Source: an uncultured virus (IMG/VR IMGVR_UViG_3300029305_005063) (Duplodnaviria; Heunggongvirae; Uroviricota; Caudoviricetes). Taken from it: DNA of 64,000 nucleotides. The position numbers and the translations under genes are program-made. The DNA lies in the IMG/VR virus record IMGVR_UViG_3300029305_005063; one strand, written 5' to 3'. How positions within the stretch are numbered: position 1 is the stretch's first letter; every line of letters starts with the position of its first letter. Below the pieces are notes generated by a model that searched no databases, had not been told where the DNA came from, and saw only the letters and a program-made list of their open reading frames with translations. Below are positions 1 to 64,000 of the stretch, piece by piece.

Positions 1-1
1 A

Positions 2-769
2 AAGGAGATCCTTGTCAGCAACAGTCGTGCTGTCAAGACCCTGTGCGAATTCATGGCATACTTCGAATTGATGGAGCGCGAGACTGTCTTCAGTCATGCC
101 ATACTGCTCCAGGGCGGACTTCTCAATATTGACGAGAAAGAGGCCTTCACTTCGGCTGGTGGTACCGAGCTCATGCTCGCCCACTACATCCGTTTCATGT
201 ACAAGGACAATGTGCAGTCGATCCCGGCGAGAGGCATCTCGATCAGCGTGATTATCGAGTCTGCTGCCCAGACTGAGAAGGTGGTCAAGGCAGACATCAG
301 CAACATCACGAATCGCATCGCGGTGGCTACGACCAAGGCTCGTGTAGCGGCGTTCAATGTCGTCGCTCACAATTACCTTGCCAACAAGGTCGAACGTGAA
401 CATCCGGACGATCCGCAGCTCAAGAAAGCTACGATCACGAGTGGTTACGAAGAGACCCTTGGCAGCAAGATCGCCTCGCGCATCCTTCATCACGACATTG
501 CCTTCGTCGATGCAGCTCTCATGCTCATCGTTGAAGCGGATTACAGTGGTACGTTCGTTGAGCAGATGTACAATCAGCTCGGAACTGCCTACTTGGCTAA
601 GGCCAAGGATGCTGAGGGAAGCGTCTCTGATCTCGACCTTAAGGTTGCAGAGATGTCTGTCGTCGCTCGCATGGTCAGTGACTTCGTTGTTGAGCATCTG
701 GTCGAAGCGTGTCCTAATGACAAGGACATGACGATCAAGGCTCCGGTGGTCCCTGAGTCTGCTGAGTGA
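2..769 (+). CDS. hypothetical phage protein, 5'-truncated
   Basis: Frame of track ORF 53..769 stays open to the window edge (KEILVSNSRAVKTLCEFM...); phage-like codon usage. Confidence 0.7.
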   Translation, partial: KEILVSNSRAVKTLCEFMAYFELMERETVFSHAILLQGGLLNIDEKEAFTSAGGTELMLAHYIRFMYKDNVQSIPARGISISVIIESAAQTEKVVKADISNITNRIAVATTKARVAAFNVVAHNYLANKVEREHPDDPQLKKATITSGYEETLGSKIASRILHHDIAFVDAALMLIVEADYSGTFVEQMYNQLGTAYLAKAKDAEGSVSDLDLKVAEMSVVARMVSDFVVEHLVEACPNDKDMTIKAPVVPESAE

Positions 770-852
770 GTATCTTTCAATGCACGGACAACGTCACCTC
801 CTCCTACGGGGGGGGGTGACTTGTCTAGCATTTTTCTATGAAAGGTGAAACA

Positions 853-1329
853 ATGAAGACTTTAACTTTGCTCAAACAGCTGTTCGTGCTCGCGCTCATC
901 AGCGGCATGATCGCAGGATGCTGCATAGGCTCCCGCAATCTAGTGAAAGAAACACACGTGCTGACATCAGGCTATAACGTGTGCTACACCAATGGTGAGA
1001 AAGTAGTTTCCACCATCTGGCACTACAAGGATGGAACAGCGAAAACCAACTACTGCGATAAATCCATCTACTATACGACTTCGTATGTCGGTGGACCGTG
1101 GAGTGGTTCTTTTCTCTATCCTGCCACAAGGCAGACGCTCAACGCTCTGTCCTTGTATTCGTATTCTTCAGCTGCATCTGGGGATTACATGCTTGGCCTT
1201 CCGACACTGTGCGTTTATCCGATAGTTTTGGTTGAACTGCCTATTCAGTTTTGCTTGGACACAGTGCTTCTACCGTTTGATATAATCAACCAACCCAATC
1301 CGCCTGACGGATATGTCAGGAGAAAGTAA
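853..1329 (+). CDS. lipoprotein, YceK/YidQ-like C-terminus
   Basis: Signal peptide with lipobox IAGC; C-terminal VELPIQFCLDTVLLPFD resembles the YceK/YidQ DxPxSxxxDTLLLPxD motif. Confidence 0.6.
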   Translation: MKTLTLLKQLFVLALISGMIAGCCIGSRNLVKETHVLTSGYNVCYTNGEKVVSTIWHYKDGTAKTNYCDKSIYYTTSYVGGPWSGSFLYPATRQTLNALSLYSYSSAASGDYMLGLPTLCVYPIVLVELPIQFCLDTVLLPFDIINQPNPPDGYVRRK

Positions 1330-1337
1330 GTTTACAT

Positions 1338-2285
1338 ATGGCAGTCAAGTTAATGCTGCACGATGAAGCGGATGCATCGAGAGTGATGCCGAGCCGTTTC
1401 GCTATGGCCGACACGTATGAGGTGGCTGCGCAGGAAGGTCTTCTTGCGTGGATCAAAGATGTAGGTGACAGGATCAAAGCGAACCTGTCTAAGACGATCA
1501 AGTACAAGCACTGTGATCTGCTTCTCCAGGCTATCCGCGATGTGCATGACTTCGACTACGAAGACATGAAAGATCGTGAAGCCGGTCATCCGCTTTACAG
1601 CAAGAAGCAGGTTGACGAGTATGTCGCGTCTATCAAGCCTGCTGCATCTGAGATCAAGTCCAAACTCATTCCGTTCTTCAAGAAGGCGTTGTCCTGTTCT
1701 GCTAAGGACATTGAAGAGTTCTACAACAAGCAGGACTTCTCCAAGAAGAGCACGAAGAATGCGTTCGAGATGAACGACCGTGCAGCGTTCGATCTTTGGA
1801 AGAAGATCCGTGATACGGACAGTGATCCTCTCCGTAAGCTTATGCGCTACGGCTTCGACTACTGGTTCTACAAGCACCAGAACGTCAAGGACGATTGGAT
1901 CGACCTCAAGCGTACCTACACCGCCAACAAGAAGTACGGCGCTCTTGGCTATGACAAGCCTGCTGACTTCAAGACTCTTCTTGAGCTCATCATCGCTGAG
2001 CGAGATGTTGACAAGTCTCCGATCTTCGGCGACATGTACAAAGCAGCATGGGAGCTCGACAAGTTGGTGTTCGATCTGCTCGAGAAGAAGATCCGTGGCA
2101 AACGCTATTCTGATCTTCCAGTCGGTCTGTACAATCTGTACATGATCGTCAACGCTGGTGTGTTCTATACGGTTTACTCACAGGACAAGGCTTACTGGGT
2201 GCCTGCTATGCCCATGAACTGCGATTCCGCAGTCGGATATATCGTCAGGCGTCTGGCTCGAGTCCTCGATGTGAAACTCGATTAA
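1338..2285 (+). CDS. putative virion internal-head family protein
   Basis: N-term MAVKLML, then AQE|G processing-like motif followed by an amphipathic helix (LLAWIKDVGDRIK). Confidence 0.55.
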   Translation: MAVKLMLHDEADASRVMPSRFAMADTYEVAAQEGLLAWIKDVGDRIKANLSKTIKYKHCDLLLQAIRDVHDFDYEDMKDREAGHPLYSKKQVDEYVASIKPAASEIKSKLIPFFKKALSCSAKDIEEFYNKQDFSKKSTKNAFEMNDRAAFDLWKKIRDTDSDPLRKLMRYGFDYWFYKHQNVKDDWIDLKRTYTANKKYGALGYDKPADFKTLLELIIAERDVDKSPIFGDMYKAAWELDKLVFDLLEKKIRGKRYSDLPVGLYNLYMIVNAGVFYTVYSQDKAYWVPAMPMNCDSAVGYIVRRLARVLDVKLD

Positions 2286-2292
2286 AGATAGA

Positions 2293-2337
2293 CCAGGGAG
2301 GGCGTTAGTCGCCTTCCCTGGCCTTCTTCCTTTTTAT
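2293..2337 (+). terminator. intrinsic terminator
   Basis: CCAGGGAGGGCG/CGCCTTCCCTGG hairpin followed by T-rich tail. Confidence 0.75.
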
Positions 2338-2386
2338 TCCGCCATGCTATGTTGGACAAACTACGTGTACACTAGAACGGAGGGAC

Positions 2387-2485
2387 ATGAAAACGTGGAA
2401 ACGCAGGTTGCTGTCCAAGCTCTTCCTCTATCTCGAGATCTTTAAGCTTCTTCTGTCTGGAGAAGGGGAGGAGACGGATACATAA
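2387..2485 (+). CDS. small peptide (32 aa, MKTWKRRLLSKLFLYLEIFKLLLSGEGEETDT)
   Basis: GGAGG SD, upstream CATGCTATG late-like motif, downstream hairpin+T terminator at ~2502-2542. Confidence 0.4.
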   Translation: MKTWKRRLLSKLFLYLEIFKLLLSGEGEETDT

Positions 2486-2631
2486 AAGGTTAACTTGTTG
2501 ACTCCCTAGCCTGCGGCTCCGTGCCGTAGGCTGGGAGTTTTTAAGAGATTCCATGTACTTCTGTACACGCCATCCTATGGGATTTCGCGGAAATCCAAAA
2601 CGTCAACCCGATAGCCATTAAGGAGGTTATC

Positions 2632-3411
2632 ATGAACAAACTAGGTAGATACGCGGCACGTTGTGCTGCGTTCTTGACGATATTCCTTGGCATGACGGTG
2701 GCCAACGTGTGCCATGCAGGATATCTATTCTCAGAGGATCCGACAGTAGTAGGTGTCGACGGATTCAAGTTCCGTATGGCTCTCAAGGTTCCTCGCATCT
2801 ACGACAACAACTCCTCCAAGGGGTATCGTAAATACCAGGCTCAGAAGCTCGAAGGTGAGATGTATCTCATCTACCGCAACGGAGAAACCCCTGAAGTAGT
2901 CATCACCAATCTGGTAAATAAGACTCAGAAGATGAGCAATGGTGCACAGATTAAGTATAGCTGCACTATTGATCCTGAGAAAGTGTATCCGGTGGTGAAC
3001 TACATCGGTAACAACAAGACCGGGAAGTTCAATGTCGGTTCAATCGTATTCTATCTCGATGCTGATCCCAACTACAACAAGGGTGAAGATGATCCCGACA
3101 ATAGTCTGCTCGTAACCATATCTGGTAAGTCGACGACTACCAAGTGCTACATGTCTGAGTGGCTTGGTAAGGCATACAAGTATCTTGGATGGTATTACGA
3201 GTACAGGACGTTCTCTGGTTATGTTGCAGGAACGCTTGGTTGCGGATGCTATGCCTACGGGCATACATCTCCTACCAGGGTCGCTGGAGCTTGTGGCCCT
3301 ACCAGGACGGTATCTGATGTGGCAGCTGTCTGGGGAACCTGGAAAGCTACGCACAAAGCCGCCTGGAGTTGGAGAAGCTGCAACTTCTATGAAGGTTGCT
3401 GTGGTGATTAA
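2632..3411 (+). CDS. secreted / outer-membrane-like protein
   Basis: AAGGAGG SD; Sec signal ending CHA|G; beta-rich, Cys-rich C-terminus. Confidence 0.65.
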   Translation: MNKLGRYAARCAAFLTIFLGMTVANVCHAGYLFSEDPTVVGVDGFKFRMALKVPRIYDNNSSKGYRKYQAQKLEGEMYLIYRNGETPEVVITNLVNKTQKMSNGAQIKYSCTIDPEKVYPVVNYIGNNKTGKFNVGSIVFYLDADPNYNKGEDDPDNSLLVTISGKSTTTKCYMSEWLGKAYKYLGWYYEYRTFSGYVAGTLGCGCYAYGHTSPTRVAGACGPTRTVSDVAAVWGTWKATHKAAWSWRSCNFYEGCCGD

Positions 3412-3546
3412 GACATGGACGCGTAAGGGTGTGGATGAGATCCACACCCTTACGTTTCCTTATTTGTGATGGACTGGTCAGAGACGGTCATTTAAGAGTT
3501 CGTTTGAGAACAACCTGCCCAGAAACTAACGAGAATATTCCTGGAA

Positions 3547-4197
3547 TCAGGTTGAACCTGCAATGAACGTCTGTTTGATAAGATTCTTCTTTGTGAGACT
3601 TTTGAGGACTTCTCGACGATGCTTGTCGTAGTCGCTGAGAGAACCATAAGCCTTATGCCAAGATGTCACAGAATCCCTCCCTATATCAACAATTTCTCCA
3701 GGATGTATAGTGGAAGCCCACTTATCCGGGGTAGGGAACATTTTGGGACAGAACTGCATCAAGAAGGATCTAGCCATCAGACGAAATGGAACTGCGTGTA
3801 AGAACATCCTCTCTCCATTGTTGTTCAAGCAGGAAAGAGAGATCGTTCTCGGGCCGTTCTTGTTGATGATTTCATGCACATCGAACATGTCGTCATCATC
3901 GAAGTCCTCTGTTAATGCGAGTATGCACAACGGAGCCGCATTCTGTCGGAATCCAACGATAAGGTTCCTAAGAGAGACTGGTTTCCCTTTTACGTTGATG
4001 TATCTTGCAGGTTCCGGTACGAACTCATCGAACTTCTGAAGCCATTCAGATAGATCGTAGAAGTTGAAGTCGTTCAGAGCAGAGTAGATGTCTAGCCACG
4101 TATGCAACGCTTTCTCAGCTCTGATGAGTTGGTTACTGATGTTAGCCACATCAGCATACGCATTCAGGAATTGGATGTAGATGTGTTGTGGTAACAT
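3547..4197 (-). CDS. hypothetical protein
   Basis: 216 aa ORF with GAGGT SD. Confidence 0.6.
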   Translation of the reverse strand: MLPQHIYIQFLNAYADVANISNQLIRAEKALHTWLDIYSALNDFNFYDLSEWLQKFDEFVPEPARYINVKGKPVSLRNLIVGFRQNAAPLCILALTEDFDDDDMFDVHEIINKNGPRTISLSCLNNNGERMFLHAVPFRLMARSFLMQFCPKMFPTPDKWASTIHPGEIVDIGRDSVTSWHKAYGSLSDYDKHRREVLKSLTKKNLIKQTFIAGST

Positions 4198-4293
4198 TGT
4201 GAAACACCTCTTTACTAGTCAAGCTATAAGGTAGATTAGTAAAGTTCAATTTTATGACTTCTTTTATTTTGTCTCAGAAATAGGAGGTGTACT

Positions 4294-4419
4294 ATGCGTG
4301 CGTTATGTATAGCGCTGTCAGTAAGCATACTGCTCGTTTTCGCAGGATGCACATCGTCGTCGGATAAAGTGACTATCGATCACGATCCGCTTCCCAACAT
4401 GACTCCCTGGTGGAAGTAA
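4294..4419 (+). CDS. small lipoprotein (41 aa)
   Basis: AGGAGG SD; MRALCIALSVSILLVFAG|C lipobox; not in ORF track. Confidence 0.65.
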   Translation: MRALCIALSVSILLVFAGCTSSSDKVTIDHDPLPNMTPWWK

Positions 4420-4430
4420 GGAGGTAACCA

Positions 4431-5168
4431 ATGTGGGAAAGTATTAAATCCTGGTTCGGATCTGGAAGCACTTCAAGAGCTAACGACTATCGTCGTCACA
4501 AGCTTGCATTGCTCAAGCCGAAGAACCTCAACAAGTTCCCTCTGTTCAGAGCTTCTCCTGAAGGATTCACGGCTCCAAGGACTGTAGACCTCAGAGACTA
4601 CTGCCCTCCGACAGAGAACCAGAAAGACACACCTTGGTGTGCTGCATTCTCAACTTCTCACTGGATGTCCAACATCAAGTGGAGGATAACTGATAGGTTG
4701 CCTCTCTACAATGCTGAAGACATCTACAAAAAAGCCAAACAGATTGATGGATTTCCGGATCAGGACGGAACTACTCTAACTGCTACTTTACAGGTAGTCA
4801 GGGATGAGATGAAGATGTTCGATCCTAGCTGTGAGATCCAGACGTTCTACGGTCCGGATGGAGTTGAATCCATCAAGTACGCTATCCACAAATTCGGATG
4901 CTGTTTGCTCGGATTCCTCATCACTCAAGAATGGTACAACGTCACCTTCGATAACTCCGAGATTAAAGGAATCGATTCTCCGATACTTGGTGGGCATGCA
5001 GTACTTGCATGTGGCTACAACAAGTTCGGTGTTATCATCCAGAACTCCTGGGGTGAAGGTTGGGGTGAGTACGGTTACGCCATCGTGTCGTGGGATGCAG
5101 TCAGGAAGTATCTCCAGTATGGAGCTGTCCTCACTAGATCCCTCGATGGTCTTGCTCTTCCTAAATGA
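4431..5168 (+). CDS. papain-like cysteine peptidase (C1A family)
   Basis: VDLR, NQ..xxCAAF (catalytic Cys), GGHAV (His), QNSWGEGWGEYGY (Asn) motifs. Confidence 0.9.
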   Translation: MWESIKSWFGSGSTSRANDYRRHKLALLKPKNLNKFPLFRASPEGFTAPRTVDLRDYCPPTENQKDTPWCAAFSTSHWMSNIKWRITDRLPLYNAEDIYKKAKQIDGFPDQDGTTLTATLQVVRDEMKMFDPSCEIQTFYGPDGVESIKYAIHKFGCCLLGFLITQEWYNVTFDNSEIKGIDSPILGGHAVLACGYNKFGVIIQNSWGEGWGEYGYAIVSWDAVRKYLQYGAVLTRSLDGLALPK

Positions 5169-5219
5169 AATAAGTTACATACTCGAGTACGCCGTCATTA
5201 GGCGTACTCGAGTGTGCAC

Positions 5220-5756
5220 TTAAGATCCAGATCCGCTGAAAAGGTTACATACCCAATCCCAAAGCATCTTAGCGTGATCTCCTGTTACAATCCAGACGAC
5301 TGCACCTGCAAGGATCGTGAATGCCCAGGAGATCTTGCCGTGGAAGGTAGCGTGTTCATCACTCGCCACCTGCAGAGCATCGATCTCCTTACGAGCATCC
5401 TTCCAGGCTTTGTCAGCCTTCTTGATGTACTTGCTAAGTTCGCTAAGATTACGTTTGTTGATGGAGATGCTGTTGCCATGACTCCATAGCTGCTGATCCT
5501 GTTCAGCCAACTTGTTGTTGATCTCCACAAGCATTCCGATGATGCTCTTGATGTTGTCCATCGCAGTGTCAATGAGTACTGCTACCCTGATGATCTGCGT
5601 GTTCTGTTTGTCATCATTTGCATCACTTCTGTTACCAAGCAAGTTAAGCTGGTTCTGGAGATCGGTACATTTGGCTTCAAGGTCGAGCTTGACTTTCTCT
5701 ATCTTGGCAGAAAGACCCTGTGGAGTAAGATCGGCTTCGTCAATCTCGTTGGCCAT
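5220..5756 (-). CDS. coiled-coil protein with C-terminal TM helix (holin-like architecture)
   Basis: Long heptad region plus WAFTILAGAVVWIV segment. Confidence 0.5.
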   Translation of the reverse strand: MANEIDEADLTPQGLSAKIEKVKLDLEAKCTDLQNQLNLLGNRSDANDDKQNTQIIRVAVLIDTAMDNIKSIIGMLVEINNKLAEQDQQLWSHGNSISINKRNLSELSKYIKKADKAWKDARKEIDALQVASDEHATFHGKISWAFTILAGAVVWIVTGDHAKMLWDWVCNLFSGSGS

Positions 5757-5777
5757 CTCGAACTCCCATTTTCATCA

Positions 5778-6650
5778 TCACTTGCACGTATCGTACAAGT
5801 GGTTGGCTGTGAGGATGTAGTTGTGCTCGATAGTCATCTGACGAGTAGCTGCCATACCGTAAGCATCAACGATGAGGGCCACCTGTTTGGCAGTCTCTCC
5901 GAGATTCTTGAGATCCTTCTGAGTGAGGACAGTATCAACGGATTCAGCCTGCTTGGCTATCTCACGAAGAGTACCTTCCATCGACCCGATGATCTCACTT
6001 ATTGCTCTAACATCCTGAAGACGAGACTCGTTCTCAATAAGAGTCTTGCGAACCTCAACCCACTCTTGGTTGGTGAGGAACACATCCTGGTAAGCTTTCT
6101 TGTAGCTGAACTTGCCGTTGAACTGCTCTAGAGCGAAGTTGATGGCAGGAAGAGCTTGCTTGCCGATGCGAGTGAAGATGGTGCAAGTAGATTCGATCTG
6201 CTTGGCAACATTCTTGTCACCTTGCATAAGAGCAAGAAGAGTTTCCCTGAACGAAGTATCGCTGAGCTTCACCGAGTTCATAGCACTGAGCTTGGTGTAC
6301 ACCTGAACGAGAGCGCTGACAGCAGTCTTGTACGTTCCCTTCATGTTCGCAGGAACGTCCACATCAACATCGATGCGCTTCTCATACGGGATGCCGTCGA
6401 TGGTACGCATCTTGATCGTGTTGCTCTGAGTGAACTCGTTGATCTCAGAACGCTTGATGGACTTCGTGCAGTTGATGAGGTTGCTAACACCTGTCTTGAG
6501 AACACCTGCAAGGCTATCGACTATGCTCACGAACATGCGTCCGATGATGTTCGAATTAAGCCCCTCAAGGCTGCCGTATTGGTCTACCCCTTCTGCGAGG
6601 ATCGCATCGATCTTCTCGCAGGTTTGAGTATAGAGTTTAAGCTGTTTCAT
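5778..6650 (-). CDS. putative virion structural protein (phiKZ-like)
   Basis: MKQLKL N-term, SLE|G motif, late TATG motif at 6679-6686. Confidence 0.55.
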   Translation of the reverse strand: MKQLKLYTQTCEKIDAILAEGVDQYGSLEGLNSNIIGRMFVSIVDSLAGVLKTGVSNLINCTKSIKRSEINEFTQSNTIKMRTIDGIPYEKRIDVDVDVPANMKGTYKTAVSALVQVYTKLSAMNSVKLSDTSFRETLLALMQGDKNVAKQIESTCTIFTRIGKQALPAINFALEQFNGKFSYKKAYQDVFLTNQEWVEVRKTLIENESRLQDVRAISEIIGSMEGTLREIAKQAESVDTVLTQKDLKNLGETAKQVALIVDAYGMAATRQMTIEHNYILTANHLYDTCK

Positions 6651-6736
6651 CGTTGAATTTCCTTAATAAAATCGAACTCATAAGATAGACCAGCCCCTGA
6701 CGACACGAGGCCGTCAGGAGCGAGTCTACCAACTGG

Positions 6737-7225
6737 TTATTTGCCGGCGGGAAGTTCAGGAAGTGCAGCAGTAGTCGTCTGCACCTCGAGCAACTTCTTG
6801 CCTTGGATACTGTTCTTCAGACATGTGTAAACAAGCTGCAGAAGAGTCTCACGAATGTTCGTGTCGATCTCGCTGCACTTGATGTACTTGCCTGTTGCTA
6901 TGCAGATCTGACCAGCCTTGAAGATAGCCATGGCCGCAAGCCATGCGGCGTTACCTTTAAGACCAGCTTTAGCTGCAGCAACGATTGCCAGCTTGGCAAG
7001 GTTCTGGTTCTCAGAGTTGTTGATGATGAATACAACAGTCTCTTTAACACCGTAGAACACGATCTGAACAATCGGCTTAATGAAAGTCCAGACGTATTTT
7101 GCGATCTTCTTGTACCAAGGTTCCTTGCGAAGTTCTTCTTGCTGTTCCTCGGCCAATGCAGTGATAGCTTGCTGCTTGGCGACTTCCAGCTGTTCCGGTG
7201 TAAGAGTTGTTTCTTCGTCCATCAC
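6737..7225 (-). CDS. hypothetical membrane-associated protein
   Basis: 162 aa, amphipathic/hydrophobic helices, AAGGAG SD. Confidence 0.6.
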   Translation of the reverse strand: MMDEETTLTPEQLEVAKQQAITALAEEQQEELRKEPWYKKIAKYVWTFIKPIVQIVFYGVKETVVFIINNSENQNLAKLAIVAAAKAGLKGNAAWLAAMAIFKAGQICIATGKYIKCSEIDTNIRETLLQLVYTCLKNSIQGKKLLEVQTTTAALPELPAGK

Positions 7226-7228
7226 TGG

Positions 7229-7615
7229 TTACTCCTTGAATCTTGCTGTGAAATACGGTGACAGGTAGAAGTCTCCATAACCAGGAACGATACCATCGGA
7301 GTAAAACTCCAGAAGAGTACCGTGCTCATAAGTCATGTAAGACTCGACCAGGTGATGCTTCACACTCAGACAACGAATCGTCTGTTCCAGGTTCGCTAGA
7401 AGCGCATCTATTTCGGTACAATGCGCGTTCTTCTTGATGACCAACTGGTTCTCAATGAACGCTCTCAGAGTACCGTCTTCATCACGTTCGACGGGGTTGT
7501 CTTTGAACGCCAGGTCATCGTTGATCAGGTTATCGTCAGGAAAAAGAGCCCGGACCGTATCCGCCAGCTCTATCATGAATGCCCGGACGAACCCTGCTTT
7601 TTCATCGTCTCTCAT
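7229..7615 (-). CDS. hypothetical protein
   Basis: 128 aa ORF, AGGAGG SD. Confidence 0.6.
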   Translation of the reverse strand: MRDDEKAGFVRAFMIELADTVRALFPDDNLINDDLAFKDNPVERDEDGTLRAFIENQLVIKKNAHCTEIDALLANLEQTIRCLSVKHHLVESYMTYEHGTLLEFYSDGIVPGYGDFYLSPYFTARFKE

Positions 7616-7693
7616 AACGAGGGTCCTCCTTCAGAGTACTAATTGTACCCCTACAAAAGATGGTGCTGAAAAAGCAGAGTTGCCCTAGGAAAA

Positions 7694-8284
7694 TCAAGGA
7701 CGATGATTCTTCTTGAACCATATCTTCCTGAACGTATCGTTGACCTTCAGCTGCATGTGAGATAGCTGCGAGAACTGATGACGAAACTTGTCATCGATCA
7801 TCAGAGCGATGCCTTTTTTGCCACGTGCTTCAAGTGACTTCGCAGTCTTCTGAAGAGTCTTCTGCATGGATGCCATCAGGTCATACTGACGGAAGCATTC
7901 GTGGAAATCGTAGAGCTGCGCTGGGAAGAGATCGCAGCGGTGTTCCCAGTGACCAGCTTTCGGATCCTTCTCAGTAGGCTCGCTTCTCCAGAATGCGACC
8001 CCGAGACGGCCATCCTTGACTATCTCCAAGCCTATGCCATCTGCAGGCTTCCCGTCAACACAAAGGTACTGCTTGAGCAGCTCCTTTTCACGCTCGATCT
8101 TCACATCCTTCGCATTGAAGTAAATCGGAACAGGACCCGCTTTAACGACTTCCTTCTTCTGCGGAGCAGGCTCTTCGGCGGGTTTGGTATCCGTAAGAGA
8201 GTTGGGGATGACAACCTTCGGAGGAGTCTTCTTCTCTTCTGCGACAGGTTGCTCTACCGCGGGTTCCGCTGTTGGTACGTGCAT
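7694..8284 (-). CDS. hypothetical protein with Pro/Glu-rich N-term
   Basis: Start moved to MHVPTAEP behind AAGGAG SD. Confidence 0.6.
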   Translation of the reverse strand: MHVPTAEPAVEQPVAEEKKTPPKVVIPNSLTDTKPAEEPAPQKKEVVKAGPVPIYFNAKDVKIEREKELLKQYLCVDGKPADGIGLEIVKDGRLGVAFWRSEPTEKDPKAGHWEHRCDLFPAQLYDFHECFRQYDLMASMQKTLQKTAKSLEARGKKGIALMIDDKFRHQFSQLSHMQLKVNDTFRKIWFKKNHRP

Positions 8285-8404
8285 AACTATTCTCCTTAAT
8301 GGGTTGACTATGTGTAAGATAGCGTGACAAGACAAAAAAGAAAGAACAGCAGAGGACGGTTGCCCGCCCCCTGCTGTGTGCTTTCAGAATGAGATAACCC
8401 AGAA

Positions 8405-9445
8405 TTACTTCTTGGGCTCTTCGTTCGTGTTCTCGACCTTGGTCTGCTTGGAGTCCTCGGTCGTAGCGGCCTTGAGAAGCTTGTCAAGAGCAGCGCCAGC
8501 CTTCATGATGAGCGAGTTCTCAATGCGGCAAGCCTTGAGAGCAGCGTCCATTGCGGCACGCTTCTTGTTGACCTCTTCCTTCTTCGCCGTAGCGGCTTCA
8601 CCCTCGAGCGAACCAGCCTTGCCGGCCTCGTCGATGAGGAGCTTCATCGCCTTGTCGATGCTCGTCGCGGCGTTCTGGATCTTCTTGTCCGTGGCCTGCG
8701 TCTTGTAGAGCGTACGCGCACGGCTGAGGTTCGCAGCCGAAGGAGCGAGCTCGGAGAGCTTGTGCTCGGTGGGCTTGGCGTCCATGAGCTTCTTCGCTTC
8801 CTCGTCGAACTTCGCGAACTCCGCCGGGATCGACTCGGCAGCACCGGTCTTGCGGCTGAACTCGTCGACCTTCGTCGCGATCTGACCCGCGAGCGTCACC
8901 ATCGCCTGGATCTGGCCGAGGTCGAGGGAGACGAGCGTCTTGTCCTTGTTGAAGGAGAGAGACTGCGAGATCTGGTAAGCGTCGAGGCGCTTGACCCAGC
9001 GAGCACGGTTCTGGAAGAGCGTTCCGAACCAGTTCTTGATCTTGACCCAGAGGTTCTTCAGGAAGGCGACGAACTTGTTCCAGTACTCCGCCATCTTGCC
9101 CTCGAGACCAGCGCTGTACGTGGCCGTCAGCTGCTTGACCTGATCTTCACCGAGCGACTCGAGACCAGCGACCGTGAGGCACTCCTGGCCGACGCACGCA
9201 GAGACTTCGCCTTCGCTGTTGAAGCTGGCGATGTACTGCTTCGTGAGACCGCCGGTCTTGATGCCCTTGGCGCACATTTCGAGGTTGGCGAGGACCGTGG
9301 ACACTTCCTCAACGTCCGCGCACGCGCTGTAGAGCGCCTCGCTGGCGTCCGAGAGAGCGTTGATCGACTCGACCAGTGCCTCCTCGCTGCAACCGACGGG
9401 CTGTTTGACAGCCGCCTGCACCGAGCTTGTGGACAATTTAAGCAT
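8405..9445 (-). CDS. phiKZ-like internal head protein
   Basis: MLKLS start; GLE|S and GLE|G motifs followed by YWNKFVAFLKNLWVKIKNWF amphipathic helix typical of this family; highly biased codons; late TATG motif 9490-9497. Confidence 0.75.
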   Translation of the reverse strand: MLKLSTSSVQAAVKQPVGCSEEALVESINALSDASEALYSACADVEEVSTVLANLEMCAKGIKTGGLTKQYIASFNSEGEVSACVGQECLTVAGLESLGEDQVKQLTATYSAGLEGKMAEYWNKFVAFLKNLWVKIKNWFGTLFQNRARWVKRLDAYQISQSLSFNKDKTLVSLDLGQIQAMVTLAGQIATKVDEFSRKTGAAESIPAEFAKFDEEAKKLMDAKPTEHKLSELAPSAANLSRARTLYKTQATDKKIQNAATSIDKAMKLLIDEAGKAGSLEGEAATAKKEEVNKKRAAMDAALKACRIENSLIMKAGAALDKLLKAATTEDSKQTKVENTNEEPKK

Positions 9446-9526
9446 GGTTGTATACCTTACTTTCTGTCTTGAGGTTAACACAAACAATTCATAACATAGT
9501 AAGATTATTAGGTTAATTTACAGGTA

Positions 9527-10315
9527 TTAAACCCATTCATAACCCCAGACAACGTCGTCACCATATCTGTCATCCTCGACGGTTGTCCTGATCTTACCAA
9601 CTTCTTCAAGCTTGGTAGTCTTACTTCCCTGGAGGACAGTAAATGTTTCTCCAGCTTTTGGTTTCCAGTATCTCAGATAAGCCAGGATGGATGATGTAGA
9701 TGGAGAGCGTATTCCGGTATCGCCCTTCTTCAGAGCAAATCGAATATCTCCCTCTTCACCGAACGTTGCGGCAATCATGCTCTTATCGGGAGATCCAGAG
9801 TCAGTCCTTATCAACCCGTAGGAGTTCTTGACGTCAATCTTCTCTTTGATATAAGATGACTCAGTGATTGGCTTCATACGGTTAGCTGTAGCGTCCATTA
9901 AGTAAATCTCATTGTCGATGTTGATGAGATTGAATACGTGACCTCTACCTGACTTCCACGCACAGGCAATGATAGCACGAGAACCATTGCCCCAACCGCG
10001 CATCGTTTTGGTGATACTAGCGACAGCGTCTTCGCCGATCTTGGTAAATTTAGCGTTCTTAAACAAACACCAGTTTTGTATCGGGTAGGCGCTTCCTTTA
10101 GGTACGTCGAATACTCTATCCCACGGAGAGTTGGTAATCGTAACCTTCTTGTCTACTCCACGGAACTTAAGTTCAAGTGCTGCAGCAAACTTCTGACAGT
10201 TGTTGCTTACTTTGAATTTGCTAACTTCTGCAAGAAGCTTCTTGGCATGTGCCAGTTTAGGACTGTCTTCATCCTTCTTAGCCTCGAGAGCTGGAATCAT
10301 AAGCTTAATACCCAT
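9527..10315 (-). CDS. papain-fold toxin (Tox-PL, glutamine deamidase-like) domain protein with head-protein-like propeptide
   Basis: NNCQKFAAALELKFRG...GHVFNL...YLMDA gives Cys/His/Asp triad spacing; start MGIKLMIPALE|A behind AAGGAGG. Confidence 0.7.
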   Translation of the reverse strand: MGIKLMIPALEAKKDEDSPKLAHAKKLLAEVSKFKVSNNCQKFAAALELKFRGVDKKVTITNSPWDRVFDVPKGSAYPIQNWCLFKNAKFTKIGEDAVASITKTMRGWGNGSRAIIACAWKSGRGHVFNLINIDNEIYLMDATANRMKPITESSYIKEKIDVKNSYGLIRTDSGSPDKSMIAATFGEEGDIRFALKKGDTGIRSPSTSSILAYLRYWKPKAGETFTVLQGSKTTKLEEVGKIRTTVEDDRYGDDVVWGYEWV

Positions 10316-10394
10316 AATCGAATCCTCCTTATGAAATAGCACTAGTTTACACAAAAAGAAGACACCCCAAGGGGCGGTGTCTTCCGAGCCCACC

Positions 10395-10538
10395 TCAACG
10401 ATAGAGGTGAACTCTGTCCTCGATGACTGTGCCGACTTCGACACCATCAACGATGAGGACCGCCGAGCGATCATCGCCGACTACCTTGGCATCCATGCCG
10501 GCAGCAGTGAGGCGATCGAGCATTGCTTCGACTCCCAT
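10395..10538 (-). CDS. small hypothetical protein (47 aa)
   Basis: MGVEAMLDRLTAAG...; coupled to upstream gene, followed by terminator; not in track. Confidence 0.5.
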   Translation of the reverse strand: MGVEAMLDRLTAAGMDAKVVGDDRSAVLIVDGVEVGTVIEDRVHLYR

Positions 10539-10540
10539 TG

Positions 10541-11230
10541 TTAGTTTCCTTTCTTTGTGGGGTGGGTGAGTGCGAAACGCATCGTGTGCGCCCCGCTTGG
10601 AACACGGTTATCCGTGCGCGGCATCGTCACCTTTTCCAGGTAACTAGCCACACGGAACGCCGTGAAGATCTCGAAGCTGCTTGAACCTTTCAGCACCTCG
10701 TTCAACTTCTTAGCGTATTTACTCCAAGTAGGTGAGCGTTGTGCTGTCCTTACAGCGGAGAGTATCGACTTCGGAGACGGGAATGTCTCCGAAGCGAAGT
10801 ACTTCATCTCCGTTACGAGGAAGTTCACAGCATCAACAACGTGAACGTGAGTGATCACGTCAGCGTGTTTCGTAAGCTTTCCGTATAACAACCCACGAGA
10901 GATGATGGTACCGTGAAGGATACCATACGCCTCACGTAGAGCCGCTTCTTTGACGATACGAGCATTCTCCTGTTGACCAGCGATGTATTTGTCGCAGATC
11001 TCCAGAAGGGTCGTTTTCTCCTCAAAGTCTGGCCAGGCTTCGATCTCCCTGCGGAGAGCCTCGATGTCCTGCTGAGTATCGCAAGGGTTGCACTTGCGCT
11101 CCATCAGCAAAGTTCCGAGGTCGGGCAGCGCCTTGCCTAAGCGCACCCTACCTAGAGGGACCTTCCAGATGGATTTGTCAAATCCCTGGATCTTCGCCTC
11201 GCAGTCTTTGTAGTTGTAGCCTAAGATCAT
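10541..11230 (-). CDS. hypothetical early protein
   Basis: 229 aa; AAGGAG SD; ATATATTAC motif upstream. Confidence 0.65.
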   Translation of the reverse strand: MILGYNYKDCEAKIQGFDKSIWKVPLGRVRLGKALPDLGTLLMERKCNPCDTQQDIEALRREIEAWPDFEEKTTLLEICDKYIAGQQENARIVKEAALREAYGILHGTIISRGLLYGKLTKHADVITHVHVVDAVNFLVTEMKYFASETFPSPKSILSAVRTAQRSPTWSKYAKKLNEVLKGSSSFEIFTAFRVASYLEKVTMPRTDNRVPSGAHTMRFALTHPTKKGN

Positions 11231-11347
11231 TTGTATCTCCTTTTGGTTATGACTACAACGGTAATATATTTTCCATTCTGACAGAGAGACAAAAAGAATA
11301 TCCAGGTAGGGTCGAGCATCGAGCCCGACCCTACCGTGGTATCACAT

Positions 11348-11608
11348 TCACTTAACAGGTGCATCGCAGATTTTGCGTCTGACCATGAAGTCATACACAT
11401 CTCCGATCGTGTGCATCTTCTCGCAGTCTTCCTCTTCGATATTAATTCCAAAAGCTTCCTCTAGCGAAATGATGATCTCGACAACATCGAGTTCATCAGC
11501 CCCAAGATCTTCAACGAGGTCGGATGTAGATTTGATATTTTCTAGTCCGACACACACTGTGTCTTCAACTTGTGCGTTGACGATGGATTGCATCTCTTCG
11601 TATGTCAT
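11348..11608 (-). CDS. acyl carrier protein-like, attachment Ser replaced by Glu
   Basis: DLVEDLGADELDVVEIIISLEEAFGINI...TIGDV matches ACP except DSLD->DELD (GAA codon at 11492-11494). Confidence 0.85.
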   Translation of the reverse strand: MTYEEMQSIVNAQVEDTVCVGLENIKSTSDLVEDLGADELDVVEIIISLEEAFGINIEEEDCEKMHTIGDVYDFMVRRKICDAPVK

Positions 11609-11650
11609 GGATGTTGTCCCTTATTAAGTGTAACCTTCCGTGAACTATAG

Positions 11651-11731
11651 CTGCGACGAGCGGACTCGAACCGCCGGCGAGACTGTCCCGACTAGTGGGA
11701 CACGGTGCTACCTACAACACCCCCTATCGCA
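11651..11731 (-). ncRNA. tRNA-like RNA with aberrant anticodon loop (ACUAGUC)
   Basis: Cloverleaf: D arm GGUG/CACC, 6-bp anticodon stem UGUCCC/GGGACA, T arm GGCGG-UUCGAGU-CCGCU, acceptor with bulged A; no U33/R37, no CCA. Confidence 0.7.
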
Positions 11732-11789
11732 ACGTCAGACAATGGAATTCGGTCCATTGTCATTATCCTAGCCATTCTTTTTCCGACTT

Positions 11790-12340
11790 GTATACCGATG
11801 GCCAGTTATCTGACACGTTCAGAAACTAGATTTTCCACCAAGTACACTAGGCTCGTTCGGGCCAATGACGAAGCAGCCCACTTTCCTATACGATTAAGCA
11901 TTGCCTTAATTTTTAATGTTAGACCCAGGAGATGTCTGCACCTAGAGAATCAACTCTAGGTTAAGAGCGTTCACACGTATTCCTCATCTCCTACACACAA
12001 CCACAGCATAACCCAGATCCACAAGACCGTATCGATCCGTTCTCGTTTCGTTATACCACAATTGTGCAAGGGTAGCATAACCCTGCCTAGGTTCCGTCTA
12101 TTCTGCTAGCGTTACCCACAAGCCGTCCGGTTTCCGATCCGCCTGTGAACTAACCCTGTTCAGCATTACGTCTCTCAACGCACTTTGCATCCCAGGAAAT
12201 CAAGGCCCATGAGAGACTTTCACTCTCAACACCCGTAAATGGCAACAGGGCGTTATTTACCACAGACGTATTTGTATCCAATCGGTTGCCAATCGACAAC
12301 GCCTGTGCCGGAATAACTGTTACCACGTTCGTAGCAGTAC
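11790..12340 (-). ncRNA. large structured ncRNA (~550 nt), OLE-like candidate
   Basis: No credible ORF; ends pair (CAGUUAUUCCGGCAC 12319-12305 with GUGUCAGAUAACUG 11816-11803, extended by GUGGU/GCCAU and GUACUG/CGGUAU); many internal hairpins. Confidence 0.65.
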
Positions 12341-12405
12341 GTGCATGCTAGCTATCATGCGCGGTTACCGTGTTTTAACTAATGAGTCTACACTTGTTGA
12401 ACGCT

Positions 12406-13146
12406 CTACTTTTTCTTCCTCGACCTGCTTTTCGCAGCAGCGACAGCAGGTTGCTTGACGAAGATCTTGCAGATGCAAGGCTCGCCAATCTTCTTGTTCT
12501 CAAGGAAATCCTTGCAGTGACACTTGGTGTCAGCGGACTTCACCTGACAAGGGCAGTAGCCGCCATTCTTATCAATGGCATCGAGGATTTTGTTGATCTG
12601 AGCGACAGTCAACTTCTCGTTCAGACGAACACACGCAGGAACCTCAGGAGTGGGTTCGGGAGCAGGAGTCGGAGCAGGCTCTGGTTTGACGGGAGCCTTC
12701 GTGAAGACCTTCTTGAGGTAGCTGACCATGTTCTTCGCGCCAGCATCACCAGTCTTCTTGTTGCGGAGCGTGTTGCCGTCAACAGCCTGGTCGACGACGA
12801 TCTTGCCCTTGGCGTCGTAGAGAGTGATCCTGACGCCAGGATAATACCGCAAACCGGTTCCCTTGTAGATCCAGTCGTGAAGAGTCTGCCCTTTGTCCTT
12901 GTCTCCAGAATACTGGAACACAAAGTACGCATCCGACTTCTTCATCCAGTCAGTGAACGCCTTCTTCATCATGCATGTCTCTGCAGTGGTGCAGTAACCG
13001 CACTTGTCGCCGTTGGACCACATGGTCACGATGAACTTCCCGTTCTTCTTAGCAAGAGCGAGAGCCTTCTTGTAGTCTGAGTTCCAGACGCCTACAGTCG
13101 GCGTGCCGCTGGAACGTTGCTTGATGAACGTTGCCGTGGTTCCCAT
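12406..13146 (-). CDS. thioredoxin-fold protein fused to ferredoxin-thioredoxin-reductase catalytic-like domain
   Basis: N-term CGYC thioredoxin motif; PEP linker; C-term NGGYCPC...CHC...CIC pattern. Confidence 0.65.
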   Translation of the reverse strand: MGTTATFIKQRSSGTPTVGVWNSDYKKALALAKKNGKFIVTMWSNGDKCGYCTTAETCMMKKAFTDWMKKSDAYFVFQYSGDKDKGQTLHDWIYKGTGLRYYPGVRITLYDAKGKIVVDQAVDGNTLRNKKTGDAGAKNMVSYLKKVFTKAPVKPEPAPTPAPEPTPEVPACVRLNEKLTVAQINKILDAIDKNGGYCPCQVKSADTKCHCKDFLENKKIGEPCICKIFVKQPAVAAAKSRSRKKK

Positions 13147-13203
13147 GGCTGTTCTCCTATTTGTTGTGTTTATGTTACAAATGCAGGCTTAGTTTTTACG
13201 GGA

Positions 13204-13383
13204 GGGCGCCACACCTCCTAACTGGGACAACTCCCTCCAGATCCGCTCCTCATTGGGAACTTCACTGGAGAGATATTGATTTCATTATGGCGCCCAGCGC
13301 CCACGAGGGGTCGGCGCGTATGGGTGAATACTGATACCCTGCTGGTCACGGGTGGCCAACTCCTAGCAACAACGTATCAGCAC
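13204..13383 (-). ncRNA. structured intergenic RNA (two hairpin domains)
   Basis: GUGCUGAUAC/GUAUCAGUAU (13383-13328) and GGGCGCCAUA/UGUGGCGCCC enclosing CUCUCCAG/CUGGAGGG (13295-13204). Confidence 0.45.
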
Positions 13384-13392
13384 GCACACAAA

Positions 13393-13827
13393 TCATTTCT
13401 CTTCGGCGTAGCTGTCGACACCGAGATGGACGTGGAATGTTTTCTCTTCACCACCCCACTTGAAAACGTACTCAACATCCATGTCGCTTCCATTTGTGTA
13501 ATTCATACGAGAATCACCGCGCATTTTGTAGAGGAAGCTTTCGGTGCTGTTAATAGCAGCGTTCAGAAATTCATCATAGAGAGATTTGCTCTTGAACTTC
13601 AGAACATAGTCAGCACACCTGATTCCGAACGATCTGATATCAATGCCAAGCCAGTACGTCTGTCCAGGACCCTCATCGAATCCGTGGACGTTCGCCCACA
13701 TGAGGGCGCTGTTCGGCCAAGTGACAGTTTCATCGTGGATGTGATTGATCCAGTGTTCACTGGTGTTTTTCAGTTTCTTGGAGAAGATTTTCTTGATCTT
13801 CTGCCAGATAGTCTTGAGGATGAGCAT
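13393..13827 (-). CDS. hypothetical protein
   Basis: Start moved to MLILKTIWQ behind AAGGAG SD. Confidence 0.6.
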   Translation of the reverse strand: MLILKTIWQKIKKIFSKKLKNTSEHWINHIHDETVTWPNSALMWANVHGFDEGPGQTYWLGIDIRSFGIRCADYVLKFKSKSLYDEFLNAAINSTESFLYKMRGDSRMNYTNGSDMDVEYVFKWGGEEKTFHVHLGVDSYAEEK

Positions 13828-13899
13828 GAATTGTTCTCCTTGTTGTAAGATAAGCAAAAAAGAAAGTGTGTCAAGGTTAGTGTCCCGACTATTACGCCG

Positions 13900-13974
13900 A
13901 TACCCGATGGGACTCGAACCCACTACCTCTGAGAACGTTGCTCAGCGATTCTTACCAAATGAATCTACTGGGCA
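13900..13974 (-). ncRNA. tRNA-like RNA with aberrant anticodon loop (CAACGUU; nominal ACG)
   Basis: D arm GAUUC/GAAUC with GG, anticodon stem CUGAG/CUCAG, T arm GUGGG-UUCGAGU-CCCAU, acceptor with bulged A; no U33/R37, no CCA. Confidence 0.7.
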
Positions 13975-13996
13975 GGCACGCCTTGACACACGAGAT

Positions 13997-14392
13997 TGGT
14001 GGAGGTGGCGAGAGTCAAACTCGCGTCCGCTATGCAGCACCTGCACATTCGTTCACATGCTTAGTGATCAATTAGTCGGCTCATATACCAGGACGGCTAA
14101 TCACGACCTAACCTGATACATGTCGAGAGCATCGAGACCGCCTCTTGTACTAATCTAAGCTCATCTCTCAATACAGCTTAGATAGACCAGTGTAGATTAC
14201 CCTGAACGTGCTACTCTGATTCCTCGCACATCCAAGTAAGGTCTCGGGTTATACCCGGGCTGACTTAGGCAGCCGCCTTGTACTCAACGTGATTGTTGGC
14301 ACTTATGGTTTTGCATCCGTCGTTAAGGAGTAGGATACATCTCCTGCATGCATGTACATTTACCGTCACAACGTCGAAATCGGTTCACCCCC
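13997..14392 (-). ncRNA. ssrA: tmRNA; tag peptide (A)ANNHVEYKAAA*
   Basis: 5' GGGGGUG...UUCGAC, 3' CACCUCCACCA with G3-U pair; AUAAGU-GCC resume context; tag ends AAA-stop. Confidence 0.95.
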
Positions 14393-14415
14393 GTTGTTGA
14401 AGAGCTAGCTACTTT

Positions 14416-14553
14416 AACAGGTCTGCGCCACTAGACCCAACCGCACCTCACGAGGAGGGTTTGATATCGCCTGCGGCATCCACTTGTTGGGATGGGGCTA
14501 CCTCGATATAAGTTCGAGTGTTCAAGCCTGGAAGTTACCAGACATCACCTGCT
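14416..14553 (-). ncRNA. 6S-like rod-shaped RNA
   Basis: Nested stems AGCAGGU/ACCUGUU, AGGCUUGA/UUGGGUCU, AUAUCG/CGAUAU, CAUCC/GGAUG around a central bubble containing ACCCUCCUCGUGAGGUGCGG. Confidence 0.5.
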
Positions 14554-14569
14554 GATCAGGCAAGAGGAA

Positions 14570-14697
14570 GTAAGAGCTGAGCTTAGAGATGTGAAGGTCG
14601 GATCCTCTCCTGGTGTTACCCAGGCCGATACCCCGATGATCTAGTAGTTAATTATAATCGCACCTCACCTTGCGCTCAGAGCACAGTTGGCTCTTGC
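14570..14697 (-). ncRNA. second rod-shaped structured RNA
   Basis: GCAAGAGC/GCUCUUAC, CUGAGC/GCUCAG, GAGGUG/CAUCUC, CCUGG/CCAGG nested stems with an AU-rich bulge. Confidence 0.4.
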
Positions 14698-14919
14698 TCC
14701 AGGGTAGACGAGTTCATTGACTTAGAACGTAGTTAGACTGGTACCGAGAGAAAGCACGAAGCAAACTCTAAGTCCTCCAGAGATAGGTCGTTCAAGAATA
14801 GCCGGTTCGTCACACTCCGCGCTATCGAAATTGCGTTTGCGAACAACATCCGGCGCAAAACCGGCAAGAGATAACATCGTGACGCGTTAATGAAGCTACC
14901 ATAGTTGTCGATCGCGCGC

Positions 14920-15015
14920 ATTACCGACAAGGGAATCGAACCCTCCATTCAAGAACTCATACTCCCTAGATCCACATCAAGTACGGAGTCGAACCGCATC
15001 GGGAGTATTGTCACG
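14920..15015 (-). ncRNA. RNA with two T-arm/T-loop hairpins
   Basis: UGCGG-UUCGACU-CCGUA and GAGGG-UUCGAUU-CCCUU; first enclosed by AUACUCCC/GGGAGUAU. Confidence 0.55.
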
Positions 15016-15030
15016 ATGTTAAAGGTAAGC

Positions 15031-15108
15031 TGGTGGCGGGGACGGGAATCGAACCCGTATAGCTCGCGTTATGAGCGCGCGTCAGTTCCAGTCCTGACCC
15101 ACCCCGCA
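15031..15108 (-). tRNA. tRNA-Met (CAT), initiator-like acceptor
   Basis: Cloverleaf with CU-CAU-AA loop, encoded CCA, U1:C72 mismatch. Confidence 0.9.
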
Positions 15109-15144
15109 ATCTTGTCTATAAATAGAGGTGTAGCACTTATAACG

Positions 15145-15822
15145 TTACACTTCCACAGGGCACTGCTCGTGCTCTCTTCGACAGGTATTGTTGATGATCA
15201 CACCCCTGCTATTTGGATGGCAGGTGTACTTGCAAGTGAGGTCAATACCGATCGAAGCGTCGACATTCCAGTGAGACTCGACAGACACGCAATTCGTGTC
15301 GTACTCAGGAATAGCGGCCGTGAGATGGTCGATCAGCTTAGTGCGGATGCTTAGCGAAAGCTCCTCGAAACGCCTCTTGGATAGTTTCTCCCATTGGTAT
15401 TTATCAACGAACTCTCGAAAAGCTTCTCTGACGATCTTCTTGCAATGCTCAGAACGAAGGATGGGAACAAGCTTTACGCGAATGTTCTCTTCCTTCATGA
15501 TCTCTTTAGCATTGGGTCCACAAGCGCACTCGACCTGAGCTCTTTCGAGGTTGATCGGCACGCCACAGGAATTGCCTTTGTTGTTGACGAACGCTGGCAT
15601 GTAGGGCATGATTCGCCTGCGCTCTATCTTAAACTTCTTAAAGGAAATATCCCTACAGTTAGGAGTTCCGCAGAAGGGGCAACCGATGGTGAACGGCACA
15701 GGTTTGTGGTCTGGACCGCCTGTCTCAAGGTTCTCCTCGAGATACATCTTGAATCCTCGACCACACTCACTGCATCCGTAGATCATGTAGCCGTTAGTAT
15801 AACGACGTTTACCCTTGCCCAT
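15145..15822 (-). CDS. zinc-ribbon protein
   Basis: CSECG...CPFCG; start MGKGKRR behind AAGGAG. Confidence 0.6.
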   Translation of the reverse strand: MGKGKRRYTNGYMIYGCSECGRGFKMYLEENLETGGPDHKPVPFTIGCPFCGTPNCRDISFKKFKIERRRIMPYMPAFVNNKGNSCGVPINLERAQVECACGPNAKEIMKEENIRVKLVPILRSEHCKKIVREAFREFVDKYQWEKLSKRRFEELSLSIRTKLIDHLTAAIPEYDTNCVSVESHWNVDASIGIDLTCKYTCHPNSRGVIINNTCRREHEQCPVEV

Positions 15823-16750
15823 TGTCAGTTTCTCCTTGTATAGGCGCGAGACTGTACTTGTCCCTACGCCAAATGTTGAAATTCGGAACGGTGAACTCAT
15901 CCATGACGATGCCGCGATAGATGAACTGACCGAGTTCCTTGTGATCGACATGAGTGAACTCTACGTGACCTATGCGAGCATCGGTTATCATTTCGTTCAC
16001 TCTTCCGATGTACAGCTCCCACCTACCAGCTCGGAGGCAGCATGAGTTCTTCGGGTCGTCAACATCTGTGAACGGAACATCCTGGAGTAGTTCGATGCAT
16101 CCATTGCAGCCGTTGATCCTACCGTCTTCAGTGACGTCGATCGGGAACCCGTTCCACCACTCGAAGAAGTCGTCACGTCTCGCAACGCACTCCGAGATGT
16201 CGAATTTCGCATAAGTACCGGGTTTGTCCGGCACTTCGATGTTGAGACTCACATACGCCTCAGGGATGTCGATCTCGCGATTCAGTATAGCCTTGGCAAG
16301 CCTCTTGAAGATGTTGCCAGCGCCAGAGACACTGCCGCGATACGAAACACTCATAGACTTGAGAGGATACGGTTGAGTGTGAATGATCACAGGGTTGCAC
16401 TGGTCATCGAACTCAAACTCCACCAAGAATGTGTTGGTTTCGTTCTTATCAGCATCGAACGGATTGTCGCCGTTTTCAAGCTTGAACGGCTTGTTAACGG
16501 TGACACCTACTCGAGGCAGATGCGATCTGGCCTGCGCTACGAAGATGTTTCGGATATGAACGAAGAGCTCGTGCTCCTTGCAAGCTGCTTCATGATACTC
16601 GACGAGTATCTTGCGTTCAGCGACGTTGTCGTGTGAATCATCATCACCAATTTCGATCTCTAGCTTAGCAATGATCGCATCGAGTTTCTTCTCGATGCGA
16701 TCCAGCTGAGATTCCGGTTGTCCAATGACGTACGGAATTTTAAGCGCCAT
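15809..16750 (-). CDS. hypothetical protein
   Basis: 313 aa, overlapping operon arrangement, AAGGAG SD. Confidence 0.65.
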   Translation of the reverse strand: MALKIPYVIGQPESQLDRIEKKLDAIIAKLEIEIGDDDSHDNVAERKILVEYHEAACKEHELFVHIRNIFVAQARSHLPRVGVTVNKPFKLENGDNPFDADKNETNTFLVEFEFDDQCNPVIIHTQPYPLKSMSVSYRGSVSGAGNIFKRLAKAILNREIDIPEAYVSLNIEVPDKPGTYAKFDISECVARRDDFFEWWNGFPIDVTEDGRINGCNGCIELLQDVPFTDVDDPKNSCCLRAGRWELYIGRVNEMITDARIGHVEFTHVDHKELGQFIYRGIVMDEFTVPNFNIWRRDKYSLAPIQGETDNGQG

Positions 16751-17228
16751 GGTTCTCCTTTTTGTTCTTGGTTTCTATGAAGTTTTTGAAGTTGGAAAGT
16801 TCAGAACATCCAGACTGCAGTGCGTACGCTAGATGACGAACACCCACGTCGAGATCTGAAGAATACAGAGTGGCAACTCCACAGTCGTCACTGCAGATAT
16901 AGAACACTCCAGGGTCTACACCGATGAACAGTGAATATTCTCCTGGAGGCACACCGAGAACTGCTCTGTGCACACGAAGATCGTGGATGATGTAGCCGGT
17001 TCTGCACTTGTCATCACGAGTGTACTCGGACTTAGTTGTGAGGAACTGTTTGAGATCCTCGTCGAACCACTGGTATCCACCAAAGTCTAATGCAGCAGCA
17101 CGTTCTTCGTCTGGCTTGTCCACAACAGGTGTGAGTCTTTCACACAACTGTCGGAGCAACCCGTTCATTGTTTCGAGTTGTTTCTCGATGTTGATAAGAA
17201 CATGATGTTCTTCAGTTGTTAAACTCAT
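16740..17228 (-). CDS. hypothetical protein
   Basis: 162 aa, translationally coupled. Confidence 0.6.
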   Translation of the reverse strand: MSLTTEEHHVLINIEKQLETMNGLLRQLCERLTPVVDKPDEERAAALDFGGYQWFDEDLKQFLTTKSEYTRDDKCRTGYIIHDLRVHRAVLGVPPGEYSLFIGVDPGVFYICSDDCGVATLYSSDLDVGVRHLAYALQSGCSELSNFKNFIETKNKKENHGA

Positions 17229-17665
17229 GATTTTCGTTCCTTTTGATTGAAGGTAGGATCATCTATCCCCCTCAAACAGACTTTGTACTCAAGCTTGATC
17301 TTGTGCCAGACACCAGCCTGGTACGGACCACGCTTACCGCCGACACTGACGAAGCCTATCTGATCGTCGAGAACAGGTGCTTTAACAGTGTAGCCTAGAA
17401 CTGAGACAGGCTGTACGTCGATGAGGTAGTTGGAAATCTCCTTCATCCACATGACTGCGATCTCAGTGTTGAATACGACATAGCCGTCCATCTGCATCTT
17501 GGGGAACACACGGAGCTTGAGCTCCGCTTTCTCCTCCAGAGTGCTAGTGGGACAGTTACCCTTAACAGTGATGATGTATTCACTGATGGGATAGTCACAC
17601 AGCAAGTTGTGGAAGAAGTTCCTCAGTGGATGGACCAGCTTAATCTTGTTCGGCGTCCGATTCAT
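17225..17665 (-). CDS. hypothetical protein
   Basis: Start moved to MNRTPNK behind GAGGAGG. Confidence 0.55.
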   Translation of the reverse strand: MNRTPNKIKLVHPLRNFFHNLLCDYPISEYIITVKGNCPTSTLEEKAELKLRVFPKMQMDGYVVFNTEIAVMWMKEISNYLIDVQPVSVLGYTVKAPVLDDQIGFVSVGGKRGPYQAGVWHKIKLEYKVCLRGIDDPTFNQKERKS

Positions 17666-18728
17666 CGAAGTCCTCCTCGTGCTCTTCTGTTCCTCTTGCG
17701 AAGCGATAGTAGAAGCTTCCCCTATCGACACAGCTGTCGCCATCTCCAAGAGTTTTCACTTCAGATGGGTTATTCCTGGAGAATACGAAGTTCATCGCAT
17801 TGGCTATCGCGTTGGCTTTGAAGATCTCATGACGAGCATCAGAGATCGGATCCATCTTGAGAACTTCGGCAAACTTGTGCGCTCCTACTGCGATAAGATG
17901 CATGGCGTATTCAATACGCTGCGCTCTTGCGATCGTGTGTTTACAACGAGCAAGACCGACGTCGCCTTCGTCTCCAGCGAAACGCTCTTTACCTAAATAG
18001 GTGAGCACATTATCGATTTCGTCTTGCATTCCCAAGAACGAGGTGTTCCTCGTTATCTTGCTCATGTAGAGACTCTCTCTGACTGTTTCGATGTCGTAGA
18101 GATTCTTGTCTAAGATACCACAGAATCTACCGCCTCCCAAAGTAGTGTAGGTGCAGTAGAATTTGTATCCTAGATCGAACGCCAGTATTTCGGTGCCTTC
18201 GCGACCCGGCGTCTTGTCGTAAGCTATCGTCACCTCAGCGTCCATGTGGTAAACGACAGGATCAATGGGAGTTGTCACACAACTTGGAAGAGGGACAGTG
18301 TCGGTATTATCACCGAACATCTTGAACCTGAGGATCTTGATGTCACCTTTAGCCAATTTCTTTTCGTCGAAGTCAGGCTTGAACGGGCTGACAATAGGCA
18401 TCCTGCGGATGTTCTGATTGTGCCAGCGAAGACCCCAGTCCTTATGGACACGAGGATAGATCATGTATTTACCATTCTGGTAAGCAGCAATCCTCTCCAG
18501 GTCGTCAATAAGTTCAGCTGCTCTTCCAGCTTGCATGTACTGGGATTCACTCTTGATGGCTGACTTGACAACGAGATCAGTCAACTCTTCGTCTATGTAT
18601 TTCTGAGAAGGAAGGCGCATCTTCAGCACTTCCATTTCAAGTTCTCGCGTATGCCGAGTATCCTCTGGATTCTTGAGTTCCTCGAATGTCTCGATACGCA
18701 GCGGTCGATGCTTGGTTATCGTTTTCAT
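17640..18728 (-). CDS. hypothetical early protein
   Basis: Start MKTITK behind AGGA; ATATATCAC motif upstream (18793-18801). Confidence 0.65.
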   Translation of the reverse strand: MKTITKHRPLRIETFEELKNPEDTRHTRELEMEVLKMRLPSQKYIDEELTDLVVKSAIKSESQYMQAGRAAELIDDLERIAAYQNGKYMIYPRVHKDWGLRWHNQNIRRMPIVSPFKPDFDEKKLAKGDIKILRFKMFGDNTDTVPLPSCVTTPIDPVVYHMDAEVTIAYDKTPGREGTEILAFDLGYKFYCTYTTLGGGRFCGILDKNLYDIETVRESLYMSKITRNTSFLGMQDEIDNVLTYLGKERFAGDEGDVGLARCKHTIARAQRIEYAMHLIAVGAHKFAEVLKMDPISDARHEIFKANAIANAMNFVFSRNNPSEVKTLGDGDSCVDRGSFYYRFARGTEEHEEDFDESDAEQD

Positions 18729-18872
18729 TTTTTGTTCCTGTTTGTTGTTCGTTGATGCACGGCTTAGACAACATTGTCGTTCGTGCATAAGAGTGATATA
18801 TGCACTAAGCAATTACGAGAAAAAAGAACAGAACGCTCTGCCTGGTACGAGACCAGGCAGAGCTGTTCCAAT

Positions 18873-19226
18873 TCAAAACACAATCGGCACTGTCAGCAAT
18901 GGACCTGTTGGAGTTCCATCTGAGTTGAACTTCGGTTGATGAGTTGTAGCTGGAGGAGTAGTTCCGTTGAGAACAACCCACTGCCAATCTAACCACTCAT
19001 ACTGAACCTCTATGAGAGCCGTGGTCTTGTGGTCTGTTACACCAGCAGCTATCTCAAGTTCTTCCTTCCGATAGTCGGCAGGACTGAATGGTTTGTTATT
19101 GTGCCACCTGCGTATCCAGTCAGCAGAAGCTCTTTCCCACTTCGTTTCACAGAACGATCCTGCACGGCGGATGCCGCACACGACCATCAGGCACATGAAC
19201 ACACCTAGGAATATCCATAGCATCAT
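18873..19226 (-). CDS. membrane-anchored hypothetical protein
   Basis: N-terminal hydrophobic helix; AAGGAG SD. Confidence 0.6.
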   Translation of the reverse strand: MMLWIFLGVFMCLMVVCGIRRAGSFCETKWERASADWIRRWHNNKPFSPADYRKEELEIAAGVTDHKTTALIEVQYEWLDWQWVVLNGTTPPATTHQPKFNSDGTPTGPLLTVPIVF

Positions 19227-19253
19227 CGCTATTCTCCTTGTTGAGGGTTGACC

Positions 19254-19943
19254 TTACAGTTTAGATATCTTCTTGTTAGTGTAGAACAGGAAGTAGTCTA
19301 TATGACTGTAAAGTTTTGTAGCAATTTTGCTGTAGGTGTAAAACAGTGAAAATTGTCCTATGATTCCCGACTGGTTTTGCTCTTTAGAGGCCTTCCAGAA
19401 GGTATCCCAATTGGACTTCCTTAGGGTGGCTAAATTGCCAGCTGCTTGAGCTCTGAACTCCTTAGCGAGAGTTAGAACACGAGCGGTTGAAAATCCAAGC
19501 TCTCCGAAGGTCTTGTCCTCAAGTGCATAGCCTTTCTTAGCTGCTTCAGATCGAGCATCACAGAACGCGGAGAACACAGGCATGTGTCTGTCAAGGTTGG
19601 CTCTTATCCCATCCAGTTTATCCCTGAGCTTCTTGTAGATAGCACGAGAGTCATCTGAATCGACTTGAGCTTTCTTCATGTCCTGGAAGTTGTCCACCAT
19701 GAACCTTGTGACGGTTGCCACGTAGGAAGAAGCTGCAAGCATGTGATCAGCTTTCAGACAGAGGAAGTCAATCTCAGTCTTGAGGAACTTGTTACGTCCC
19801 TCTTCCTTGAGGTTGATAACTCCTTTAATAAGACCGTCGATGATGTGAGCGGACTTACTGTCTGAAGTGAATGTGTGTTGTAGCTTAGTCCAGAATCCCT
19901 CCTGAGCCGGAGAGATCTCAGAAGAGAGTTGAAGCTTAACCAT
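19254..19943 (-). CDS. putative virion internal-head family protein
   Basis: Start MVKLQLSSEISPAQE|GFWTKL. Confidence 0.55.
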   Translation of the reverse strand: MVKLQLSSEISPAQEGFWTKLQHTFTSDSKSAHIIDGLIKGVINLKEEGRNKFLKTEIDFLCLKADHMLAASSYVATVTRFMVDNFQDMKKAQVDSDDSRAIYKKLRDKLDGIRANLDRHMPVFSAFCDARSEAAKKGYALEDKTFGELGFSTARVLTLAKEFRAQAAGNLATLRKSNWDTFWKASKEQNQSGIIGQFSLFYTYSKIATKLYSHIDYFLFYTNKKISKL

Positions 19944-19983
19944 TTTCAAAACCTCAGCTTTATTAAAATCCTCTTTCCATCGC

Positions 19984-20460
19984 TCATTTCTCCTTGTCTT
20001 TCTCCGTCTCCTCGAACTTTGAGGCTTCTTTGATTCTATCTTCGAATGGTTTGTAGCCATCCTCAGCCAGAGGTTTTCCTGTGTTGCGTTTGATCTGGAC
20101 CGCACTGTCATCGCAGAAGAACAACATAGCCCAGTCCTTCTCACTGGTAATAGGCAGTTTAACACCGATGTGTTTCTCACACCACTTCTGGATCACTTCC
20201 GCCTGATCAGCATAAGAGACTCCATCGTGCATAGCAAGAGACACCTTAGAAAGTCTAGCAGTGAATACCTTGACGGTTATTCCCTTAGCAAGCCACTCCT
20301 TGACTTTCTTGACCATCTCTGGAACAGGGTCGTTGATGTGGTTCCATCCCTTCCACTCTCCCCACTGGGCAAGAGTGCCATCAAGGTCAACGCCTATCCA
20401 CGGTGGTGGTTCAACATTTGGTTTAGCTTCCAAATGTTCCATTGAAAGTTTAACTCGCAT
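19984..20460 (-). CDS. HAD-family phosphatase (PNK-phosphatase-like)
   Basis: WIGVDLDGTLA motif I, FTAR motif II, K, DD motif IV. Confidence 0.8.
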   Translation of the reverse strand: MRVKLSMEHLEAKPNVEPPPWIGVDLDGTLAQWGEWKGWNHINDPVPEMVKKVKEWLAKGITVKVFTARLSKVSLAMHDGVSYADQAEVIQKWCEKHIGVKLPITSEKDWAMLFFCDDSAVQIKRNTGKPLAEDGYKPFEDRIKEASKFEETEKDKEK

Positions 20461-20820
20461 AAATCTCCTTGTATGTGAAGTCGTCTATGAAATGGTAGAG
20501 AAAACAAAAAGAAGAGACTCCCTTCCAGCTATGGGCTTGGGTAGTCAATCTTCTTTCAACCAAAATTCACAAGGACTCTTCAATGACAATTACGCGTCTA
20601 ACCTACACTCCAATTACTTATGGAGATATAGGTACATCTTGATTAACTTCTCAAGGACTTCTAGCGCTGTGTACACTAGATGAACAGTCCAAAGGAAGTT
20701 AACGCGATGTTGCAGACGAGTAATTGTCTGACGCATAACGTTATCCTTTCTGCTGACCTAATTCTCCGTTAGCATCCCTGGGCAGGTCAGCACTGCCCAG
20801 GGATGTGCTTGCTTTTTGCA

Positions 20821-21150
20821 TTAACGATTGCTCGCTATGAACACGTTATCGGTTTGGATGTACGTCGCAATAGCGCCGAACATATCACCGATCCTTTTCT
20901 GCAACTTCACGAGTGTCGCCAGCCTTTTCCACACGATACACCGTTTGGTGTGGAAGACCAGTTTGCCTTTGCGGACTCCGATGTAATACAGTTTGCGTAT
21001 GTTGTCTCCATCGTAGTCCTTGTTTTTCGGTAACCCGATGATTTTGTATTGATCGGGTCTCGAAAAGACTAGAAGGCATTCCGGTTCAACGTAAGGTCTG
21101 AAACCATGATTCAAGTGTTTCCTTATGAAACCTTCTTTTGGAATTGTCAT
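20821..21150 (-). CDS. hypothetical protein
   Basis: 109 aa, AAGGAGG SD. Confidence 0.6.
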   Translation of the reverse strand: MTIPKEGFIRKHLNHGFRPYVEPECLLVFSRPDQYKIIGLPKNKDYDGDNIRKLYYIGVRKGKLVFHTKRCIVWKRLATLVKLQKRIGDMFGAIATYIQTDNVFIASNR

Positions 21151-21162
21151 GGTGCCTCCTTA

Positions 21163-21426
21163 TTAGGCAGCCTCGTCGTATGCGTCGAAGACAAGCATCG
21201 CTGTGTCCATCCCAAGATCGTTGATAGCATCCTTGCGGAGATCAACGAAGTCTTCCTTGGGAACGACATAAGCAACCGTACCGAGGTACGTGCCGCCTTT
21301 CTTCTTCTCGTAGATGTCGACGGCGAACTGCCCACATCCACAATTGGTCTTGCGGACCTTGAAGTTCTTCTTGAGATTCTTGATGAATGCGTTAACAGTA
21401 ACGCTGATTGTTTTGCGTAGTATCAT
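21163..21426 (-). CDS. hypothetical early protein
   Basis: 87 aa, first gene behind TATTAC-N4-GTGAA motif. Confidence 0.6.
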   Translation of the reverse strand: MILRKTISVTVNAFIKNLKKNFKVRKTNCGCGQFAVDIYEKKKGGTYLGTVAYVVPKEDFVDLRKDAINDLGMDTAMLVFDAYDEAA

Positions 21427-21461
21427 TGTTGTTACCTTTCTTTGAGGTGGTTGTACGTTAG

Positions 21462-21480
21462 TTCACCCTAGTAATAAGTA
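21462..21480 (-). promoter_or_regulatory. early-type promoter motif TATTAC-N4-GTGAA
   Basis: CTTATTACTAGGGTGAAC; same motif at 24041, 30578, 45251; resembles phiKZ early consensus TATATTAC. Confidence 0.6.
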
Positions 21481-21573
21481 CACGAATTACCGATGAAAGT
21501 AACTAAATAATACGTGCATACATCTTAAGATTACTTCGCAGTATCTTTAACTTCAAATGGAAGGGGACCTCCC

Positions 21574-22275
21574 ATGATGAACAGGTATGAGCTCATCGAC
21601 AAATTCAAGATCGTAGATCCGTTCAAACCTGAGGTAACGCTAGCAGTTGTCTTGGATCCTTCTTTAGCCAAGGAATTCCTCAAGGCAATCAATACTCAGC
21701 ACAAAGAAGACAAAGATGATAAGTCTCTCAGGGAGAGCCTACGTGTTGCTAAGCTGTCCATTTCTAAGAAGGATGCGAAGATAGCAAGACTGGAAGCTCT
21801 TCTTGCAGAAGCTGGGATACAATCTGGGTCTACAACTAGACCTAAGAAGGATCCTAACGAACCTCGTAAGAAACCTTCGTACAAACCCAAGAAATGCGCG
21901 AAGTGTGATACGATGTTCATACCTAGATCAGGGAGATCGTATCTGTGCGATAGCTGCAACGAAGCTCACAAGCGAGAAGTAGCTAGCAGACCTCGTGGTG
22001 CTAAAACTCCTCCAGTTCTCAGAACAGAGATACGTGGAAGTGGCGGTGGAGGTGGTGTCAGAGTAGCCATCCCAACGGTTGACCAGGTCATGGCAATGAC
22101 TGACGTCAATGAACGTGCCAAGTGGCAGGCTCGTTGGTCGCCAGCTGAATGGGCTGAGTCCAAAAAGATCCAGAACAAGATGATGATGGAAAAGATGCGC
22201 AAGATGCGGAACAAAGGGTTCTCACTCGATGATCCGATCATGGGTATCAATGCCAATATCACTGGTTACAAATGA
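21574..22275 (+). CDS. coiled-coil + zinc-finger protein
   Basis: CAKC...CDSC; basic. Confidence 0.6.
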   Translation: MMNRYELIDKFKIVDPFKPEVTLAVVLDPSLAKEFLKAINTQHKEDKDDKSLRESLRVAKLSISKKDAKIARLEALLAEAGIQSGSTTRPKKDPNEPRKKPSYKPKKCAKCDTMFIPRSGRSYLCDSCNEAHKREVASRPRGAKTPPVLRTEIRGSGGGGGVRVAIPTVDQVMAMTDVNERAKWQARWSPAEWAESKKIQNKMMMEKMRKMRNKGFSLDDPIMGINANITGYK

Positions 22276-22331
22276 AAAAGAATGTGCGGCGTACGGTGCA
22301 GGATTGACCTGCACCGTACGTTCCGTATGTT

Positions 22332-23225
22332 TCAGAATGAATACCCTAAGCATATCCCGCCATAGTCGGGACGATGTTTCTGATGCTCGAACTCGCGTGT
22401 TCTCCATATTCCGTACCAGGAGAGGTAGAGCTTGTCGTATTGAACAACTATGCCGCCTCTTAACTCTGTTACGAATGGTTCTATGTCAACGTCGAGTCCG
22501 TCATCTTTGTGACCGAACATACTCCCTTCGAGGATGTGGTTGTACAAGTAGTACCGTTCTCCACAGCCTGCGAACACATAGCAGGAGAGTTTGTCCAGCC
22601 AGCTCCTGGAGTCAGGACTAGAGGCGCTGAACAGGATGTCGTTACCGACAGAGTGTCTCATGTTGTAACCTAGCTTGAGGTCACAGCCTATCTCTGCCAT
22701 ATCCTGTATAGTGCCAACAGCAACACCAGCTCTAGGGACTATAGCCAGCCAGTCTGTCACGTAGTAGTTATATTTAGTCCACCACTGACCATTAACGACG
22801 AACTCGTCGTGTAATTGGTTGTCCCATCCCTTAGGATCCTTACAGTCCAGGATCTTGTGGATGAACTTCTGTGTATGCTCGCATCCTGCACTAGGACCTA
22901 TAGCACCGAAGTTGATCTCTCCGTAGTGAGTCCACGGTGATAGCGGATCGTTGACGAACTCGTATCCGATACCTCCGATGAGCATACCACAGTAAGGTCG
23001 ATCACCTTTGATGTGTTCTTTGACACGGAGATCGCTAGGCGTGTACATGTTCTGGTTAACAGAATAGTGCCAGCGATCATCGACTATTTTAAGCCCTGTG
23101 CCATGACTGTAGTCATTATCTTGCTGCACAAGGAAGCAGTCGTTCTCCATGGTTAAGTACGCGTCCACCCCGTACACACATACACTTGCCAAGCAACAGG
23201 CAACAAATGTAATGATGTGTTTCAT
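22332..23225 (-). CDS. lpxR: lipid A deacylase LpxR family outer-membrane beta-barrel
   Basis: Signal peptide; END...DYSHG, QNMYTP, DRPYCG, GAIGPSAG..TQKFIH, PKGWDNQL motifs; terminal Phe. Confidence 0.85.
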   Translation of the reverse strand: MKHIITFVACCLASVCVYGVDAYLTMENDCFLVQQDNDYSHGTGLKIVDDRWHYSVNQNMYTPSDLRVKEHIKGDRPYCGMLIGGIGYEFVNDPLSPWTHYGEINFGAIGPSAGCEHTQKFIHKILDCKDPKGWDNQLHDEFVVNGQWWTKYNYYVTDWLAIVPRAGVAVGTIQDMAEIGCDLKLGYNMRHSVGNDILFSASSPDSRSWLDKLSCYVFAGCGERYYLYNHILEGSMFGHKDDGLDVDIEPFVTELRGGIVVQYDKLYLSWYGIWRTREFEHQKHRPDYGGICLGYSF

Positions 23226-23329
23226 TGTTTATTTACCTCCATAGGATCGGATGATGAAAAAAGAAACCACCCTGGAAGGGTGGCTCCAATTCCCGCGGTT
23301 GCTTATCCGCGGCATTGCAGTGTAATGGG

Positions 23330-23782
23330 CTAAGGCAGATAAACGGTAGGTGCAGATTCTTTTATCTCGTTCCATCCATCCAGCTTGTTACACCAGTTGG
23401 TGAGATTAAGCAAATCGCCAGGATTCACCATAGCCGACCTGTCGGTGAATTTGTACACTCCGTAAAACGTTCTAAACCCTGGAGTGGGTTCCTGTTTTAC
23501 AAGGATTGTAAAATCGCCTACCCGGACTTCGTACATTTCATGCACGTTTACAGCAGCACGCCCTGCTCTGCACACTGGTATGTCAAGAATGAGCTTACCG
23601 ACCAGGAGTGCGGTAACTAAATCTTGAAATACATGTGCATGGTTGATTGTGTCCCATGTGCGATCTTTACGCAGGAACATGCCGTTGGATTCGAGCATCC
23701 ATATCTTTCGTATGGGGCATTCTGGCGATCCAACTTTGACGGATCTGTCTAAGTTCATATTGTTGCCTCCTTTCACAGACAA
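23330..23782 (-). CDS. hypothetical protein
   Basis: ORF track; start may be the MNLD ATG behind AGGAGG. Confidence 0.55.
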   Translation of the reverse strand: MSVKGGNNMNLDRSVKVGSPECPIRKIWMLESNGMFLRKDRTWDTINHAHVFQDLVTALLVGKLILDIPVCRAGRAAVNVHEMYEVRVGDFTILVKQEPTPGFRTFYGVYKFTDRSAMVNPGDLLNLTNWCNKLDGWNEIKESAPTVYLP

Positions 23783-23949
23783 GCTGCAGTTAGACTCTCG
23801 TTCTCCCTCTGTTTCTTACCTGCTTCCACCGCTTCCCCGAAAGCCTCGATGACTTTGCAGGGATCGGCGTGTGACAGACACCTGAGACAAAGAAAGATTC
23901 CGATGAAACAGAATACGAGTACAGAAAACACGATAATTGCAGGTATCAT
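23773..23949 (-). CDS. small membrane protein (58 aa)
   Basis: MIPAIIVFSVLVFCFIGIFLCL...; AAGGAG SD; not in track. Confidence 0.55.
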   Translation of the reverse strand: MIPAIIVFSVLVFCFIGIFLCLRCLSHADPCKVIEAFGEAVEAGKKQRENESLTAACL

Positions 23950-24040
23950 AGTAGTCTCCTTTCTCCGAGTATCCTCGGTATGCGTTATGCCCAGACCACA
24001 ATGTGCGATCTACCAAGCATAGCTAGATTTACTCTGAACC

Positions 24041-24058
24041 TTCACTCTAGTAATAAAT
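24041..24058 (-). promoter_or_regulatory. early-type promoter motif
   Basis: ATTTATTACTAGAGTGAA. Confidence 0.6.
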
Positions 24059-24078
24059 ATACGACAATCTAGGAACAA

Positions 24079-24087
24079 CATTTTATG
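24079..24087 (+). promoter_or_regulatory. late-type promoter motif CATTTTATG
   Basis: ATyyTATG recurs upstream of many structural genes; matches phiKZ late TATG consensus. Confidence 0.55.
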
Positions 24088-24178
24088 AATTGTGTTAACC
24101 TAGCAGGTTTTCCTAGCTTCTCCTGGCTGCGCCTGGCGCAGCCAGGAGACATCTGCAACATTTACAAGAGGTAACGAA

Positions 24179-25402
24179 ATGAAAGTTAAACTTGGAATCT
24201 CTACCACTCCAGTTCAAGCTTCCATTCCAGTTGACATGGTAGCATTGTCTGCAAAGATCGCCGATCTCAAAGACAAGATCTGCGCTGTCACCGGGGAGAT
24301 AAATGAACTGAATCAGGTTGTGGACAATCTGCAGCTTGTGCGTCATGCCGTTGCAGAAAGCGATAAACCAATAGACGCACTGACGACTCTCGATACGGTA
24401 GCATCTGTCGAGTCTCTTCTCGGTGTAGCTGCGGATAAAATAACCAAGTCTGCGGCTATGGAAGGACTTGGATCTGCGATAGTGGACACGTTCAAGAAAT
24501 TGCTAGAGGCAATCAAGAAGTTCTTCCAGTGGGCTCTGTCTATCTTTTCCAAGAATAAGACGACTGTGGAGAATTCTGTAGAGGATGCCAAGAAAACGGC
24601 GGAGACTACAGAAGCGGCTGTGAATAATGCCGAAGAGAAGTTCGAGCAAGTCAAACAGGATTCGGCTAAAGTTCAGGAGATGAAATCCAATCCTCCTGAG
24701 AAACCGACTGTTCCAGACCCTCCTCCTGCCAGATTCACGACACCTCCGAAACCTGAAACGCTTCTAATTACGTATGATCCGAATCCTGAGAACAAAGTGT
24801 TCCAGGCTGGTGATCTGACGCAGTGGGAAGCTGTGATAAAGAAGGTGGACACTCTGTTTGGAAAGACGCGAGACCTCATCCACAAGACGTGGGACAAGGC
24901 ATCGACCACTCGTGAAGAAGCAAACGCTAAAGATGCTGCATTTGCAAAAGAATGCGATCAGTTTGTTAAATCGTCGTTCGGCGATGCGCTCAAGGTTGGT
25001 ACCGGAGACAATGGAGTTCTGATCGGAATCGTTGCAATTAATGACTCCGATAAACTCTATCCGAAATCTTCGCATGGTACTATAAAGACACTTCACTGGG
25101 ATCGCGAAGAGCTGCGTAAGGTCAGCATATCGTTTGATAATCTTCGCAAGAGTATCATTCAGTTCACGAATGGTACTGAGAATGCTCTCGAAATCAGGCA
25201 AAGTGATCTTAAAGCGTACAACAAAGATGTAGCTAAGGGATTCGCTGAGGAAGATCAGAAGAAGCTCGAAGCTCTTCGCGCTATGAAGTCCGACGCGAAT
25301 ACTGTGTACCGTATTACAACATCAATTGAGGCGATAGCTGAACGTCTTGCCAAAGCGTTCAACTATGACTGCAAGGTTGTGAAAGCTGCCATGTCTTGGT
25401 AA
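24179..25402 (+). CDS. phiKZ-like internal head protein
   Basis: MKVKL start; SVE|S and AME|G followed by IVDTFKKLLEAIKKFFQWALSIF helix. Confidence 0.7.
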   Translation: MKVKLGISTTPVQASIPVDMVALSAKIADLKDKICAVTGEINELNQVVDNLQLVRHAVAESDKPIDALTTLDTVASVESLLGVAADKITKSAAMEGLGSAIVDTFKKLLEAIKKFFQWALSIFSKNKTTVENSVEDAKKTAETTEAAVNNAEEKFEQVKQDSAKVQEMKSNPPEKPTVPDPPPARFTTPPKPETLLITYDPNPENKVFQAGDLTQWEAVIKKVDTLFGKTRDLIHKTWDKASTTREEANAKDAAFAKECDQFVKSSFGDALKVGTGDNGVLIGIVAINDSDKLYPKSSHGTIKTLHWDREELRKVSISFDNLRKSIIQFTNGTENALEIRQSDLKAYNKDVAKGFAEEDQKKLEALRAMKSDANTVYRITTSIEAIAERLAKAFNYDCKVVKAAMSW

Positions 25403-25474
25403 ACTTGTAGGGTAACACACAAAAAAGAACGCTGCCTAGGTGGAGGTCATCCCTCCACCTAGGTATGCGCGCCT

Positions 25475-25768
25475 TTACTGTATCTCGATCTTGACAGTTC
25501 GTCCAGTAAGCTGTCTACCATCCAGCCACACTCTGCAGTGTGCACCAGAATCATCTTTAGAGATCCTGAGCTCTAACCCTTGTATAGGTTGGAGGTCTGA
25601 GTAGTTGACAACTTTAAGGATTCCCTTAGTAAGATCGGATCTCTCCATGTCGACAGACACACCGTTGGACACGCAGTGAGCATCGATCTTTTGCCACAGC
25701 CTGTTAACGCTGTTTGTGTCGATGGTGAGTTCTTTTGCGAACCCAGCTAACCATTCGCCTAGTGTCAT
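25475..25768 (-). CDS. hypothetical protein
   Basis: 97 aa ORF before a terminator. Confidence 0.5.
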   Translation of the reverse strand: MTLGEWLAGFAKELTIDTNSVNRLWQKIDAHCVSNGVSVDMERSDLTKGILKVVNYSDLQPIQGLELRISKDDSGAHCRVWLDGRQLTGRTVKIEIQ

Positions 25769-25796
25769 GACAGGAGCCCCGTATTTTGTGCACCTT

Positions 25797-26729
25797 TCAT
25801 TGTTTTAACCGTTTAGCTTTCTCTCTCATTTTTACTTTATCGATACCGGATATGATTGGCATACCGGTCGGAACAACCTCATGGTTAACGAGAGTCATGT
25901 CCGAGTTGAGAGCCGCGTCCACACAGTCCGCAAGAAGTAGTCCAGTGGATTCGGCAATGCGCCTGATGTCGTCACGGTTGACCCACATGAGTCCACCGCA
26001 CTTCTCAGGTTCCCTGTTCTCCGCCACACCCCAGATTCCGTTAGCGTAGCGGTCTCGCTCGTCGACGTGAAAGACAAACGTTTCGACGTCAACAGGAGTC
26101 CCATCGAAGTCGTAGGTTTTCTTGAACTTAGTCTTGAGGATGATGTTGCTAGGTCCGTACATGTACACGAGATCAGGAAAGCCGAGTTCTTCCCGCATCT
26201 CACGACACAACCCTCCCAAAAGAGATTCATTCGGATGAACCTTCCCGATAGGGAGTGTAAGCATGTGATGCTTCAGGTTGATGCTCAACAGCCACTTCTT
26301 GTTGCAAGTCGCAAGAAGAGCGACTGTACGATGATCGACTTTGTCTTCGTCGCTGAACTTCGGATGCTCACTTGCAGGGTATCCTGTAAGTTGGATGACT
26401 CCGTCCCGCATAAGCTTTACGAGACTTTCAAGACCGTCATCTAGCTTGGAATTGCTTAGTGGAACACTTCGCATGCAGAAGCGTCCGCCGTGTCCGTCGG
26501 TCAGGTTTCCGCAGATACTAAGCATAACATGCGATGGACGACCTGAATAATAACCCACACCGACATACAGACTGCTAGGGTCGTATTTGTCGATGATTTG
26601 GAATTCTGTATCGAATCGATAGCCTTCGAATACCTTTATCCCGCATACTTTTACCGCGTCCTGATTCGGGTCGTCTGGTAGTTTACATCCAAGTTTTTGA
26701 AGGATGAACGCTTTAAGTTGTTCTTTCAT
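25797..26729 (-). CDS. NUDIX hydrolase domain protein
   Basis: LPIGKVHPNESLLGGLCREMREELG Nudix box; NREPEKC..W. Confidence 0.8.
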   Translation of the reverse strand: MKEQLKAFILQKLGCKLPDDPNQDAVKVCGIKVFEGYRFDTEFQIIDKYDPSSLYVGVGYYSGRPSHVMLSICGNLTDGHGGRFCMRSVPLSNSKLDDGLESLVKLMRDGVIQLTGYPASEHPKFSDEDKVDHRTVALLATCNKKWLLSINLKHHMLTLPIGKVHPNESLLGGLCREMREELGFPDLVYMYGPSNIILKTKFKKTYDFDGTPVDVETFVFHVDERDRYANGIWGVAENREPEKCGGLMWVNRDDIRRIAESTGLLLADCVDAALNSDMTLVNHEVVPTGMPIISGIDKVKMREKAKRLKQ

Positions 26730-27253
26730 TGCTTTCTCCTTTTAGCTTTAGGTGCTTCTTCTTGCTGTAGAAGAAGTTTGATTTCCTTGATGATGTGATA
26801 GAACTTGCCCGCTAGACGCGACTGCAGTTCCTTCGCAGCTTTACTCGCGATCGACGACTCTTCAGTTATCGATTCGAGCAGATACTGCGATAGATGCGTA
26901 CACTCGTGCACATCTAGCTCTTCTGCGAAATCGATCGGTGCAGGATGCACTCTGTAAACAAGAAGACCTGATCCGCATGTAACCTCAACGTTCGACACGA
27001 ACGTCGAGAACGGAATTTCTTCTATGTTTTCATCAGCTACCCGCAACGCGAATTTGAGTTTCACCGCCAGATGCTCCGGCAAGAACTCTTCCCCGAATTT
27101 AATCAGGTTAGAGGTGAAGTCTTTCATGGACTCGCCGAAGTACATCAGTACCGGGCAGTGACAAAGCGGTTCGTACGTTCCGAACCAGAATGGGACTTTG
27201 CCTTTGTACACTGGGAACATGTCACAGTGATTAGCTTCAACAAGAGTTATCAT
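26726..27253 (-). CDS. hypothetical protein with HExxH motif
   Basis: VHECTH followed by E.. Confidence 0.5.
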   Translation of the reverse strand: MITLVEANHCDMFPVYKGKVPFWFGTYEPLCHCPVLMYFGESMKDFTSNLIKFGEEFLPEHLAVKLKFALRVADENIEEIPFSTFVSNVEVTCGSGLLVYRVHPAPIDFAEELDVHECTHLSQYLLESITEESSIASKAAKELQSRLAGKFYHIIKEIKLLLQQEEAPKAKRRKQ

Positions 27254-27261
27254 TTCTCTCC

Positions 27262-27645
27262 TTACGTGAGTTTGCTCATAGCACGAGCCTTGTCGTAGTC
27301 GATAGCTGGCGGTCTGGTGAGTTTAACCGATACCGTTCCATCTGGGAACTCGGTCACCTTCAGAACTACGTCGTACAGATCACCAGAAAGCGCATTGTAC
27401 ACTGGGAATTCCTTGTACGTCGCATAATTGTCAAGCATACAACCGATCATCTCGGTACCACATGTGGGATGCGCGAAGTCGATGTGCGTATCGCACATAT
27501 ACGCTCCTGAGATGATCATGCTGCATGCTTCTCTCGAGTTCTTGAACTTCTCATTGCATCCGGTGAACATCGAGCTGAAATGACGAAAGTCATCATCAGA
27601 CATGATCATCGGTTTACCCTTCTTAAGGGCCATTTCAAATGCCAT
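27262..27645 (-). CDS. hypothetical protein
   Basis: 127 aa, AAGGAG SD. Confidence 0.6.
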   Translation of the reverse strand: MAFEMALKKGKPMIMSDDDFRHFSSMFTGCNEKFKNSREACSMIISGAYMCDTHIDFAHPTCGTEMIGCMLDNYATYKEFPVYNALSGDLYDVVLKVTEFPDGTVSVKLTRPPAIDYDKARAMSKLT

Positions 27646-27651
27646 CTTGTT

Positions 27652-28284
27652 TTACTCCTTAAGTGATTGTTGTTTAGTGATCTCGATGTACTTCTCCAGC
27701 ATGTTAAACTGGATTTCATCGAGCTGGCGTGACATGACTGAAATGTCAGAGTTGCTGACTTCCAGTTCGGGAGTCCTACCCGCAGCTTCTTTGAATGCGA
27801 GTAGTTCCTTCTTGACGTGTGCTCCAGCAACTATCGTGCCGAGCATCGATGCGGACAGCTCAACCTGAGCGTCCCCGGAATGAGTGAACAGATCCGGATA
27901 GAGCTCGAATTCTTTGATGTCAGCATGGTAGTCCTCTTCCGGATTGTCGTGGACCATCTGATATTTGACTTTCACACCGACCGCGTCGAGAGGAGCGAGC
28001 GTGTTGCGGTGTGTGAAGAGATCCTCCTTGTTATGCCAGAACACGATGTTGATGAATTCCGTCACAGCTCCGTTGTCACCACGGTGAAGACTCTCTCTAT
28101 CGTACTTGCGTCCGTAGCAGAGCGTGCTCACAACGACATCAGTTGGAGTGTTGTCGATGGAGACTTGAGTTTTGAACCTGAGTGAGCCGAAGCTCTTGTG
28201 AGTAGCGAGCTTAAAACAATCTGGATGGAAATAAGTACGCAGGAGCATGTCTTTGACAGCTTCTACGTCAGTTATTGTTCTCAT
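27652..28284 (-). CDS. hypothetical protein
   Basis: Start MRTITD behind AAGGAG. Confidence 0.6.
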   Translation of the reverse strand: MRTITDVEAVKDMLLRTYFHPDCFKLATHKSFGSLRFKTQVSIDNTPTDVVVSTLCYGRKYDRESLHRGDNGAVTEFINIVFWHNKEDLFTHRNTLAPLDAVGVKVKYQMVHDNPEEDYHADIKEFELYPDLFTHSGDAQVELSASMLGTIVAGAHVKKELLAFKEAAGRTPELEVSNSDISVMSRQLDEIQFNMLEKYIEITKQQSLKE

Positions 28285-28307
28285 AGTTGTTCTCCTTTTG
28301 TAGTGGA

Positions 28308-28706
28308 TTAATTGCACATTTTCAGATCATCAATGTCGGTGATGACCTCCACAGGATCGCAGCAGACACACAGACGACACAGACGCTTAAGGCTGATGGT
28401 CAACACTACGTTAACTTTGCCCTGGCGAAGATCGAAGAGACGGATCACGACTCTCGTTGAGACGCATTTGCGATTAGGATTGAGAGTCTGCAACCGAGTC
28501 TGGATGTACTTTTTGGTGAAGCCAATGCCATCGACCGTCACCTGCTGTGAGCCGTCATATTTCTTGAAAGTGACAGCCCTATAACCGAACCGTTGACAGT
28601 TGTCGGTAATGAGCTCTGCCATACGTTCAAGATCGACAGATATGTTTGCAATATCAGTGCATGGAACATCGATTTTGAACATTGAATCTATTGTGGTTTG
28701 TTTCAT
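28308..28706 (-). CDS. hypothetical protein
   Basis: 132 aa, AAGGA SD. Confidence 0.6.
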   Translation of the reverse strand: MKQTTIDSMFKIDVPCTDIANISVDLERMAELITDNCQRFGYRAVTFKKYDGSQQVTVDGIGFTKKYIQTRLQTLNPNRKCVSTRVVIRLFDLRQGKVNVVLTISLKRLCRLCVCCDPVEVITDIDDLKMCN

Positions 28707-28785
28707 TGTGTGTTTCCTTGTTAGTGGTTATGAGATGATAGAGACTGGTGTCCACGTTGGACACCAGTCTCCGTTGAGGTTGTTG

Positions 28786-29346
28786 TTAGTGTTTGAAGAT
28801 GACCATAAGGTCTTCCTTGCTGGGAGAGTCCTCTCTGTTGGACATGTCCTGCAAGAGTCCCTGGACGATCGCAGGGATTTCGTGACACTTCGCCGGCTGG
28901 CTAGACCCGAACAACATCCATCCGTGGTACAGCATGTAGCCGTTGACCATGACGGATACGTCGATGTCATAGATGTGCTTGGCCTCTGGAGGGAACTTGG
29001 GAAGATCCTCCTTCAGATGCTCGCCATGAACGATTTGCCAGAAGTCGCTAGTCTTGCCGTTCTTATAGACCTCGTCGATAGTTTTGCTGTCGGAGAATAC
29101 TCCGTCATCATCTTTATCAGCGGCTCTAACGACGGCATCTTGAGCGATGTTCTTGAACACCTTGTAGCAAGCTTTACTCATGTCAAGCAAGTTGACTTGA
29201 GTTTCGATCCTGAAGACCTGATGACCGTTGATCATAATCTCGGTATCAACCCTGCAAGGAATCTCGCTTGCAACAGCGGTTTCATAGCGCTTGGGATCGA
29301 GATCGATGTCGGGATCCTTAGCGAGGTACGCAATTGAGAGAAGCAT
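28786..29346 (-). CDS. hypothetical protein
   Basis: Start moved to MLLSIAY behind AAGGAG. Confidence 0.55.
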   Translation of the reverse strand: MLLSIAYLAKDPDIDLDPKRYETAVASEIPCRVDTEIMINGHQVFRIETQVNLLDMSKACYKVFKNIAQDAVVRAADKDDDGVFSDSKTIDEVYKNGKTSDFWQIVHGEHLKEDLPKFPPEAKHIYDIDVSVMVNGYMLYHGWMLFGSSQPAKCHEIPAIVQGLLQDMSNREDSPSKEDLMVIFKH

Positions 29347-29348
29347 GT

Positions 29349-29570
29349 TTAAAGTCTCCTTGAGATATAGCAGATGCCTTCGAACATAAGCATCGCTATC
29401 AGAAGTGGCAGAGTGTAGAGGATTATTGCCCACATGCAGATCCCAGTCAACCATCTCTTCCACCTCGGCATAGCTGCGGTGTTAGGATCCCAGTTGAGCA
29501 TGAGCCAGCATGCGAGTATCATGGTGACAACCCACACTACTGCTATCATGCCGTAGAGTAGGATCATCAT
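29349..29570 (-). CDS. small two-TM membrane protein
   Basis: Two hydrophobic helices. Confidence 0.55.
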   Translation of the reverse strand: MMILLYGMIAVVWVVTMILACWLMLNWDPNTAAMPRWKRWLTGICMWAIILYTLPLLIAMLMFEGICYISRRL

Positions 29571-29573
29571 GTA

Positions 29574-30179
29574 TCACACTCCGGTAGAACCGAATCCGCC
29601 TTCGCCACGGTCCGTGTCGGTGTCGACTTTCTCGACCTCAACAGACCACGCCTTGAACACAGGAGCAAGAACGAGCTGAGCAATCTTGTCACCCTTGTGC
29701 ACCGTGTAGTACTCCTTTGTCTGATCAGCAGTCTGCTTCTCAGGGTGGTCATTCCTGTACATCAGGATGACGCCGATTTCGCCACGGTACTTCGAGTCGA
29801 TCGTTCCCGGAGCATTCCAGACGGTAACACCCTTGAGGGCGAGTCCGGAACGAGGACGAACCTGAAGCTCGAATCCATCGGGGATCTTGCAGCGAAGACC
29901 CGTATGAACGAGAACGGGAACTCCGGAACGCAGATCTGTGTCCTGTGCAGCGAACACGTCCATCCCAGCATCACCTTCGTGAGCATAGGAGGGGAGCTTG
30001 GCATTCGGGTCCATGAGCTCGAACTCGAGCTTGATACCGCGAATGTCTTCGAGCGAACGCTCGATACTTTTCTGAATCTGATTCTTGAAGTCGGCGTCTT
30101 TCGCCATCTTCTTCGAGAGTTCGTTGAGATAATCAGTGAGATCAACTCCACAGATCTCAACCTTTTCATTACCTTCCAT
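29574..30179 (-). CDS. dut: dUTPase (trimeric family) with N-terminal extension
   Basis: AGMD, RPRSGLA, GTIDSKYRGEI, GDKIAQ, RGEGGFGSTG motifs. Confidence 0.95.
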   Translation of the reverse strand: MEGNEKVEICGVDLTDYLNELSKKMAKDADFKNQIQKSIERSLEDIRGIKLEFELMDPNAKLPSYAHEGDAGMDVFAAQDTDLRSGVPVLVHTGLRCKIPDGFELQVRPRSGLALKGVTVWNAPGTIDSKYRGEIGVILMYRNDHPEKQTADQTKEYYTVHKGDKIAQLVLAPVFKAWSVEVEKVDTDTDRGEGGFGSTGV

Positions 30180-30197
30180 TTTGTATTCCTTTCTTGA

Positions 30198-30551
30198 TTA
30201 GTTTTGGTTTGATTTGTAAACACCCTCCGCCCGGAGAGTGTAAAATCGAGTGGCTTTTCTGACTATGAACTTAGCCCATGAGAGACCAGGATACAGTTTG
30301 CCGTTACCGTGGCAGGTAGTCTTGAACTCCAGTTCTCTTGCGAACGTGGAGCTGCTGTGCAGTTTGTCTATGAGGTATATGACGCACTGGTTAACTACCG
30401 TGACTTCAGGACGGTCCAGTCCGAAGTCATAGCCGAGTCTCTCATCACACAGAGATGAGAACCGATCGCATAGACGATCGGGATCAACTGACTTGAGTAT
30501 GTCGATGTTCCACGTCAGTGGAAGCTTGACAAACTTTAGAGGTTCACTCAT
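30198..30551 (-). CDS. hypothetical early protein
   Basis: First gene behind early motif at 30578-30595. Confidence 0.6.
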   Translation of the reverse strand: MSEPLKFVKLPLTWNIDILKSVDPDRLCDRFSSLCDERLGYDFGLDRPEVTVVNQCVIYLIDKLHSSSTFARELEFKTTCHGNGKLYPGLSWAKFIVRKATRFYTLRAEGVYKSNQN

Positions 30552-30577
30552 CTGTATCTCCCATTGTAGATGGAAAG

Positions 30578-30595
30578 TTCACCAGGGTAATATAT
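30578..30595 (-). promoter_or_regulatory. early-type promoter motif
   Basis: ATATATTACCCTGGTGAA. Confidence 0.65.
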
Positions 30596-30679
30596 TTTTG
30601 ATCTACTGAAGAGAAAAATAAAAAAGCAACGTACCCAGACGGATGAGCCGAAGCCCATCCGTCTAGGGGTAATCACCGC

Positions 30680-30943
30680 TTAAGCGGGCTGCTCCTCTTT
30701 GGGAGAGGAATCTTGTTGTTCAGAGTCGTTGGAGGAAGGCTTCTCCTCCGAAGGCTTAGCGCCCCAACCGTTAATGAAGACATCACGGAAGCACTCCTTG
30801 ATCATCTTCCAGATGTAGCGCTTAAAACCACCTTCAGAGTGGTCAGCCTTATCATCAAACATGTACAAGAACGGTAAGCCGCCTATAACTACCATAGCAA
30901 GGCAAGCTAGGATGATACTATTATCGTCCATATGTTCCTCCAT
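30680..30943 (-). CDS. small membrane protein
   Basis: One TM helix, acidic tail. Confidence 0.55.
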   Translation of the reverse strand: MEEHMDDNSIILACLAMVVIGGLPFLYMFDDKADHSEGGFKRYIWKMIKECFRDVFINGWGAKPSEEKPSSNDSEQQDSSPKEEQPA

Positions 30944-30999
30944 AGGATGGTTGTCTTAACCACCATAATTTGACTTATTCACCGAAAGGAGAACTAACA

Positions 31000-31764
31000 A
31001 TGAAACGTCTATTTTGTGCCCTGATTCTGGGCACCTTTATGGGTTGCGAGACCCCTGAACCGTGTGACCAGTGCACCCCTAAAGACCCCTCTACTTGGGT
31101 GGTCTGTGTGGGTATGGAGAACTCTCTGTTTGCAGGTCAGTGTCCTGGCGCTGAATACGACTGCAAGAGGATGGTTCGCCTCCTCGGTCAATACACGACC
31201 AACATCAACTCGTTCATCTCTTCCCAGGCGACTTACGCCAAGGTGAAGGCTGCTCTTACCAGAGCTGCTGAGAATGCTGATCTCTTCATCTTCTACTACT
31301 CCGGTCACGGCGGTGCTGCTGCAACCGGTAACAAACAGGAAGCCGATGGTCAAGATGAGTTCCTCTGTCTCTGGGATAGAGAGATGATGGATGATGATCT
31401 CTGGAGTATCATCAGCAAGTGTAGAGGCAGAGTTGTGTTCATCGCTGATTGTTGTCACTCAGCCACGATGTACCGGGCGCCTGCACCTATCACGCTCAAA
31501 CATGCAATTCCGTTGCAGGCTACGCACAATGTTGATGGTGCACTTAGTTTGATGGTATGGTCTGGTTGTCCCGATGACACCTACTCCTATGGCGATGCCA
31601 ATGGAGGCAAGATGACCAACACTCTCCTCAAGTACTTCAACCCCGATAAGTCTTATGACTACATCTGGAGTTGCATTGAGAACGACAAGAGTCTCAAGAA
31701 GTACGAGGAAGTGCAGCGTACTCTCATGGGTCCGAGGTTCGGATCCAAGAAGATCTTCCGATAA
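31000..31764 (+). CDS. lipoprotein metacaspase / C14 peptidase
   Basis: MKRLFCALILGTFMG|C lipobox; FYYSGHGG, EADGQDE, IADCCHS catalytic His/Cys dyad. Confidence 0.88.
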   Translation: MKRLFCALILGTFMGCETPEPCDQCTPKDPSTWVVCVGMENSLFAGQCPGAEYDCKRMVRLLGQYTTNINSFISSQATYAKVKAALTRAAENADLFIFYYSGHGGAAATGNKQEADGQDEFLCLWDREMMDDDLWSIISKCRGRVVFIADCCHSATMYRAPAPITLKHAIPLQATHNVDGALSLMVWSGCPDDTYSYGDANGGKMTNTLLKYFNPDKSYDYIWSCIENDKSLKKYEEVQRTLMGPRFGSKKIFR

Positions 31765-31828
31765 ACAAAAAGAAGAGTTACCGAGTGTGGGATCGCCCAC
31801 ACTCGGTAACTTGCCTTCATTTCTTGCG

Positions 31829-32389
31829 TTACTTCGAACTCTCCTCGCCAGCAAGAGTGGATACGCGGAACTGCGTGCAGGTGAACGCGTCGAGGAAGAT
31901 GTCCGCAACAAGCTCCGCAGAAACGCCGTGCGGATTCTGGAGCGTATCCGAACCGTAGCACAACGCAACCGGCGGAAGCTCGACGTACCTGAAGACGTCC
32001 TTGCTCTTTGGCATCTTGACCTCGCTGAACTCCGGAACGAATCCGAAATACCTGAATCCATTGAGGAGAGTCTTCAGGTACTCGAACATCGCCTCGTCGG
32101 TGATGGTCCAGGATGCAGTGCGGATCTCCTCAGGCTCGACGTAGCTGACGTCATATGCTTTGACGTTGAGGACGAGACCTCCACCAACATCGTGCTTCCT
32201 CTTGAGAAGCATCTGGATGGGGAGCACCTTGTCCGTGTCATGCACGTACACGGTGAGCGTCTTCTTGTCGTAATCGAACGCAGTCGTGAGACCGTCGATC
32301 CGATTGAGGAGCGCGCTGAGACGGTTAGCCGCCAGAGTGACGGGATTGGAGAGCTTGAGCTTTGCGCTCTTTTTCTTGGGAGTTGCCAT
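31829..32389 (-). CDS. hypothetical protein
   Basis: Start MATPKK; biased codon usage. Confidence 0.65.
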   Translation of the reverse strand: MATPKKKSAKLKLSNPVTLAANRLSALLNRIDGLTTAFDYDKKTLTVYVHDTDKVLPIQMLLKRKHDVGGGLVLNVKAYDVSYVEPEEIRTASWTITDEAMFEYLKTLLNGFRYFGFVPEFSEVKMPKSKDVFRYVELPPVALCYGSDTLQNPHGVSAELVADIFLDAFTCTQFRVSTLAGEESSK

Positions 32390-32482
32390 TTTCGTTGTGA
32401 CCTTTCTGAGTTGTAATGAACTCATATAACGGATGTAGTTTTCAAAAAAGAAGATGCCCTCCTTGAAGGGAGGGCATCGGAG

Positions 32483-32989
32483 TCAGATCTGCGTCCAGCA
32501 GATGAACCTCCACTTGAACGCACGGTTCTTGCGATCACGATCGCGTTCCTCTTCCGTCAGGAATATCTGCTCGGAAACAGGAACCCAGATCTTAGTGTAC
32601 CTGTAGGCCACGTCGAACTCGTCCTGAGAGACTTTCTCATCGAGAAGACTCCTGAGATAGTCGTTCCTGGCTGCCACTATTGTAGCCAGAAGACCTGGAA
32701 CTCTAGCCTTGACAACGCAGAATACATCAATAGCATCCTCGTTGTCTGTGTCATCATTGACGCGTTTCTCGATACCTGCAACTATCCGTCTCCAGATATC
32801 ACGGTTCTGGTTGCGGAGGGCTTCCTCAGAGGAGTCCAAACTCCACGTGACACCTAGCGGATACTTGAACCAATTGCATACGCCATAGCGTCCTCCATCA
32901 TCACAGCCTGGAAGGAAGCGTACGAGGTCTTTGTTAGGAGGTAGTTCTTTGGCCGAAGTTTCTGGCGTTAGGTCGAAAATATGAATCAT
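32483..32989 (-). CDS. hypothetical protein
   Basis: 168 aa ORF. Confidence 0.6.
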   Translation of the reverse strand: MIHIFDLTPETSAKELPPNKDLVRFLPGCDDGGRYGVCNWFKYPLGVTWSLDSSEEALRNQNRDIWRRIVAGIEKRVNDDTDNEDAIDVFCVVKARVPGLLATIVAARNDYLRSLLDEKVSQDEFDVAYRYTKIWVPVSEQIFLTEEERDRDRKNRAFKWRFICWTQI

Positions 32990-33016
32990 TCAGTCTTTCC
33001 TTTCTAGAGGGTATAT

Positions 33017-33307
33017 TCAGCAGCAGAACACGTCTAGGTCCTGCAGCGAGTGAATTGTCTTTGATTGTTTCTTGGTTGAGTTGAGTTTTCCTTTGGATTG
33101 TTTGGGATGAGGCTGCGCTACAACTGCACGATCTGTCTTAGCGAACGGATCGATGCCTTTGTAGCGCTCACGGAACTTGTCAGCTTGCGACTTACCAGGT
33201 TCCTTGCGAAGTTTAACAGGTGGACGTTGCTCTGCCTGTTGGCAAGCGAAGAACAGCTTGGTGTCTTCGTTCGCTTTGAGTTCTTTCTTCTTGAGAAATC
33301 CGAACAT
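33017..33307 (-). CDS. basic hypothetical protein
   Basis: 96 aa, AAGGAGG SD. Confidence 0.6.
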   Translation of the reverse strand: MFGFLKKKELKANEDTKLFFACQQAEQRPPVKLRKEPGKSQADKFRERYKGIDPFAKTDRAVVAQPHPKQSKGKLNSTKKQSKTIHSLQDLDVFCC

Positions 33308-33324
33308 TGTCGGTGTCCTCCTTG

Positions 33325-33855
33325 TTAGTGTTCAATACTGGGTTGTTCTGGTTCCGATACACGTATCAGAATCTCGAGCTCGCCGTTGAACATCACGTAG
33401 ATGCGTCTGCAGAATCTGCTTTTCAGATGGTCTTCTTCATTGTACACAACGTACAGAAGCAAGTACGGAAGCTGCACCATGTCATCAGGATGAGCTGGGT
33501 CGCATTCCTTCGCGACGATGGATTTGCACACCGCACCTACGTTATCCCATGCTTCAGCAAGAGTTTCACAGAGTAGGTTGATAACGGTGCCTGCTTCCAC
33601 AGTGTTGTGATCGGCAGACTTGCTGCGTGATTCTACATGAATTGTCCAATTATCGCAGTTTTCGAGCAAGTTACCGAGACTGCAAGTCAGGAACTCTTCA
33701 ACCTCGTAGTCGAAGTCTCTCCTGAAGAATCTATCAGGTCGAACCAAGAATGCGACAGGTAATCTGATCACATTCATCATCTGGTGCTCAGCTGGTTTGA
33801 AGGTGATCGTAGTGTTATCGATCATTTGATTACTCCTTGCTAGTTGTCTAAACAA
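33325..33855 (-). CDS. hypothetical protein
   Basis: ORF track; true start likely MIDN behind AAGGAG. Confidence 0.55.
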   Translation of the reverse strand: MFRQLARSNQMIDNTTITFKPAEHQMMNVIRLPVAFLVRPDRFFRRDFDYEVEEFLTCSLGNLLENCDNWTIHVESRSKSADHNTVEAGTVINLLCETLAEAWDNVGAVCKSIVAKECDPAHPDDMVQLPYLLLYVVYNEEDHLKSRFCRRIYVMFNGELEILIRVSEPEQPSIEH

Positions 33856-34229
33856 CGAAATACGAAGTCATGTGTTCCCGGTATCCTCGATATCGAGATG
33901 TGATTGGCTTTGATGGTGTGTACGATATGATCTTCATTGAGAAGTATATCGCAGTCAGAGAACTTTATCTCTATCGGAGGATCGGTATCCTCACGACACC
34001 ATCCGAACGAAGCGATGAGCTCATCGTGGAACGGGCACGGCACTTCGTAATGCTCCTTGTGAAGAATGTAGACGGTACCTTCACCGTCACCTACACAGTT
34101 CAGAACGCAGAACCGTATCCCGTTGACGAACATGGCAAGACATCCACCATCGCATCCGTATGAGAACTGTTCTGTTTCTGTCATGAACTTGACGAGTTTA
34201 TCGTTCTTAGCTTTTTCAGCGTCAGTCAT
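33840..34229 (-). CDS. hypothetical protein
   Basis: 129 aa, AAGGA SD. Confidence 0.6.
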   Translation of the reverse strand: MTDAEKAKNDKLVKFMTETEQFSYGCDGGCLAMFVNGIRFCVLNCVGDGEGTVYILHKEHYEVPCPFHDELIASFGWCREDTDPPIEIKFSDCDILLNEDHIVHTIKANHISISRIPGTHDFVFRCLDN

Positions 34230-34298
34230 TTACTTTATCCTTTCTTCAGTCATGCAGTAGGTGAGTGGAATAGCTCCACCCACCTACCGACTTGTTGA

Positions 34299-35024
34299 TC
34301 ACGATACGACGTTGTACGCGAACTTGACCATCACGGGCTTCATCCCTTCCCAGTTCCAATGCTTGCGCAGAGTGCTTTCAGCCTTGGTCGTAGGAAGAAT
34401 TTCTTCCAGGATGGTTTTGATCGCCAGCTTTGCGCTACCACAGCCCTTGAATCTGAGTGCTGACATCGGATTGTGAGTCAGCGACGGATATTCCAGGTAG
34501 CGATACCTTATCGGCTGAACGTAACTCGTCTTGAGCGGTTCGCCGTTGCTGTATGTCTCCCCTTCATTAGGCTCGATCTGGATGCACCAGAACGCGAACC
34601 TATCTTCCGGAGTTTTACGATCAAGCCCGCTGTTCGGAGATATTCCGAGAAGGGACCCCTCCTTGATGTTTGTAGGCTGCTTGTTTAGTGCAGCTACCAG
34701 CAGGCATGCAGCGACTATCGACCGTGCTACAGCTACAACGCGACCGTTAGAGTCTTTGATGCAGCATGTACGTTCGTCATCGACGTCATCGTACAGAAGG
34801 AAAGAGTTTTTGATTCCTTCCTTAGTCTCGACCGGATCGATGTGACAGCAACTAGGGACAGGTTCCCCTGTCTCCAGTGCCGCGGTGAACGGACCTTTGT
34901 ACAGTCTACCGAAGACATCGTACAAGACAATGTCCGATAGATGTGTTTTCCTGGTGCACGACCGACCGTCGATCGTGGTCTTGGTGGGGAATTCAGTTCC
35001 CCCGATGACAATTGTGTCTGCCAT
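34299..35024 (-). CDS. hypothetical protein
   Basis: 241 aa, GAGGT SD. Confidence 0.6.
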   Translation of the reverse strand: MADTIVIGGTEFPTKTTIDGRSCTRKTHLSDIVLYDVFGRLYKGPFTAALETGEPVPSCCHIDPVETKEGIKNSFLLYDDVDDERTCCIKDSNGRVVAVARSIVAACLLVAALNKQPTNIKEGSLLGISPNSGLDRKTPEDRFAFWCIQIEPNEGETYSNGEPLKTSYVQPIRYRYLEYPSLTHNPMSALRFKGCGSAKLAIKTILEEILPTTKAESTLRKHWNWEGMKPVMVKFAYNVVS

Positions 35025-35232
35025 CTGTTTACCTCATTTTGAGTTTTCCCGCTTACGCTATCTGCGTATTTGGGACGTTGCCGATTTTGCAGAACCGTTC
35101 TACACTATCAGCAAATACATAATAAATGGATGAATTAGTGATGAAAAATAACTTACAATCTTATGAAGTTTCATAAACACTTACCTGGAGACTAGCCTGG
35201 CTAGTCTCCAGGTACATTGAGGAACTAAGAAA

Positions 35233-36015
35233 ATGGTAAAACTAAGTTTACACGACGACAAAGTCGCACAAGAAGGAGTGCTGACGACGATACTTCTCGT
35301 ACTGTCGGCTCCGTGGCTTTTGCTCCTAGCTGCGTGCACTATAGCCGCACTAGCAGCTATGATTCACGACTGGAGAGAATCCAAGAAGACTCCTACCCAA
35401 AAACTCAAAGACGGACTTGAACGTCTTACGAAGTGGGTAGATGACATACCTGGAAATAGCAGGGATGAACTTGATTTCCACGACGGATTTACTGGTTGCA
35501 AACCGGACCCAAATAGGAGACAACCTAATCTTAAAGCTATAGGCATCATAAGCCTAAGTACGTTCAAGACGTTTGCTGGTAAGCTTCAGAAGTGCACACA
35601 CGCATTGGCTGCGTCTAGTAAAGACAGTAAGTCGATTAAGAAAATCGACACTATCTTTAATCAGAACTTCTCTAAGAAGGATCTTATCTATGACGGAAAG
35701 ACGCCAGTCGCGTTTATGTATCCGACTACGTCCTGTACATTCCCTAATGGTGAATGGTACAAGAATTTCACAAAGTGTGCAGATGAAATGGCTGACGTGA
35801 TGTCCAAGTTCAAGGAAGATCTGCAGGGTATGATAAAAGCATGCGATGCTATTCTTGAAGAGGAGACAGATGGTGTGGACAAGTCTGAACTTCTCGACAG
35901 GGTTGCATTCATCAAGACTGCTCTCATCTACAGCGATCTTATCCGGAGCATACATGTCGCTTGGGAAGATAACATTCGTCGTCTTTGTCAAATCGATATC
36001 GTCTGGGAAGATTGA
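35233..36015 (+). CDS. putative virion head/ejection protein with hydrophobic segment
   Basis: MVKLSLHDDKVAQE|G then TM-like helix; late ATCTTATG motif at 35158-35165. Confidence 0.6.
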   Translation: MVKLSLHDDKVAQEGVLTTILLVLSAPWLLLLAACTIAALAAMIHDWRESKKTPTQKLKDGLERLTKWVDDIPGNSRDELDFHDGFTGCKPDPNRRQPNLKAIGIISLSTFKTFAGKLQKCTHALAASSKDSKSIKKIDTIFNQNFSKKDLIYDGKTPVAFMYPTTSCTFPNGEWYKNFTKCADEMADVMSKFKEDLQGMIKACDAILEEETDGVDKSELLDRVAFIKTALIYSDLIRSIHVAWEDNIRRLCQIDIVWED

Positions 36016-36087
36016 ACATAAGTCAGCATGGGTGTGGATCTCCACACCCATGCTGATCTCGTATGTGTTTACCAACGCAAGATGGGA

Positions 36088-37098
36088 TTACTTGTCGAGC
36101 GTGAACAAACGACGCCACATGGAACCGCCGATAGAGCGGGATGCAGCGACGATACCACGACCGAGATAACCGGAGAGCTTGATGGTTTGCTCAGCAGCCT
36201 TGAAGTACGCCTTAGCTTGAACGTACTCATCCTCCTTGAAGTTGGTGCCCTTGTACTTAGCGACAGTCGCGCTAAGAGACTCCATCTCCTTGACGAGGGC
36301 TTCCGCCTTGTCCAGAGCCGTGAGGAAGCCCTTGCGATCGGTCCAACCACGCTTGCGGATGTCGGATTCCCACTTATAATAGACACCGACGAGCGAAGCA
36401 AACGGAATGAACAGACCAGCTAGGTAGCTAAGTGCTCCAGCAACAACTGCGTTCTGAGCCTTCTTCATGTACTCCTGAACCCAGTTGTTCTCGTTGTAGC
36501 ACGTGTTCTGATAGAACTTGACGTACTTGTTCGAGTCGAACTTACCAGGCTTGACAGACTTCAGATACTTGAAGCAGTTTGTCAAGCAGGATGCAGCTCC
36601 AGGGAAGTCTTCAGCGTCAGGAAGGTACTTGCTGTACACACCGATCTGGAAGAAGAGTTTCCACTTACCGAAGATGGACTCGTCTGCGTTCTGTATGCGT
36701 TCGCGCATCGTAGGAATGAGCTTCTTGAGCTCGGATGCAGTATGGTCGTCCCAGTGGATGATCATACCGATCAGTCCGTCGTGAAGGAAGTCCTGGAGGT
36801 GACCTTCCTGAGCAGGCGAAACCGCTGAAGCCTTGACCATATCGTCAATCTTCACACCGACGTTCTCGAGGCTCATCCCGGAGAACTCAGGCTGCTCTGC
36901 GATGAGAGCCAAGAAGTTTGGATTCTTGGTATCCTTGACGTTCTTCAGCGCTGCGAGAGTATCACGGACGGTTGCCTCCGTATCGAACTCACCACACGCT
37001 GCAGCGTCCTGGAAGGATTCAAGTATCTGCAGCGAGTCAAGCATTTCGACTTCACTGAGAGCCTTGAAACCCGAATCACTCTTAAGCGATAGTTTCAT
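36088..37098 (-). CDS. putative virion internal-head/ejection protein
   Basis: MKLSL start; SLE|N and AQE|G motifs; internal hydrophobic hairpin. Confidence 0.6.
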   Translation of the reverse strand: MKLSLKSDSGFKALSEVEMLDSLQILESFQDAAACGEFDTEATVRDTLAALKNVKDTKNPNFLALIAEQPEFSGMSLENVGVKIDDMVKASAVSPAQEGHLQDFLHDGLIGMIIHWDDHTASELKKLIPTMRERIQNADESIFGKWKLFFQIGVYSKYLPDAEDFPGAASCLTNCFKYLKSVKPGKFDSNKYVKFYQNTCYNENNWVQEYMKKAQNAVVAGALSYLAGLFIPFASLVGVYYKWESDIRKRGWTDRKGFLTALDKAEALVKEMESLSATVAKYKGTNFKEDEYVQAKAYFKAAEQTIKLSGYLGRGIVAASRSIGGSMWRRLFTLDK

Positions 37099-37255
37099 TT
37101 TGATTTATCCTTGGGTTAACACACAAATTCGTTATAGAGACATCCAGGGAGTGTGCCCAGGGCACACTCCCTGGAATCGTTCCACATGGATAAATCTCAG
37201 TTGATGAAGAAGGCTTAACACCCCCCCCAACGAGGGGAGGAGGTGCTAATGCATA

Positions 37256-38302
37256 TCAGCCGATGAGACACGCTTGACTGACTCGAAGCGCGGTTGTCCA
37301 GCACAGGTCGAACGTCTTGGTATACAAGTTGATCTCCTGGCTAAGGATCGAACCGAACTTAACGATAGCGGTGCAGACGTACGGATCTTTAACGCAGAAA
37401 TCAGTTGATATCCTGCGCCCTTCATCCATGATGTCCACAGACAGCTTGTACAGCTGGTTGATGTACTTGCTGACGCTCTCGGCGTGTTTGAACACAACAG
37501 CGTTCTTGATCTTGTCGAGATCGTTCCAGCCGACTTCGCTCAAGACATTCGATTCCTCGATCTTGACAAGTCTCTTGCTGGGACCAACTCCAATAAGACC
37601 TTCGGTGCCGTTGGTATCAACTCCGTAGGTGAACTCCACAAGCTTGTGCTCGCTGAGGAACTTAGCAACAGCTCCTTCACGAACTACCTTGTTGAGTTGT
37701 TCCAGAGCTTCCTTGGTATCCTCTTTGTCCTTGAGCTGCGAACGCAACTTGGTGAGGATGGGTAGGATGCTCTGCACATCCTTCGCCACAACTCCGATGT
37801 TGTTGACTATGGGATTAGCCAGTTCGGCATAGTCTCCATAGGTCATCACCACCATCCGCATCGAGCTATCCAGCTCGGTGAACTTGGAGGTGTCGATGTC
37901 TTTATTCATCCGGAGTTTCTTGACGAACAGATCGAATACGGTGACAGAATAGTTCTTAACCGTTGTGATCAGCGTCTGGGCGAAAGTGGAAACTTTCTTG
38001 GAGTAGTCCTCGACAACACCTTCGAGTCCTACATGCAAATCGTGCAAAGAATATTTCGGATTGTCTTTTCTCAGCTTGTCGACAATCGATTGGAGATACG
38101 CGTCAGGAGTCAATACGTCCTCGGACTGCATCAGCGCAACATAACGAGCTGCCCTCCTGGCAGTCACGCACCTAGCCGCAGCTGCTCGGATCTGGGTGGC
38201 TACCGACTTGATGTTACCGGTATATCCGTTGAGCAGGGCGCGAAGCTGATCTTCAGTCTCATGGGACTCAACCTGCGTTGTAGTCCTAAGATTCAAAGCC
38301 AT
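37256..38302 (-). CDS. putative virion internal-head protein
   Basis: GLE|G followed by amphipathic helix; late motif at 38339-38346. Confidence 0.55.
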   Translation of the reverse strand: MALNLRTTTQVESHETEDQLRALLNGYTGNIKSVATQIRAAAARCVTARRAARYVALMQSEDVLTPDAYLQSIVDKLRKDNPKYSLHDLHVGLEGVVEDYSKKVSTFAQTLITTVKNYSVTVFDLFVKKLRMNKDIDTSKFTELDSSMRMVVMTYGDYAELANPIVNNIGVVAKDVQSILPILTKLRSQLKDKEDTKEALEQLNKVVREGAVAKFLSEHKLVEFTYGVDTNGTEGLIGVGPSKRLVKIEESNVLSEVGWNDLDKIKNAVVFKHAESVSKYINQLYKLSVDIMDEGRRISTDFCVKDPYVCTAIVKFGSILSQEINLYTKTFDLCWTTALRVSQACLIG

Positions 38303-38405
38303 ACCTCATCATCTCCCTTAATTTTTTTAAGCGAAGTTCATAAAATAGGTAATACATATAGTTCACATTTTATGATCTTTTTATAAATTCAAGAAGGGAT
38401 TCACT

Positions 38406-40094
38406 ATGCCTACACCAGCCAAGGCTGCAGAGCCATTCAACCTGGCATTCCTGGACCTTGACAAACTCATTAAAGACGAGAACCTCATGGAGGTCACGTC
38501 TGAGTTCATCAAGGAACCTTCCTCGAATCATTTCCATCATGAAGGTCTGTTCTCCGAGGAGATCTTCGGCCAGATCGGGTCCGAATCACGTCTCAAGCGC
38601 GGAGCTTACATCAAGCTCAACTGCCACGTCCTCCACCCGATCGTGTTCCAGAACCTCCAGGCAGTTCGCAGGTTCTACATCGAGATCATCTCGGGTAACT
38701 CGTATGCTGTCTGGGACAATGAGGAGAAGGATTTCAAGAGAGCTGCTTCTGACGAGCGTGGAGCCGACACCGGCTATACGTTCTTCATGAAACATTTCAA
38801 CCAGCTTGACCTTACCAAGTCATCCTCTCTGAAGCGCAACGACAGGATCGACGTGATCATGAAGTACAAGAACCTCAGGATCATCGACAAGATCTACGTC
38901 ATACCTGCCGCTGTCCGAGACATGAAGGAAGAAGACACGAGAATGGAGAAAGACTCCATCAACAAGCTCTACACAGGTCTTCTCCGTAATGCAAAAGCGA
39001 TGACACCTGGTTCCGATACCAACGCTTTGTTCGACTCTGTCCACTATCTCATCCAGCGTCGTGTAGTCGAGCTGTATGATTTTGTGGCGAACCTGATGTC
39101 TGGCAAGCACGGGTTCATGGAAGGCAAATACCAGCATCGCTCCATAGCTCGTGGTACTCGTAACGTCATCACTGCTTCTGATATGGACTGTGAGTCACCC
39201 GATGCTCCAAACGCTCACCGGATAGACGAGACTAAAGTCCCGCTCTTCCAGGCAGCTAAGGGTGGAGCCAACTTCATGGTCTACATGTTCAAGTCTCTGT
39301 TCTACGATCAGATCGTTAGCATCTCATCTGAAAATGTTCCTCTGATCAACCCGAAGACACTCAACCTCGAGTATGTTCCTTTGTCGGGTAGGGATAAGGA
39401 CAGGATGATGACATCAGAAGGCATCGAACGTACCATTGACAGGTTCCGTGATACTGCCAACCGATTCAACCCTGTTACAGCAGAAGGACCCAACAACCAG
39501 AGGTTCTATCTGTTCATGGTGTATGACGAAGGTAACCGAGTCTACATCACTCGTAACGTCGCTGAGTTCAAACAGAGGTTCGAACAGGCTGGTAAGAAAT
39601 ACGATCCTGAGAAGATGCGTCCTCTTACGAATGCAGAAATGCTCTACATCGTAGCCTTCCACGCTCTTAAAGGAACACACGCGACTGTCACTCGTTATCC
39701 CGTAACGGATGACCAGTCCATCTACGTGTCTAAGACACACCTGATGACGACTACTCCGTCAAGGATAGTTCGTCTGTGCCAGAACGTCGAAGACTCTGAA
39801 ACGGACATCATCCTTCCAGAGTATCCTGTTTTGAATGCGAGATTTGTCGATGCTGTGATGCTTCATCCTACAAGATTGAAGTCTCTAGCGGCCGATTTTG
39901 ACGGGGACACAGTAAGCTGGATTCCGATATTCTCAGAGGAAGCGAATGCCGAGTGTGAACGTTACATTCACTCTTCGTCCAACTACATTCTCCCGAGTGG
40001 TAACACTCTCTCGAGAATGGCGGACGACATTGTGTCTATGACGATACACGCTCTCACACGTGACCTTCCTGAGTTGAAAAAACAATCAGCTTAA
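38406..40094 (+). CDS. virion RNA polymerase beta' subunit N-part (phiKZ gp180-like)
   Basis: GLFSEEIFG, VLHP, GKHG..R, TRYP and catalytic ADFDGD motif; 562 aa. Confidence 0.88.
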   Translation: MPTPAKAAEPFNLAFLDLDKLIKDENLMEVTSEFIKEPSSNHFHHEGLFSEEIFGQIGSESRLKRGAYIKLNCHVLHPIVFQNLQAVRRFYIEIISGNSYAVWDNEEKDFKRAASDERGADTGYTFFMKHFNQLDLTKSSSLKRNDRIDVIMKYKNLRIIDKIYVIPAAVRDMKEEDTRMEKDSINKLYTGLLRNAKAMTPGSDTNALFDSVHYLIQRRVVELYDFVANLMSGKHGFMEGKYQHRSIARGTRNVITASDMDCESPDAPNAHRIDETKVPLFQAAKGGANFMVYMFKSLFYDQIVSISSENVPLINPKTLNLEYVPLSGRDKDRMMTSEGIERTIDRFRDTANRFNPVTAEGPNNQRFYLFMVYDEGNRVYITRNVAEFKQRFEQAGKKYDPEKMRPLTNAEMLYIVAFHALKGTHATVTRYPVTDDQSIYVSKTHLMTTTPSRIVRLCQNVEDSETDIILPEYPVLNARFVDAVMLHPTRLKSLAADFDGDTVSWIPIFSEEANAECERYIHSSSNYILPSGNTLSRMADDIVSMTIHALTRDLPELKKQSA

Positions 40095-40216
40095 GTTAGT
40101 GATAGAAGCATGGAGTGGGACGTCCCACTCCATGCTTCCTCATTTTCACATACTATGCCCGTACACTCCAAGTCGATGTCAATTTGCGAGGCTAATCTAC
40201 GCAAGGAGGTATACAA

Positions 40217-40351
40217 ATGATTATAGAAAAAAGAACTCAAGATGGCCAGGCCTACTACGTCATCGGAATGGATTCCGATACCTTCAAAGCTGGTCAGAAA
40301 CAAATACGAGAACGCCTTGACAAGATAGAAGAGCTTCTCTTGATGCTATGA
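40217..40351 (+). CDS. small peptide (44 aa)
   Basis: AAGGAGG SD; late-like CATACTATG upstream; terminator downstream; not in track. Confidence 0.45.
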   Translation: MIIEKRTQDGQAYYVIGMDSDTFKAGQKQIRERLDKIEELLLML

Positions 40352-40512
40352 AAGGATTGATCAAGTCGATGACAGAATGACATTTACGGGAAGCTCCGGG
40401 TACTACCTCTGGGTCGACAAGGCCCGGAGGTAGCTACCTTTTATTTTGACAAAAAGAAAATAACCCGCCAGGTGCCCTTGCGGACACCTAGCAGGGTAAC
40501 CGATAACACTCT

Positions 40513-40803
40513 TCAGACGCTCTTATTCCAGGCGTCGTACTTTTCCTTGACTGCCTGCCAAGTAGCAGCGTCAACGTACAAGCACTTGCGAGTGAAGATC
40601 ACAGGATCCTCATCACCGTAGTTGCCGTACTGGATCAGGTACTCAGCGATGTTGCCATTGCGAGTACGAAGCAGCCTCGGAACTGCTTTGTCGAGAGGGA
40701 TCTCGACATCGTGCAGAGCCGGATGCTTGACCTGTGCGATCGTGATGATCGGAGCACCACTCTCGTAGTCCTCCTTGAAGAGTTTGGGCAAACGCATTGC
40801 CAT
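40513..40803 (-). CDS. hypothetical protein
   Basis: 96 aa, GGAGG SD. Confidence 0.6.
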   Translation of the reverse strand: MAMRLPKLFKEDYESGAPIITIAQVKHPALHDVEIPLDKAVPRLLRTRNGNIAEYLIQYGNYGDEDPVIFTRKCLYVDAATWQAVKEKYDAWNKSV

Positions 40804-40855
40804 GGTTGTTCCTCCCTAATGGGTGTAAGTGTGTTTATAAGAATGATAGACGAAG

Positions 40856-41128
40856 TTAACGTTTACGATGAGCGAAGACGATGAAGTTGTCGATATAACC
40901 AACAACCCCATCGTCTAACGTATCGTCACGTTCACGGACAGGAAGAGTGATCTCGTTGTCAATCTCCACATCCTTGAGTTTAGAGTCAGTACGGACGATG
41001 GCTTGGAATCTAGACAGAGCATCGCGGTTAGCAGACCGGATGATCTGCTCGAACGCTTGCTTCTGTATGCTAAGCTTCTGATCATCCGGAATGTCTCCAA
41101 TCACGTGTACTCTGAATAGAAGATCCAT
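40856..41128 (-). CDS. hypothetical protein
   Basis: 90 aa, AGGAG SD. Confidence 0.55.
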   Translation of the reverse strand: MDLLFRVHVIGDIPDDQKLSIQKQAFEQIIRSANRDALSRFQAIVRTDSKLKDVEIDNEITLPVRERDDTLDDGVVGYIDNFIVFAHRKR

Positions 41129-41138
41129 GAGTTCACTC

Positions 41139-41696
41139 CTACAAGTGGTTCTTGAACCAACGTTCGATGTCGCTGATCCTGTCCCAGTTGCTTGTCAAGA
41201 TGAACTCTTCCAAGAAGACATGCTTGTACCTGACGGATTCATCTATCTCGAACACAGCTTGGATCCACTTCTTCAGACGAGGACGGCTAGTTGTCAGCTT
41301 ATCCATGATCTTGAGCTTACTGACCAGCTTGTCGATCTTCTTCTCGATCCTTGGAGATTTAGGCTTACCGTTGTAGTATGCGGTGTTGCGCTTGATGTTG
41401 CGAATGTTAAGGTCCTTGTCGATCGTTATTTCAACGACATGACACTTCTCATAATCGCCACCAACCCAGTCACCGTATCCCGAATAGTAATACCCAATGC
41501 CTATCCGGATGAACGGGAACACTTTAGGATCGCAGCTGAACTCAGCTACTCCTGAAGGAGTTAGCCTGTACTGTAATCCGTAAGTCATCCCGTTCCAGAC
41601 AGTCACTGTATCGACATCGAGTAGCTCGATAAGCTTGTCAACTGGCGACATCGTAAGACGATCGAACCAGCAGAGAAGTTTGCTCATCATGGTCAC
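41139..41696 (-). CDS. hypothetical protein
   Basis: 185 aa, coupled to upstream gene. Confidence 0.6.
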   Translation of the reverse strand: MTMMSKLLCWFDRLTMSPVDKLIELLDVDTVTVWNGMTYGLQYRLTPSGVAEFSCDPKVFPFIRIGIGYYYSGYGDWVGGDYEKCHVVEITIDKDLNIRNIKRNTAYYNGKPKSPRIEKKIDKLVSKLKIMDKLTTSRPRLKKWIQAVFEIDESVRYKHVFLEEFILTSNWDRISDIERWFKNHL

Positions 41697-42109
41697 TGCC
41701 CTCTGTGAAGGATTTCTTCGACGGTTTGCTTCATGCGACTCTCCAGCATTCCGCTGAAAGCCACGTTCATTGTGAAGTTGTCGATGAGGTTCCGCATGAT
41801 GGCTGCAGCCAGGAGTTCCCTGTAGTTCTTCTTGAGATCGTCAAGCATCGCCTTCTTGATCTCTTCGATCTCGGGACCGAACTTGATCTCCTTGACAGCC
41901 GCTTCTGCGAGAGGTCCGAGTTTGCACTTCTTGTTGTAGTAGTCTCCAGATACCTCAATGAGTGCGCCTCTGAGGTCAGGGTTCTTGTTGAACGACTCAA
42001 GAATGACCTGCTTGAGGATCTCCTGCAGCTCTTCCTTGGGTAGGTTCTCGAGTCCATCCTTGATTACCTTCTCGAAGGCGGAAGACTCAACTTCAATGTT
42101 CATTTTCAT
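41693..42109 (-). CDS. helical hypothetical protein
   Basis: Start moved to MKMNIE. Confidence 0.6.
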   Translation of the reverse strand: MKMNIEVESSAFEKVIKDGLENLPKEELQEILKQVILESFNKNPDLRGALIEVSGDYYNKKCKLGPLAEAAVKEIKFGPEIEEIKKAMLDDLKKNYRELLAAAIMRNLIDNFTMNVAFSGMLESRMKQTVEEILHRGQ

Positions 42110-42146
42110 TTGTGTGTTTCCTTTTTTTGGTTGTTGCAAAATCGAC

Positions 42147-42386
42147 TTAGAATTCGATGATGTCAGGCGCAGACTTGAGCCTCTGGAATCCTGTGTCTTT
42201 GCCAGTGTATACGTACTGAACCGTTTTGAACGCTCGCTTGTCGTTAACAAGCACGACGTCATTCGGGTTGGGAGCGACGACTACACCATTTTCAAGTTTG
42301 ATGGTCTGTCGTTTCTCCTTGACACTTTTTCGAATCTGGTACATCGTAGCAGAGCCGATGTACTTCAACTGCTTAAACTTTTTCAT
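42147..42386 (-). CDS. small basic protein
   Basis: Start MKKFKQ behind AAGGA. Confidence 0.5.
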   Translation of the reverse strand: MKKFKQLKYIGSATMYQIRKSVKEKRQTIKLENGVVVAPNPNDVVLVNDKRAFKTVQYVYTGKDTGFQRLKSAPDIIEF

Positions 42387-42464
42387 TGTACGAATCCTTT
42401 GTTTGAAGTTGATGGAATTAGGTAGGTGGCCCACTCGGACCACCTACCGTCAGAAGCCTTAAAA

Positions 42465-43850
42465 CTACTTGGCCTGTAGAGGGATATTGACAGGGGCATT
42501 TTGGCTGTAGAACCAACGAACAACCCCCAGAAATCCACCCACATTTTCCTCGTAGAAATCCTTAGCATCAGGAATGGCATTCTTCACATCTTGCTCGAAC
42601 TGCTCCATCGGAGGTATGTTAGACCTGTCGATGAACCACACTCCAGACCTGAACCAATTGGTCTTGGTTCTCACGAATCCGACGAACGTATGGAAGATGC
42701 TTCCATCAATGGGATCGATGATGTCGACAGTGTGGTTGAATGCGGTAAGCAGTTCGGTCATGAATGGATGGTTGATTGCCAAACACCTCTTGCCAAGGAA
42801 CGACGTCTTGAAGACGTTGGCTATCAGAGAGATCTTGTCAGACTTGCATGCTGCCTGGTTGGCGAACATATCCTTACGAGCATCCAAGATCCGTTCATAC
42901 GCAGTGATAACATCCTTCATCGGAGGGACGGTCTCACTAGGAGGAAGAGCGAAGGGATACTCCGCAGTCTGGAACCCGCAAGCGCCAGGATGCCCGCCTC
43001 CACCAGGGAATGCCTGAGCAAGAGGAAGAACGACCTTCACGTTGTCGGGTGAGTAGAATGACGCACGATACCTCTTGATGTCCGAAGCGTACTGGATGAC
43101 GCACAGAGCATCGATAGAGTTTCTGAGCTCTGGAGAGATGGAATCGAAGAACATGCTGTTGCCTTGTTTAGTGTTGGCAACAAGCACCTTCTTGCCCATG
43201 AACTCGTAGACATACGAGAGTTCGCGACACATGATCATGTTACGGAACTCTTTGAACTTAGCGATACGACCGCCGGCATCGCAGATGATGCTCAGTCTCT
43301 TCTCAACAACTTCAGGGTTGTCGCTGAGGAGATCGTTCCACACGTAGCAAGTCCTGTATGAAACACGCTGTTCGAACAGTCCAATGCCATCTGCGAATTC
43401 CTTAGTACCAGGTTCGTCGAACTTCCACAGATCGTAGGAAGTGACCAGCTTAACAGTTCTCGGAGGAGGGACAGCGGGATACAGATACATCCAGGTCAAT
43501 TCGGAACCAGATATTCCGGCTTTCCTCAGACCAGGGAACGCATATCCTTGCTCTTCAAGTGCTCGATAATTCGCCTCGTGATGATCGACCCATATCAAAT
43601 CGATACCGAGATTGCGACACTTGTCCATCTCGTGAGGAAGCAAGCTGTAGTCAGTGACGAACATCTTGCACCCACGGACGAATGCGGCATTGGGAATATC
43701 CCTGCCGTAGTTAGAGTAGAAGACTCTTGCATGAGGGTAGCGCTTCTTCACAATAGCAGCAGCGCAGTACCCATCAAGGTCGACGTGCGATATGCACACA
43801 ACGTCTTGCTCGAGGTTATCGAATTCTGCCATAACACACCTTTCTTTCAC
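42465..43850 (-). CDS. DHH/DHHA1 family phosphoesterase
   Basis: HVDLDG, TDYS, VDHH, YDLW, GGGHPGACG motifs. Confidence 0.88.
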   Translation of the reverse strand: MKERCVMAEFDNLEQDVVCISHVDLDGYCAAAIVKKRYPHARVFYSNYGRDIPNAAFVRGCKMFVTDYSLLPHEMDKCRNLGIDLIWVDHHEANYRALEEQGYAFPGLRKAGISGSELTWMYLYPAVPPPRTVKLVTSYDLWKFDEPGTKEFADGIGLFEQRVSYRTCYVWNDLLSDNPEVVEKRLSIICDAGGRIAKFKEFRNMIMCRELSYVYEFMGKKVLVANTKQGNSMFFDSISPELRNSIDALCVIQYASDIKRYRASFYSPDNVKVVLPLAQAFPGGGGHPGACGFQTAEYPFALPPSETVPPMKDVITAYERILDARKDMFANQAACKSDKISLIANVFKTSFLGKRCLAINHPFMTELLTAFNHTVDIIDPIDGSIFHTFVGFVRTKTNWFRSGVWFIDRSNIPPMEQFEQDVKNAIPDAKDFYEENVGGFLGVVRWFYSQNAPVNIPLQAK

Positions 43851-43890
43851 TAGTGATTCATAGAAGGTTTGTGATGAGATAGAATATTAC

Positions 43891-44316
43891 TCAGATTCCG
43901 TAGTAGTCTCTGAGAGCTCGTATCCTATCTATCTTGTGCTGAAAACCTTTCAATTTCTCAGCTTCCGATCCGTAAGAATGGGTCTTAATGAATGACACCC
44001 TAAGGAGATTCCGGTCTTGCGGTTTAAGGAGCTCAGGCATCTCGATGTCCTCATATCCGAGATCAACGTCCCAGCTGTCGTTATCCCAATCTCCAATCTT
44101 GTCTTTGTGCACAGGTTTCAATTCCTGACGCATCGGAACGAACGCTTCGAGTAGAAGATTTACTTCGTTTATTGACCGGGATAGAATCATCACATACGGA
44201 CGACTCAGACCGTCATCGTGCCCTTGGCAAGAGTACCGAGTTCTCGTGTTGTTGAGTCGATTGATCTCATCGCACAGAGGAATAATCAGTGGATCCATGT
44301 CTCTTGGATAGTTCAT
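43891..44316 (-). CDS. TYW3-like N-terminal motif protein
   Basis: DPLIIPLCDEINR...TRYSCQGH resembles the DxxIxxLxxxIN...TxSSCxG motif. Confidence 0.5.
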   Translation of the reverse strand: MNYPRDMDPLIIPLCDEINRLNNTRTRYSCQGHDDGLSRPYVMILSRSINEVNLLLEAFVPMRQELKPVHKDKIGDWDNDSWDVDLGYEDIEMPELLKPQDRNLLRVSFIKTHSYGSEAEKLKGFQHKIDRIRALRDYYGI

Positions 44317-44388
44317 GGTAGTACATCATTTGAAGAAATTAAAATGTAAGCAGCTCCACCGAAGGACTAACCCTCGGTGGAGTCAAGC

Positions 44389-44673
44389 TTAATCGTAATG
44401 GATGTGGTCTCTGACGTCCTTCGGGAAGATGTCCATCATGGTGAACACCTGCCGAGTCATGTAACAAGGAGTCCATTGGCTGAAGCTTTTGCACTTCTTG
44501 TTTGCGGCGATAGCTGCGCGAACAGCGTGATCTCCTGAAACACAGTTGATAACACCGTCAGCATCGCTGGGATCCGTGTTAAGAGCGAAGAACGGACCGA
44601 TGATTTGTTTTTCAGTAGGAGGGCTCGAACGTACTGTCCGACGGAATTTAGCCGATTTACTCAGTTTGGCCAT
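44389..44673 (-). CDS. hypothetical protein
   Basis: 94 aa, GGAG SD. Confidence 0.55.
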   Translation of the reverse strand: MAKLSKSAKFRRTVRSSPPTEKQIIGPFFALNTDPSDADGVINCVSGDHAVRAAIAANKKCKSFSQWTPCYMTRQVFTMMDIFPKDVRDHIHYD

Positions 44674-44734
44674 TTGTAGGTCTCCGGGGTTATAGAGTGA
44701 AGAGAGAGTAGTATAATCTGGTTCTACAGTGTCG

Positions 44735-45222
44735 TTAGAAATTACGACTACGTTGAGCCGCTTCCCTAATCGACATGTTCCGTGTGGATCTCACGATCTC
44801 CATGTGATCAGGGTCAGGTTTGATGAGTCCAGCCTTCTTGGCACGCTGAAGCTGGCAGTATTCCGTCTGGTTGGCTTTACGCATTTTCACATTGTTGTGC
44901 GCAACCCACACCTTGTTGAAATACTTCTTGATAGCTTCTTCCGTGAAGATTTGGTTGAGAATGATGAACAACCTTGGAAGGTTGTCACCACATTTCTCAA
45001 GAGCGTGATGGAATCTCACGCGGCACTCGTACGAAAGCATGCGCAGCTCGGGATCCCACTTGTAGTGCTTACCCGAATCAGGGTACGCCAGTAGAGAGAG
45101 AGAGGGTTATTACCGTCAGACTCGCTGACATTCCTGACAAGGATATAAGCCTTCCGAGGAAGACCAGCTTTGTCGGTCTGAATGATGACAGATTCTTTGA
45201 CGAATCTCTCTGAGTAGTTCAT
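44735..45222 (-). pseudogene. early gene split by a frameshift in a (CT)6 tract
   Basis: ORFs 45016..45222 and 44735..45040 fuse into one 161-aa frame if one CT unit at 45093-45104 is removed. Confidence 0.6.
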
Positions 45223-45250
45223 GAGTAGTTCCTTTCTGGGTTAGAGGTTG

Positions 45251-45268
45251 TTCACTGCAGTAATAAAT
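45251..45268 (-). promoter_or_regulatory. early-type promoter motif
   Basis: ATTTATTACTGCAGTGAA. Confidence 0.6.
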
Positions 45269-45335
45269 CTACAAAATAATGAAGAGCCTAGGGACTGGAG
45301 TGATCCAGTCCCTAGACATCTCCAATGTGTTTGTC

Positions 45336-46544
45336 TTAACCCTCGGTAGGAGGAACAATCTCGACTCCGTTGACGACAACCTTCGGGAACACCTCAGGAT
45401 GCTCGGCATAGGAGTAAACCTTCTTAGCCCTGGCGCAGTAGACGTAGAGCATCTGACCAACGACGCCGGTACCCATCTTGAACGTATCGGCAGTGAGAGC
45501 AACTCCACCGGCCGTGCAGTTCGTGATGTTGAGCGTGACGTTCTGGAACGGACGTTTCTCGAGGAAGTCAGCATCGCTCGTGCAGACACGATCGTCGAGG
45601 AGGATGATGCCCTCGTACGCGTCGGGAGACTCTTCAGTGCCCTTCTCGTAGTTGGCAATGTCGACACCCTCGAGGTTGACCGTGAGTTTCTTGCCGACAC
45701 CAGAGAAATCGCTGATGCAGAGGAACTGCTCGCAAGTCTTGAACGTCGTGTTCTTGATGTTGAGCGTAGCATCCTCGTCATGTCCAGCGAACCAGACGTT
45801 GACGTGCTTGCACTCTTCATCGAATACACAGTCCTCAATCGTCATCCTCTTCAGGTACTCTGTGGTAACCTGACCGGTCATGACGGTGTTGTACGTCGGA
45901 CCGTTGAACGTGACACCGTTGAGATCGAGAGTCTTGACGTTCTTGGCGATGATGAGGTTGCTGGAAGCCTGGGTGTGACCAGTGTACGTACCCTCGTCGA
46001 CAACGAGAGCTTCCGCATCGACAGTGATACCGTTGCCGCTGGTGTAAGCCGGAGCAGCCGTGAGGTTCTTGAGCTGGGCGTTCTTCGCCACGACGTTGAC
46101 GACCTGGTCGGTCGTGCCAGACACAACTGCGTTCTTTGCTGGATCGTTGATGTCAACTGGAACGCCTTCCTCAGCTTCGACTTCCGTGGAGATGGTGCTC
46201 TCAAAAGCATCATACATCGCAGCGACGATCTCGGACATATTCTCGATCACGGGCTCGGTGAACGTTGTCTCGCTCTCAGTGGGGAATTTCCACTTGATGG
46301 CAACAGCAGGAGAGCCACCCGCCCAGTTGTCATACATGTACTTGACGACTTCGGTCATGTTGGAGATCTGCTTCTTCGTGAAGATGAGACCTTCGGTCGC
46401 ATACTTCATGATCTTTTCAGGGAGCGGATCGCCAGACCAATTCTTGAGCATGTAACCAACAACCTCCTCGAGGTTGCCGATCTGCTTCTGGCAGAGTGCA
46501 AGCCCCTCAGTGGGGAACTGCCATTTAAGCGTAGGTTTAGCCAT
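45336..46544 (-). CDS. putative virion appendage: 3 N-terminal ~37-aa repeats + beta-helix-like domain
   Basis: Repeats KWQFPTEG..QIGNLEEVVGYM / KYATEG..QISNMTEVVKYM / KWKFPTES..IENMSEIVAAM; TIEDCVF, NIKNTTF, NITNCT rungs; late motif 46582-46589. Confidence 0.55.
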   Translation of the reverse strand: MAKPTLKWQFPTEGLALCQKQIGNLEEVVGYMLKNWSGDPLPEKIMKYATEGLIFTKKQISNMTEVVKYMYDNWAGGSPAVAIKWKFPTESETTFTEPVIENMSEIVAAMYDAFESTISTEVEAEEGVPVDINDPAKNAVVSGTTDQVVNVVAKNAQLKNLTAAPAYTSGNGITVDAEALVVDEGTYTGHTQASSNLIIAKNVKTLDLNGVTFNGPTYNTVMTGQVTTEYLKRMTIEDCVFDEECKHVNVWFAGHDEDATLNIKNTTFKTCEQFLCISDFSGVGKKLTVNLEGVDIANYEKGTEESPDAYEGIILLDDRVCTSDADFLEKRPFQNVTLNITNCTAGGVALTADTFKMGTGVVGQMLYVYCARAKKVYSYAEHPEVFPKVVVNGVEIVPPTEG

Positions 46545-46593
46545 GGTTATTTTCCTTCTGGTTGTTGTAACGGAAACCGTTCATAAAATCGCA

Positions 46594-46800
46594 TTAAAAA
46601 TGAACGTACCAGGCACAGAGCCCTAGAAAACCTACAACCAGAGTAACAGCGAGCACCTTGATACAGGTGACTAACTTCCTGTACGCTATCTCCTGCTGGA
46701 GCGTAGCGATCTCATCGGGATTGAGAGTGTCTCCGTACCGCGTCAGAAGACAGCGCATAGAGCGGACAGGCAAAGTCCTGAGGTAGCTGCGATCCATCAT
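46594..46800 (-). CDS. small membrane protein
   Basis: C-terminal TM helix, AAGGAG SD. Confidence 0.55.
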   Translation of the reverse strand: MMDRSYLRTLPVRSMRCLLTRYGDTLNPDEIATLQQEIAYRKLVTCIKVLAVTLVVGFLGLCAWYVHF

Positions 46801-46891
46801 AGCTTACTCCTTTGAGGGTGTATAGAACAGATGCAAAAAATAAGATACGTCAAGCTACCGCTAGCCTTAGCCAGCAGTAGCTTGCTTTTCT

Positions 46892-47239
46892 TCATTTGTC
46901 TGTGAATATCTCGTCAAGTATGACAAGAGACTTGATCTGAGATATTCTCTGTTGCATGTACTTGAGGCATGCGAGAGTGCCCACTTGCTTCGGATCTTTC
47001 TGCACGATCTCCCAGCTATTCCACGGAACTCTCATTCGTAGATCCGATTCGCATTGCTCCAAGTATTCGAGACATTTGTCAAGAGCTTTGACTTTGCTCT
47101 TGCATCTCGATAGTGCTGCAGCAACATGGTCTGCTATTTTCCGTTCACCTGTCTTTCTGTCAGTTATGATGACCTGACGACTGGTAAGTCTACGGATAAA
47201 TCTGTTGATGCCAGGTTGATCCATGACCAAATTCCTCAC
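46892..47239 (-). CDS. hypothetical protein
   Basis: 115 aa ORF. Confidence 0.5.
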   Translation of the reverse strand: MRNLVMDQPGINRFIRRLTSRQVIITDRKTGERKIADHVAAALSRCKSKVKALDKCLEYLEQCESDLRMRVPWNSWEIVQKDPKQVGTLACLKYMQQRISQIKSLVILDEIFTDK

Positions 47240-47312
47240 AGTTTGCTTACAAAAATAAGAATTACCTACAAATTATGGCGGCAAAACTAACGCTTAATCA
47301 ATAAGGAGAAAT

Positions 47313-48818
47313 ATGGACACTCACGTCAAAATCGCGGTCGTCAAACCAGAAGTGACGATCGTTCCACCGGAAACCGACGCCATCAGCAAGGTTGCTCGCA
47401 TGGCTCGTATCTGCTATCGCAGCGAGAAAGCGGCTGGTCTTGAAGCAGACGATCGTCTTGTTCGCAGCTGCATCAAGCGCGGTCACACCTCTGTGACTGA
47501 ACACTCTTTCATCTCGGTTCTTCTCACGAGGAACAAGTCAATCGAGGTTGAAGACTTCGGCATCAACCTGAAACAGCAAACCAAGATCACTCCCTACGAT
47601 CTTTGGACGATGATCGATACTCCTAACAAACGTCAGTATCTCACGGAGATCTTCGACGATCAGTTCTACAAGGAAGTTGCTCCTCAGTCTCCAACACCTC
47701 GTTCTTATCGAGTCATTGCCGGTAACTTCCGCGCATGGCTCAACTTCCTCGACGAATCGACTGCTGCTGCGATTACCAAGGGAGAGCCTATCTTCGTGGC
47801 ACTCAGCATGGCCATCGCGATGGTTCTCTACAAGAAATATCCGACGGTCTTCCAGGCATTCATTGACAAGTGCAACGACGCGTTCTCCCGTTGCAAGCCT
47901 GATCACTTCCTCAGGACGTGGTTCCTCAAGGGAATGCCGGCTGACAAGAACCCCGATTCGATCCCGCTCACTTGCGATTACTTCGAGAGGTTCATCGGCA
48001 CGTTCGGGCTCTATGCCAATCAGACGACCCCGAAGTTCACTCTGTCCTCCATCTGGAAGATCAGCCGTTCGGTGTCTCACGAGATCGTTCGTCATCGCAC
48101 TTGTGCGTTCTCTCAGGAATCCCAGCGTTACGTCAACTATGATGGCAAGGGATTTGAGTTCATTCATCCTTCGATGGATCCGGTCAAGTTCAAGGACTAT
48201 GGTCTCAAGGAATTTGACTACCAGAACAGTGATGATCAGGGAGAACCTGCCGAAACCGGGGCTAAGATCAAGCTCCTCTTCCAGGGTTACATTCCTGAAA
48301 CAACGGTGATCTTCCATCACTGGAAGCAGAGTGCGCAGAATGCTGCCGATGAATACGCGCAGCTTATGGAAGATGGTCTCTTCAAGGATGGCACGAACGA
48401 GAAGCTCGAGCTTCCTCCCGAGTTCTGTCGTGGCACGCTCAACAACGACACGGCTACGACGATCGGCATCACATGGACTCCTTCTGGATTCCTCAACACG
48501 ATGAAGTGGCGTCTCGACGATCCTGCGTTCTGGCCCATCCGTCGCCAGATCGGTGAGATGCTCATCGCTGGTCTCAAGGCTAAGCATCCGTTCTTCGAGA
48601 ACTTCGATCCTGCGCTGATCATGAAGTGGCTCGACAAGAACGTTCGCTTCGGCATCATGCAGACGCGTGAAAATGATCCGGAGGTTGCCTCGCTGTATGC
48701 GTATCAGGAGCAGCGTGCTAAGGAAGCGCACGAGCTCACGATGCAGCATCAGCAGCTGCTCCAGAAGCAGGCTGAAGAGGCAGCTAAGCAAGCTGCTGAA
48801 CAAGCTCAAAAGAAGTGA
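47313..48818 (+). CDS. thyX: flavin-dependent thymidylate synthase, enlarged
   Basis: ARICY, GHTSVTEH, SRSVSHEIVRHR..FSQESQRY signature. Confidence 0.9.
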   Translation: MDTHVKIAVVKPEVTIVPPETDAISKVARMARICYRSEKAAGLEADDRLVRSCIKRGHTSVTEHSFISVLLTRNKSIEVEDFGINLKQQTKITPYDLWTMIDTPNKRQYLTEIFDDQFYKEVAPQSPTPRSYRVIAGNFRAWLNFLDESTAAAITKGEPIFVALSMAIAMVLYKKYPTVFQAFIDKCNDAFSRCKPDHFLRTWFLKGMPADKNPDSIPLTCDYFERFIGTFGLYANQTTPKFTLSSIWKISRSVSHEIVRHRTCAFSQESQRYVNYDGKGFEFIHPSMDPVKFKDYGLKEFDYQNSDDQGEPAETGAKIKLLFQGYIPETTVIFHHWKQSAQNAADEYAQLMEDGLFKDGTNEKLELPPEFCRGTLNNDTATTIGITWTPSGFLNTMKWRLDDPAFWPIRRQIGEMLIAGLKAKHPFFENFDPALIMKWLDKNVRFGIMQTRENDPEVASLYAYQEQRAKEAHELTMQHQQLLQKQAEEAAKQAAEQAQKK

Positions 48819-48904
48819 TGATTACATCAACATGATATGCGGTTCTTCGGAACTTCTTTTACCTAGGATGACTGGTAGTCGCGCAAGCGGCTGCCAGCCA
48901 TTCT

Positions 48905-49474
48905 ATGTACCATTTTCTAAATGAAATTCAACTGAATCAACGGAGTCGACAACTGATGTTAAGGTCTACATATTGCAGCATACCTGCCTACGGACAACTA
49001 GCTCCGAGGCGGGGATGTATAGCGTCATGTGTGACGAAAACCGATACCGTTAAGCGGTATTATTCGCTCATGCTCAAGGGGACAAGAAGGCGCTGGTTCA
49101 GTTCCAACACGTTCTACCTTTTGCTCACTGAAGATGCTCTTAGTGAGGCTATCGAAAGAGGTAAGCTGAACTATCCGCATATCGAGAGACCGATCACGTT
49201 CGGTCAGTATGCTGGAGTGCAGAAAGTTCAGAAGTCAGCAACCGGTTACCCTAACCTCAAGAGTACCTTCAACTGCATCTTCTTGCATGCGTTCATGTAT
49301 GTTAAGGGAGGCAACGTGGTGGAGTATCCACTCGCGTTCTCCGAACATAGATTCAAGCGCAGCTTACAGCGTGCTCGCAAACACCCTGAGCTTCTTCTCA
49401 AGAAGAAATGGTGGCACGCAGCGTTCGTGAAAGTGTACCGATTCTTCGGTCTGCACAAAAAGAAAAAGAAATGA
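48905..49474 (+). CDS. basic hypothetical protein (start uncertain)
   Basis: ORF track; followed by hairpin terminator. Confidence 0.5.
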   Translation: MYHFLNEIQLNQRSRQLMLRSTYCSIPAYGQLAPRRGCIASCVTKTDTVKRYYSLMLKGTRRRWFSSNTFYLLLTEDALSEAIERGKLNYPHIERPITFGQYAGVQKVQKSATGYPNLKSTFNCIFLHAFMYVKGGNVVEYPLAFSEHRFKRSLQRARKHPELLLKKKWWHAAFVKVYRFFGLHKKKKK

Positions 49475-49527
49475 CAGAACAGTTCAGACGTACGGAGTTC
49501 CGTACGTCTGAACTGCACATGTTTTTC

Positions 49528-50238
49528 TCAGTCGAACACGTCATCTAAATGTCCGAAGAAATCCAGCTTCTCGCACAACCACATCCCGACAGGTGGCACG
49601 CTGAATAGACCGACTATGGTAGCGGTGACCATGTAAGCACCGATGCACGATATCATCATGCTACCAGATGCTTTACCATAGATCACCAACCCCATGCCAG
49701 TGATGACACTGGCTAGAATGAGTACAGTCAGTATGCATTCACCGAACTCAGACTTATCAATCCAAGTCGAGATCAGAAGCATAACGAGTATGTACGCGAT
49801 CACCATCGGAAGCGCATAGATAATTCCAAACGCTCCGAAGCAACCGAGACAGCTCAGCCAGAATCCAGACTCAAATTGAGGACTTTTACCATCGGTAGTG
49901 ATCTGGTCATTGTAGATCGCGTCGAATCCTTCGAATAGCAAGAACATCGACACAACAACGAAGTCGAAGATTTGAACGTAGCCGAGGAATGACGGAATCG
50001 TGAATCCCCTAACGGTCATCGTAAAGAAGAAGATCCAGTAGGAGATGATGAACACCAACCTTCCAGGACTGTCGTACTTGCTGTAGCCGATAGGAGAGCT
50101 ATCGTCACAGAATCGATTCATGAGCGATTCACGAGATTTTCTCGTCCAGATTAGTAGGAAGACTAGAGGGCAACAGGTCACCCTGCAGCATGCTCTGACC
50201 CACCCTACAAGATACGTGTTCCAGAGACGTTCAATCAT
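49528..50238 (-). CDS. polytopic membrane protein
   Basis: About six hydrophobic segments; start MIERLW behind AGGAGG. Confidence 0.65.
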   Translation of the reverse strand: MIERLWNTYLVGWVRACCRVTCCPLVFLLIWTRKSRESLMNRFCDDSSPIGYSKYDSPGRLVFIISYWIFFFTMTVRGFTIPSFLGYVQIFDFVVVSMFLLFEGFDAIYNDQITTDGKSPQFESGFWLSCLGCFGAFGIIYALPMVIAYILVMLLISTWIDKSEFGECILTVLILASVITGMGLVIYGKASGSMMISCIGAYMVTATIVGLFSVPPVGMWLCEKLDFFGHLDDVFD

Positions 50239-50617
50239 TTTCGACGACCTCCTTTTCTGGTTGAGCAGGAGGCTCATGTTTAGTGAGATCGACGACGTGG
50301 ATGATGTTCCCGAATCCATTCACGTAGAGACAGACTTCCTTGTCGATCGAATCGAATCTGAGGAATGCTGACTCACGTGTGTAATCCGCATCATCTTTAC
50401 CGAAAAATAATGTCGACCCTTCTTTGAATGTCTCCGAACCACCATCAGGGTAGCTCAGAGTTACGTCATAACTGTACGTACCGTACCAGCTCCTTGCAAC
50501 AGGACCTATGTTCGATATCGTACCGTAGACATGCCTAGTACCGAAAGACTTCATGATGAACCACATGTTGAGGTGGCACAGCATGACAGCCAAAATGATC
50601 TTGAAGAAAAATTTCAT
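50231..50617 (-). CDS. membrane-anchored protein
   Basis: Start MKFFFK; N-terminal TM. Confidence 0.55.
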   Translation of the reverse strand: MKFFFKIILAVMLCHLNMWFIMKSFGTRHVYGTISNIGPVARSWYGTYSYDVTLSYPDGGSETFKEGSTLFFGKDDADYTRESAFLRFDSIDKEVCLYVNGFGNIIHVVDLTKHEPPAQPEKEVVEND

Positions 50618-50700
50618 TGTAAGTCCCTCACAGAAATATAAGACTTGACCCACCTGATGGAAGCATCGCTAGGACACTTCCACCAGGCAGGTTTAGGTTA

Positions 50701-52020
50701 TCACTCAGCCGGCGGGTTCTCCGGAGGCGGAGGATTCGCGGGAGCTTCAGCAGTCGGAGCAGGAGTCTCGGCAGGAGTGTCGGCGATCTTCAAAGCGTCC
50801 AGTGCGTCCCACATACCTGCGGAACCGAACGACTTCTTGACCGTCAGCTTCTTCTCCTTGCCATCCTTGTCCTTGACGATCTTCTCCTCAGTCGGAACGA
50901 CCGAAGCGATGACGCGGTCAGCCGTCTTCTTCGCGTAACGCGCCTTGAACTTGTCAGACATAGACTCGTTGCCATCACCACCCTTGTAGTGGAAAGAGTC
51001 CTTGCCCTTCTTGCCACCTTTGGAGTAGCGAGGACGATCCTCCTTCCCACCGTAGCGCTCAAGAGCCTCTTCCTTGGTCGTACCCCACACGCACATGACG
51101 TTCGTGCAGATGTTGCGATGTATCTCGCGGATCCAGGTGAGGTTCTCGCCGCACTTCTGGCACTTCGCAGGCTCACGAGGAGGCTGGTTGGGTTTACCAC
51201 CCTTGCGATAGTGACCATTGTGCTGCTGAGCACGCTTCTCCTTGAGTTCCTCGTAGGACATGATCTTGCCCTTGAGTTCCTCAGGAACTTCAACAACGGC
51301 GTCATGGAAAACACCCTCGAACGGGTCTACCATGTTCATCGTGATCTCAATGATGCACTCGAGCAGGTAGCGGCAGCGAGCAGGGATGGCGTCAGGACGC
51401 TTCGGCGAGTTGATGGCACGAAGGATCGCAGCCTTGGCACGTGCGAGGTTCTGATTGCACATGACCTTAGCACGAGTCCAAGCGTCGTCGAACTTGCTGC
51501 GGATGAACTTCATGGCTTCGTCGCCCGAAGCCTTCATGAACTCCTTGTCACCGACCTTCGTGTCCTTGTTCGCGAAGATGCCATTGACTTCGACGAGGAG
51601 ACAGATGAGCTGACTGACGTCGCCCGAGCCCCAAGTCGCCGTCTGGTAATGCAGCCCATTCGCCACGCTTGCAAGCATGTGGACGAGCGGGTTCTTGAGC
51701 CCCTTGGCATAGGGATACTTGGCATCAGAGCCGCTCATGAACCTGAGGATCTCAACGATCGCATCCGGCTTGTAGCCGGCGTTCTTGAGCGCCTCCTGAT
51801 TCTCCTGGCGGACCTTCGCCAACCACTCCTTGCGGTTGATCAAATCCTGTTTCTTATTTTTTGGAGCAATGCTCACAGCCACCTTGATCTTCTTCTCAGC
51901 TTCCACAGTAGGCTGAGGAGTATCCGAGACCGGCACCGAAGGTGCGGCCTCAGTGGGGGTAGGAGTGGGCGTTACTGCGACAGTGGGCTCCTGGGCAGGA
52001 ACCTGTTCCGTGTTTTCCAT
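50701..52020 (-). CDS. hypothetical protein with Pro-rich ends and CxxC-x13-CxxxxC zinc motif
   Basis: 439 aa, strongly biased codons, basic low-complexity C-half. Confidence 0.7.
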   Translation of the reverse strand: MENTEQVPAQEPTVAVTPTPTPTEAAPSVPVSDTPQPTVEAEKKIKVAVSIAPKNKKQDLINRKEWLAKVRQENQEALKNAGYKPDAIVEILRFMSGSDAKYPYAKGLKNPLVHMLASVANGLHYQTATWGSGDVSQLICLLVEVNGIFANKDTKVGDKEFMKASGDEAMKFIRSKFDDAWTRAKVMCNQNLARAKAAILRAINSPKRPDAIPARCRYLLECIIEITMNMVDPFEGVFHDAVVEVPEELKGKIMSYEELKEKRAQQHNGHYRKGGKPNQPPREPAKCQKCGENLTWIREIHRNICTNVMCVWGTTKEEALERYGGKEDRPRYSKGGKKGKDSFHYKGGDGNESMSDKFKARYAKKTADRVIASVVPTEEKIVKDKDGKEKKLTVKKSFGSAGMWDALDALKIADTPAETPAPTAEAPANPPPPENPPAE

Positions 52021-52210
52021 TTTCGGTGTTTCCTTGTTTTGATGTCCCTACGGGGACGTTTGAGAGAATATAACCAGCATTAGTTATTGAGGAAGTTTGC
52101 ACTTTCCTACGTGTAACTAAATACCAGTTATGCGGTTATGACACAAAAGTAATGTATAAACAAATTGAAAATGAGAAAAAAGAAACCACCCGTAGAGGGT
52201 GGTCTCTCTG

Positions 52211-52390
52211 TTAGTCAGCGAACTTGGGAATGTTCGCGTCACTGATCCTCACGTCAGGGTCCACGTCGAATCCAGTTGTGAAGTTCGGGATCCCACTGCT
52301 CTGCACAGACGGGATCCTCTGATCAGGATCGACATCGAGATTCGTCTCGATTCGTTCAACCCTACGACCTACTTCTCTGAAACCTCTCAT
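52211..52390 (-). CDS. 59-aa peptide with internal duplication
   Basis: AAGGA SD; DVDPDQRI..IPNF / DVDPDVRI..IPKF; not in track. Confidence 0.55.
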   Translation of the reverse strand: MRGFREVGRRVERIETNLDVDPDQRIPSVQSSGIPNFTTGFDVDPDVRISDANIPKFAD

Positions 52391-52578
52391 TGTTTTGTTC
52401 CTTTCTTGTTAAAGTGAAGAGACAGTCTCAGCATACGTGCGTCACAAGCGCACTTGCTCTCCACGAGCTTCTTGCTGCTGTCTCTACCAAGGTAATTAAT
52501 ACACATCCAATTAAGAACGACATAAGAACAAGAACCCACTCCTCAGGTATCGCTACCTGAGGAGTGAGTCACTTGCAT

Positions 52579-55500
52579 TTATTTTTGATGTCTCAGAGGA
52601 TCGCACTCACCGAACCAGATCGTAAGCACCTGATCCTCGAGAGTCTTAAGGACTCCGTTGGTGATGCCAGACAGGAACGGGCTGGTCACTATGCGGGCCA
52701 GGATGCCTCTCCCAGATGTCGCAGCTTCGACCTTGAGAGAGCCATCTTCCACCTCAATGTAGTCGGGATAAACCTGAGACGCAACCGATTTAAGGTTGTT
52801 ACCGAAGAACAACTTGTCTCCGATGCCCATGCCCTTGTTCTGTTTGATGTAGAACTTCAACACGACGGTAGTCGGAGTAAGATCGATGATACCACCGATC
52901 TTGTCTACATTAACCAGAGGTTCGGACTTGAGGAACTCGGAAGAGTTGTTAGCTCTTGCAGCAGCAACAGCTTGCTGGTTCTTGGTTGCTATCGCATGCT
53001 TGATCAGCTCCTGGAGGCTCTTAGTCATCCCGGTTAAAGGAGACTTGTAATAAGCCTCTATCTTCACGACAGTACCGGTGTGACCAGCCTTAGGTGAAGC
53101 AGTGTTGAGTTTTTCAAGCTCTGCGATGATCGCAGGATCGTCTTCCTTACCAGGTGTGAACGGAGACTCATCGAACACCATCAACGGATCAGTCGAGTTC
53201 ACAAGGTCGCCTATGTGAGCGAACTTACGAACAACCGTGTCAGTCGTGATGGTTATCGTGTTGACGTGAACAGGGTTGAATACCATCTTGTCGCACAGAG
53301 GCTGAGTGAGGATGGAAGCATCCTCGATGGTACCACCGTTGTCCAGGATCGCTACGTTAGCCATCGTACCGATACGGTATCTGACTGTGTTCTTGGAGTA
53401 CGGATCAGCTTGGAAGAACTGACGGTTGTATGTCAGGATGTCATCCTTCTTGACCCTGTCTCCAACCTTGAAGTTGTTGATGACAACATCTTGGTTAACG
53501 AAGAACCCGTTGGCGGAGTTGTTGGTGTACTGAGCACCGAACTCAACAGCATGACGTGAACCGTTCTTGTAACGAACGACCATGATGCCAGCCTTCTGGT
53601 CGATGCTCTCAATGACACCGTCATCCTCAGCCGCATATGCGAACGGAGGACGCGTCAAGTGAGCAATCATCTCCTCATACCCGGTTCTTAAACGGTTTAC
53701 CTCGGAACCATTCATTGGGACCACGGCAGAAGCTTGTATGCTCGCCATGTTTGCCCTCTTTGAATCGTCCTGGCATGCGCCTGGCATAAGAAGAGTGTTG
53801 ACGCTCAACATGTTCTCCGGTTCAAGCTGAGCAACGTCTAGACGTTGTGTCATGCCTCTAGCAGACATCATCGTCGGATTGGCAGGCAAGATGGCGTTGT
53901 AACCAGTCTTGAAGTTATCTGTCGTTGCTTCAGAGACGATGCCGATTGCGCTGTCCGTAAATCTACGGTCAGCGATCTTGAACGTCTCAACAGAGCGTCC
54001 TCCTGAACCACCGTTGGTGATGTTGGAGAAACTCTTGATGTCCTCAATCGGGTTGAGTGTTGCGATGTTCTCGAACAGAGGTTCCTCCATCAGTCTCTGT
54101 TTGATAGCATACGCACTGAGAGAGAACTTAGTGCTAGACCCAGGAGATTTGTTCTTGAATCCAGCATAGGCACGAGCCATCTCGTTGTAGATGAGTCCTG
54201 TGATGACCTCGACCGACCTGTACCGGAAGTTAGCTTCGTTAGCTGCTTCAAGATGATCACTCGTGGTCAGAAGACTCACTGCTCTGAGAAGGAGATCCCT
54301 GATGTCAGTCGGCTCACGCATCTCACGAAGAACGTCCCTCGTGATAGGATCGATGAACAGGTCGAAGAACGGATCGACTCCCTTGATGAAGTTCATCGAG
54401 ATCTTGCGCTGCTCGAGGAGCGAGTAGTAGATGTCCTTGTCATCCATGTCCTCAAGGAGAACGTCATCCAGATCGAATGCACTCAGACCACCGAACAGAA
54501 GCGCGTTGTTACGCGGAGTCCTGTTGATGACGAGTTTACGATCCTTGAACTTGATGATGATGTCGGTAGGACGAGTATCAACCCTCTCGTTCCTCTCGTA
54601 CACGGAGTAATCACATCCGCAGTACTTGAGCATGTTGGTGAGACCGTACCTGTAGCCGAGCATGTGGATAAGAGGAACTCTCCTGCTGAGCCACTCGATG
54701 TCGATGTATTCAACTGGCGGTATGAGTGTAATACCAGTCAACCACTCGATAAAATCACCGAATGCTCCATTGAAGACTTCCTCGTTCTTCTCAAGGTTCT
54801 TCACCACGATGAGTCCAGTTACATCAATGAAGAAATGCTCTTCTCCACGGTAACCGAACCAGAAGGACTTGTCCATCTCCTCAGCCTGGATGTCAGCTGT
54901 AGCATCCTTGGGGAACTGCTCTGCTCTGTGTTCATAGTCGAACACAAGCTTGCCACCTTTGAACTCAAGTGCCTTGTACTTCTTGCCGAGTTCCGTGATT
55001 TCGAACGGAATAGCATGAAGCTTGTATCTACACACACCGTGAACAGGCGTAAATTGGAATCCTCCCTTGGCGATCTTGAACATGGCTTTCTTGGAGAACC
55101 AGTCGATGAAGCTGTGCGCTGCATTCTGGTTGCGTTCAAGAAGAGCCTTGTTGTAGTTCGAGTTGAGAGTGACACGAGTGTCGGAGACCTTGCAGATAGG
55201 TTTGCTGACACGCTGGATGCGCATCGCTTTGAGAACACCGTTGATCTTGGCACGACCCATCTTGTCCACCTTGGGGACAGGTATCCTCAGAGTGAAGTTC
55301 TTGTGGTTCGTGTCTTCATACGTGACGGTGTAGGTAGTCCAGGCATTAAGCTCGTCGACAGTGTCTTCCTGCTTGATGTCCTTGAGGAACATTCCCTGCT
55401 TGTTGAACGAAGTGAAGATGTTCGCAAGATCGGAAGTCATCGTCTGTTCGACGTACGTCTTGTTCAGAACAGACGTTGTGCTCTCAGTAGCTTCAGGAGT

Positions 55501-56946
55501 AAGTGTTCCGTTGTCAACCGCAGCTGTCTTGACATTGTCAGGTTTAAGAGAGCCAGCATTACCAGCAGTCATCACTTTGTCAAGCTTAACACCGTTGATC
55601 TCAGTCTGCTTGTAAGCCTGTGAAAGCTTCTCAACGTGTTCACGTTGTGCCTTCGTTGTTGTAGAAGGCAACTGCTTGATGATGTTAGAGATGTCATCGA
55701 GCTGAAGAAGGTCAAGCTCTGCTGTCTCTTTGATCTCCTGCTGAGTTCTAGGAGGAGTGAAATTGCAGATGTTACCAAGCTCAAGCTGAAGCTCGTCGAT
55801 AGCAACAACAGACTCAGGAGCCATCGGAGTCTCATTCGTTGCACTGTCATTGAGCGCACCGAACTCAGACGTTCTCACCAGAGTGTTGATCTGGTTGATG
55901 ACGCGAAGCAATCCGGTGTTACCGGCGTTGTTGAGTTCCTTGACGTCACGAAGGTTGTAGCAGACGTAGTTGCTGCCGACTGTGAAGAGAAGATTGACTT
56001 TCTCCAGCATGTGGACAGGGAGGAACTCGAAGATGGTTAGCTTGTAAGGATTCTCACCGTCCTTGAGACCTTCCATACCGCACAGGTCAGGAGCACATTC
56101 GCCCATGTAGTTGGAGATGCCTTGGAGGAAGTCAGCATCAGAGAGATCTCCGAGACCAGGTTCAGGCTTGAGCTCAGGGATGCTGATATCAGCATCATGC
56201 ATAGCCTCCATCGAGAATTCGTCCTTCTCATCCCCCTCAGCATCCTTCTCGATCTCTGGGAGTTTGCCACGAGGAGGAAGAGTCATCTTCTTAGCAAGCA
56301 GTCCGTAGAAGTGAGCAAGGAACAAGTAGGAAGGACGCTCGTAGTAGATCGTCGCAAGCTTGTTGTACTGCTTGAAGATCCTGAGGAAGTCCTTCTTCTC
56401 GTAGACGAAATTCTCCAGCGGAATGTGTATGAAATGCTGCCTGTCGGGAGCTTCCATGATCTTGTTCAGAACAACTGCCCAGAGGAAGTTGAAGAACCTG
56501 ACTTTGCGGCGCTGACCGAGAACTCGCATGCGGAAAAGCGGGTTGTAGTTGACAACTCCCATCGTTCCGTTACGAACAGGGATGTCCAGCATCTTGTCGC
56601 AGCGCTTGACAAGCGGCATCATCTCCTTGATGTATTTCATCAGGTTGGAGTGAACAGCTCCACTAACAAGAACCATCTTGTCCTTGTAGATCGGTGCGCA
56701 ATCGCTGGACTTGTGCTCAGGCCAGTTGACGACGGAATGCATGAACTTGTAGAATCTGTTCATGTGCATGAAGTGATTGCCCTTCCTTGGGCCATACTCC
56801 ACACGACCGTCCATCGGGAAGTTATCCAAGATGTGGATGATGGAACCATAGGGAAGCTCTGTCAGATCTGACAGGCTTTTCGTGCCCGTCAGAAGAGACA
56901 CCTTCCACATCATCGATTCCCGACGAAATCGTTCCCATCTAAGCAT
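52579..56946 (-). CDS. virion RNA polymerase beta subunit N-part (phiKZ gp178-like)
   Basis: 1455 aa; INGV..QR, GSGGRS, DDSKRANMASIQ, RLRTGYE, IEDAS, GDKL motifs; SME/GME sites near residue 250-295. Confidence 0.9.
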   Translation of the reverse strand: MLRWERFRRESMMWKVSLLTGTKSLSDLTELPYGSIIHILDNFPMDGRVEYGPRKGNHFMHMNRFYKFMHSVVNWPEHKSSDCAPIYKDKMVLVSGAVHSNLMKYIKEMMPLVKRCDKMLDIPVRNGTMGVVNYNPLFRMRVLGQRRKVRFFNFLWAVVLNKIMEAPDRQHFIHIPLENFVYEKKDFLRIFKQYNKLATIYYERPSYLFLAHFYGLLAKKMTLPPRGKLPEIEKDAEGDEKDEFSMEAMHDADISIPELKPEPGLGDLSDADFLQGISNYMGECAPDLCGMEGLKDGENPYKLTIFEFLPVHMLEKVNLLFTVGSNYVCYNLRDVKELNNAGNTGLLRVINQINTLVRTSEFGALNDSATNETPMAPESVVAIDELQLELGNICNFTPPRTQQEIKETAELDLLQLDDISNIIKQLPSTTTKAQREHVEKLSQAYKQTEINGVKLDKVMTAGNAGSLKPDNVKTAAVDNGTLTPEATESTTSVLNKTYVEQTMTSDLANIFTSFNKQGMFLKDIKQEDTVDELNAWTTYTVTYEDTNHKNFTLRIPVPKVDKMGRAKINGVLKAMRIQRVSKPICKVSDTRVTLNSNYNKALLERNQNAAHSFIDWFSKKAMFKIAKGGFQFTPVHGVCRYKLHAIPFEITELGKKYKALEFKGGKLVFDYEHRAEQFPKDATADIQAEEMDKSFWFGYRGEEHFFIDVTGLIVVKNLEKNEEVFNGAFGDFIEWLTGITLIPPVEYIDIEWLSRRVPLIHMLGYRYGLTNMLKYCGCDYSVYERNERVDTRPTDIIIKFKDRKLVINRTPRNNALLFGGLSAFDLDDVLLEDMDDKDIYYSLLEQRKISMNFIKGVDPFFDLFIDPITRDVLREMREPTDIRDLLLRAVSLLTTSDHLEAANEANFRYRSVEVITGLIYNEMARAYAGFKNKSPGSSTKFSLSAYAIKQRLMEEPLFENIATLNPIEDIKSFSNITNGGSGGRSVETFKIADRRFTDSAIGIVSEATTDNFKTGYNAILPANPTMMSARGMTQRLDVAQLEPENMLSVNTLLMPGACQDDSKRANMASIQASAVVPMNGSEVNRLRTGYEEMIAHLTRPPFAYAAEDDGVIESIDQKAGIMVVRYKNGSRHAVEFGAQYTNNSANGFFVNQDVVINNFKVGDRVKKDDILTYNRQFFQADPYSKNTVRYRIGTMANVAILDNGGTIEDASILTQPLCDKMVFNPVHVNTITITTDTVVRKFAHIGDLVNSTDPLMVFDESPFTPGKEDDPAIIAELEKLNTASPKAGHTGTVVKIEAYYKSPLTGMTKSLQELIKHAIATKNQQAVAAARANNSSEFLKSEPLVNVDKIGGIIDLTPTTVVLKFYIKQNKGMGIGDKLFFGNNLKSVASQVYPDYIEVEDGSLKVEAATSGRGILARIVTSPFLSGITNGVLKTLEDQVLTIWFGECDPLRHQK

Positions 56947-57064
56947 GATAGTTTCCTTTCAAAACTTCAAATAATCATAGGATGTTGCCGCTACAGAAGA
57001 AGATATAATAGTAGAATTTTCGTCTATTATCTGTATCGAAATCTCAAATTAAGTAGGTTCAACT

Positions 57065-57682
57065 ATGCAGAAGACATTCGATCAAAACACAGTCAGGCGG
57101 AGCGTATCACTGATCGTTCCGATCATCCTTGAGGCTATTGCCCACAATAGGAAAAAGGGAATACCGGACGACGTCAGACAGTATCTGCCTAAGTACATTC
57201 TGACAGGTGTCGACAGCTCTTCCGTTCCTCCGTATTTCACTCCGGTCAATTTGAAAGATACTGGCAAGAGAAGACTCTACGTCAACTCTGCTGGTCACAT
57301 CATCAGGTATCTCACCAGGAAGAACCTCAGGTCGGTGTACTTCGAACTCAAAGCAACGACTCCTGCTACATCTGAGAAAGCATTCTATTCGTGCTTCGCA
57401 GATCGCTGGGTTATCATCAGTGGTTCTGGTCACAAGACACTGAGCGGATGGAACGAGTTCATCAACAGCATTCTCTACATCGAATCGAGACCTTCCAAGG
57501 ACAATCACCCTCCATGTGGTGTAGGAAAATTCACTTGCATCGAAGACATCATCGACAGATGTCAAGGGGCTTTCCGTCCCGATTTTATGCGGCCTGGAGC
57601 TCGTAGCGTAACTGTTAAGCTTAGCAGTTACGAGCTTACGCTGCCTGAAACTGGAGACGAAAAACATGATACGAGCATTTGA
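57065..57682 (+). CDS. hypothetical protein
   Basis: 205 aa ORF. Confidence 0.6.
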   Translation: MQKTFDQNTVRRSVSLIVPIILEAIAHNRKKGIPDDVRQYLPKYILTGVDSSSVPPYFTPVNLKDTGKRRLYVNSAGHIIRYLTRKNLRSVYFELKATTPATSEKAFYSCFADRWVIISGSGHKTLSGWNEFINSILYIESRPSKDNHPPCGVGKFTCIEDIIDRCQGAFRPDFMRPGARSVTVKLSSYELTLPETGDEKHDTSI

Positions 57683-58256
57683 CGTCGAGCTGTTCTTCAG
57701 GTCATATCCGGATTTCGTTGGTGAGAACTTCTCACCTAGACAGATGTGGGAGTACAAGAACAACACCAAGAGTTGGCTGAACACTCTCCCGATCAACGAA
57801 TACGCGTATGTTCTGATGGCGTACACAGCTCATCACAACGGTGGTGAACCGACGCAGTATGTCAAGATCCTCTACAACCAGATGCTGCTTCCTGTTGTTA
57901 CAAGCTATCTCAAGCAGCTTGCTCACTACAGGTTCATGCGTGCTGTTGAGATGAGGAAGTACTTTTCCTGGAGGAAGATAGCTCCTGCAGAAGGACACGT
58001 GACCATGAAGACGAAGTTCGGCATGTGCACGTGCAAGACCAAGTGTCTGCTTCGCAAGATATGCGATGACTATCGCTGGCTCAAGGGTCGACCTGAAACT
58101 GATCCAAAAGTCCAGGGAGTTATCCAGGTTATCAAAGAACTGACTGAGATCTGTGACGAGGGTCTTGAGAAATGGTCGGACATCTACGACCGGAAGATCT
58201 TTGAACTGGATATCAGAACAGACGACACTCCGTCGATTTCCGAACCAAACGGCTGA
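57666..58256 (+). CDS. hypothetical protein
   Basis: 196 aa, GGAG SD. Confidence 0.6.
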   Translation: MIRAFDVELFFRSYPDFVGENFSPRQMWEYKNNTKSWLNTLPINEYAYVLMAYTAHHNGGEPTQYVKILYNQMLLPVVTSYLKQLAHYRFMRAVEMRKYFSWRKIAPAEGHVTMKTKFGMCTCKTKCLLRKICDDYRWLKGRPETDPKVQGVIQVIKELTEICDEGLEKWSDIYDRKIFELDIRTDDTPSISEPNG

Positions 58257-58268
58257 AGACAGAAAAGA

Positions 58269-58305
58269 ACCTCCTAGTACTAGTATTTATACTAGTACTA
58301 GGAGG
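58269..58305. terminator. perfect hairpin / likely terminator
   Basis: CCTCCTAGTACTAGTA-TT-TATACTAGTACTAGGAGG inverted repeat next to AAAAGAA. Confidence 0.6.
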
Positions 58306-58367
58306 GACACATTTTATGATTGATTTTTGGTCTAAATCCGCCAAATTTACTAAGGAGATTATCCATC

Positions 58368-59156
58368 ATGGCTGATGCAGAGGACGCAGAACTTCGCCGC
58401 CTTATGGATAAGGCGGGTGAAGCTATTATCAACCCACTGAGAGAACCCATCCGAGAGATCTACATCGAAACAGATCTACTGTACGATTATCGTCTCGGTG
58501 CTCTCATGCTCAAACTCAAGAATGAAGATGAGTTCAGCTACGTGAAGGAACGGATCCCTGCCTACGAGAAAGGTCCGCTTCCTACTATCACGTCGTACTT
58601 TCCCAAGCTTAACATCACAGAGGAAGAGTTGGATCTTCTTGAAGGTGATCCCGTGTTCGAGAAGTATCTCCACGTGGCAGCTCCTGCCACGCAGTTCTTG
58701 ATGGACTTGCCCAACCTCATTGTGAGAGTCAACACATTCAACAGCAACAAGCTTGATCCCCCTCCACTCACGGTTCATCTCAACCAGCGTAAACACATCA
58801 TGCCTCCTCACATCAGGAAGCGACTTCTTGATGCGATCGCTGTTCAGGATAACCACGCCAAGATCATCTTCGATAACTTCGAAACTTGGTCTGATGTTCC
58901 GGAGGATCTGTTCAAGCGCTGCAGGATGTTGTTCATCTACGACCTGATAGATTTCTGCAGACTAGGTGGTGTGCCAGCGAGATTCATGCACGATATGCAA
59001 GTGAATGACAAGACTCTTGTTGCCAACTTCATGACGGAAGGTGGATTCCCTGATGAGAAGACACATCTCGATGCCATCACTAAATTCTGCGCAGTTATGT
59101 CTGCATTGTTCGGTAATTTCCAGTTTATGACAAAAGCTGTACTCATCGAAAGGTAG
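58368..59156 (+). CDS. hypothetical late protein
   Basis: Start MADAED behind AAGGAG; late motif 58310-58318; LLYDYRLGAL motif. Confidence 0.65.
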   Translation: MADAEDAELRRLMDKAGEAIINPLREPIREIYIETDLLYDYRLGALMLKLKNEDEFSYVKERIPAYEKGPLPTITSYFPKLNITEEELDLLEGDPVFEKYLHVAAPATQFLMDLPNLIVRVNTFNSNKLDPPPLTVHLNQRKHIMPPHIRKRLLDAIAVQDNHAKIIFDNFETWSDVPEDLFKRCRMLFIYDLIDFCRLGGVPARFMHDMQVNDKTLVANFMTEGGFPDEKTHLDAITKFCAVMSALFGNFQFMTKAVLIER

Positions 59157-59163
59157 CTGATTT

Positions 59164-62100
59164 ATGGCGAAATCCGATAAGAACCGCGAAAGGGATAGAG
59201 AGCTCGATACCGAGATCGACATGGAGGAAATGGACGATCTCACTCTCGAAGATCCTTGGGGCGGTGAATCGTCTACTGACGATACTGGTGGACGAAAACC
59301 AGCGAATCCATCTCGACGCATACTGACTGAAGGCGTTAAGGGCATGGCCGAAGGAGCCATGGAGACAGTTGGTACCGAACTCGAACGCAACATGCCGAAC
59401 CTTGGTGTTGTTGCTTCCGAGGTTAAAGGCACCTACGAGGACATCCTCGAAGTTAAGGATGAGATCTCCAAGCAGCTCCAGCCGCTTACGCTCTCCATGG
59501 AGAAGACCGCACGTAAGATCCTCCCTCGTGCGGAGAAACTTCTCCCGAAGTCTTGGTACCAAAAGATCAAGACGACGCTCGATCGTCGTGAAGATGAGCG
59601 TCGCGCTGCATCTGGTGCTCCTTCGAGGTCAGTTGAGTCTGAGCGCGCCGATTTGATTTCTAGCGAGCTTGCTGCTGTATTCCAGCAGCAGCTTGAGATG
59701 AACCAGCACAACGAGCTCGAAGAGAAGAAACGCGAGCTCATGGATCGTGCGGTTTCGTCGACTCAGCATCGTGACGACCAGCATGCGTACGCTCGCATTT
59801 ACGACTCCGTACGCTCGATAGAGCTGTCGCATCGTACGCACATGCTTGCGTACATGAAGAAGAGCTTGGAACTCAAGTACAAGCATCTCTTCATTGCCCA
59901 GGACACTTTCAACTTGCTGTCTCGCACAGCGTCCGTCTATGAAGGTTACCTGCAGGGTATAGTCAAGAACACCAGCCTGCCTGATGTGATGAAGACGAAT
60001 ATGTCTGACTACATCAGGAAGTCTCGTACCGACAAGTACGGTACGATGATGGCTGACTTCATGTCTAATGCCCGCAAGATCTTCTTCGATCGTGTCAAGT
60101 CCTCCATCAAGAACCTCGGAAGCAATCTCCAGTTCGCCATGTCTGGTATCGACCAGACGATGGAAGGCATCGACATGGCGAACGAGATGGGCGAGATGAC
60201 TGGCGACAGCAATGCTGGAACTGCCATGGCAGCCCGCATGGGTGGCGGACTTCTCGGAAGCCTCCTTGCTGCTGGTCCTACTCGTCGCCTGCTCCAGAAG
60301 TTCGCTCCGTGGACGAGAACCATCAACGGTAAACTCGGCAACGTTAAGACCCGTGCTTACATGGGCCTCGACAAGAAGAGAGCCGAGTGGTCACAGTCTG
60401 GTAACTTCTTCAAGGAACTTATTGCTGACTTCCTTCCGTCCATCAACACAGGTGTAACTGGTTCCAACGACCTCCTCACTAAAGGTGAGGACGCTGCTGC
60501 GTTCGATAAGATCACGCGCCAGTCGATCGTTGAAATCATCCCTGGATACTTGGGCAAGATCTGGCACGAGATCGCCATGCTCCGCACGGGGCGTGATGAT
60601 ATCGAGGAGCAGGGATTCAACCTGCATCGTCGTAGGTTCACTACGGTAAGCCAGATCCAGGAAGACATCTTCAATGATGAACGCATGTTCGGTGGTAAGG
60701 GCATACAGACACAGGCTGTGTCCAGGGCTCTCGCTACCGTTCGTCGTGGTATCAAGCACAAGTCTCCTGATGAGAACGCCGAGAATGTTCTTAAGGGCAA
60801 AGAAGACGTTCTGTCCAAGATCATCGCCAACCACGTTCAGTGGCGCGAGCATTTTGATCCTGACACTCTGAGTCAGTTCGCAGCTGCTCCTAACAGCGAA
60901 CGCTTCGCTCGCAACTCTTACATCCAGAAAATCAGCAAGGGTATCAACCTTAGGGATTTCGTCGTTGTTACGAGGGCTATCGCAAGAGGTCTCACTGACA
61001 AGGACGGCAAGCTCAATACTGATCTGTGCAGGAACTTCGACAACGCCATACTCGACGCATGGCAACAGGCTGACTCGTACCTCAAGACGACTCCGTACTT
61101 CACGGAAGCGATGGGTATGCGTCGGTTCATGGCTGACGTCGATGAAGTGTCTGTTCTCGAGGATGTTCTCGATGAGAACGGTAAGGTTGTTGGACAGGCG
61201 AAGAAGATCATCCAGAAAGGCCGTCGTGGCCTGATAGGCGACAGCAACAAGATCAATCGCGACCTTGTCGGTGAGCGCATGTCCAGATTTGAGTCTGGAG
61301 ATGTTGCTGCTTACGAACAGGGCTACGACCGCGATCTCCAGGGTTATCTGTCTGATCTCGATTATGTCCGCACTCGTCTCCACGAGATGAAGGATGATCT
61401 CAAGAAGTCGAGGACTTACAAGAGCGCTGTTGATTTCTGGACTGCTGCTTCTGCTCCGTTCAAGACTCCTGGTGTTCCTACACCTGGAGCTCCTGGTGCG
61501 GCCGGTGCAACTCCTAAGGACGTCGTTCCTGGTGCTGAAGGTAGTCCTGATTTCATGGGGCCGATGCCGTTTGACAAACTCCCCAAGAGCCAACAGGTCG
61601 AATTCCTTCTCCGTAGAGGTGACTATCGAGGCGCTGCTGCAGCTGGCCTCAAGGGTGCTGCAGGCTCTGTCGTCGATTTCGCTAAGAAGGCTGGTACTGC
61701 CGTCAACAATGTGTCTGGAGTTGCAGCCGCTAAGGTTGGAGCTTCGGGTACTCTGAGGTCGTGGGCTAAGGATACTTGGAACTGGGTTGACAAGAAGCTT
61801 GATTCTCTTCCTCAGTCTCCTGAGGAGGTTGAAGCTTGCATCGACAATCTTGGTGATCAGTGCGCTTCTCTCTGGAAGAAAACTCCTAAGGATCGTAAGG
61901 CAGCTCTCAAGAGACTCCGTCAGCTTGAGAAGAAGCTTCGTAAACGCTTCCCTAAACAGGCAGCGTTCATCGACGCTAAGATCAAGCAGATGGAGGAGTA
62001 CGAGAAGGCTATTGAAGATTCTCGTGTCGGCAAGTTCGTCAAGGCTACTGGAAAGTATGCCAAGAAGAAAGCTGATCCTTACGTCGAGAAGGTTTCGAAG

Positions 62101-64000
62101 GCGACAGGTCACGCGCTTGATGCGGTCAAGGAGAAAGCTCATGAGGTTGAAAGCAAGATAGTTGCCAACATCTCTGAGTCGACTGGTGTTCCAGCAGAGA
62201 CGCTATCTAAGGCTCTCCGTGGAGACAAGGAAGCTCTTGAAGCTGTTAAGAAAGCTGCGCCTGAAGTCTGGGATAAGATCAAGCAGGAGCAGCTCAGCAA
62301 GGAAGCCCTCGAAAAGCGTAAAGAATCCATCGTTCAGGGTGCTAAGGATCTTAAGGACACCATCAACGAGTCCATCAAGGAAGGTGTGAAGCAGGCTGGT
62401 GCTGCGTATGCTGCATCCAAGGCTACTGCCGCCGAATATGGTGCTGCGTTCCGCGAAGGAGCTGGCATCAAGGACAAAGTTGAAGGTCCCAAGGTAGAAG
62501 GTGTTGAGGCTGACATACCTGACACCACGATCACTCCTGACAAGCCGAGGGATCTCGTCAACGATGAGTTGATGAAACTCTTGACTGAGTGGAGAGACGC
62601 TACAACGACTGAGCACACCAAGATCTCTGACCTTGTAACTGCGATCGGTCAGCAGCTCGCTGACGGTATCAACGTGAACGGTATCGGAGGTGGCGGCGGT
62701 GGTGGTGAAGGCACCATCAAGCGTAAACGCTACGGTCTGTTCGGTAGAGCTGGAGACGCAATATCGCGCGGTGCTAAAGGTCTCGGTGGTGCACTCTGGA
62801 GCGGAGCTAAGAAAGTCGGTGGACTCTACACCACGATCTACGGTTCTCTCTGGAGAGGTGCTTCCAACGTTGCTGGATCTGTTTATCGCGGAGCCGCTAA
62901 CGCTGCACGGTTCGTTACTTCGGAAATCGGAGTGACTCCTTATCTGGACTTGTACGTCAAGGGACAGGAAGGTTCTGCACCTATCCTTACCTGGCGTAAA
63001 CAGGCCTACGGCAAGGGTGTTGTCTTCGTGAATGACGATGGCTCCTTGGGAGACCGAGTCAAGACCACGAAGGAAATCATCAAGAGCAAGAAGCAGGTTG
63101 CTGATCCTGAGACTGGTAACATTCTCGTCTCGTATGAGGATCATGAGAAAGGACTCTGGTGCAGAGCCTCTGGACTTTCCACGATTTCTCGTATGGGCAT
63201 GCTCGGCATCCGTGCGTACGGTAGCATCTACAGTTCTGCTATCAAGGCTGTTGGTGGCATAGGCAAAGTCGTTGCTGAAGGCATCTTCGGTAAAGGCGGT
63301 GGAGAGGCCCCTAAGTTCGTTGACGTGTATCTCAAAGGTCACATCAAAGACGGTCCTCTCGTCACGCGTCGTCAGCAGGTCAAGGGATTTGTAGTGTTTA
63401 AGGATGGTTCGAAGGTTGAAAGATCTTCTGACATCCACGAGCCTGTCTACGACATCACGACCGACCCTCCGTCTATCCTCGTAACTGAGGAACAGATCAA
63501 GGAAGGTCTCTGCGATGTCAACGGCAATCCTCTTGGCACCGGCACTCCTGGAAGAGAAGGTCTTCTTGGCAAGATGTTCAACCTCGGAGGAACCATCGCT
63601 AAAGGCATATTCGGCAAAACCGGATTGAAGATAGTCGGTGGTGCACTCAGTGGTCTGGGCGCTATGTACAAGGGTATCTTCGATGCTATCCTGGGTGGTG
63701 GTTCTGCTATCGGTCGTGGCGTTGCCAACATCGGTGCTCGACTGTTCGGTTTCGATAACCCCAACGGGTTCGGTCGTAAAGCTTTCACGGGTTTGAACAC
63801 TCGTCTTGATGCACTCATCCGTGTTGCGGAAGCTATCCGTGACATCGCTGGTGAGATCAGGGACAACGGTGGAACAGGTGGAGGTGGTGGTAGTGGAGAC
63901 GGAGGAAGTGGTGGAGGATCTGGTGGTCTTTCTCCTAAGGGTGGACCTGGAGGTGGCAGACGTAGACGTCGCACCAGAAGGACTGCTCGTAGGACTGCTG
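59164..64000 (+). CDS. giant virion tail-associated protein (phiKZ gp181-like), 3'-truncated
   Basis: Frame open from ATG 59164 to window end (>1600 aa, absent from track for lack of stop); YMKKSLELKYKH..KNTSLPD, FDKITRQSIVEIIPGYL, repeated D(L/V)Y(V/L)KG..P motifs. Confidence 0.8.
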   Translation, partial: MAKSDKNRERDRELDTEIDMEEMDDLTLEDPWGGESSTDDTGGRKPANPSRRILTEGVKGMAEGAMETVGTELERNMPNLGVVASEVKGTYEDILEVKDEISKQLQPLTLSMEKTARKILPRAEKLLPKSWYQKIKTTLDRREDERRAASGAPSRSVESERADLISSELAAVFQQQLEMNQHNELEEKKRELMDRAVSSTQHRDDQHAYARIYDSVRSIELSHRTHMLAYMKKSLELKYKHLFIAQDTFNLLSRTASVYEGYLQGIVKNTSLPDVMKTNMSDYIRKSRTDKYGTMMADFMSNARKIFFDRVKSSIKNLGSNLQFAMSGIDQTMEGIDMANEMGEMTGDSNAGTAMAARMGGGLLGSLLAAGPTRRLLQKFAPWTRTINGKLGNVKTRAYMGLDKKRAEWSQSGNFFKELIADFLPSINTGVTGSNDLLTKGEDAAAFDKITRQSIVEIIPGYLGKIWHEIAMLRTGRDDIEEQGFNLHRRRFTTVSQIQEDIFNDERMFGGKGIQTQAVSRALATVRRGIKHKSPDENAENVLKGKEDVLSKIIANHVQWREHFDPDTLSQFAAAPNSERFARNSYIQKISKGINLRDFVVVTRAIARGLTDKDGKLNTDLCRNFDNAILDAWQQADSYLKTTPYFTEAMGMRRFMADVDEVSVLEDVLDENGKVVGQAKKIIQKGRRGLIGDSNKINRDLVGERMSRFESGDVAAYEQGYDRDLQGYLSDLDYVRTRLHEMKDDLKKSRTYKSAVDFWTAASAPFKTPGVPTPGAPGAAGATPKDVVPGAEGSPDFMGPMPFDKLPKSQQVEFLLRRGDYRGAAAAGLKGAAGSVVDFAKKAGTAVNNVSGVAAAKVGASGTLRSWAKDTWNWVDKKLDSLPQSPEEVEACIDNLGDQCASLWKKTPKDRKAALKRLRQLEKKLRKRFPKQAAFIDAKIKQMEEYEKAIEDSRVGKFVKATGKYAKKKADPYVEKVSKATGHALDAVKEKAHEVESKIVANISESTGVPAETLSKALRGDKEALEAVKKAAPEVWDKIKQEQLSKEALEKRKESIVQGAKDLKDTINESIKEGVKQAGAAYAASKATAAEYGAAFREGAGIKDKVEGPKVEGVEADIPDTTITPDKPRDLVNDELMKLLTEWRDATTTEHTKISDLVTAIGQQLADGINVNGIGGGGGGGEGTIKRKRYGLFGRAGDAISRGAKGLGGALWSGAKKVGGLYTTIYGSLWRGASNVAGSVYRGAANAARFVTSEIGVTPYLDLYVKGQEGSAPILTWRKQAYGKGVVFVNDDGSLGDRVKTTKEIIKSKKQVADPETGNILVSYEDHEKGLWCRASGLSTISRMGMLGIRAYGSIYSSAIKAVGGIGKVVAEGIFGKGGGEAPKFVDVYLKGHIKDGPLVTRRQQVKGFVVFKDGSKVERSSDIHEPVYDITTDPPSILVTEEQIKEGLCDVNGNPLGTGTPGREGLLGKMFNLGGTIAKGIFGKTGLKIVGGALSGLGAMYKGIFDAILGGGSAIGRGVANIGARLFGFDNPNGFGRKAFTGLNTRLDALIRVAEAIRDIAGEIRDNGGTGGGGGSGDGGSGGGSGGLSPKGGPGGGRRRRRTRRTARRTA

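Follow-up and report, generated by a model that had tools for sequence, protein, structure and literature searches.

The region described here, in a window of 64,000 nucleotides (the whole stretch of DNA that was analysed), corresponds to the slot in which a phiKZ-like gut jumbo phage has its tRNA array (Table 1). This slot is occupied by a tmRNA, by four tRNA look-alikes that are unlikely to decode and by a folded RNA of some 700 bases that is in no catalogue, whereas relatives carry ordinary tRNA genes there: in the same gene neighbourhood, 10 tRNAs were counted at locus L001, 8 at L002, 24 at L003 and 23 at L006, the L001 locus combining its tRNAs with Trx-FTR, orf144 and an ACP with Ser. 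No ordinary tRNA was detected in the 64-kb window. Five perfect T-arms were found on its two strands, all five inside the island, against a mean of 0.3 and a maximum of 2 in 50 shuffles, and three of the four T-arm-bearing look-alikes are devoid of CCA. The elements lie on the minus strand, as reported by an earlier, sequence-only reading, but this co-orientation is weakly informative since the long flanking genes (5220-11230 and 15809-20180) share the same strand.

Table 1. Features of the island and its boundary (positions in the 64-kb window).
Feature	Position	Strand	Basis
Strong terminator-like hairpin, U-rich tail; end of the island	11291..11342	-	z -6.9; inverted repeat I2
ACP-fold protein, Glu39 at the phosphopantetheine Ser (DELD)	11348..11608	-	profile matches
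tRNA-like element 2, 3' end of large RNA	11650..11733	-	cloverleaf fold
Large multi-junction orphan RNA, ~660 nt	11735..12400 (element entry 11738..12394)	-	z -3.7
Trx-FTR: thioredoxin fold (CGYC) and FTR-catalytic-chain-like domain (CPC, CHC, CIC)	12406..13146	-	Foldseek, Atlas
Structured intergenic RNA, long hairpins	13165..13392	-	z -3.6
orf144, conserved, 144 aa	13393..13827	-	homologues; Shine-Dalgarno-like leader
Sigma-70-like promoter (10/12), overlapping the element 1 closing helix, before orf144	13847..13874	-	consensus scan
tRNA-like element 1 in 11-bp closing helix, then U-tract	13866..13991	-	ARAGORN; z -3.4
tmRNA, canonical, CCA end	13997..14392	-	RF00023, 109.8 bits
Accessory non-coding stretch (second "rod")	14393..14561	-	z -0.06; skipped in relative
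Conserved non-coding stretch (first "rod")	14562..14870	-	pieces in RNA-library contigs
Double-T-arm RNA, 150 nt, perfect 12-bp terminal helix	14872..15021	-	repeat search, drawn fold
Divergent tRNA-Met-like element	15031..15108	-	ARAGORN Met(cat); drawn fold

An Rfam scan of 5.9 kb missed a GOLLD that was found by an 821-nt scan, which is why the window was cut into short pieces for scanning. In these scans neither a look-alike nor the large RNA reached the cut-off, so that the elements, tmRNA apart, do lie outside ordinary Rfam families, as had been claimed. Identities such as RNase P, group I or II intron, hammerhead and HDV-like RNA were rejected, with no Rfam match and the motifs absent by eye. 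The hairpin closing the island was not called by a consensus terminator scan.

The tmRNA is a full member of its family, well above the Rfam cut-off (109.8 versus 47 bits) and with a tag frame (ANNHVEYKAAA*); it differs from bacterial tmRNAs in being phage-borne. Several alleles or host tmRNAs align to it. The tRNA-Met had been held to be the only other canonical element, a status that it loses with 28 bits against RF00005, for a cut-off of 29. The marks of a canonical initiator or elongator tRNA-Met are a 1:72 mismatch, a CAU loop, CCA and an anticodon stem with three G-C pairs (GGG/CCC). The first three are present in the island element, whose GGG/CCC stem is replaced by GCG/CGC; in the drawn fold, acceptor, T-arm and CCA are intact while D-arm and anticodon stem are remodelled, with a 5-bp D-stem and a G.A mismatch. 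Besides, one relative's contig omits 15055-15101, and a relative's loose end at 15094, when inspected by eye, shows the D-like hairpin retained and the CAU loop missing.

The neighbouring double-T-loop RNA was recovered as described, with two T-arms inside its terminal helix. The closing helix is predicted with p 0.96 and the T-arms with p 0.27 and 0.45, and the RNA as a whole reaches a z of only -1.3; the perfect 11- and 12-bp closing helices of the island are two of six such repeats in the window, for a mean of 2.0 in shuffles. Its 3' half shows a T-arm, an acceptor-like hairpin and a D-loop-like element in the order of the Y RNA YrlA (RF02553), which also occurs in phages. YrlA is described as cut by RNase P and as bearing a Ro60-binding motif, GNCGAAN0-1G, near its 5' end (PMC4201824). 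In contrast to YrlA, the double-T-arm RNA lacks this motif, has an extra T-arm and does not match the model. A YrlA RNA would also be expected to have a Ro60 gene at a distance of about 4 kb at most, and no such gene was found among the 75 window proteins (PHROGs) or the nine near the island (Pfam).

Two further cloverleaf-like RNAs had been proposed, and both hold as look-alikes. ARAGORN types elements 1 and 2 as Arg and Leu, respectively; both are below the Rfam tRNA cut-off, with no RF00005 match, and end without CCA. Their loops CAACGUU and ACUAGUC, in which AACGUU and ACUAGU are palindromic, lack the U33 and purine 37 expected for decoding, and the element 1 anticodon differs in the variant contig of run X8, whereas a decoding one would be conserved. 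Folding of element 1 favours a structure other than the cloverleaf (acceptor p 0.0, T-arm 0.22), and a pattern search found no homologue of this element. Element 2, with an 8-bp acceptor and 6-bp D and anticodon stems, has its cloverleaf within 0.6 kcal/mol of the minimum free energy (helix p 0.95-0.97, T-arm 0.52), and scores only 16 bits against a tRNA-Sec model.

Two "rod" RNAs had been listed, and decoys of the host RNA polymerase were among the functions proposed for the island. Nine stretches within 14393-14870 gave z values of -0.8 to +1.3 (+0.35 to +1.3 for those containing the first rod), no better than shuffles, whereas the tmRNA control gave -4.7. A 6S-like role of the rods is highly improbable: 14688-14805 can be drawn with a bubble between two short helices, two studies have RNA contigs that end at 14804 (a weak hint) and the phage has polymerase genes of its own, but no 6S match was obtained in the island at E up to 10, and with 8-9 bp the helices do not attain the length of those in 6S RNA, a long stable rod with a central bubble. 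Pieces of 14562-14870 occur in RNA-library contigs that come from three studies and differ from it in 10-26 letters. The second rod ends in the 8-nt leader UUCAACAA, followed by the tmRNA; in one DNA contig of a relative, 14562 is joined to a different tmRNA 5' end. The same leader precedes the large RNA and an uncharacterised RNA of L001, a post hoc observation, and six copies lie on the minus (island) strand of the 64 kb.

The "~550-nt structured RNA" is indeed structured, but its size had been underestimated. It starts at the leader, is closed by a long-range helix (12394-11915) and runs without gap into the element 2 cloverleaf at its 3' end, the two together making about 750 nt. The centroid fold of 11640-12402 comprises 27 helices of at least 4 bp. 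No Rfam match was obtained in an 821-nt scan, including the model of the conserved GOLLD 3' domain (RF02032), while a GOLLD control of like size was found (E 2e-18); ROOL, OLE and raiA models gave no match at E up to 10, in a setting where ROOL and OLE controls went undetected and raiA had no control. Two candidate resemblances were discarded: one, seen by eye, to a 700-nt RNA of L088 (its best score was equalled or exceeded by 40 of 100 shuffles), the other to a 460-nt RNA of L001, which holds in one of three scoring schemes (p 0.003, 0.96 and 0.92). The predicted hairpin RNA at 13165-13392 was likewise found structured, with no Rfam match, and is either a free RNA or the leader of the Trx-FTR gene.

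Six-nucleotide palindromes occupy five of the 28 predicted loops of at least 6 nt, versus a mean of 1.0 and a maximum of 2 in 40 shuffles and 4 of 83 loops in coding tiles (Fisher p 0.043). Such loops could form symmetric kissing pairs, and self-assembly of the large RNA and its cloverleaf into dimers or cages would then be their main function, which we consider unlikely. In its favour, the element 1 loop exchanges one palindrome, AACGUU, for another, ACAUGU, in X8; a cloverleaf of the unrelated phage L088 bears the same ACUAGU loop, in a search whose pattern had required ACUAGU; and palindrome switching is presented as marking OLE and GOLLD bridges (10.1101/2024.12.08.627333). Nevertheless, the loop count is post hoc and depends on folds that are predicted, a pair of the five palindromic loops measures 13-14 nt and lies where folding is poor, the switch is known from a single variant contig, and the GOLLD of L006, analysed by the same method, has none in eight loops. 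It is quite unlikely that the ~750-nt RNA founds a third self-assembling phage RNA class beside GOLLD and ROOL, in a lineage whose tRNA genes became non-decoding elbows, with anticodon loops changed into palindromic kissing loops that join RNAs into assemblies trapping host tRNA-binding or defence proteins.

Turning to the proteins, orf144, absent from the earlier element list, has homologues in phage contigs (40-73% identical) and no family in Pfam, PHROG or NCBIfam. Trx-FTR, announced as such, was matched by Foldseek to thioredoxin folds, and Atlas gave FeThRed_B clusters (score 0.91-0.92, the family being on 20-69% of members). Its FTR-like half has low pLDDT and no direct Pfam match; the cysteines of thioredoxin and FTR are all present, invariant in 31 aligned sequences, and Trx-FTR, for which 198 homologues were found, is probably a working redox protein. 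The non-modifiable ACP also proved correct: compared with AcpP (PF00550, TIGR00517), it keeps the fold family and the helix II face but has Glu39 instead of the Ser of the DSL motif found in functional ACPs, and stays below the TIGR00517 cut-off (61 versus 70). Glu39 is found in nine of ten homologues, the tenth differing across its whole N-terminal part, whereas Ser is kept in the four cultured-phage ACPs checked and in that of L001. Ser-to-Glu ACP domains are widespread, being present in 15 of 15 bacterial loci retrieved by that motif. No close relative of the ACP or polymerase queries was found in viral or genome collections. That the neighbouring proteins form a dedicated module with the RNAs, as had been suggested, is not supported: no homologue of these RNAs was found at 44 loci with Trx-FTR or at 7 with orf144, some of which share a contig, and the retained Trx-FTR cysteines and the bacterial Glu-for-Ser ACP domains point the same way.

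The RNAs of the island are real, even though their role is a proposal only. As anticipated, the elements are kept in the same order in contigs of close relatives, and in three of four runs the non-coding pieces differ less than the coding ones (X15, 2.9 versus 11.8% other letters; X17, 3.6 versus 9.3%; X8, 3.5 versus 5.6%; p <=0.005), the fourth, X16, being not significant (5.5 versus 6.4%). T-arms are retained in relatives while "anticodon" loops vary, and the four changes of X8 in cloverleaf 1, a T-loop purine and three loop bases, spare the stems. RNA-library contigs of three studies, which are contigs only and may include DNA, contain the large RNA and 14523-14804; one spans 11643-12400 with 22 other letters. 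One RNA contig leaves the large RNA and continues for 300 nt into other sequence, whose first codons resemble a gene end; this fits read-through as well as DNA. The tRNA-Met-like element, the double-T-arm RNA, element 1 and most flanking genes lack cover in RNA runs, with depth in 16, 14 and 20 of 30 bins for 30/30 in the DNA run, but this was not taken as evidence because the runs were selected by the island and small RNAs are lost from such libraries. No RNA homologue was found in INPHARED phages, plasmids, five IMG/VR records or loci L001-L085 (blastn or nhmmer); the homologues found come from close relatives only, and the folds are predicted ones.

Taken together, these data favour, with a probability of about one half, stable orphan RNAs that are excised at tRNA-like ends, resemble T4 RNA C/D and GOLLD/ROOL and may self-associate by means of palindromic loops. 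The tRNA-array locus would now be filled with stable non-coding RNAs instead of decoding tRNAs, transcribed from at least two units. A single transcript had been postulated, yet terminator-like and promoter-like sites split the island internally, the U-tract after the helix closing at 13866 overlapping the best sigma-70-like site (13874-13847). The latter is a weak sign, as four such sites occur in the region versus 4.4 in shuffles; moreover, phiKZ-like phages transcribe with their own polymerases, two subunit genes of which were found by a PHROGs scan of the 75 window proteins. Host RNase P, RNase Z/E and 3' exonucleases may recognise the acceptor/T-arm elbows, the tRNA-like ends being plausible processing sites, and thereby release the tmRNA together with the small RNAs and the ~660-750-nt RNA and protect them all. 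For the phage, the tmRNA would serve ribosome rescue, and the large RNA would be an abundant structural RNA, its palindromic loops possibly pairing between copies; Trx-FTR, orf144 and the Ser-less ACP would be passengers of an accessory locus, the ACP-like protein perhaps binding partners of host ACP. This reading is consistent with the ordinary arrays of relatives, the T-arm excess, the conservation of non-coding pieces and stems, the RNA-library contigs and the shared leader; the restriction of the homologues found to close relatives, RNA evidence made up of contigs that may include DNA, the disfavoured element 1 cloverleaf, the absence of a thermodynamic signal in 14393-14870, the weak promoter sign, the phage's own polymerases and the contig overrun speak against it.

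The ordinary tRNAs of relatives, the sub-threshold tRNA scores, the dispensable stretch and the unstructured rods would suit a decaying array of tRNA-gene relics and neutral spacers. Such decay is very unlikely given the lower divergence of non-coding pieces in three of four runs, the perfect closing helices, the intact T-arms and a 660-nt RNA without tRNA ancestry. Elbows kept while decoding is lost, the recurrence of double-T-arm RNAs (two T-stems of at least 4 bp outside ARAGORN tRNAs in 41 of 80 fetched phage loci, 2% by chance) and a Glu39 under selection could also reflect decoys or mimics that bind host tRNA-sensing or -cutting proteins (anticodon nucleases, RelA, EF-Tu) and act with the Ser-less ACP to dampen defence or the stringent response, in line with the earlier reading but without its single transcript. 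This remains doubtful: an anticodon-nuclease decoy is expected to preserve its loop, which varies among relatives here, three of the four look-alikes lack CCA, no target can be named, and the Ser-less ACP occurs apart from these RNAs in L026 and bacterial loci. The sequence and topology of the window's double-T-arm RNA are shared by none of the 80 loci.

Concerning the orphan RNAs, T4 RNA C and D (rnaC, rnaD; NC_000866.4, 70908-71171) are likewise stable, without assigned role and situated within a phage tRNA cluster (PMC3014915, PMC9697503). At its end RNA C carries a T-arm enclosed by a terminal helix, as in the island, but the sequence likeness is limited to this T-arm (z 2.4 at best), and the 64 kb contain four look-alikes but not a single ordinary tRNA. 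GOLLD (RF02032) and ROOL (RF03087), described in 10.1101/2024.12.08.627333 and PMC5737381, have in common with the large RNA a size of 600-800 nt, a multi-junction architecture, a phage-borne nature and the vicinity of tRNA islands, GOLLD further displaying sometimes linked tRNAs and palindromic kissing loops; the island RNA nonetheless gave no match to either model, with a detected control for GOLLD, and its attached cloverleaf is 3' and non-decoding.

The roles of GOLLD, ROOL and T4 RNA C/D are long-standing open questions, and the ~700-nt RNA of this locus, as yet in no catalogue, offers them a further subject that is present in RNA libraries from the gut and accessible to in vitro synthesis. 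It also offers a specific prediction, namely that the palindromic loops pair and that compensating loop swaps restore pairing. Finally, non-decoding look-alikes have here taken the place of a tRNA array, and, judging from the side search, double-T-arm RNAs may be widespread in phage genomes although no catalogue lists them.

The island, which lies wholly on the minus strand, contains real, conserved RNA elements whose elbows are kept and whose loops are free to vary, together with a true tmRNA and a non-loadable ACP. The tmRNA is its sole match at the Rfam gathering level and is canonical, as the sequence-only reading had stated; the other elements stayed outside ordinary families, as also proposed, both in whole-Rfam scans and in rescans of short pieces. 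Besides the tmRNA, ARAGORN called Met, Arg, and Leu tRNAs. The Met element, previously regarded as a canonical tRNA-Met, loses that status with a score of 28, below the RF00005 cut-off of 29, and elements 1 and 2 (Arg and Leu, respectively) gave no RF00005 match in the Rfam scans. Five perfect T-arms were found in the 64 kb, all in the island, compared to a mean of 0.3 expected from 50 shuffles. Folding is supported for element 1 with its closing helix, and for the hairpin stretch and the large RNA, both of which had been proposed as structured, whereas the two postulated rod RNAs show no folding signal (z -0.8 to +1.3 in nine stretches, tmRNA comparison -4.7). Besides, the list of elements had overlooked a conserved 144-aa gene, orf144, and the co-orientation described for the island, although real, is shared by the long flanking genes.

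Features of the window and of fetched loci compared with it (L001 etc.)
Feature	Sequence	Position (strand)	Remarks
ACP-fold gene	window	11348-11608 (-)	
Element 2 (tRNA-like)	window	11650-11733 (-)	T-arm at 11675
Large RNA	window	11735-12400 (-)	z -3.7
Trx-FTR gene	window	12406-13146 (-)	
Hairpin stretch	window	13165-13392 (-)	z -3.6
orf144	window	13393-13827 (-)	
Element 1 (tRNA-like)	window	13866-13991 (-)	T-arm at 13923; z -3.4 with closing helix
Postulated rods	window	within 14393-14870 (-)	
Double-T RNA	window	14872-15021 (-)	T-arms at 14998, 14945
Met element	window	15031-15108 (-)	T-arm at 15058
Complementary arms	window	14562-14587, 14154-14179	3' end of conserved upstream stretch and tmRNA hairpin; 26 nt, 77% complementary, may be chance
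Papain-fold gene	window	9527-10474 (-)	315 aa, Pfam Gln_amidase match; adjoins phiKZ internal head protein gene
Unusually stable folds	window	10320-10439, 10680-10859 (-)	within coding sequence; z -6.6, -8.7 (15 shuffles)
RNase P class B RNA	L006	9345-9619 (+)	model positions 11-317, 58.8 bits; missing 3' motif seemingly 5' of match (by eye), so would be circularly permuted
Divergent GOLLD	L006	4160-5035 (+)	71 bits, under cut-off; near 23-tRNA array
YrlA-like piece	L006	6948-7016 (+)	near 23-tRNA array
tRNA-Leu(UAA)	L002	3324-3635 (+)	split by apparent group I intron (by eye), not reported by Rfam scan
Structured RNAs	L001	1780-1985, 2432-2715, 5076-5534 (+)	no known family, within tRNA array; one with terminal tRNA-like domain and long anticodon arm, one with perfect 12-bp closing helix and core 15 kcal/mol below shuffles
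tRNA-Ser	L001; L002	3259-3345 (+); 7801-7890 (+)	rare anticodon ACU in both phages
Cloverleaf	L088	~1185-1262 (-)	ACUAGU loop as in element 2; overlooked by ARAGORN
ORF-poor stretch	L088	1720-2428 (-)	~700 nt; ROOL, GOLLD, OLE not matched

Since a 5.9-kb scan missed the divergent GOLLD of L006 while an 821-nt scan caught it, the window was rescanned in shorter stretches (821 and 1961 nt), and no further family appeared. With this positive control, GOLLD is excluded from the window pieces; ROOL, OLE, and raiA had no match in these scans either, which held no positive control for these three. That the postulated rods would serve as 6S-like decoys is highly improbable. The double-T RNA resembles YrlA in its order of T, hairpin, and D, but lacks the Ro60 motif of YrlA, as far as the available part of PMC4201824 describes that RNA.

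Close relatives were compared with 9500-17000 in four sequencing runs, as contigs throughout, those of one run possibly stemming from different strains. With 27 of the 32 listed rows classed as non-coding or coding (three of them partly mixed; five mixed or tmRNA-only rows excluded), other letters amount to 2.9 vs 11.8% in non-coding and coding sequence, respectively, in run X15, 3.6 vs 9.3% in X17, and 3.5 vs 5.6% in X8, and in X16 the difference is not significant (5.5 vs 6.4%). Among the differences listed, the four changes in the X8 cloverleaf of element 1 affect the purine of the T-loop and three bases in the loop at the "anticodon" position, which is therefore not conserved. At a loose contig end (15094, one contig, by eye), the Met element keeps its 5-bp D-like hairpin and the CAU loop is absent, and another relative's contig lacks 14393-14561. 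Decay as an explanation of the island is quite improbable. RNA-library contigs from three studies contain the large RNA and 14523-14804, which denotes presence in RNA libraries and not transcription. A single one covers 11643-12400 with 22 other letters, and 14804 is an end point in two studies among the matches listed, a weak hint.

As for the proteins, the 246-aa Trx-FTR has a thioredoxin fold, its C-terminal domain falls close to FeThRed_B clusters of viruses, and its CxxC and six C-terminal cysteines are invariant in all 31 aligned sequences, picked among 120 listed of 198 matches; formerly counted as a mimic, it rather looks like an enzyme. In the ACP-fold protein, Glu39 stands at the Ser position in nine of ten homologues; Ser is kept in the four cultured-phage ACPs checked and in the ACP of L001. 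The same change is found in phage L026, beside Trx-FTR and a dUTPase, and in all 15 bacterial loci found by that motif, where the domain is standalone or fused to TPR, Sel1, or DUF4190 domains. The island ACP is truly non-loadable, as claimed, yet not peculiar to this island. The bacterial domains (L065-L079) come from diverse bacteria, with a tandem copy in L067.

Synteny holds in one close-relative DNA contig, where ACP, element 2, large RNA, Trx-FTR, hairpins, and orf144 follow one another as in the window, apart from an insertion of ~200 letters in the interval 12234-12450. Homologues of the orphan RNAs of the window appeared in none of the fetched loci searched. In the distant set (51 loci obtained via Trx-FTR and orf144, partly from shared contigs), ordinary arrays of 8-24 tRNAs occupy this place in L001, L002, L003, and L006, and tRNA is wholly absent from many Trx-FTR loci. 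Given these arrays and the lack of orphan-RNA homologues, the island fills the slot of a tRNA array in a lineage-specific manner. In L001, duplicated tRNA 3' ends follow HNH-like genes.

One transcript had been assumed for the island. However, a U-tract follows the closing helix of element 1, this helix overlaps a sigma-70-like site (10/12) ahead of orf144, and a strong hairpin downstream of the ACP gene marks the end of the island; these features favour, but do not prove, two transcription units, sigma-70-like sites showing no enrichment over shuffles. The leader UUCAACAA, noticed post hoc, directly precedes the tmRNA, the large RNA, and an L001 RNA of no known family.

The source of the window is a phiKZ-like phage, as shown by an internal-head-protein domain and by two genes for subunits of a split RNA polymerase. 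Counterparts of the island proteins at least 90% identical lie on 266-268 kb contigs, and the island occurs in DNA runs from animal faeces and gut, several of sheep.

Palindromes of 6 nt occupy loops of elements 1 and 2, the X8 variant carrying a different one. In a post hoc test on predicted folds, 5 of 28 island loops of at least 6 nt are palindromic, against 1.0 in shuffles (maximum 2, 40 shuffles) and 4/83 in coding tiles (p 0.043); the L006 GOLLD has none (0/8). In OLE and GOLLD, symmetric bridges are marked by palindrome switching, according to the accessible part of 10.1101/2024.12.08.627333. Self-assembly as the main role of the island RNAs is rather unlikely. Over the whole window, 6-nt palindromes are scarcer than in shuffles (793 vs 918), a depletion that restriction avoidance would predict.

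Viral sequences matched a pattern of two T-loops with a spacing of 49-59 nt at least 118 times, and 80 of these matches were fetched (L094-L173). Both stems reach at least 4 bp outside ARAGORN tRNAs in 41 of them (39 distinct), against 2% by chance, so non-tRNA T-arm RNAs appear to be a recurrent phage feature; none of the 80 is a homologue. Double-T-arm RNAs are numerous in these phage contigs, and in one family (L106, L139, L149, L160) the RNA is closed by an acceptor-like helix. The described precedent is T4 RNA C and D, whose role is not known according to the available parts of PMC9697503 and PMC3014915. The literature searched, with few subscription papers and some sources in part, contained no such cluster and no Ser-less phage ACP; for the smaller RNAs, the motif lists of PMC5737381 may bear.

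The interpretation first given to the island is supported in part, but not the single module of mimics. That its RNAs are decoys for tRNA-binding or defence proteins is conceivable, though unlikely. Host tRNA-processing enzymes have a specificity for tRNA elbows. RNase P, for its part, cleaves a YrlA (PMC4201824, available part). The reading that we prefer, to which we give a probability of about 0.5 as a whole, is that host tRNA-processing enzymes would cut at the elbows and thereby set free stable RNAs, while the large RNA may play a structural role like that of GOLLD or ROOL.

Follow-up and report, generated by a model that had tools for sequence, protein, structure and literature searches.

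A conserved acyl carrier protein-like gene product with glutamate at the phosphopantetheine site in a phiKZ-like phage of the ruminant gut, probably a binding decoy

The window analysed here is a 64,000-nucleotide stretch of the IMG/VR record IMGVR_UViG_3300029305_005063 (G000), a viral fragment of 73.7 kb with an estimated completeness of 28%. It contains a short gene for a protein with the fold of an acyl carrier protein (ACP), accompanied on the same strand by a tRNA gene and putative expression signals:

11348..11608, minus strand: gene for an ACP-fold protein of 86 amino acids with Glu39 at the position of the phosphopantetheine Ser and a net charge of -16 (ORF, phmmer, PF00550, AlphaFold model, phrog_5934)
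11492..11494, minus strand: codon GAA of Glu39, with which helix II of the model begins (sequence, contig comparison, model)
11617..11622, minus strand: purine-rich hexamer 8 nt 5' of the ATG, resembling a ribosome-binding site (sequence; putative function)
11286..11339, minus strand: strong hairpin followed by a U-rich tail directly 3' of the stop codon, likely a terminator (folding energy -33.5 kcal/mol, z -6.7)
11650..11731, minus strand: tRNA-Leu(TAG) directly upstream of the ACP-like gene, possibly co-transcribed with it

The minus strand is the coding strand, the plus strand of 11348-11608 being interrupted by stops, and the plus-strand letters TTC at 11492-11494 read GAA (Glu39) on it. 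The encoded protein contains the motif DLGADELDVVE, scores 29.8 bits against the PP-binding family PF00550 (curated cut-off 20.8) and represents the single PP-binding match in the 73.7-kb fragment. A consensus terminator scan made no call at the hairpin. With respect to expression, the gene is partly spanned by a contig of one RNA run (83% identity, depth 4.3), no contig was recovered for it in four other RNA runs at 85% likeness, and in two of these four the sequence diverges directly past tRNA-Leu. The contigs are compatible with expression of the gene as well as with its absence.

Just upstream of the tRNA-Leu, about 660 nt of the minus strand (11740-12400) hold no convincing gene. Contigs of all four RNA runs span much of this region, with indels between strains, and the flanking genes are mostly bare. 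The predicted fold beats 20 shuffles (z -3.5) and the region has no match in Rfam, which makes it a candidate for a large phage non-coding RNA. In the related phage G001 described below, a 780-nt gap (fold z -1.2) lies between the ACP-like gene and a tRNA-Asn. The two regions have one 17-nt word in common (E 0.04) and gave no global alignment, and a search with this word yielded nothing further.

The sequence-only reading had described an ACP with Glu in place of the attachment Ser, and the comparison with known carriers agrees with this: phmmer aligns the motif position by position with DLGADSLDVVE of the Aquifex ACP 2ehs (E=1.7e-14). By the genetic code, any Ser codon needs at least two substitutions to become GAA, and a sequencing error had been regarded as unlikely on these grounds. 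It can now be ruled out by family conservation and by contigs from other runs. All 21 full-length family members of 86 amino acids (71-97% identity) have Glu39, and contigs of three out of four runs (X4, X14 and X15, the last ending 14 nt away; X1 stops short of the codon) span the codon without a change there among the differences listed. An 81-residue relative keeps the Glu as well; a 70-residue match differs at the N-terminus and lacks the motif. There is no alternative Ser in or beside the motif, as Ser occurs only at positions 8, 27, 29 and 48. Down to 71% identity, the length of 86 amino acids is constant, stops are absent, and motif and core are invariant. Cys19, Cys62 and Cys81 are found in 21/21 relatives and Cys37 in 17/21, the protein of the window having Ala at position 37. 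A two-residue switch immediately preceding the motif reads Gly-Ala in 4 and Lys/Arg-Cys in 16 of the 21 relatives.

The AlphaFold model (pLDDT 92.1, pTM 0.83) predicts the four-helix fold of ACPs, with helices at residues 3-18, 39-53, 59-63 and 68-77. Bacterial ACPs superpose on the model with deviations of 0.7-0.9 A, the solved ACP 1x3o with TM scores of 0.88/0.94 and an rmsd of 0.9 A; identity to 2ehs in the structural alignment is 43%. The acidic recognition helix II is retained: D38, E39, L40, D41, V43, E44, E50, E51, F53, I57, E58 and E59 are invariant in the 21 relatives, among them the acidic helix II residues D38, D41, E44, E50 and E51. In this set, conservation of the docking face is free of pattern selection, whereas helix II conservation in the cross-phage sets below is partly circular, because the search patterns required helix II. 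The Ser with which helix II begins in phosphopantetheine carriers is replaced by Glu39 throughout.

G000 is a phiKZ-like jumbo phage of the ruminant gut. It encodes a phiKZ-type internal head protein together with RNA polymerase subunits, and the sequencing runs matching it best are faeces, sheep and bovine gut metagenomes. Its three tRNAs and one tmRNA include a cluster of tRNA-Arg, tmRNA (tag ANNHVEYKAAA) and tRNA-Met at 13899-15108. A papain-fold glutamine-deamidase-like domain (9527-10474), a papain-family protease (4431-5168) and a caspase-family protease (30970-31764) were also observed. The complete phage G001 (265 kb) is related, with 18 of 82 ORFs in common and an RNA polymerase 51% identical to that of G000. 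Its ACP-like protein is only 29% identical to the one in the window and likewise has Glu at the site. Adjoining genes for isochorismatase-family, NAD synthase and NMNAT-Nudix proteins form an NAD salvage module in G001 (L405:5315-7945). A search for related loci in viral contigs returned 0 loci.

Both phages encode an LpxR-family (lipid A deacylase-like) outer-membrane protein (22332-23225, minus strand, E 1e-58 in G000; 64% identical copy in G001), which shows that these phages touch envelope lipids. The search recovered 154 LpxR homologues at E<=1e-30. As a general companion of ACPs without Ser, LpxR was rejected, being present in one of 15 records, namely G001. Concerning the host, an LpxR search of 301 genomes sampled from one phylum recovered distant matches only (26-34%), and a host search in the Atlas gave no match.

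A search for similar ACPs in phage proteins, as had been proposed from the sequence, revealed that Ser loss recurs in unrelated phages. Among 19 named phage records, 12 have Ser, five Glu and two Asp at the site; the Ackermannviridae have an acidic residue in 6/6 and swap Glu and Asp, which fits a role of charge rather than fixed chemistry. The 636-kb phage LR756504 possesses two tandem Glu-type ACP genes (L084:1614-2183), whose neighbours presumably resemble the CCA-adding enzyme and IF-3, and ACPs without Ser occur in marine phages, too. An open site-codon scan of viral sequences yielded 115 motif matches from 120 loci (sample of about 190 stretches), of which 101 have Ser, ten Glu and four Asp. 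Two overlapping scans that excluded Ser gave 59 parsed matches in 14 clusters (11 purely acidic, one Ala/Gln/Asp, one Leu, one Pro) and 67 matches in 20 clusters (15 purely acidic, two mixed, one each Asn, Leu and Thr). The 11 acidic clusters out of 14 correspond to a binomial p of 2.6e-7 against 2/13 and of 2.5e-4 against 0.3. A Gly/Arg/Cys/Trp scan added 2 matches; the site-residue scans covered codons other than those of Phe and Tyr.

Non-acidic residues are found in one freshwater phage family (Ala/Gln/Asp, 26 records), in another family with Glu or Val, and in single clusters with Leu, Pro, Thr, Asn, Gly or Trp. By cluster count, residues one step away from Ser (Thr, Ala, Pro) are rare and the two-step residues Glu and Asp dominate. 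Acidity at the site is strongly favoured but not universal, and loss of Ser is the sole universal feature. A profile search with Glu-type ACPs mostly returned ordinary carriers (109 S, 1 SS and 1 P among 111 new matches), and a metagenome scan found Ser in all of the best 80 loci. Gene neighbours vary by lineage (dUTPase, MazG-like, CCA-enzyme-like, tRNAs). One phage family (L317, L321, L324, L329 and related loci), whose site residue is Ala, Gln or Asp, has a MazG-like gene immediately preceding the ACP gene. Two loci encode rIIB-family proteins with a fused Asp-type domain, N-terminal in one case and C-terminal in the other (L343:1468-2658, L330:1412-2623).

The sequences point to repeated independent origins of acidic-site ACPs as likely, though not proven: a Ser-type protein is the nearest neighbour in the sequence set for 17 of 36 acidic-site sequences, and the best trees require 9 and 17 changes. 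One origin is compatible too, as a single acidic clade has an AU p of 0.45 in a test that omitted 14 rows (ten long or Ackermannviridae, three non-acidic, one duplicate) and the trait column.

Acidic-site domains are not confined to phages. One strict Glu-type pattern, counted alone and not alongside its Ser version, occurs at 12 loci in 185,579 prokaryote genomes, three of them stand-alone and nine fused in larger proteins: STAND-TPR, proteins beside MoxR-like ATPase and TIR/FGE genes, RHS-like and DUF4190. A signal- or membrane-like segment precedes six of the 12 domains, which may be extracytoplasmic, and a Ser-type ACP is also present in four of five such genomes checked. The fusions L093, L095, L096 and L087 include a STAND-TPR protein on a Streptomyces plasmid and an RHS-like protein with two such domains in tandem; some we take to lie beside, or to resemble, MoxR/vWA-associated systems. 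Two stand-alone ACPs (L094:3908-4144 and P0013) are 69% alike over the core and come from records labelled Nostoc and Streptomyces. To our eye both look proteobacterial, which suggests that they are mobile or mis-binned.

An ACP without its Ser can take up neither phosphopantetheine nor thioester cargo. The earlier claim that the protein cannot carry acyl chains is supported for the canonical site by established ACP biochemistry and by the E. coli ACP variant S36T, which cannot be modified according to the accessible text of PMC3340395. AcpS matched in 0/16 records of phages with Ser-less ACPs, and FAS, PKS and acyltransferase Pfam families gave no match among 176 of 201 G001 ORFs scanned. PPTase or FAS/PKS pathway genes are absent from the scanned ORFs of G000 (28% complete) and G001, so that we found in the records scanned no phage-encoded pathway for this pseudo-ACP to serve. 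Lacking Ser, AcpS and a pathway, what remains is the binding surface.

We hold with middling confidence that the pseudo-ACP is a non-loadable decoy that would bind a host ACP-binding protein, probably one of lipid synthesis. Its acidic helix II would dock on the basic patch with which a host enzyme binds ACP, and the Glu39 carboxylate may occupy the place of the serine-phosphate link of holo-ACP. As it could not be loaded, handed on or recycled, the protein would compete with host ACP. This explanation is judged the most likely because apo-ACP inhibits glycerol-3-phosphate acyltransferase and the obligate-apo mutant S39A suppresses E. coli growth, as described in the accessible parts of PMC4736557 and PMC3896788. 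Membrane-lipid synthesis (glycerol-3-phosphate acyltransferase, FAS II or lipid A acyltransferases) is our tentative choice of target class, followed by an ACP-binding defence or stress protein, which we consider unlikely. MukB, named as a partner beforehand, is not known outside some gammaproteobacteria, so its candidacy hangs on the host. SpoT, also suggested, is unlikely: the accessible text of the review PMC3896788 states that it does not bind apo-ACP, and the equivalent of Met44 is Ile in the window's protein (Met in 16/21 relatives), the very exchange recovered in 11 clones of a screen for loss of SpoT binding (PMC3340395, accessible text).

The idea that Glu mimics the phosphate charge was borne out in its prediction, since acidic residues are strongly over-represented at the site across phage lineages, but not as an exclusive explanation. 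Glu is also well suited to open a helix, so its recurrence may have causes other than phosphate mimicry. Several points speak against a decoy: some phage families have non-acidic residues at the site, most phage ACPs retain Ser (101/115 motif matches, 12/19 named records), half of the bacterial Glu-type domains may be extracytoplasmic and would then face no FAS to mimic, and a lytic jumbo phage may depend on the lipid synthesis of its host instead of blocking it.

The main competitor, in our opinion unlikely, is a role as structural subunit of, or adaptor to, a protein of the phage itself, like that of ACP in MukBEF or complex I; the exposed Glu or Asp might for example complete the MIDAS, the Mg2+ site in a vWA domain. 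Such sites bind a ligand Glu or Asp. The Ackermannviridae fit this picture, as their vWA gene lies directly upstream of the ACP gene in 18 loci, DxSxS, Thr97 and Asp127 are invariant across 12 aligned vWA proteins, and both products have one match each in the accessible part of a virion proteome table (PMC10892097); the rIIB fusions in two arrangements would suit an adaptor, too. On the other hand, vWA was found in only 7 of 22 records, six of these being of Ackermannviridae size and having the gene next or close to the ACP gene, and neither in G000 (28% complete) nor in the complete G001. As a general partner it is unsupported beyond Ackermannviridae and one other record, and the neighbours differ across lineages. 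Rather unlikely as well is a binding module for which the loss of Ser alone matters (an obligate apo-ACP or a lipid or metal scaffold), Glu stabilising the start of helix II or adding a cation ligand. This would account for Glu39 opening helix II in the model, for the tolerance of Ala, Gln, Val, Leu, Pro, Thr, Asn, Gly and Trp elsewhere and for the same change in bacterial, perhaps extracytoplasmic, fusions, but not for the dominance of two-step acidic residues over one-step Thr, Ala and Pro.

That the protein is a different type of covalent carrier, with its load on the Glu39 carboxylate or on one of the three invariant cysteines, appears very improbable. LysW-type carriers do use a Glu, and the cysteines are conserved in the close family as listed above; yet position 37 is Ala in G000, the G001 protein is without these cysteines in the alignment, Glu and Asp swap in other lineages, and no ligase or pathway was seen among the scanned G001 ORFs. 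We give least credence to drift of a host ACP that was captured and became non-functional. Codon changes between close strains are not mostly silent (X14: 6 replacement versus 3 silent, a very small sample), which would fit drift, whereas the fixed length without stops, the invariant motif and core, the retention of Glu at 29% identity in G001, and the gene's own RBS-like site and hairpin argue against it.

On a broader and more speculative reading, which we regard as fairly improbable, phages would repeatedly have converted the ACP of their hosts into a gene-encoded phospho-mimic of holo-ACP. Such pseudo-carriers would form a general class that jams either lipid synthesis or a so far unrecognised defence, each dependent on ACP, and the bacterial STAND-TPR and MoxR-associated fusions would possibly serve as bait for ACP-targeting phage proteins. 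Phage genes annotated as acyl carrier proteins are often counted as metabolic helpers, and about 12% of the motif matches in the viral sample (14/115) cannot be carriers. If they are decoys, ACP-dependent steps would be a phage-host battleground and these proteins small natural inhibitors of an essential hub. One phage family of the Ser-less class is in culture, which opens the question to direct experiment.

The pseudo-ACP is real and conserved, falls outside the functional ACPs as a variant of their fold family, and is probably a binding decoy. We found no description of phage ACPs without Ser in the full-text literature, mostly outside subscription journals and supplements; the accessible text of PMC13573597 classes phage ACPs with metabolic or host-interface genes and is silent on the Ser. 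What the locus contributes is a gut lineage of phiKZ-like type that has retained Glu over a deep divergence, a tally of the residues replacing Ser, and the bacterial fusion domains. In comparison with AcpP, the ACP of type II FAS (PF00550; PDB 2ehs, 1x3o, 1l0h), the phage protein is alike in four-helix fold, DxLD motif frame, acidic helix II and size; it differs in having Glu where AcpP has the Ser for cofactor attachment, in its three invariant Cys and in a C-terminal tail, and no AcpS/FAS genes were found with it. The phage families PHROG 5934 and 4154, which include Ackermannviridae Vi01_122c and relatives, have the same fold and are named acyl carrier protein in public records, without comment on the Ser that most other phage ACPs keep; the Ackermannviridae proteins have a loop insertion and a vWA neighbour, both absent from the G000 locus. 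Like the engineered obligate-apo ACPs E. coli S36T and S. elongatus S39A, over-expression of the latter suppressing growth (PMC4736557, accessible text), the phage protein should be non-modifiable, but it is natural, conserved and acidic at a site where the mutants are neutral. With ACP as a structural subunit of MukBEF, complex I and NFS1-ISD11 it would have in common the use of the ACP fold as a binding partner, those ACPs bearing Ser and the phage protein Glu39.

Follow-up and report, generated by a model that had tools for sequence, protein, structure and literature searches.

What is encoded by a stretch of about 550 nt on the minus strand of the tmRNA/tRNA island of a phiKZ-related phage, at positions 11790-12340 of the window (the whole stretch of 64,000 nt of DNA analyzed here)? 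A sequence-only reading had regarded it as a large ncRNA, either a divergent viral OLE RNA or a new class beside ROOL and GOLLD. As described below, the RNA is a large ncRNA of a phage that belongs to no catalogued family; it is of the ROOL/GOLLD kind and not OLE.

Genomic setting of the RNA gene

On the minus strand, the island is arranged in the order of tRNA-Met, an ORF-poor stretch, tmRNA, tRNA-Arg, two ORFs, the RNA, an atypical tRNA-like gene and the gene for an acyl carrier protein (ACP). The relevant features are:

13997-14392, minus strand, tmRNA of the same RNA island
12406-13146, minus strand, upstream gene for a thioredoxin-like phage protein of 246 aa whose tail is rich in Cys
11790-12340, minus strand, structured ncRNA gene of about 550 nt, with outer limits at about 11733 and 12400
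11738-11761, minus strand, 9-bp hairpin between the RNA and the tRNA-like gene, read from the sequence
11650-11731, minus strand, atypical tRNA-like gene directly downstream of the RNA, called tRNA-Leu by ARAGORN
11348-11608, minus strand, ACP gene downstream of the RNA
8405-9487, phiKZ internal head protein

An RNA polymerase subunit, encoded at 38406-40094, shares 34% identity with phiKZ-like proteins (313 records), and a search found no relative of it in IMG/VR. The closest protein clusters of the upstream gene have members on contigs of up to 266-268 kb, and the runs with relatives of the window are mostly faeces, gut or sheep metagenomes (24 runs listed). The source is a giant, phiKZ-related phage of ruminant guts. 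Because the phage carries a gene for the outer-membrane protein LpxR (198.9 bits), its sequence points to a Gram-negative host. The host-like or otherwise unusual genes of this phage include those for the LpxR lipid A deacylase (22332-23225) and the ACP as well as those for a papain-fold glutamine deamidase domain and a caspase domain (9527-10474 and 30970-31764, in the order in which the genes are listed).

In the tRNA-like gene, the D stem is long, the anticodon stem has 6 bp and the loop is without the usual U33; the gene receives no Rfam tRNA score and 16.3 bits from the tRNA-Sec model. The tRNA-Met and tRNA-Arg of the window score under the Rfam tRNA cut-off. In the 9-bp hairpin, the pair is preserved despite a substitution at 11753 in relatives. 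After the ACP gene, a strong hairpin followed by a T-rich run (11290-11340, minus strand; z -4.3 in a 150-nt window), which was overlooked by a terminator scan, likely ends the island transcript. The sequence AAATATATTAC, which resembles the phiKZ early promoter motif, is found in two exact copies (11261-11271 and 30587-30597, minus strand); its chance mean is 0.42 and two copies are reached in 12 of 100 shuffles.

From 20 aligned homologs of the upstream protein, 7 viral and 41 metagenome loci were collected, with some contigs represented twice. The upstream gene is widespread without the RNA, which is found nearby in only one of these 48 loci, L079 (E 2.9e-5). The local alignment score for L079 is 68, compared to 26.4 +/- 3.7 for shuffled sequences, none of 300 of which reaches it. 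The gap of 1.2 kb that holds the L079 copy has no long ORFs and precedes an adjoining tmRNA.

Evidence for a structured non-coding RNA

With a folding energy of -190.3 kcal/mol (z -3.9), the stretch is matched by none of 100 shuffles; in a comparison of strands, z is -4.2 for the minus strand and -2.3 for the plus strand. All five hairpin sequences listed by the sequence-only reading are present on the minus strand where it had placed them, as is the stretch itself. Its description as free of ORFs does not hold literally, as ORFs of 84 aa (11705-11959, plus strand) and 58 aa (12150-12326, minus strand) overlap the stretch, but neither is kept in relatives: the 84-aa ORF is disrupted by 1-nt deletions at 11840/11841 in all four runs compared, and no counterpart of either ORF is found in L079. 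The covariation found in homologs (see below) and the lack of a conserved ORF both agree with the ncRNA call. The repeats that had been pointed out are within chance if one takes into account that any word could have been picked: some 5-mer reaches five copies, as UGUGG does, in 712 of 2000 shuffles, and 234 of 2000 contain a duplicated 10-mer. Both motifs are absent in L079.

Similarity of relatives breaks at 12399-12413 in three runs, either by inserts (297 and 438 nt) or by divergence, and the 5' limit of the RNA is thus bounded there. RNA libraries make up six of the 24 listed runs; contigs of the two compared cover the RNA and the neighboring ORF alike, with a contig depth that does not rank one above the other. 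Overall, we are highly confident that 11790-12340 on the minus strand is a real structured ncRNA.

Selection and covariation in close relatives

The predicted elements of the RNA, all on the minus strand, are:

12307-12335, P1 terminal helix, 5' strand, with 11792-11814 as its partner
11792-11814, P1 terminal helix, 3' strand, from the substitutions of relatives
12208-12306, 5' domain, in which P2 with its GAUU and GAUA hairpins precedes two additional hairpins
11903-12206, middle multibranch domain, from threading on L079
12206-12197/11912-11903, P5
12155-12197, arm H1, near-invariant 24-nt motif with a 6-bp stem and a GNRA loop
12115-12149, arm H2, whose stem is swapped in sequence and whose cap is the invariant CGGAAACCG
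12090-12098, invariant junction GACGGAACC, identical in both lineages
12089-12085/11924-11920, P8
12084-12069, P9
12067-11995, long arm P10
11993-11926, arm P11, with a 7-bp hairpin at 11960-11941
11848-11880, 3' arm, 4-bp stem and 9-nt loop (L079 5351-5385, by eye)
11835-11850, hairpin with the self-complementary loop core GUAC, a candidate symmetric kissing loop

Contigs of close relatives from four runs were aligned, and divergence was compared in three of them, with RNA pieces that include some flanking bases. In all three, the RNA region differs less from the window than the upstream ORF does: 23/762 (3.0%) vs. 68/744 (9.1%) in run 1 (Fisher p 4e-7), 35/837 (4.2%) vs. 65/787 (8.3%) in run 2 (p 9e-4) and 18/693 (2.6%) vs. 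33/494 (6.7%) in run 3 (p 8e-4). The folded RNA gene is under purifying selection that is stronger than that on the flanking ORF.

Pair-by-pair comparison, which used 40 of the 204 differences (12 within the RNA), bears out the long interrupted helix that had been proposed to join the ends of the RNA. All six changed pairs of this helix are kept or improved, including a double change from A-U to G-C at 12332/11794, while competing local helices at the 3' end lose four of their eight changed pairs. A pair of P5 is broken by one shared substitution at 12202. The counterpart of P1 in L079 is assigned only by eye; a second diverged contig is similar to the RNA at its 3' end only (11763-11837).

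A shared core and middle domain

The core shared with L079 aligns over 126 columns with three gaps. RNAalifold predicts 31 pairs in it, of which 12 are changed on both sides and none is broken; pairs were counted in the core only, as alignments outside of it are unreliable. A 22-pair structure built from the predicted helices of the window is 100% paired in both copies, with seven double changes, whereas slid controls are 32-39% paired. Outside the invariant stretches, the two lineages share little more than chance identity.

For the remainder, the structure predicted from the window only was threaded on L079 by pairs alone, with nine anchors picked by eye, against segment-shuffled nulls. The score is reached by 1 of 100 nulls for the whole RNA, 7 of 100 for the core, 6 of 100 for all but the core and none of 100 for the middle domain without the core (3 of 400 in a repeat). 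Among the 101 pairs of the middle domain, 56 are changed on both sides, 32 are the same, four are changed on one side, six are broken and three are deleted. The resulting p of about 0.01 for this domain is optimistic, because gap costs were tightened after an inconclusive run and the anchors were picked by eye; at the cheap gap costs of that run, the scores were reached by 4, 20 and 14 of 60 nulls. Mapping the helices via a plain MAFFT alignment yields no excess (77 vs. 79.8, 91 vs. 91.0 and 100 vs. 98.8). On its own, the L079 copy does not fold better than its shuffles do (z +0.67), and it may be decaying. In this comparison, which at full length rests on two lineages plus variants, the pairing results indicate that 12206-11903 is the architecture common to both lineages, with the ends supported only in the lineage of the window.

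The reading in which only this middle domain of about 300 nt is conserved, and its flanks are separate small or decayed tRNA-like elements, draws on the blind threading of the 5' and 3' domains on L079, where 20 and 39 of 100 nulls, respectively, reach the score and neither result is significant, and on the L079 segment opposite the 5' domain, which has a weak tRNA score (18.4 bits) and is of uncertain homology. We consider this reading quite improbable, since the terminal helix is maintained by substitutions in the lineage of the window and the second diverged contig matches the 3' end. Within the 5' domain, P2 has a predicted probability of 0.88.

Covariation also sorts the hairpins of the sequence-only reading: CCUAGAG/CUCUAGG and AGGAGAUG/CAUCUCCU gain support from it, but UGAAC/GUUCA and UUAAG/CUUAA are not kept in this form in L079, and the comparison favors longer helices that use the same bases. 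The GNRA loop of H1 is GAGA in the window and GGGA in L079. The 7-bp helix of H2, predicted from the window alone, has six of its seven pairs changed on both sides in L079. A candidate 5-bp pseudoknot between 12262-12266 and 12093-12097 can form all five pairs in both lineages, with one one-sided change.

Such frozen elements could also mark protein-binding sites. The RNA would then be a scaffold or decoy, i.e., a monomeric ribonucleoprotein in which the H1 motif, CGGAAACCG and GACGGAACC bind a phage or host protein, for example a defence nuclease or a translation factor. In H1, it is the sequence itself, and not pairing alone, that is frozen across lineages; a patchy distribution would suit an accessory counter-defence gene, and there is a precedent in OLE, which works with protein partners (PMC12054373). 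We nevertheless consider this reading unlikely, because no partner gene travels with the RNA in the two loci, between which no protein neighbor beyond the island genes is constant, and RNA tertiary contacts explain the frozen bases equally well.

The loop core at 11842-11845 is palindromic in all three variants compared: GUAC in the window, GCGC in the diverged contig and UGCA in L079. One of these variants was read from the loose end, 30 letters long, of a contig of depth 4, another was aligned by eye, and a 4-mer is palindromic by chance 1 in 16 times. The palindromic loop hints at dimer contacts.

Comparison with known RNA families

The RNA is absent from Rfam 15, no family of which matches the stretch at the gathering threshold or at E<=10. 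At the latter cut-off, a search of 4227 Rfam families yields no match to RNase P, group I or group II introns or HEARO in either the window or L079, and the GOLLD model gives no score in either. The earlier suggestion of a large structured ncRNA, possibly of a new class beside ROOL and GOLLD, is supported.

The Rfam search also bears on whether the RNA is a ribozyme or ribozyme-derived domain, such as an RNase P-like, tRNA-processing RNA or the core of a permuted intron of group I or II, that acts on tRNA precursors of the island. The size, the frozen core and the possible 5-bp pseudoknot would fit such a role, as would the several atypical tRNA-like genes of the island, and the RNA bears short resemblances to RNase P and intron motifs. 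Given that the RNase P, group I and group II models remain unmatched in both copies, that the GUGAAAGUC hairpin is not kept in L079 and that the RNA interrupts no gene and has no intron ORF, a ribozyme is rather improbable. A reading of the GUGAAAGUC hairpin as group II D5 and a reading as a permuted group I intron, both by comparison with consensus sequences, were dropped, because their motifs are not kept in L079 and receive no model score.

A virus carrying OLE is not supported. The OLE model (RF01071) gives no score at the gathering threshold or at E<=10 in the window or L079. Among the motifs that had been named as OLE-like, the two long ones are absent from the OLE RNA of Clostridium acetobutylicum as given in PMC12286853, and AGUGCG and GGAAAA are there in reversed order, as judged by string search and reading by eye of this one OLE sequence. 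The main one of these motifs, ATTGGATAC-N4-7-CGTCTGTGGT, is found in four stretches in 185,579 GTDB genomes; no title among them names Bacillota, and no stretch resembles the RNA. OLE itself is reported in 2,846 GTDB R214 assemblies, 2,822 of them of Bacillota, where it is chromosomal and next to a membrane-protein gene (PMC11332333). The RNA shares with OLE the size (about 600 nt), ends joined in a long helix and a palindromic loop, which in OLE makes a dimer contact (PMC12286853), but it is phage-borne and its neighbors encode a thioredoxin-like protein and ACP rather than a membrane protein. That no oapA-like gene is visible had been noticed before, and no OapA-named family is found among the 23 (Pfam) and 52 (NCBIfam) proteins scanned in the 64-kb window.

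As described in PMC12286853, ROOL and GOLLD are encoded near phage tRNA islands and form 8- and 14-mers, respectively, and palindromic kissing loops covary in OLE (bridge B3) and GOLLD (B8). ROOL (RF03087) is there about 550-660 nt long, phage-encoded near tRNA islands and of rumen source, with no known protein partner; the RNA described here is likewise phage-encoded, near a tRNA island and of this size. The window contains look-alikes of ROOL, a G-GAUA-C hairpin and AAUAGACG, of which L079 keeps only part. The ruminant-gut phage, the tRNA island, the equal size and these short look-alikes of the consensus could indicate a very diverged ROOL (or OLE) that is missed by the Rfam models. However, the ROOL model detects the ROOL of L. 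salivarius plasmid pMP118 with 130.4 bits and gives no covariance-model score for the present RNA. Alignment to this real ROOL, a single and itself divergent one, is at background (scores of 27 and 24 vs. null means of 26, reached by 108 and 218 of 300 shuffles), the core model of the present RNA does not match it, and the ROOL consensus has, by eye, no counterpart of the H1/H2 core. We therefore regard a missed ROOL or OLE as very improbable. The octameric cage of ROOL is demonstrated, while the present RNA has a candidate palindromic loop.

Like the present RNA, GOLLD comes from phage tRNA islands, has a conserved and a variable domain and may include tRNA-like parts (PMC12286853). It is usually longer than 800 nt, and its conserved part is the 3' domain, whereas that of the present RNA is the middle. 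In sum, the RNA matches no catalogued family, and its closest resemblance is to ROOL and GOLLD, phage RNAs that self-assemble.

Distribution

Searches of GenBank phages and plasmids by blastn found no homolog with the RNA of the window and only short tRNA-like or chance matches with the L079 copy. Motif scans of IMG/VR returned 9, 1, 11, 14 and 4 stretches, none of which is a homolog by nhmmer or reading, and a motif scan of metagenome contigs returned no match. The whole records G002-G004 contain no homolog by blastn and nhmmer; a 31-nt match in G003 was rejected as it lies within a coding gene. A sequence pattern run over eight virus records gave one match, with three mismatches. Over 72 sources, the core model R1 matched its two training copies and, weakly, three other stretches (E 0.008-0.75), the best two of which were rejected as homologs, both being inside coding genes. 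A hairpin at 16169-16195 (minus strand) is H1-like and has a GCGA loop; located within a coding gene, it scores 17.9 bits (E roughly 0.008) and may be due to chance.

The core model matches none of the five other records with the upstream gene, three of which are complete, though their kinship to the window is not established as close and G003 shares few genes with it. Consequently, the RNA is accessory, and its distribution is patchy. No description of the RNA was found in the literature searched, which was mostly open-access, and a string search of six files from the supplement of PMC10690425 gave no match.

Other RNAs in the tRNA islands

A second uncatalogued structured RNA lies just upstream of the tmRNA in both lineages (window 14398-14600, minus strand; L079 2612-2812). 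The two copies are homologous at E 8.6e-16, and 13 of its 37 predicted pairs are changed on both sides; it has no fitting Rfam match, and its single-sequence folding is not above that of shuffles. ORF-poor stretches with T-arm-like hairpins (window 14660-15030, minus strand; L079 4452-4900 and 5460-5679; z -1.9) probably represent tRNAs that have decayed, or other RNAs. ORF-poor stretches are also present at 4290-4730 and 1630-1930 of a locus from a related phage, in its tRNA island, neither with a fitting Rfam match; the former has paired ends around about 250 nt (z -1.4) and is not homologous to the present RNA.

The RNA could be one of at least two uncatalogued structured RNAs of the island and represent a new large-RNA class unrelated to OLE, ROOL and GOLLD, used by phiKZ-related gut phages as a self-assembling, RNA-only particle or as a new ribozyme that processes or shelters their atypical tRNAs and their tmRNA. 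We consider this possible but somewhat doubtful.

Proposed mechanism and significance

Our tentative preference, held with a little less than even confidence, is for a ROOL/GOLLD-like, self-assembling structural RNA that would be trans-acting and non-coding and belong to an uncatalogued family. On this ROOL/GOLLD-like model, the RNA would be cut from a long island transcript by tRNA-processing enzymes of the host. Release from a long transcript is suggested because the terminator scan gave no terminator-like site in 11200-13400 and the tRNA-like gene directly follows the RNA; RNase P cleavage before this gene would free the 3' end of the RNA, and the terminal helix would protect both ends. The long arms may then pack via contacts of the GNRA loop (GAGA/GGGA) and possibly of the pseudoknot, and copies may associate via the self-complementary loop to give a dimer or a cage, in the manner of OLE, ROOL and GOLLD. 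Most speculatively, the particle might accumulate during infection and serve as a scaffold or shelter for the translation-support RNAs of the phage (tRNAs and tmRNA) or as a nuclease-resistant decoy.

Large RNAs with such frozen cores are, to our knowledge, rare in bacteria and phages; those described act as ribozymes, belong to core machines or form the RNA-only dimers and cages whose structures were solved recently. With an independent family from a phiKZ-related phage, there would be a further test of whether the formation of cages or dimers is general for RNAs of tRNA islands, and the palindromic loop at 11842-11845 offers a concrete and testable prediction for self-association.
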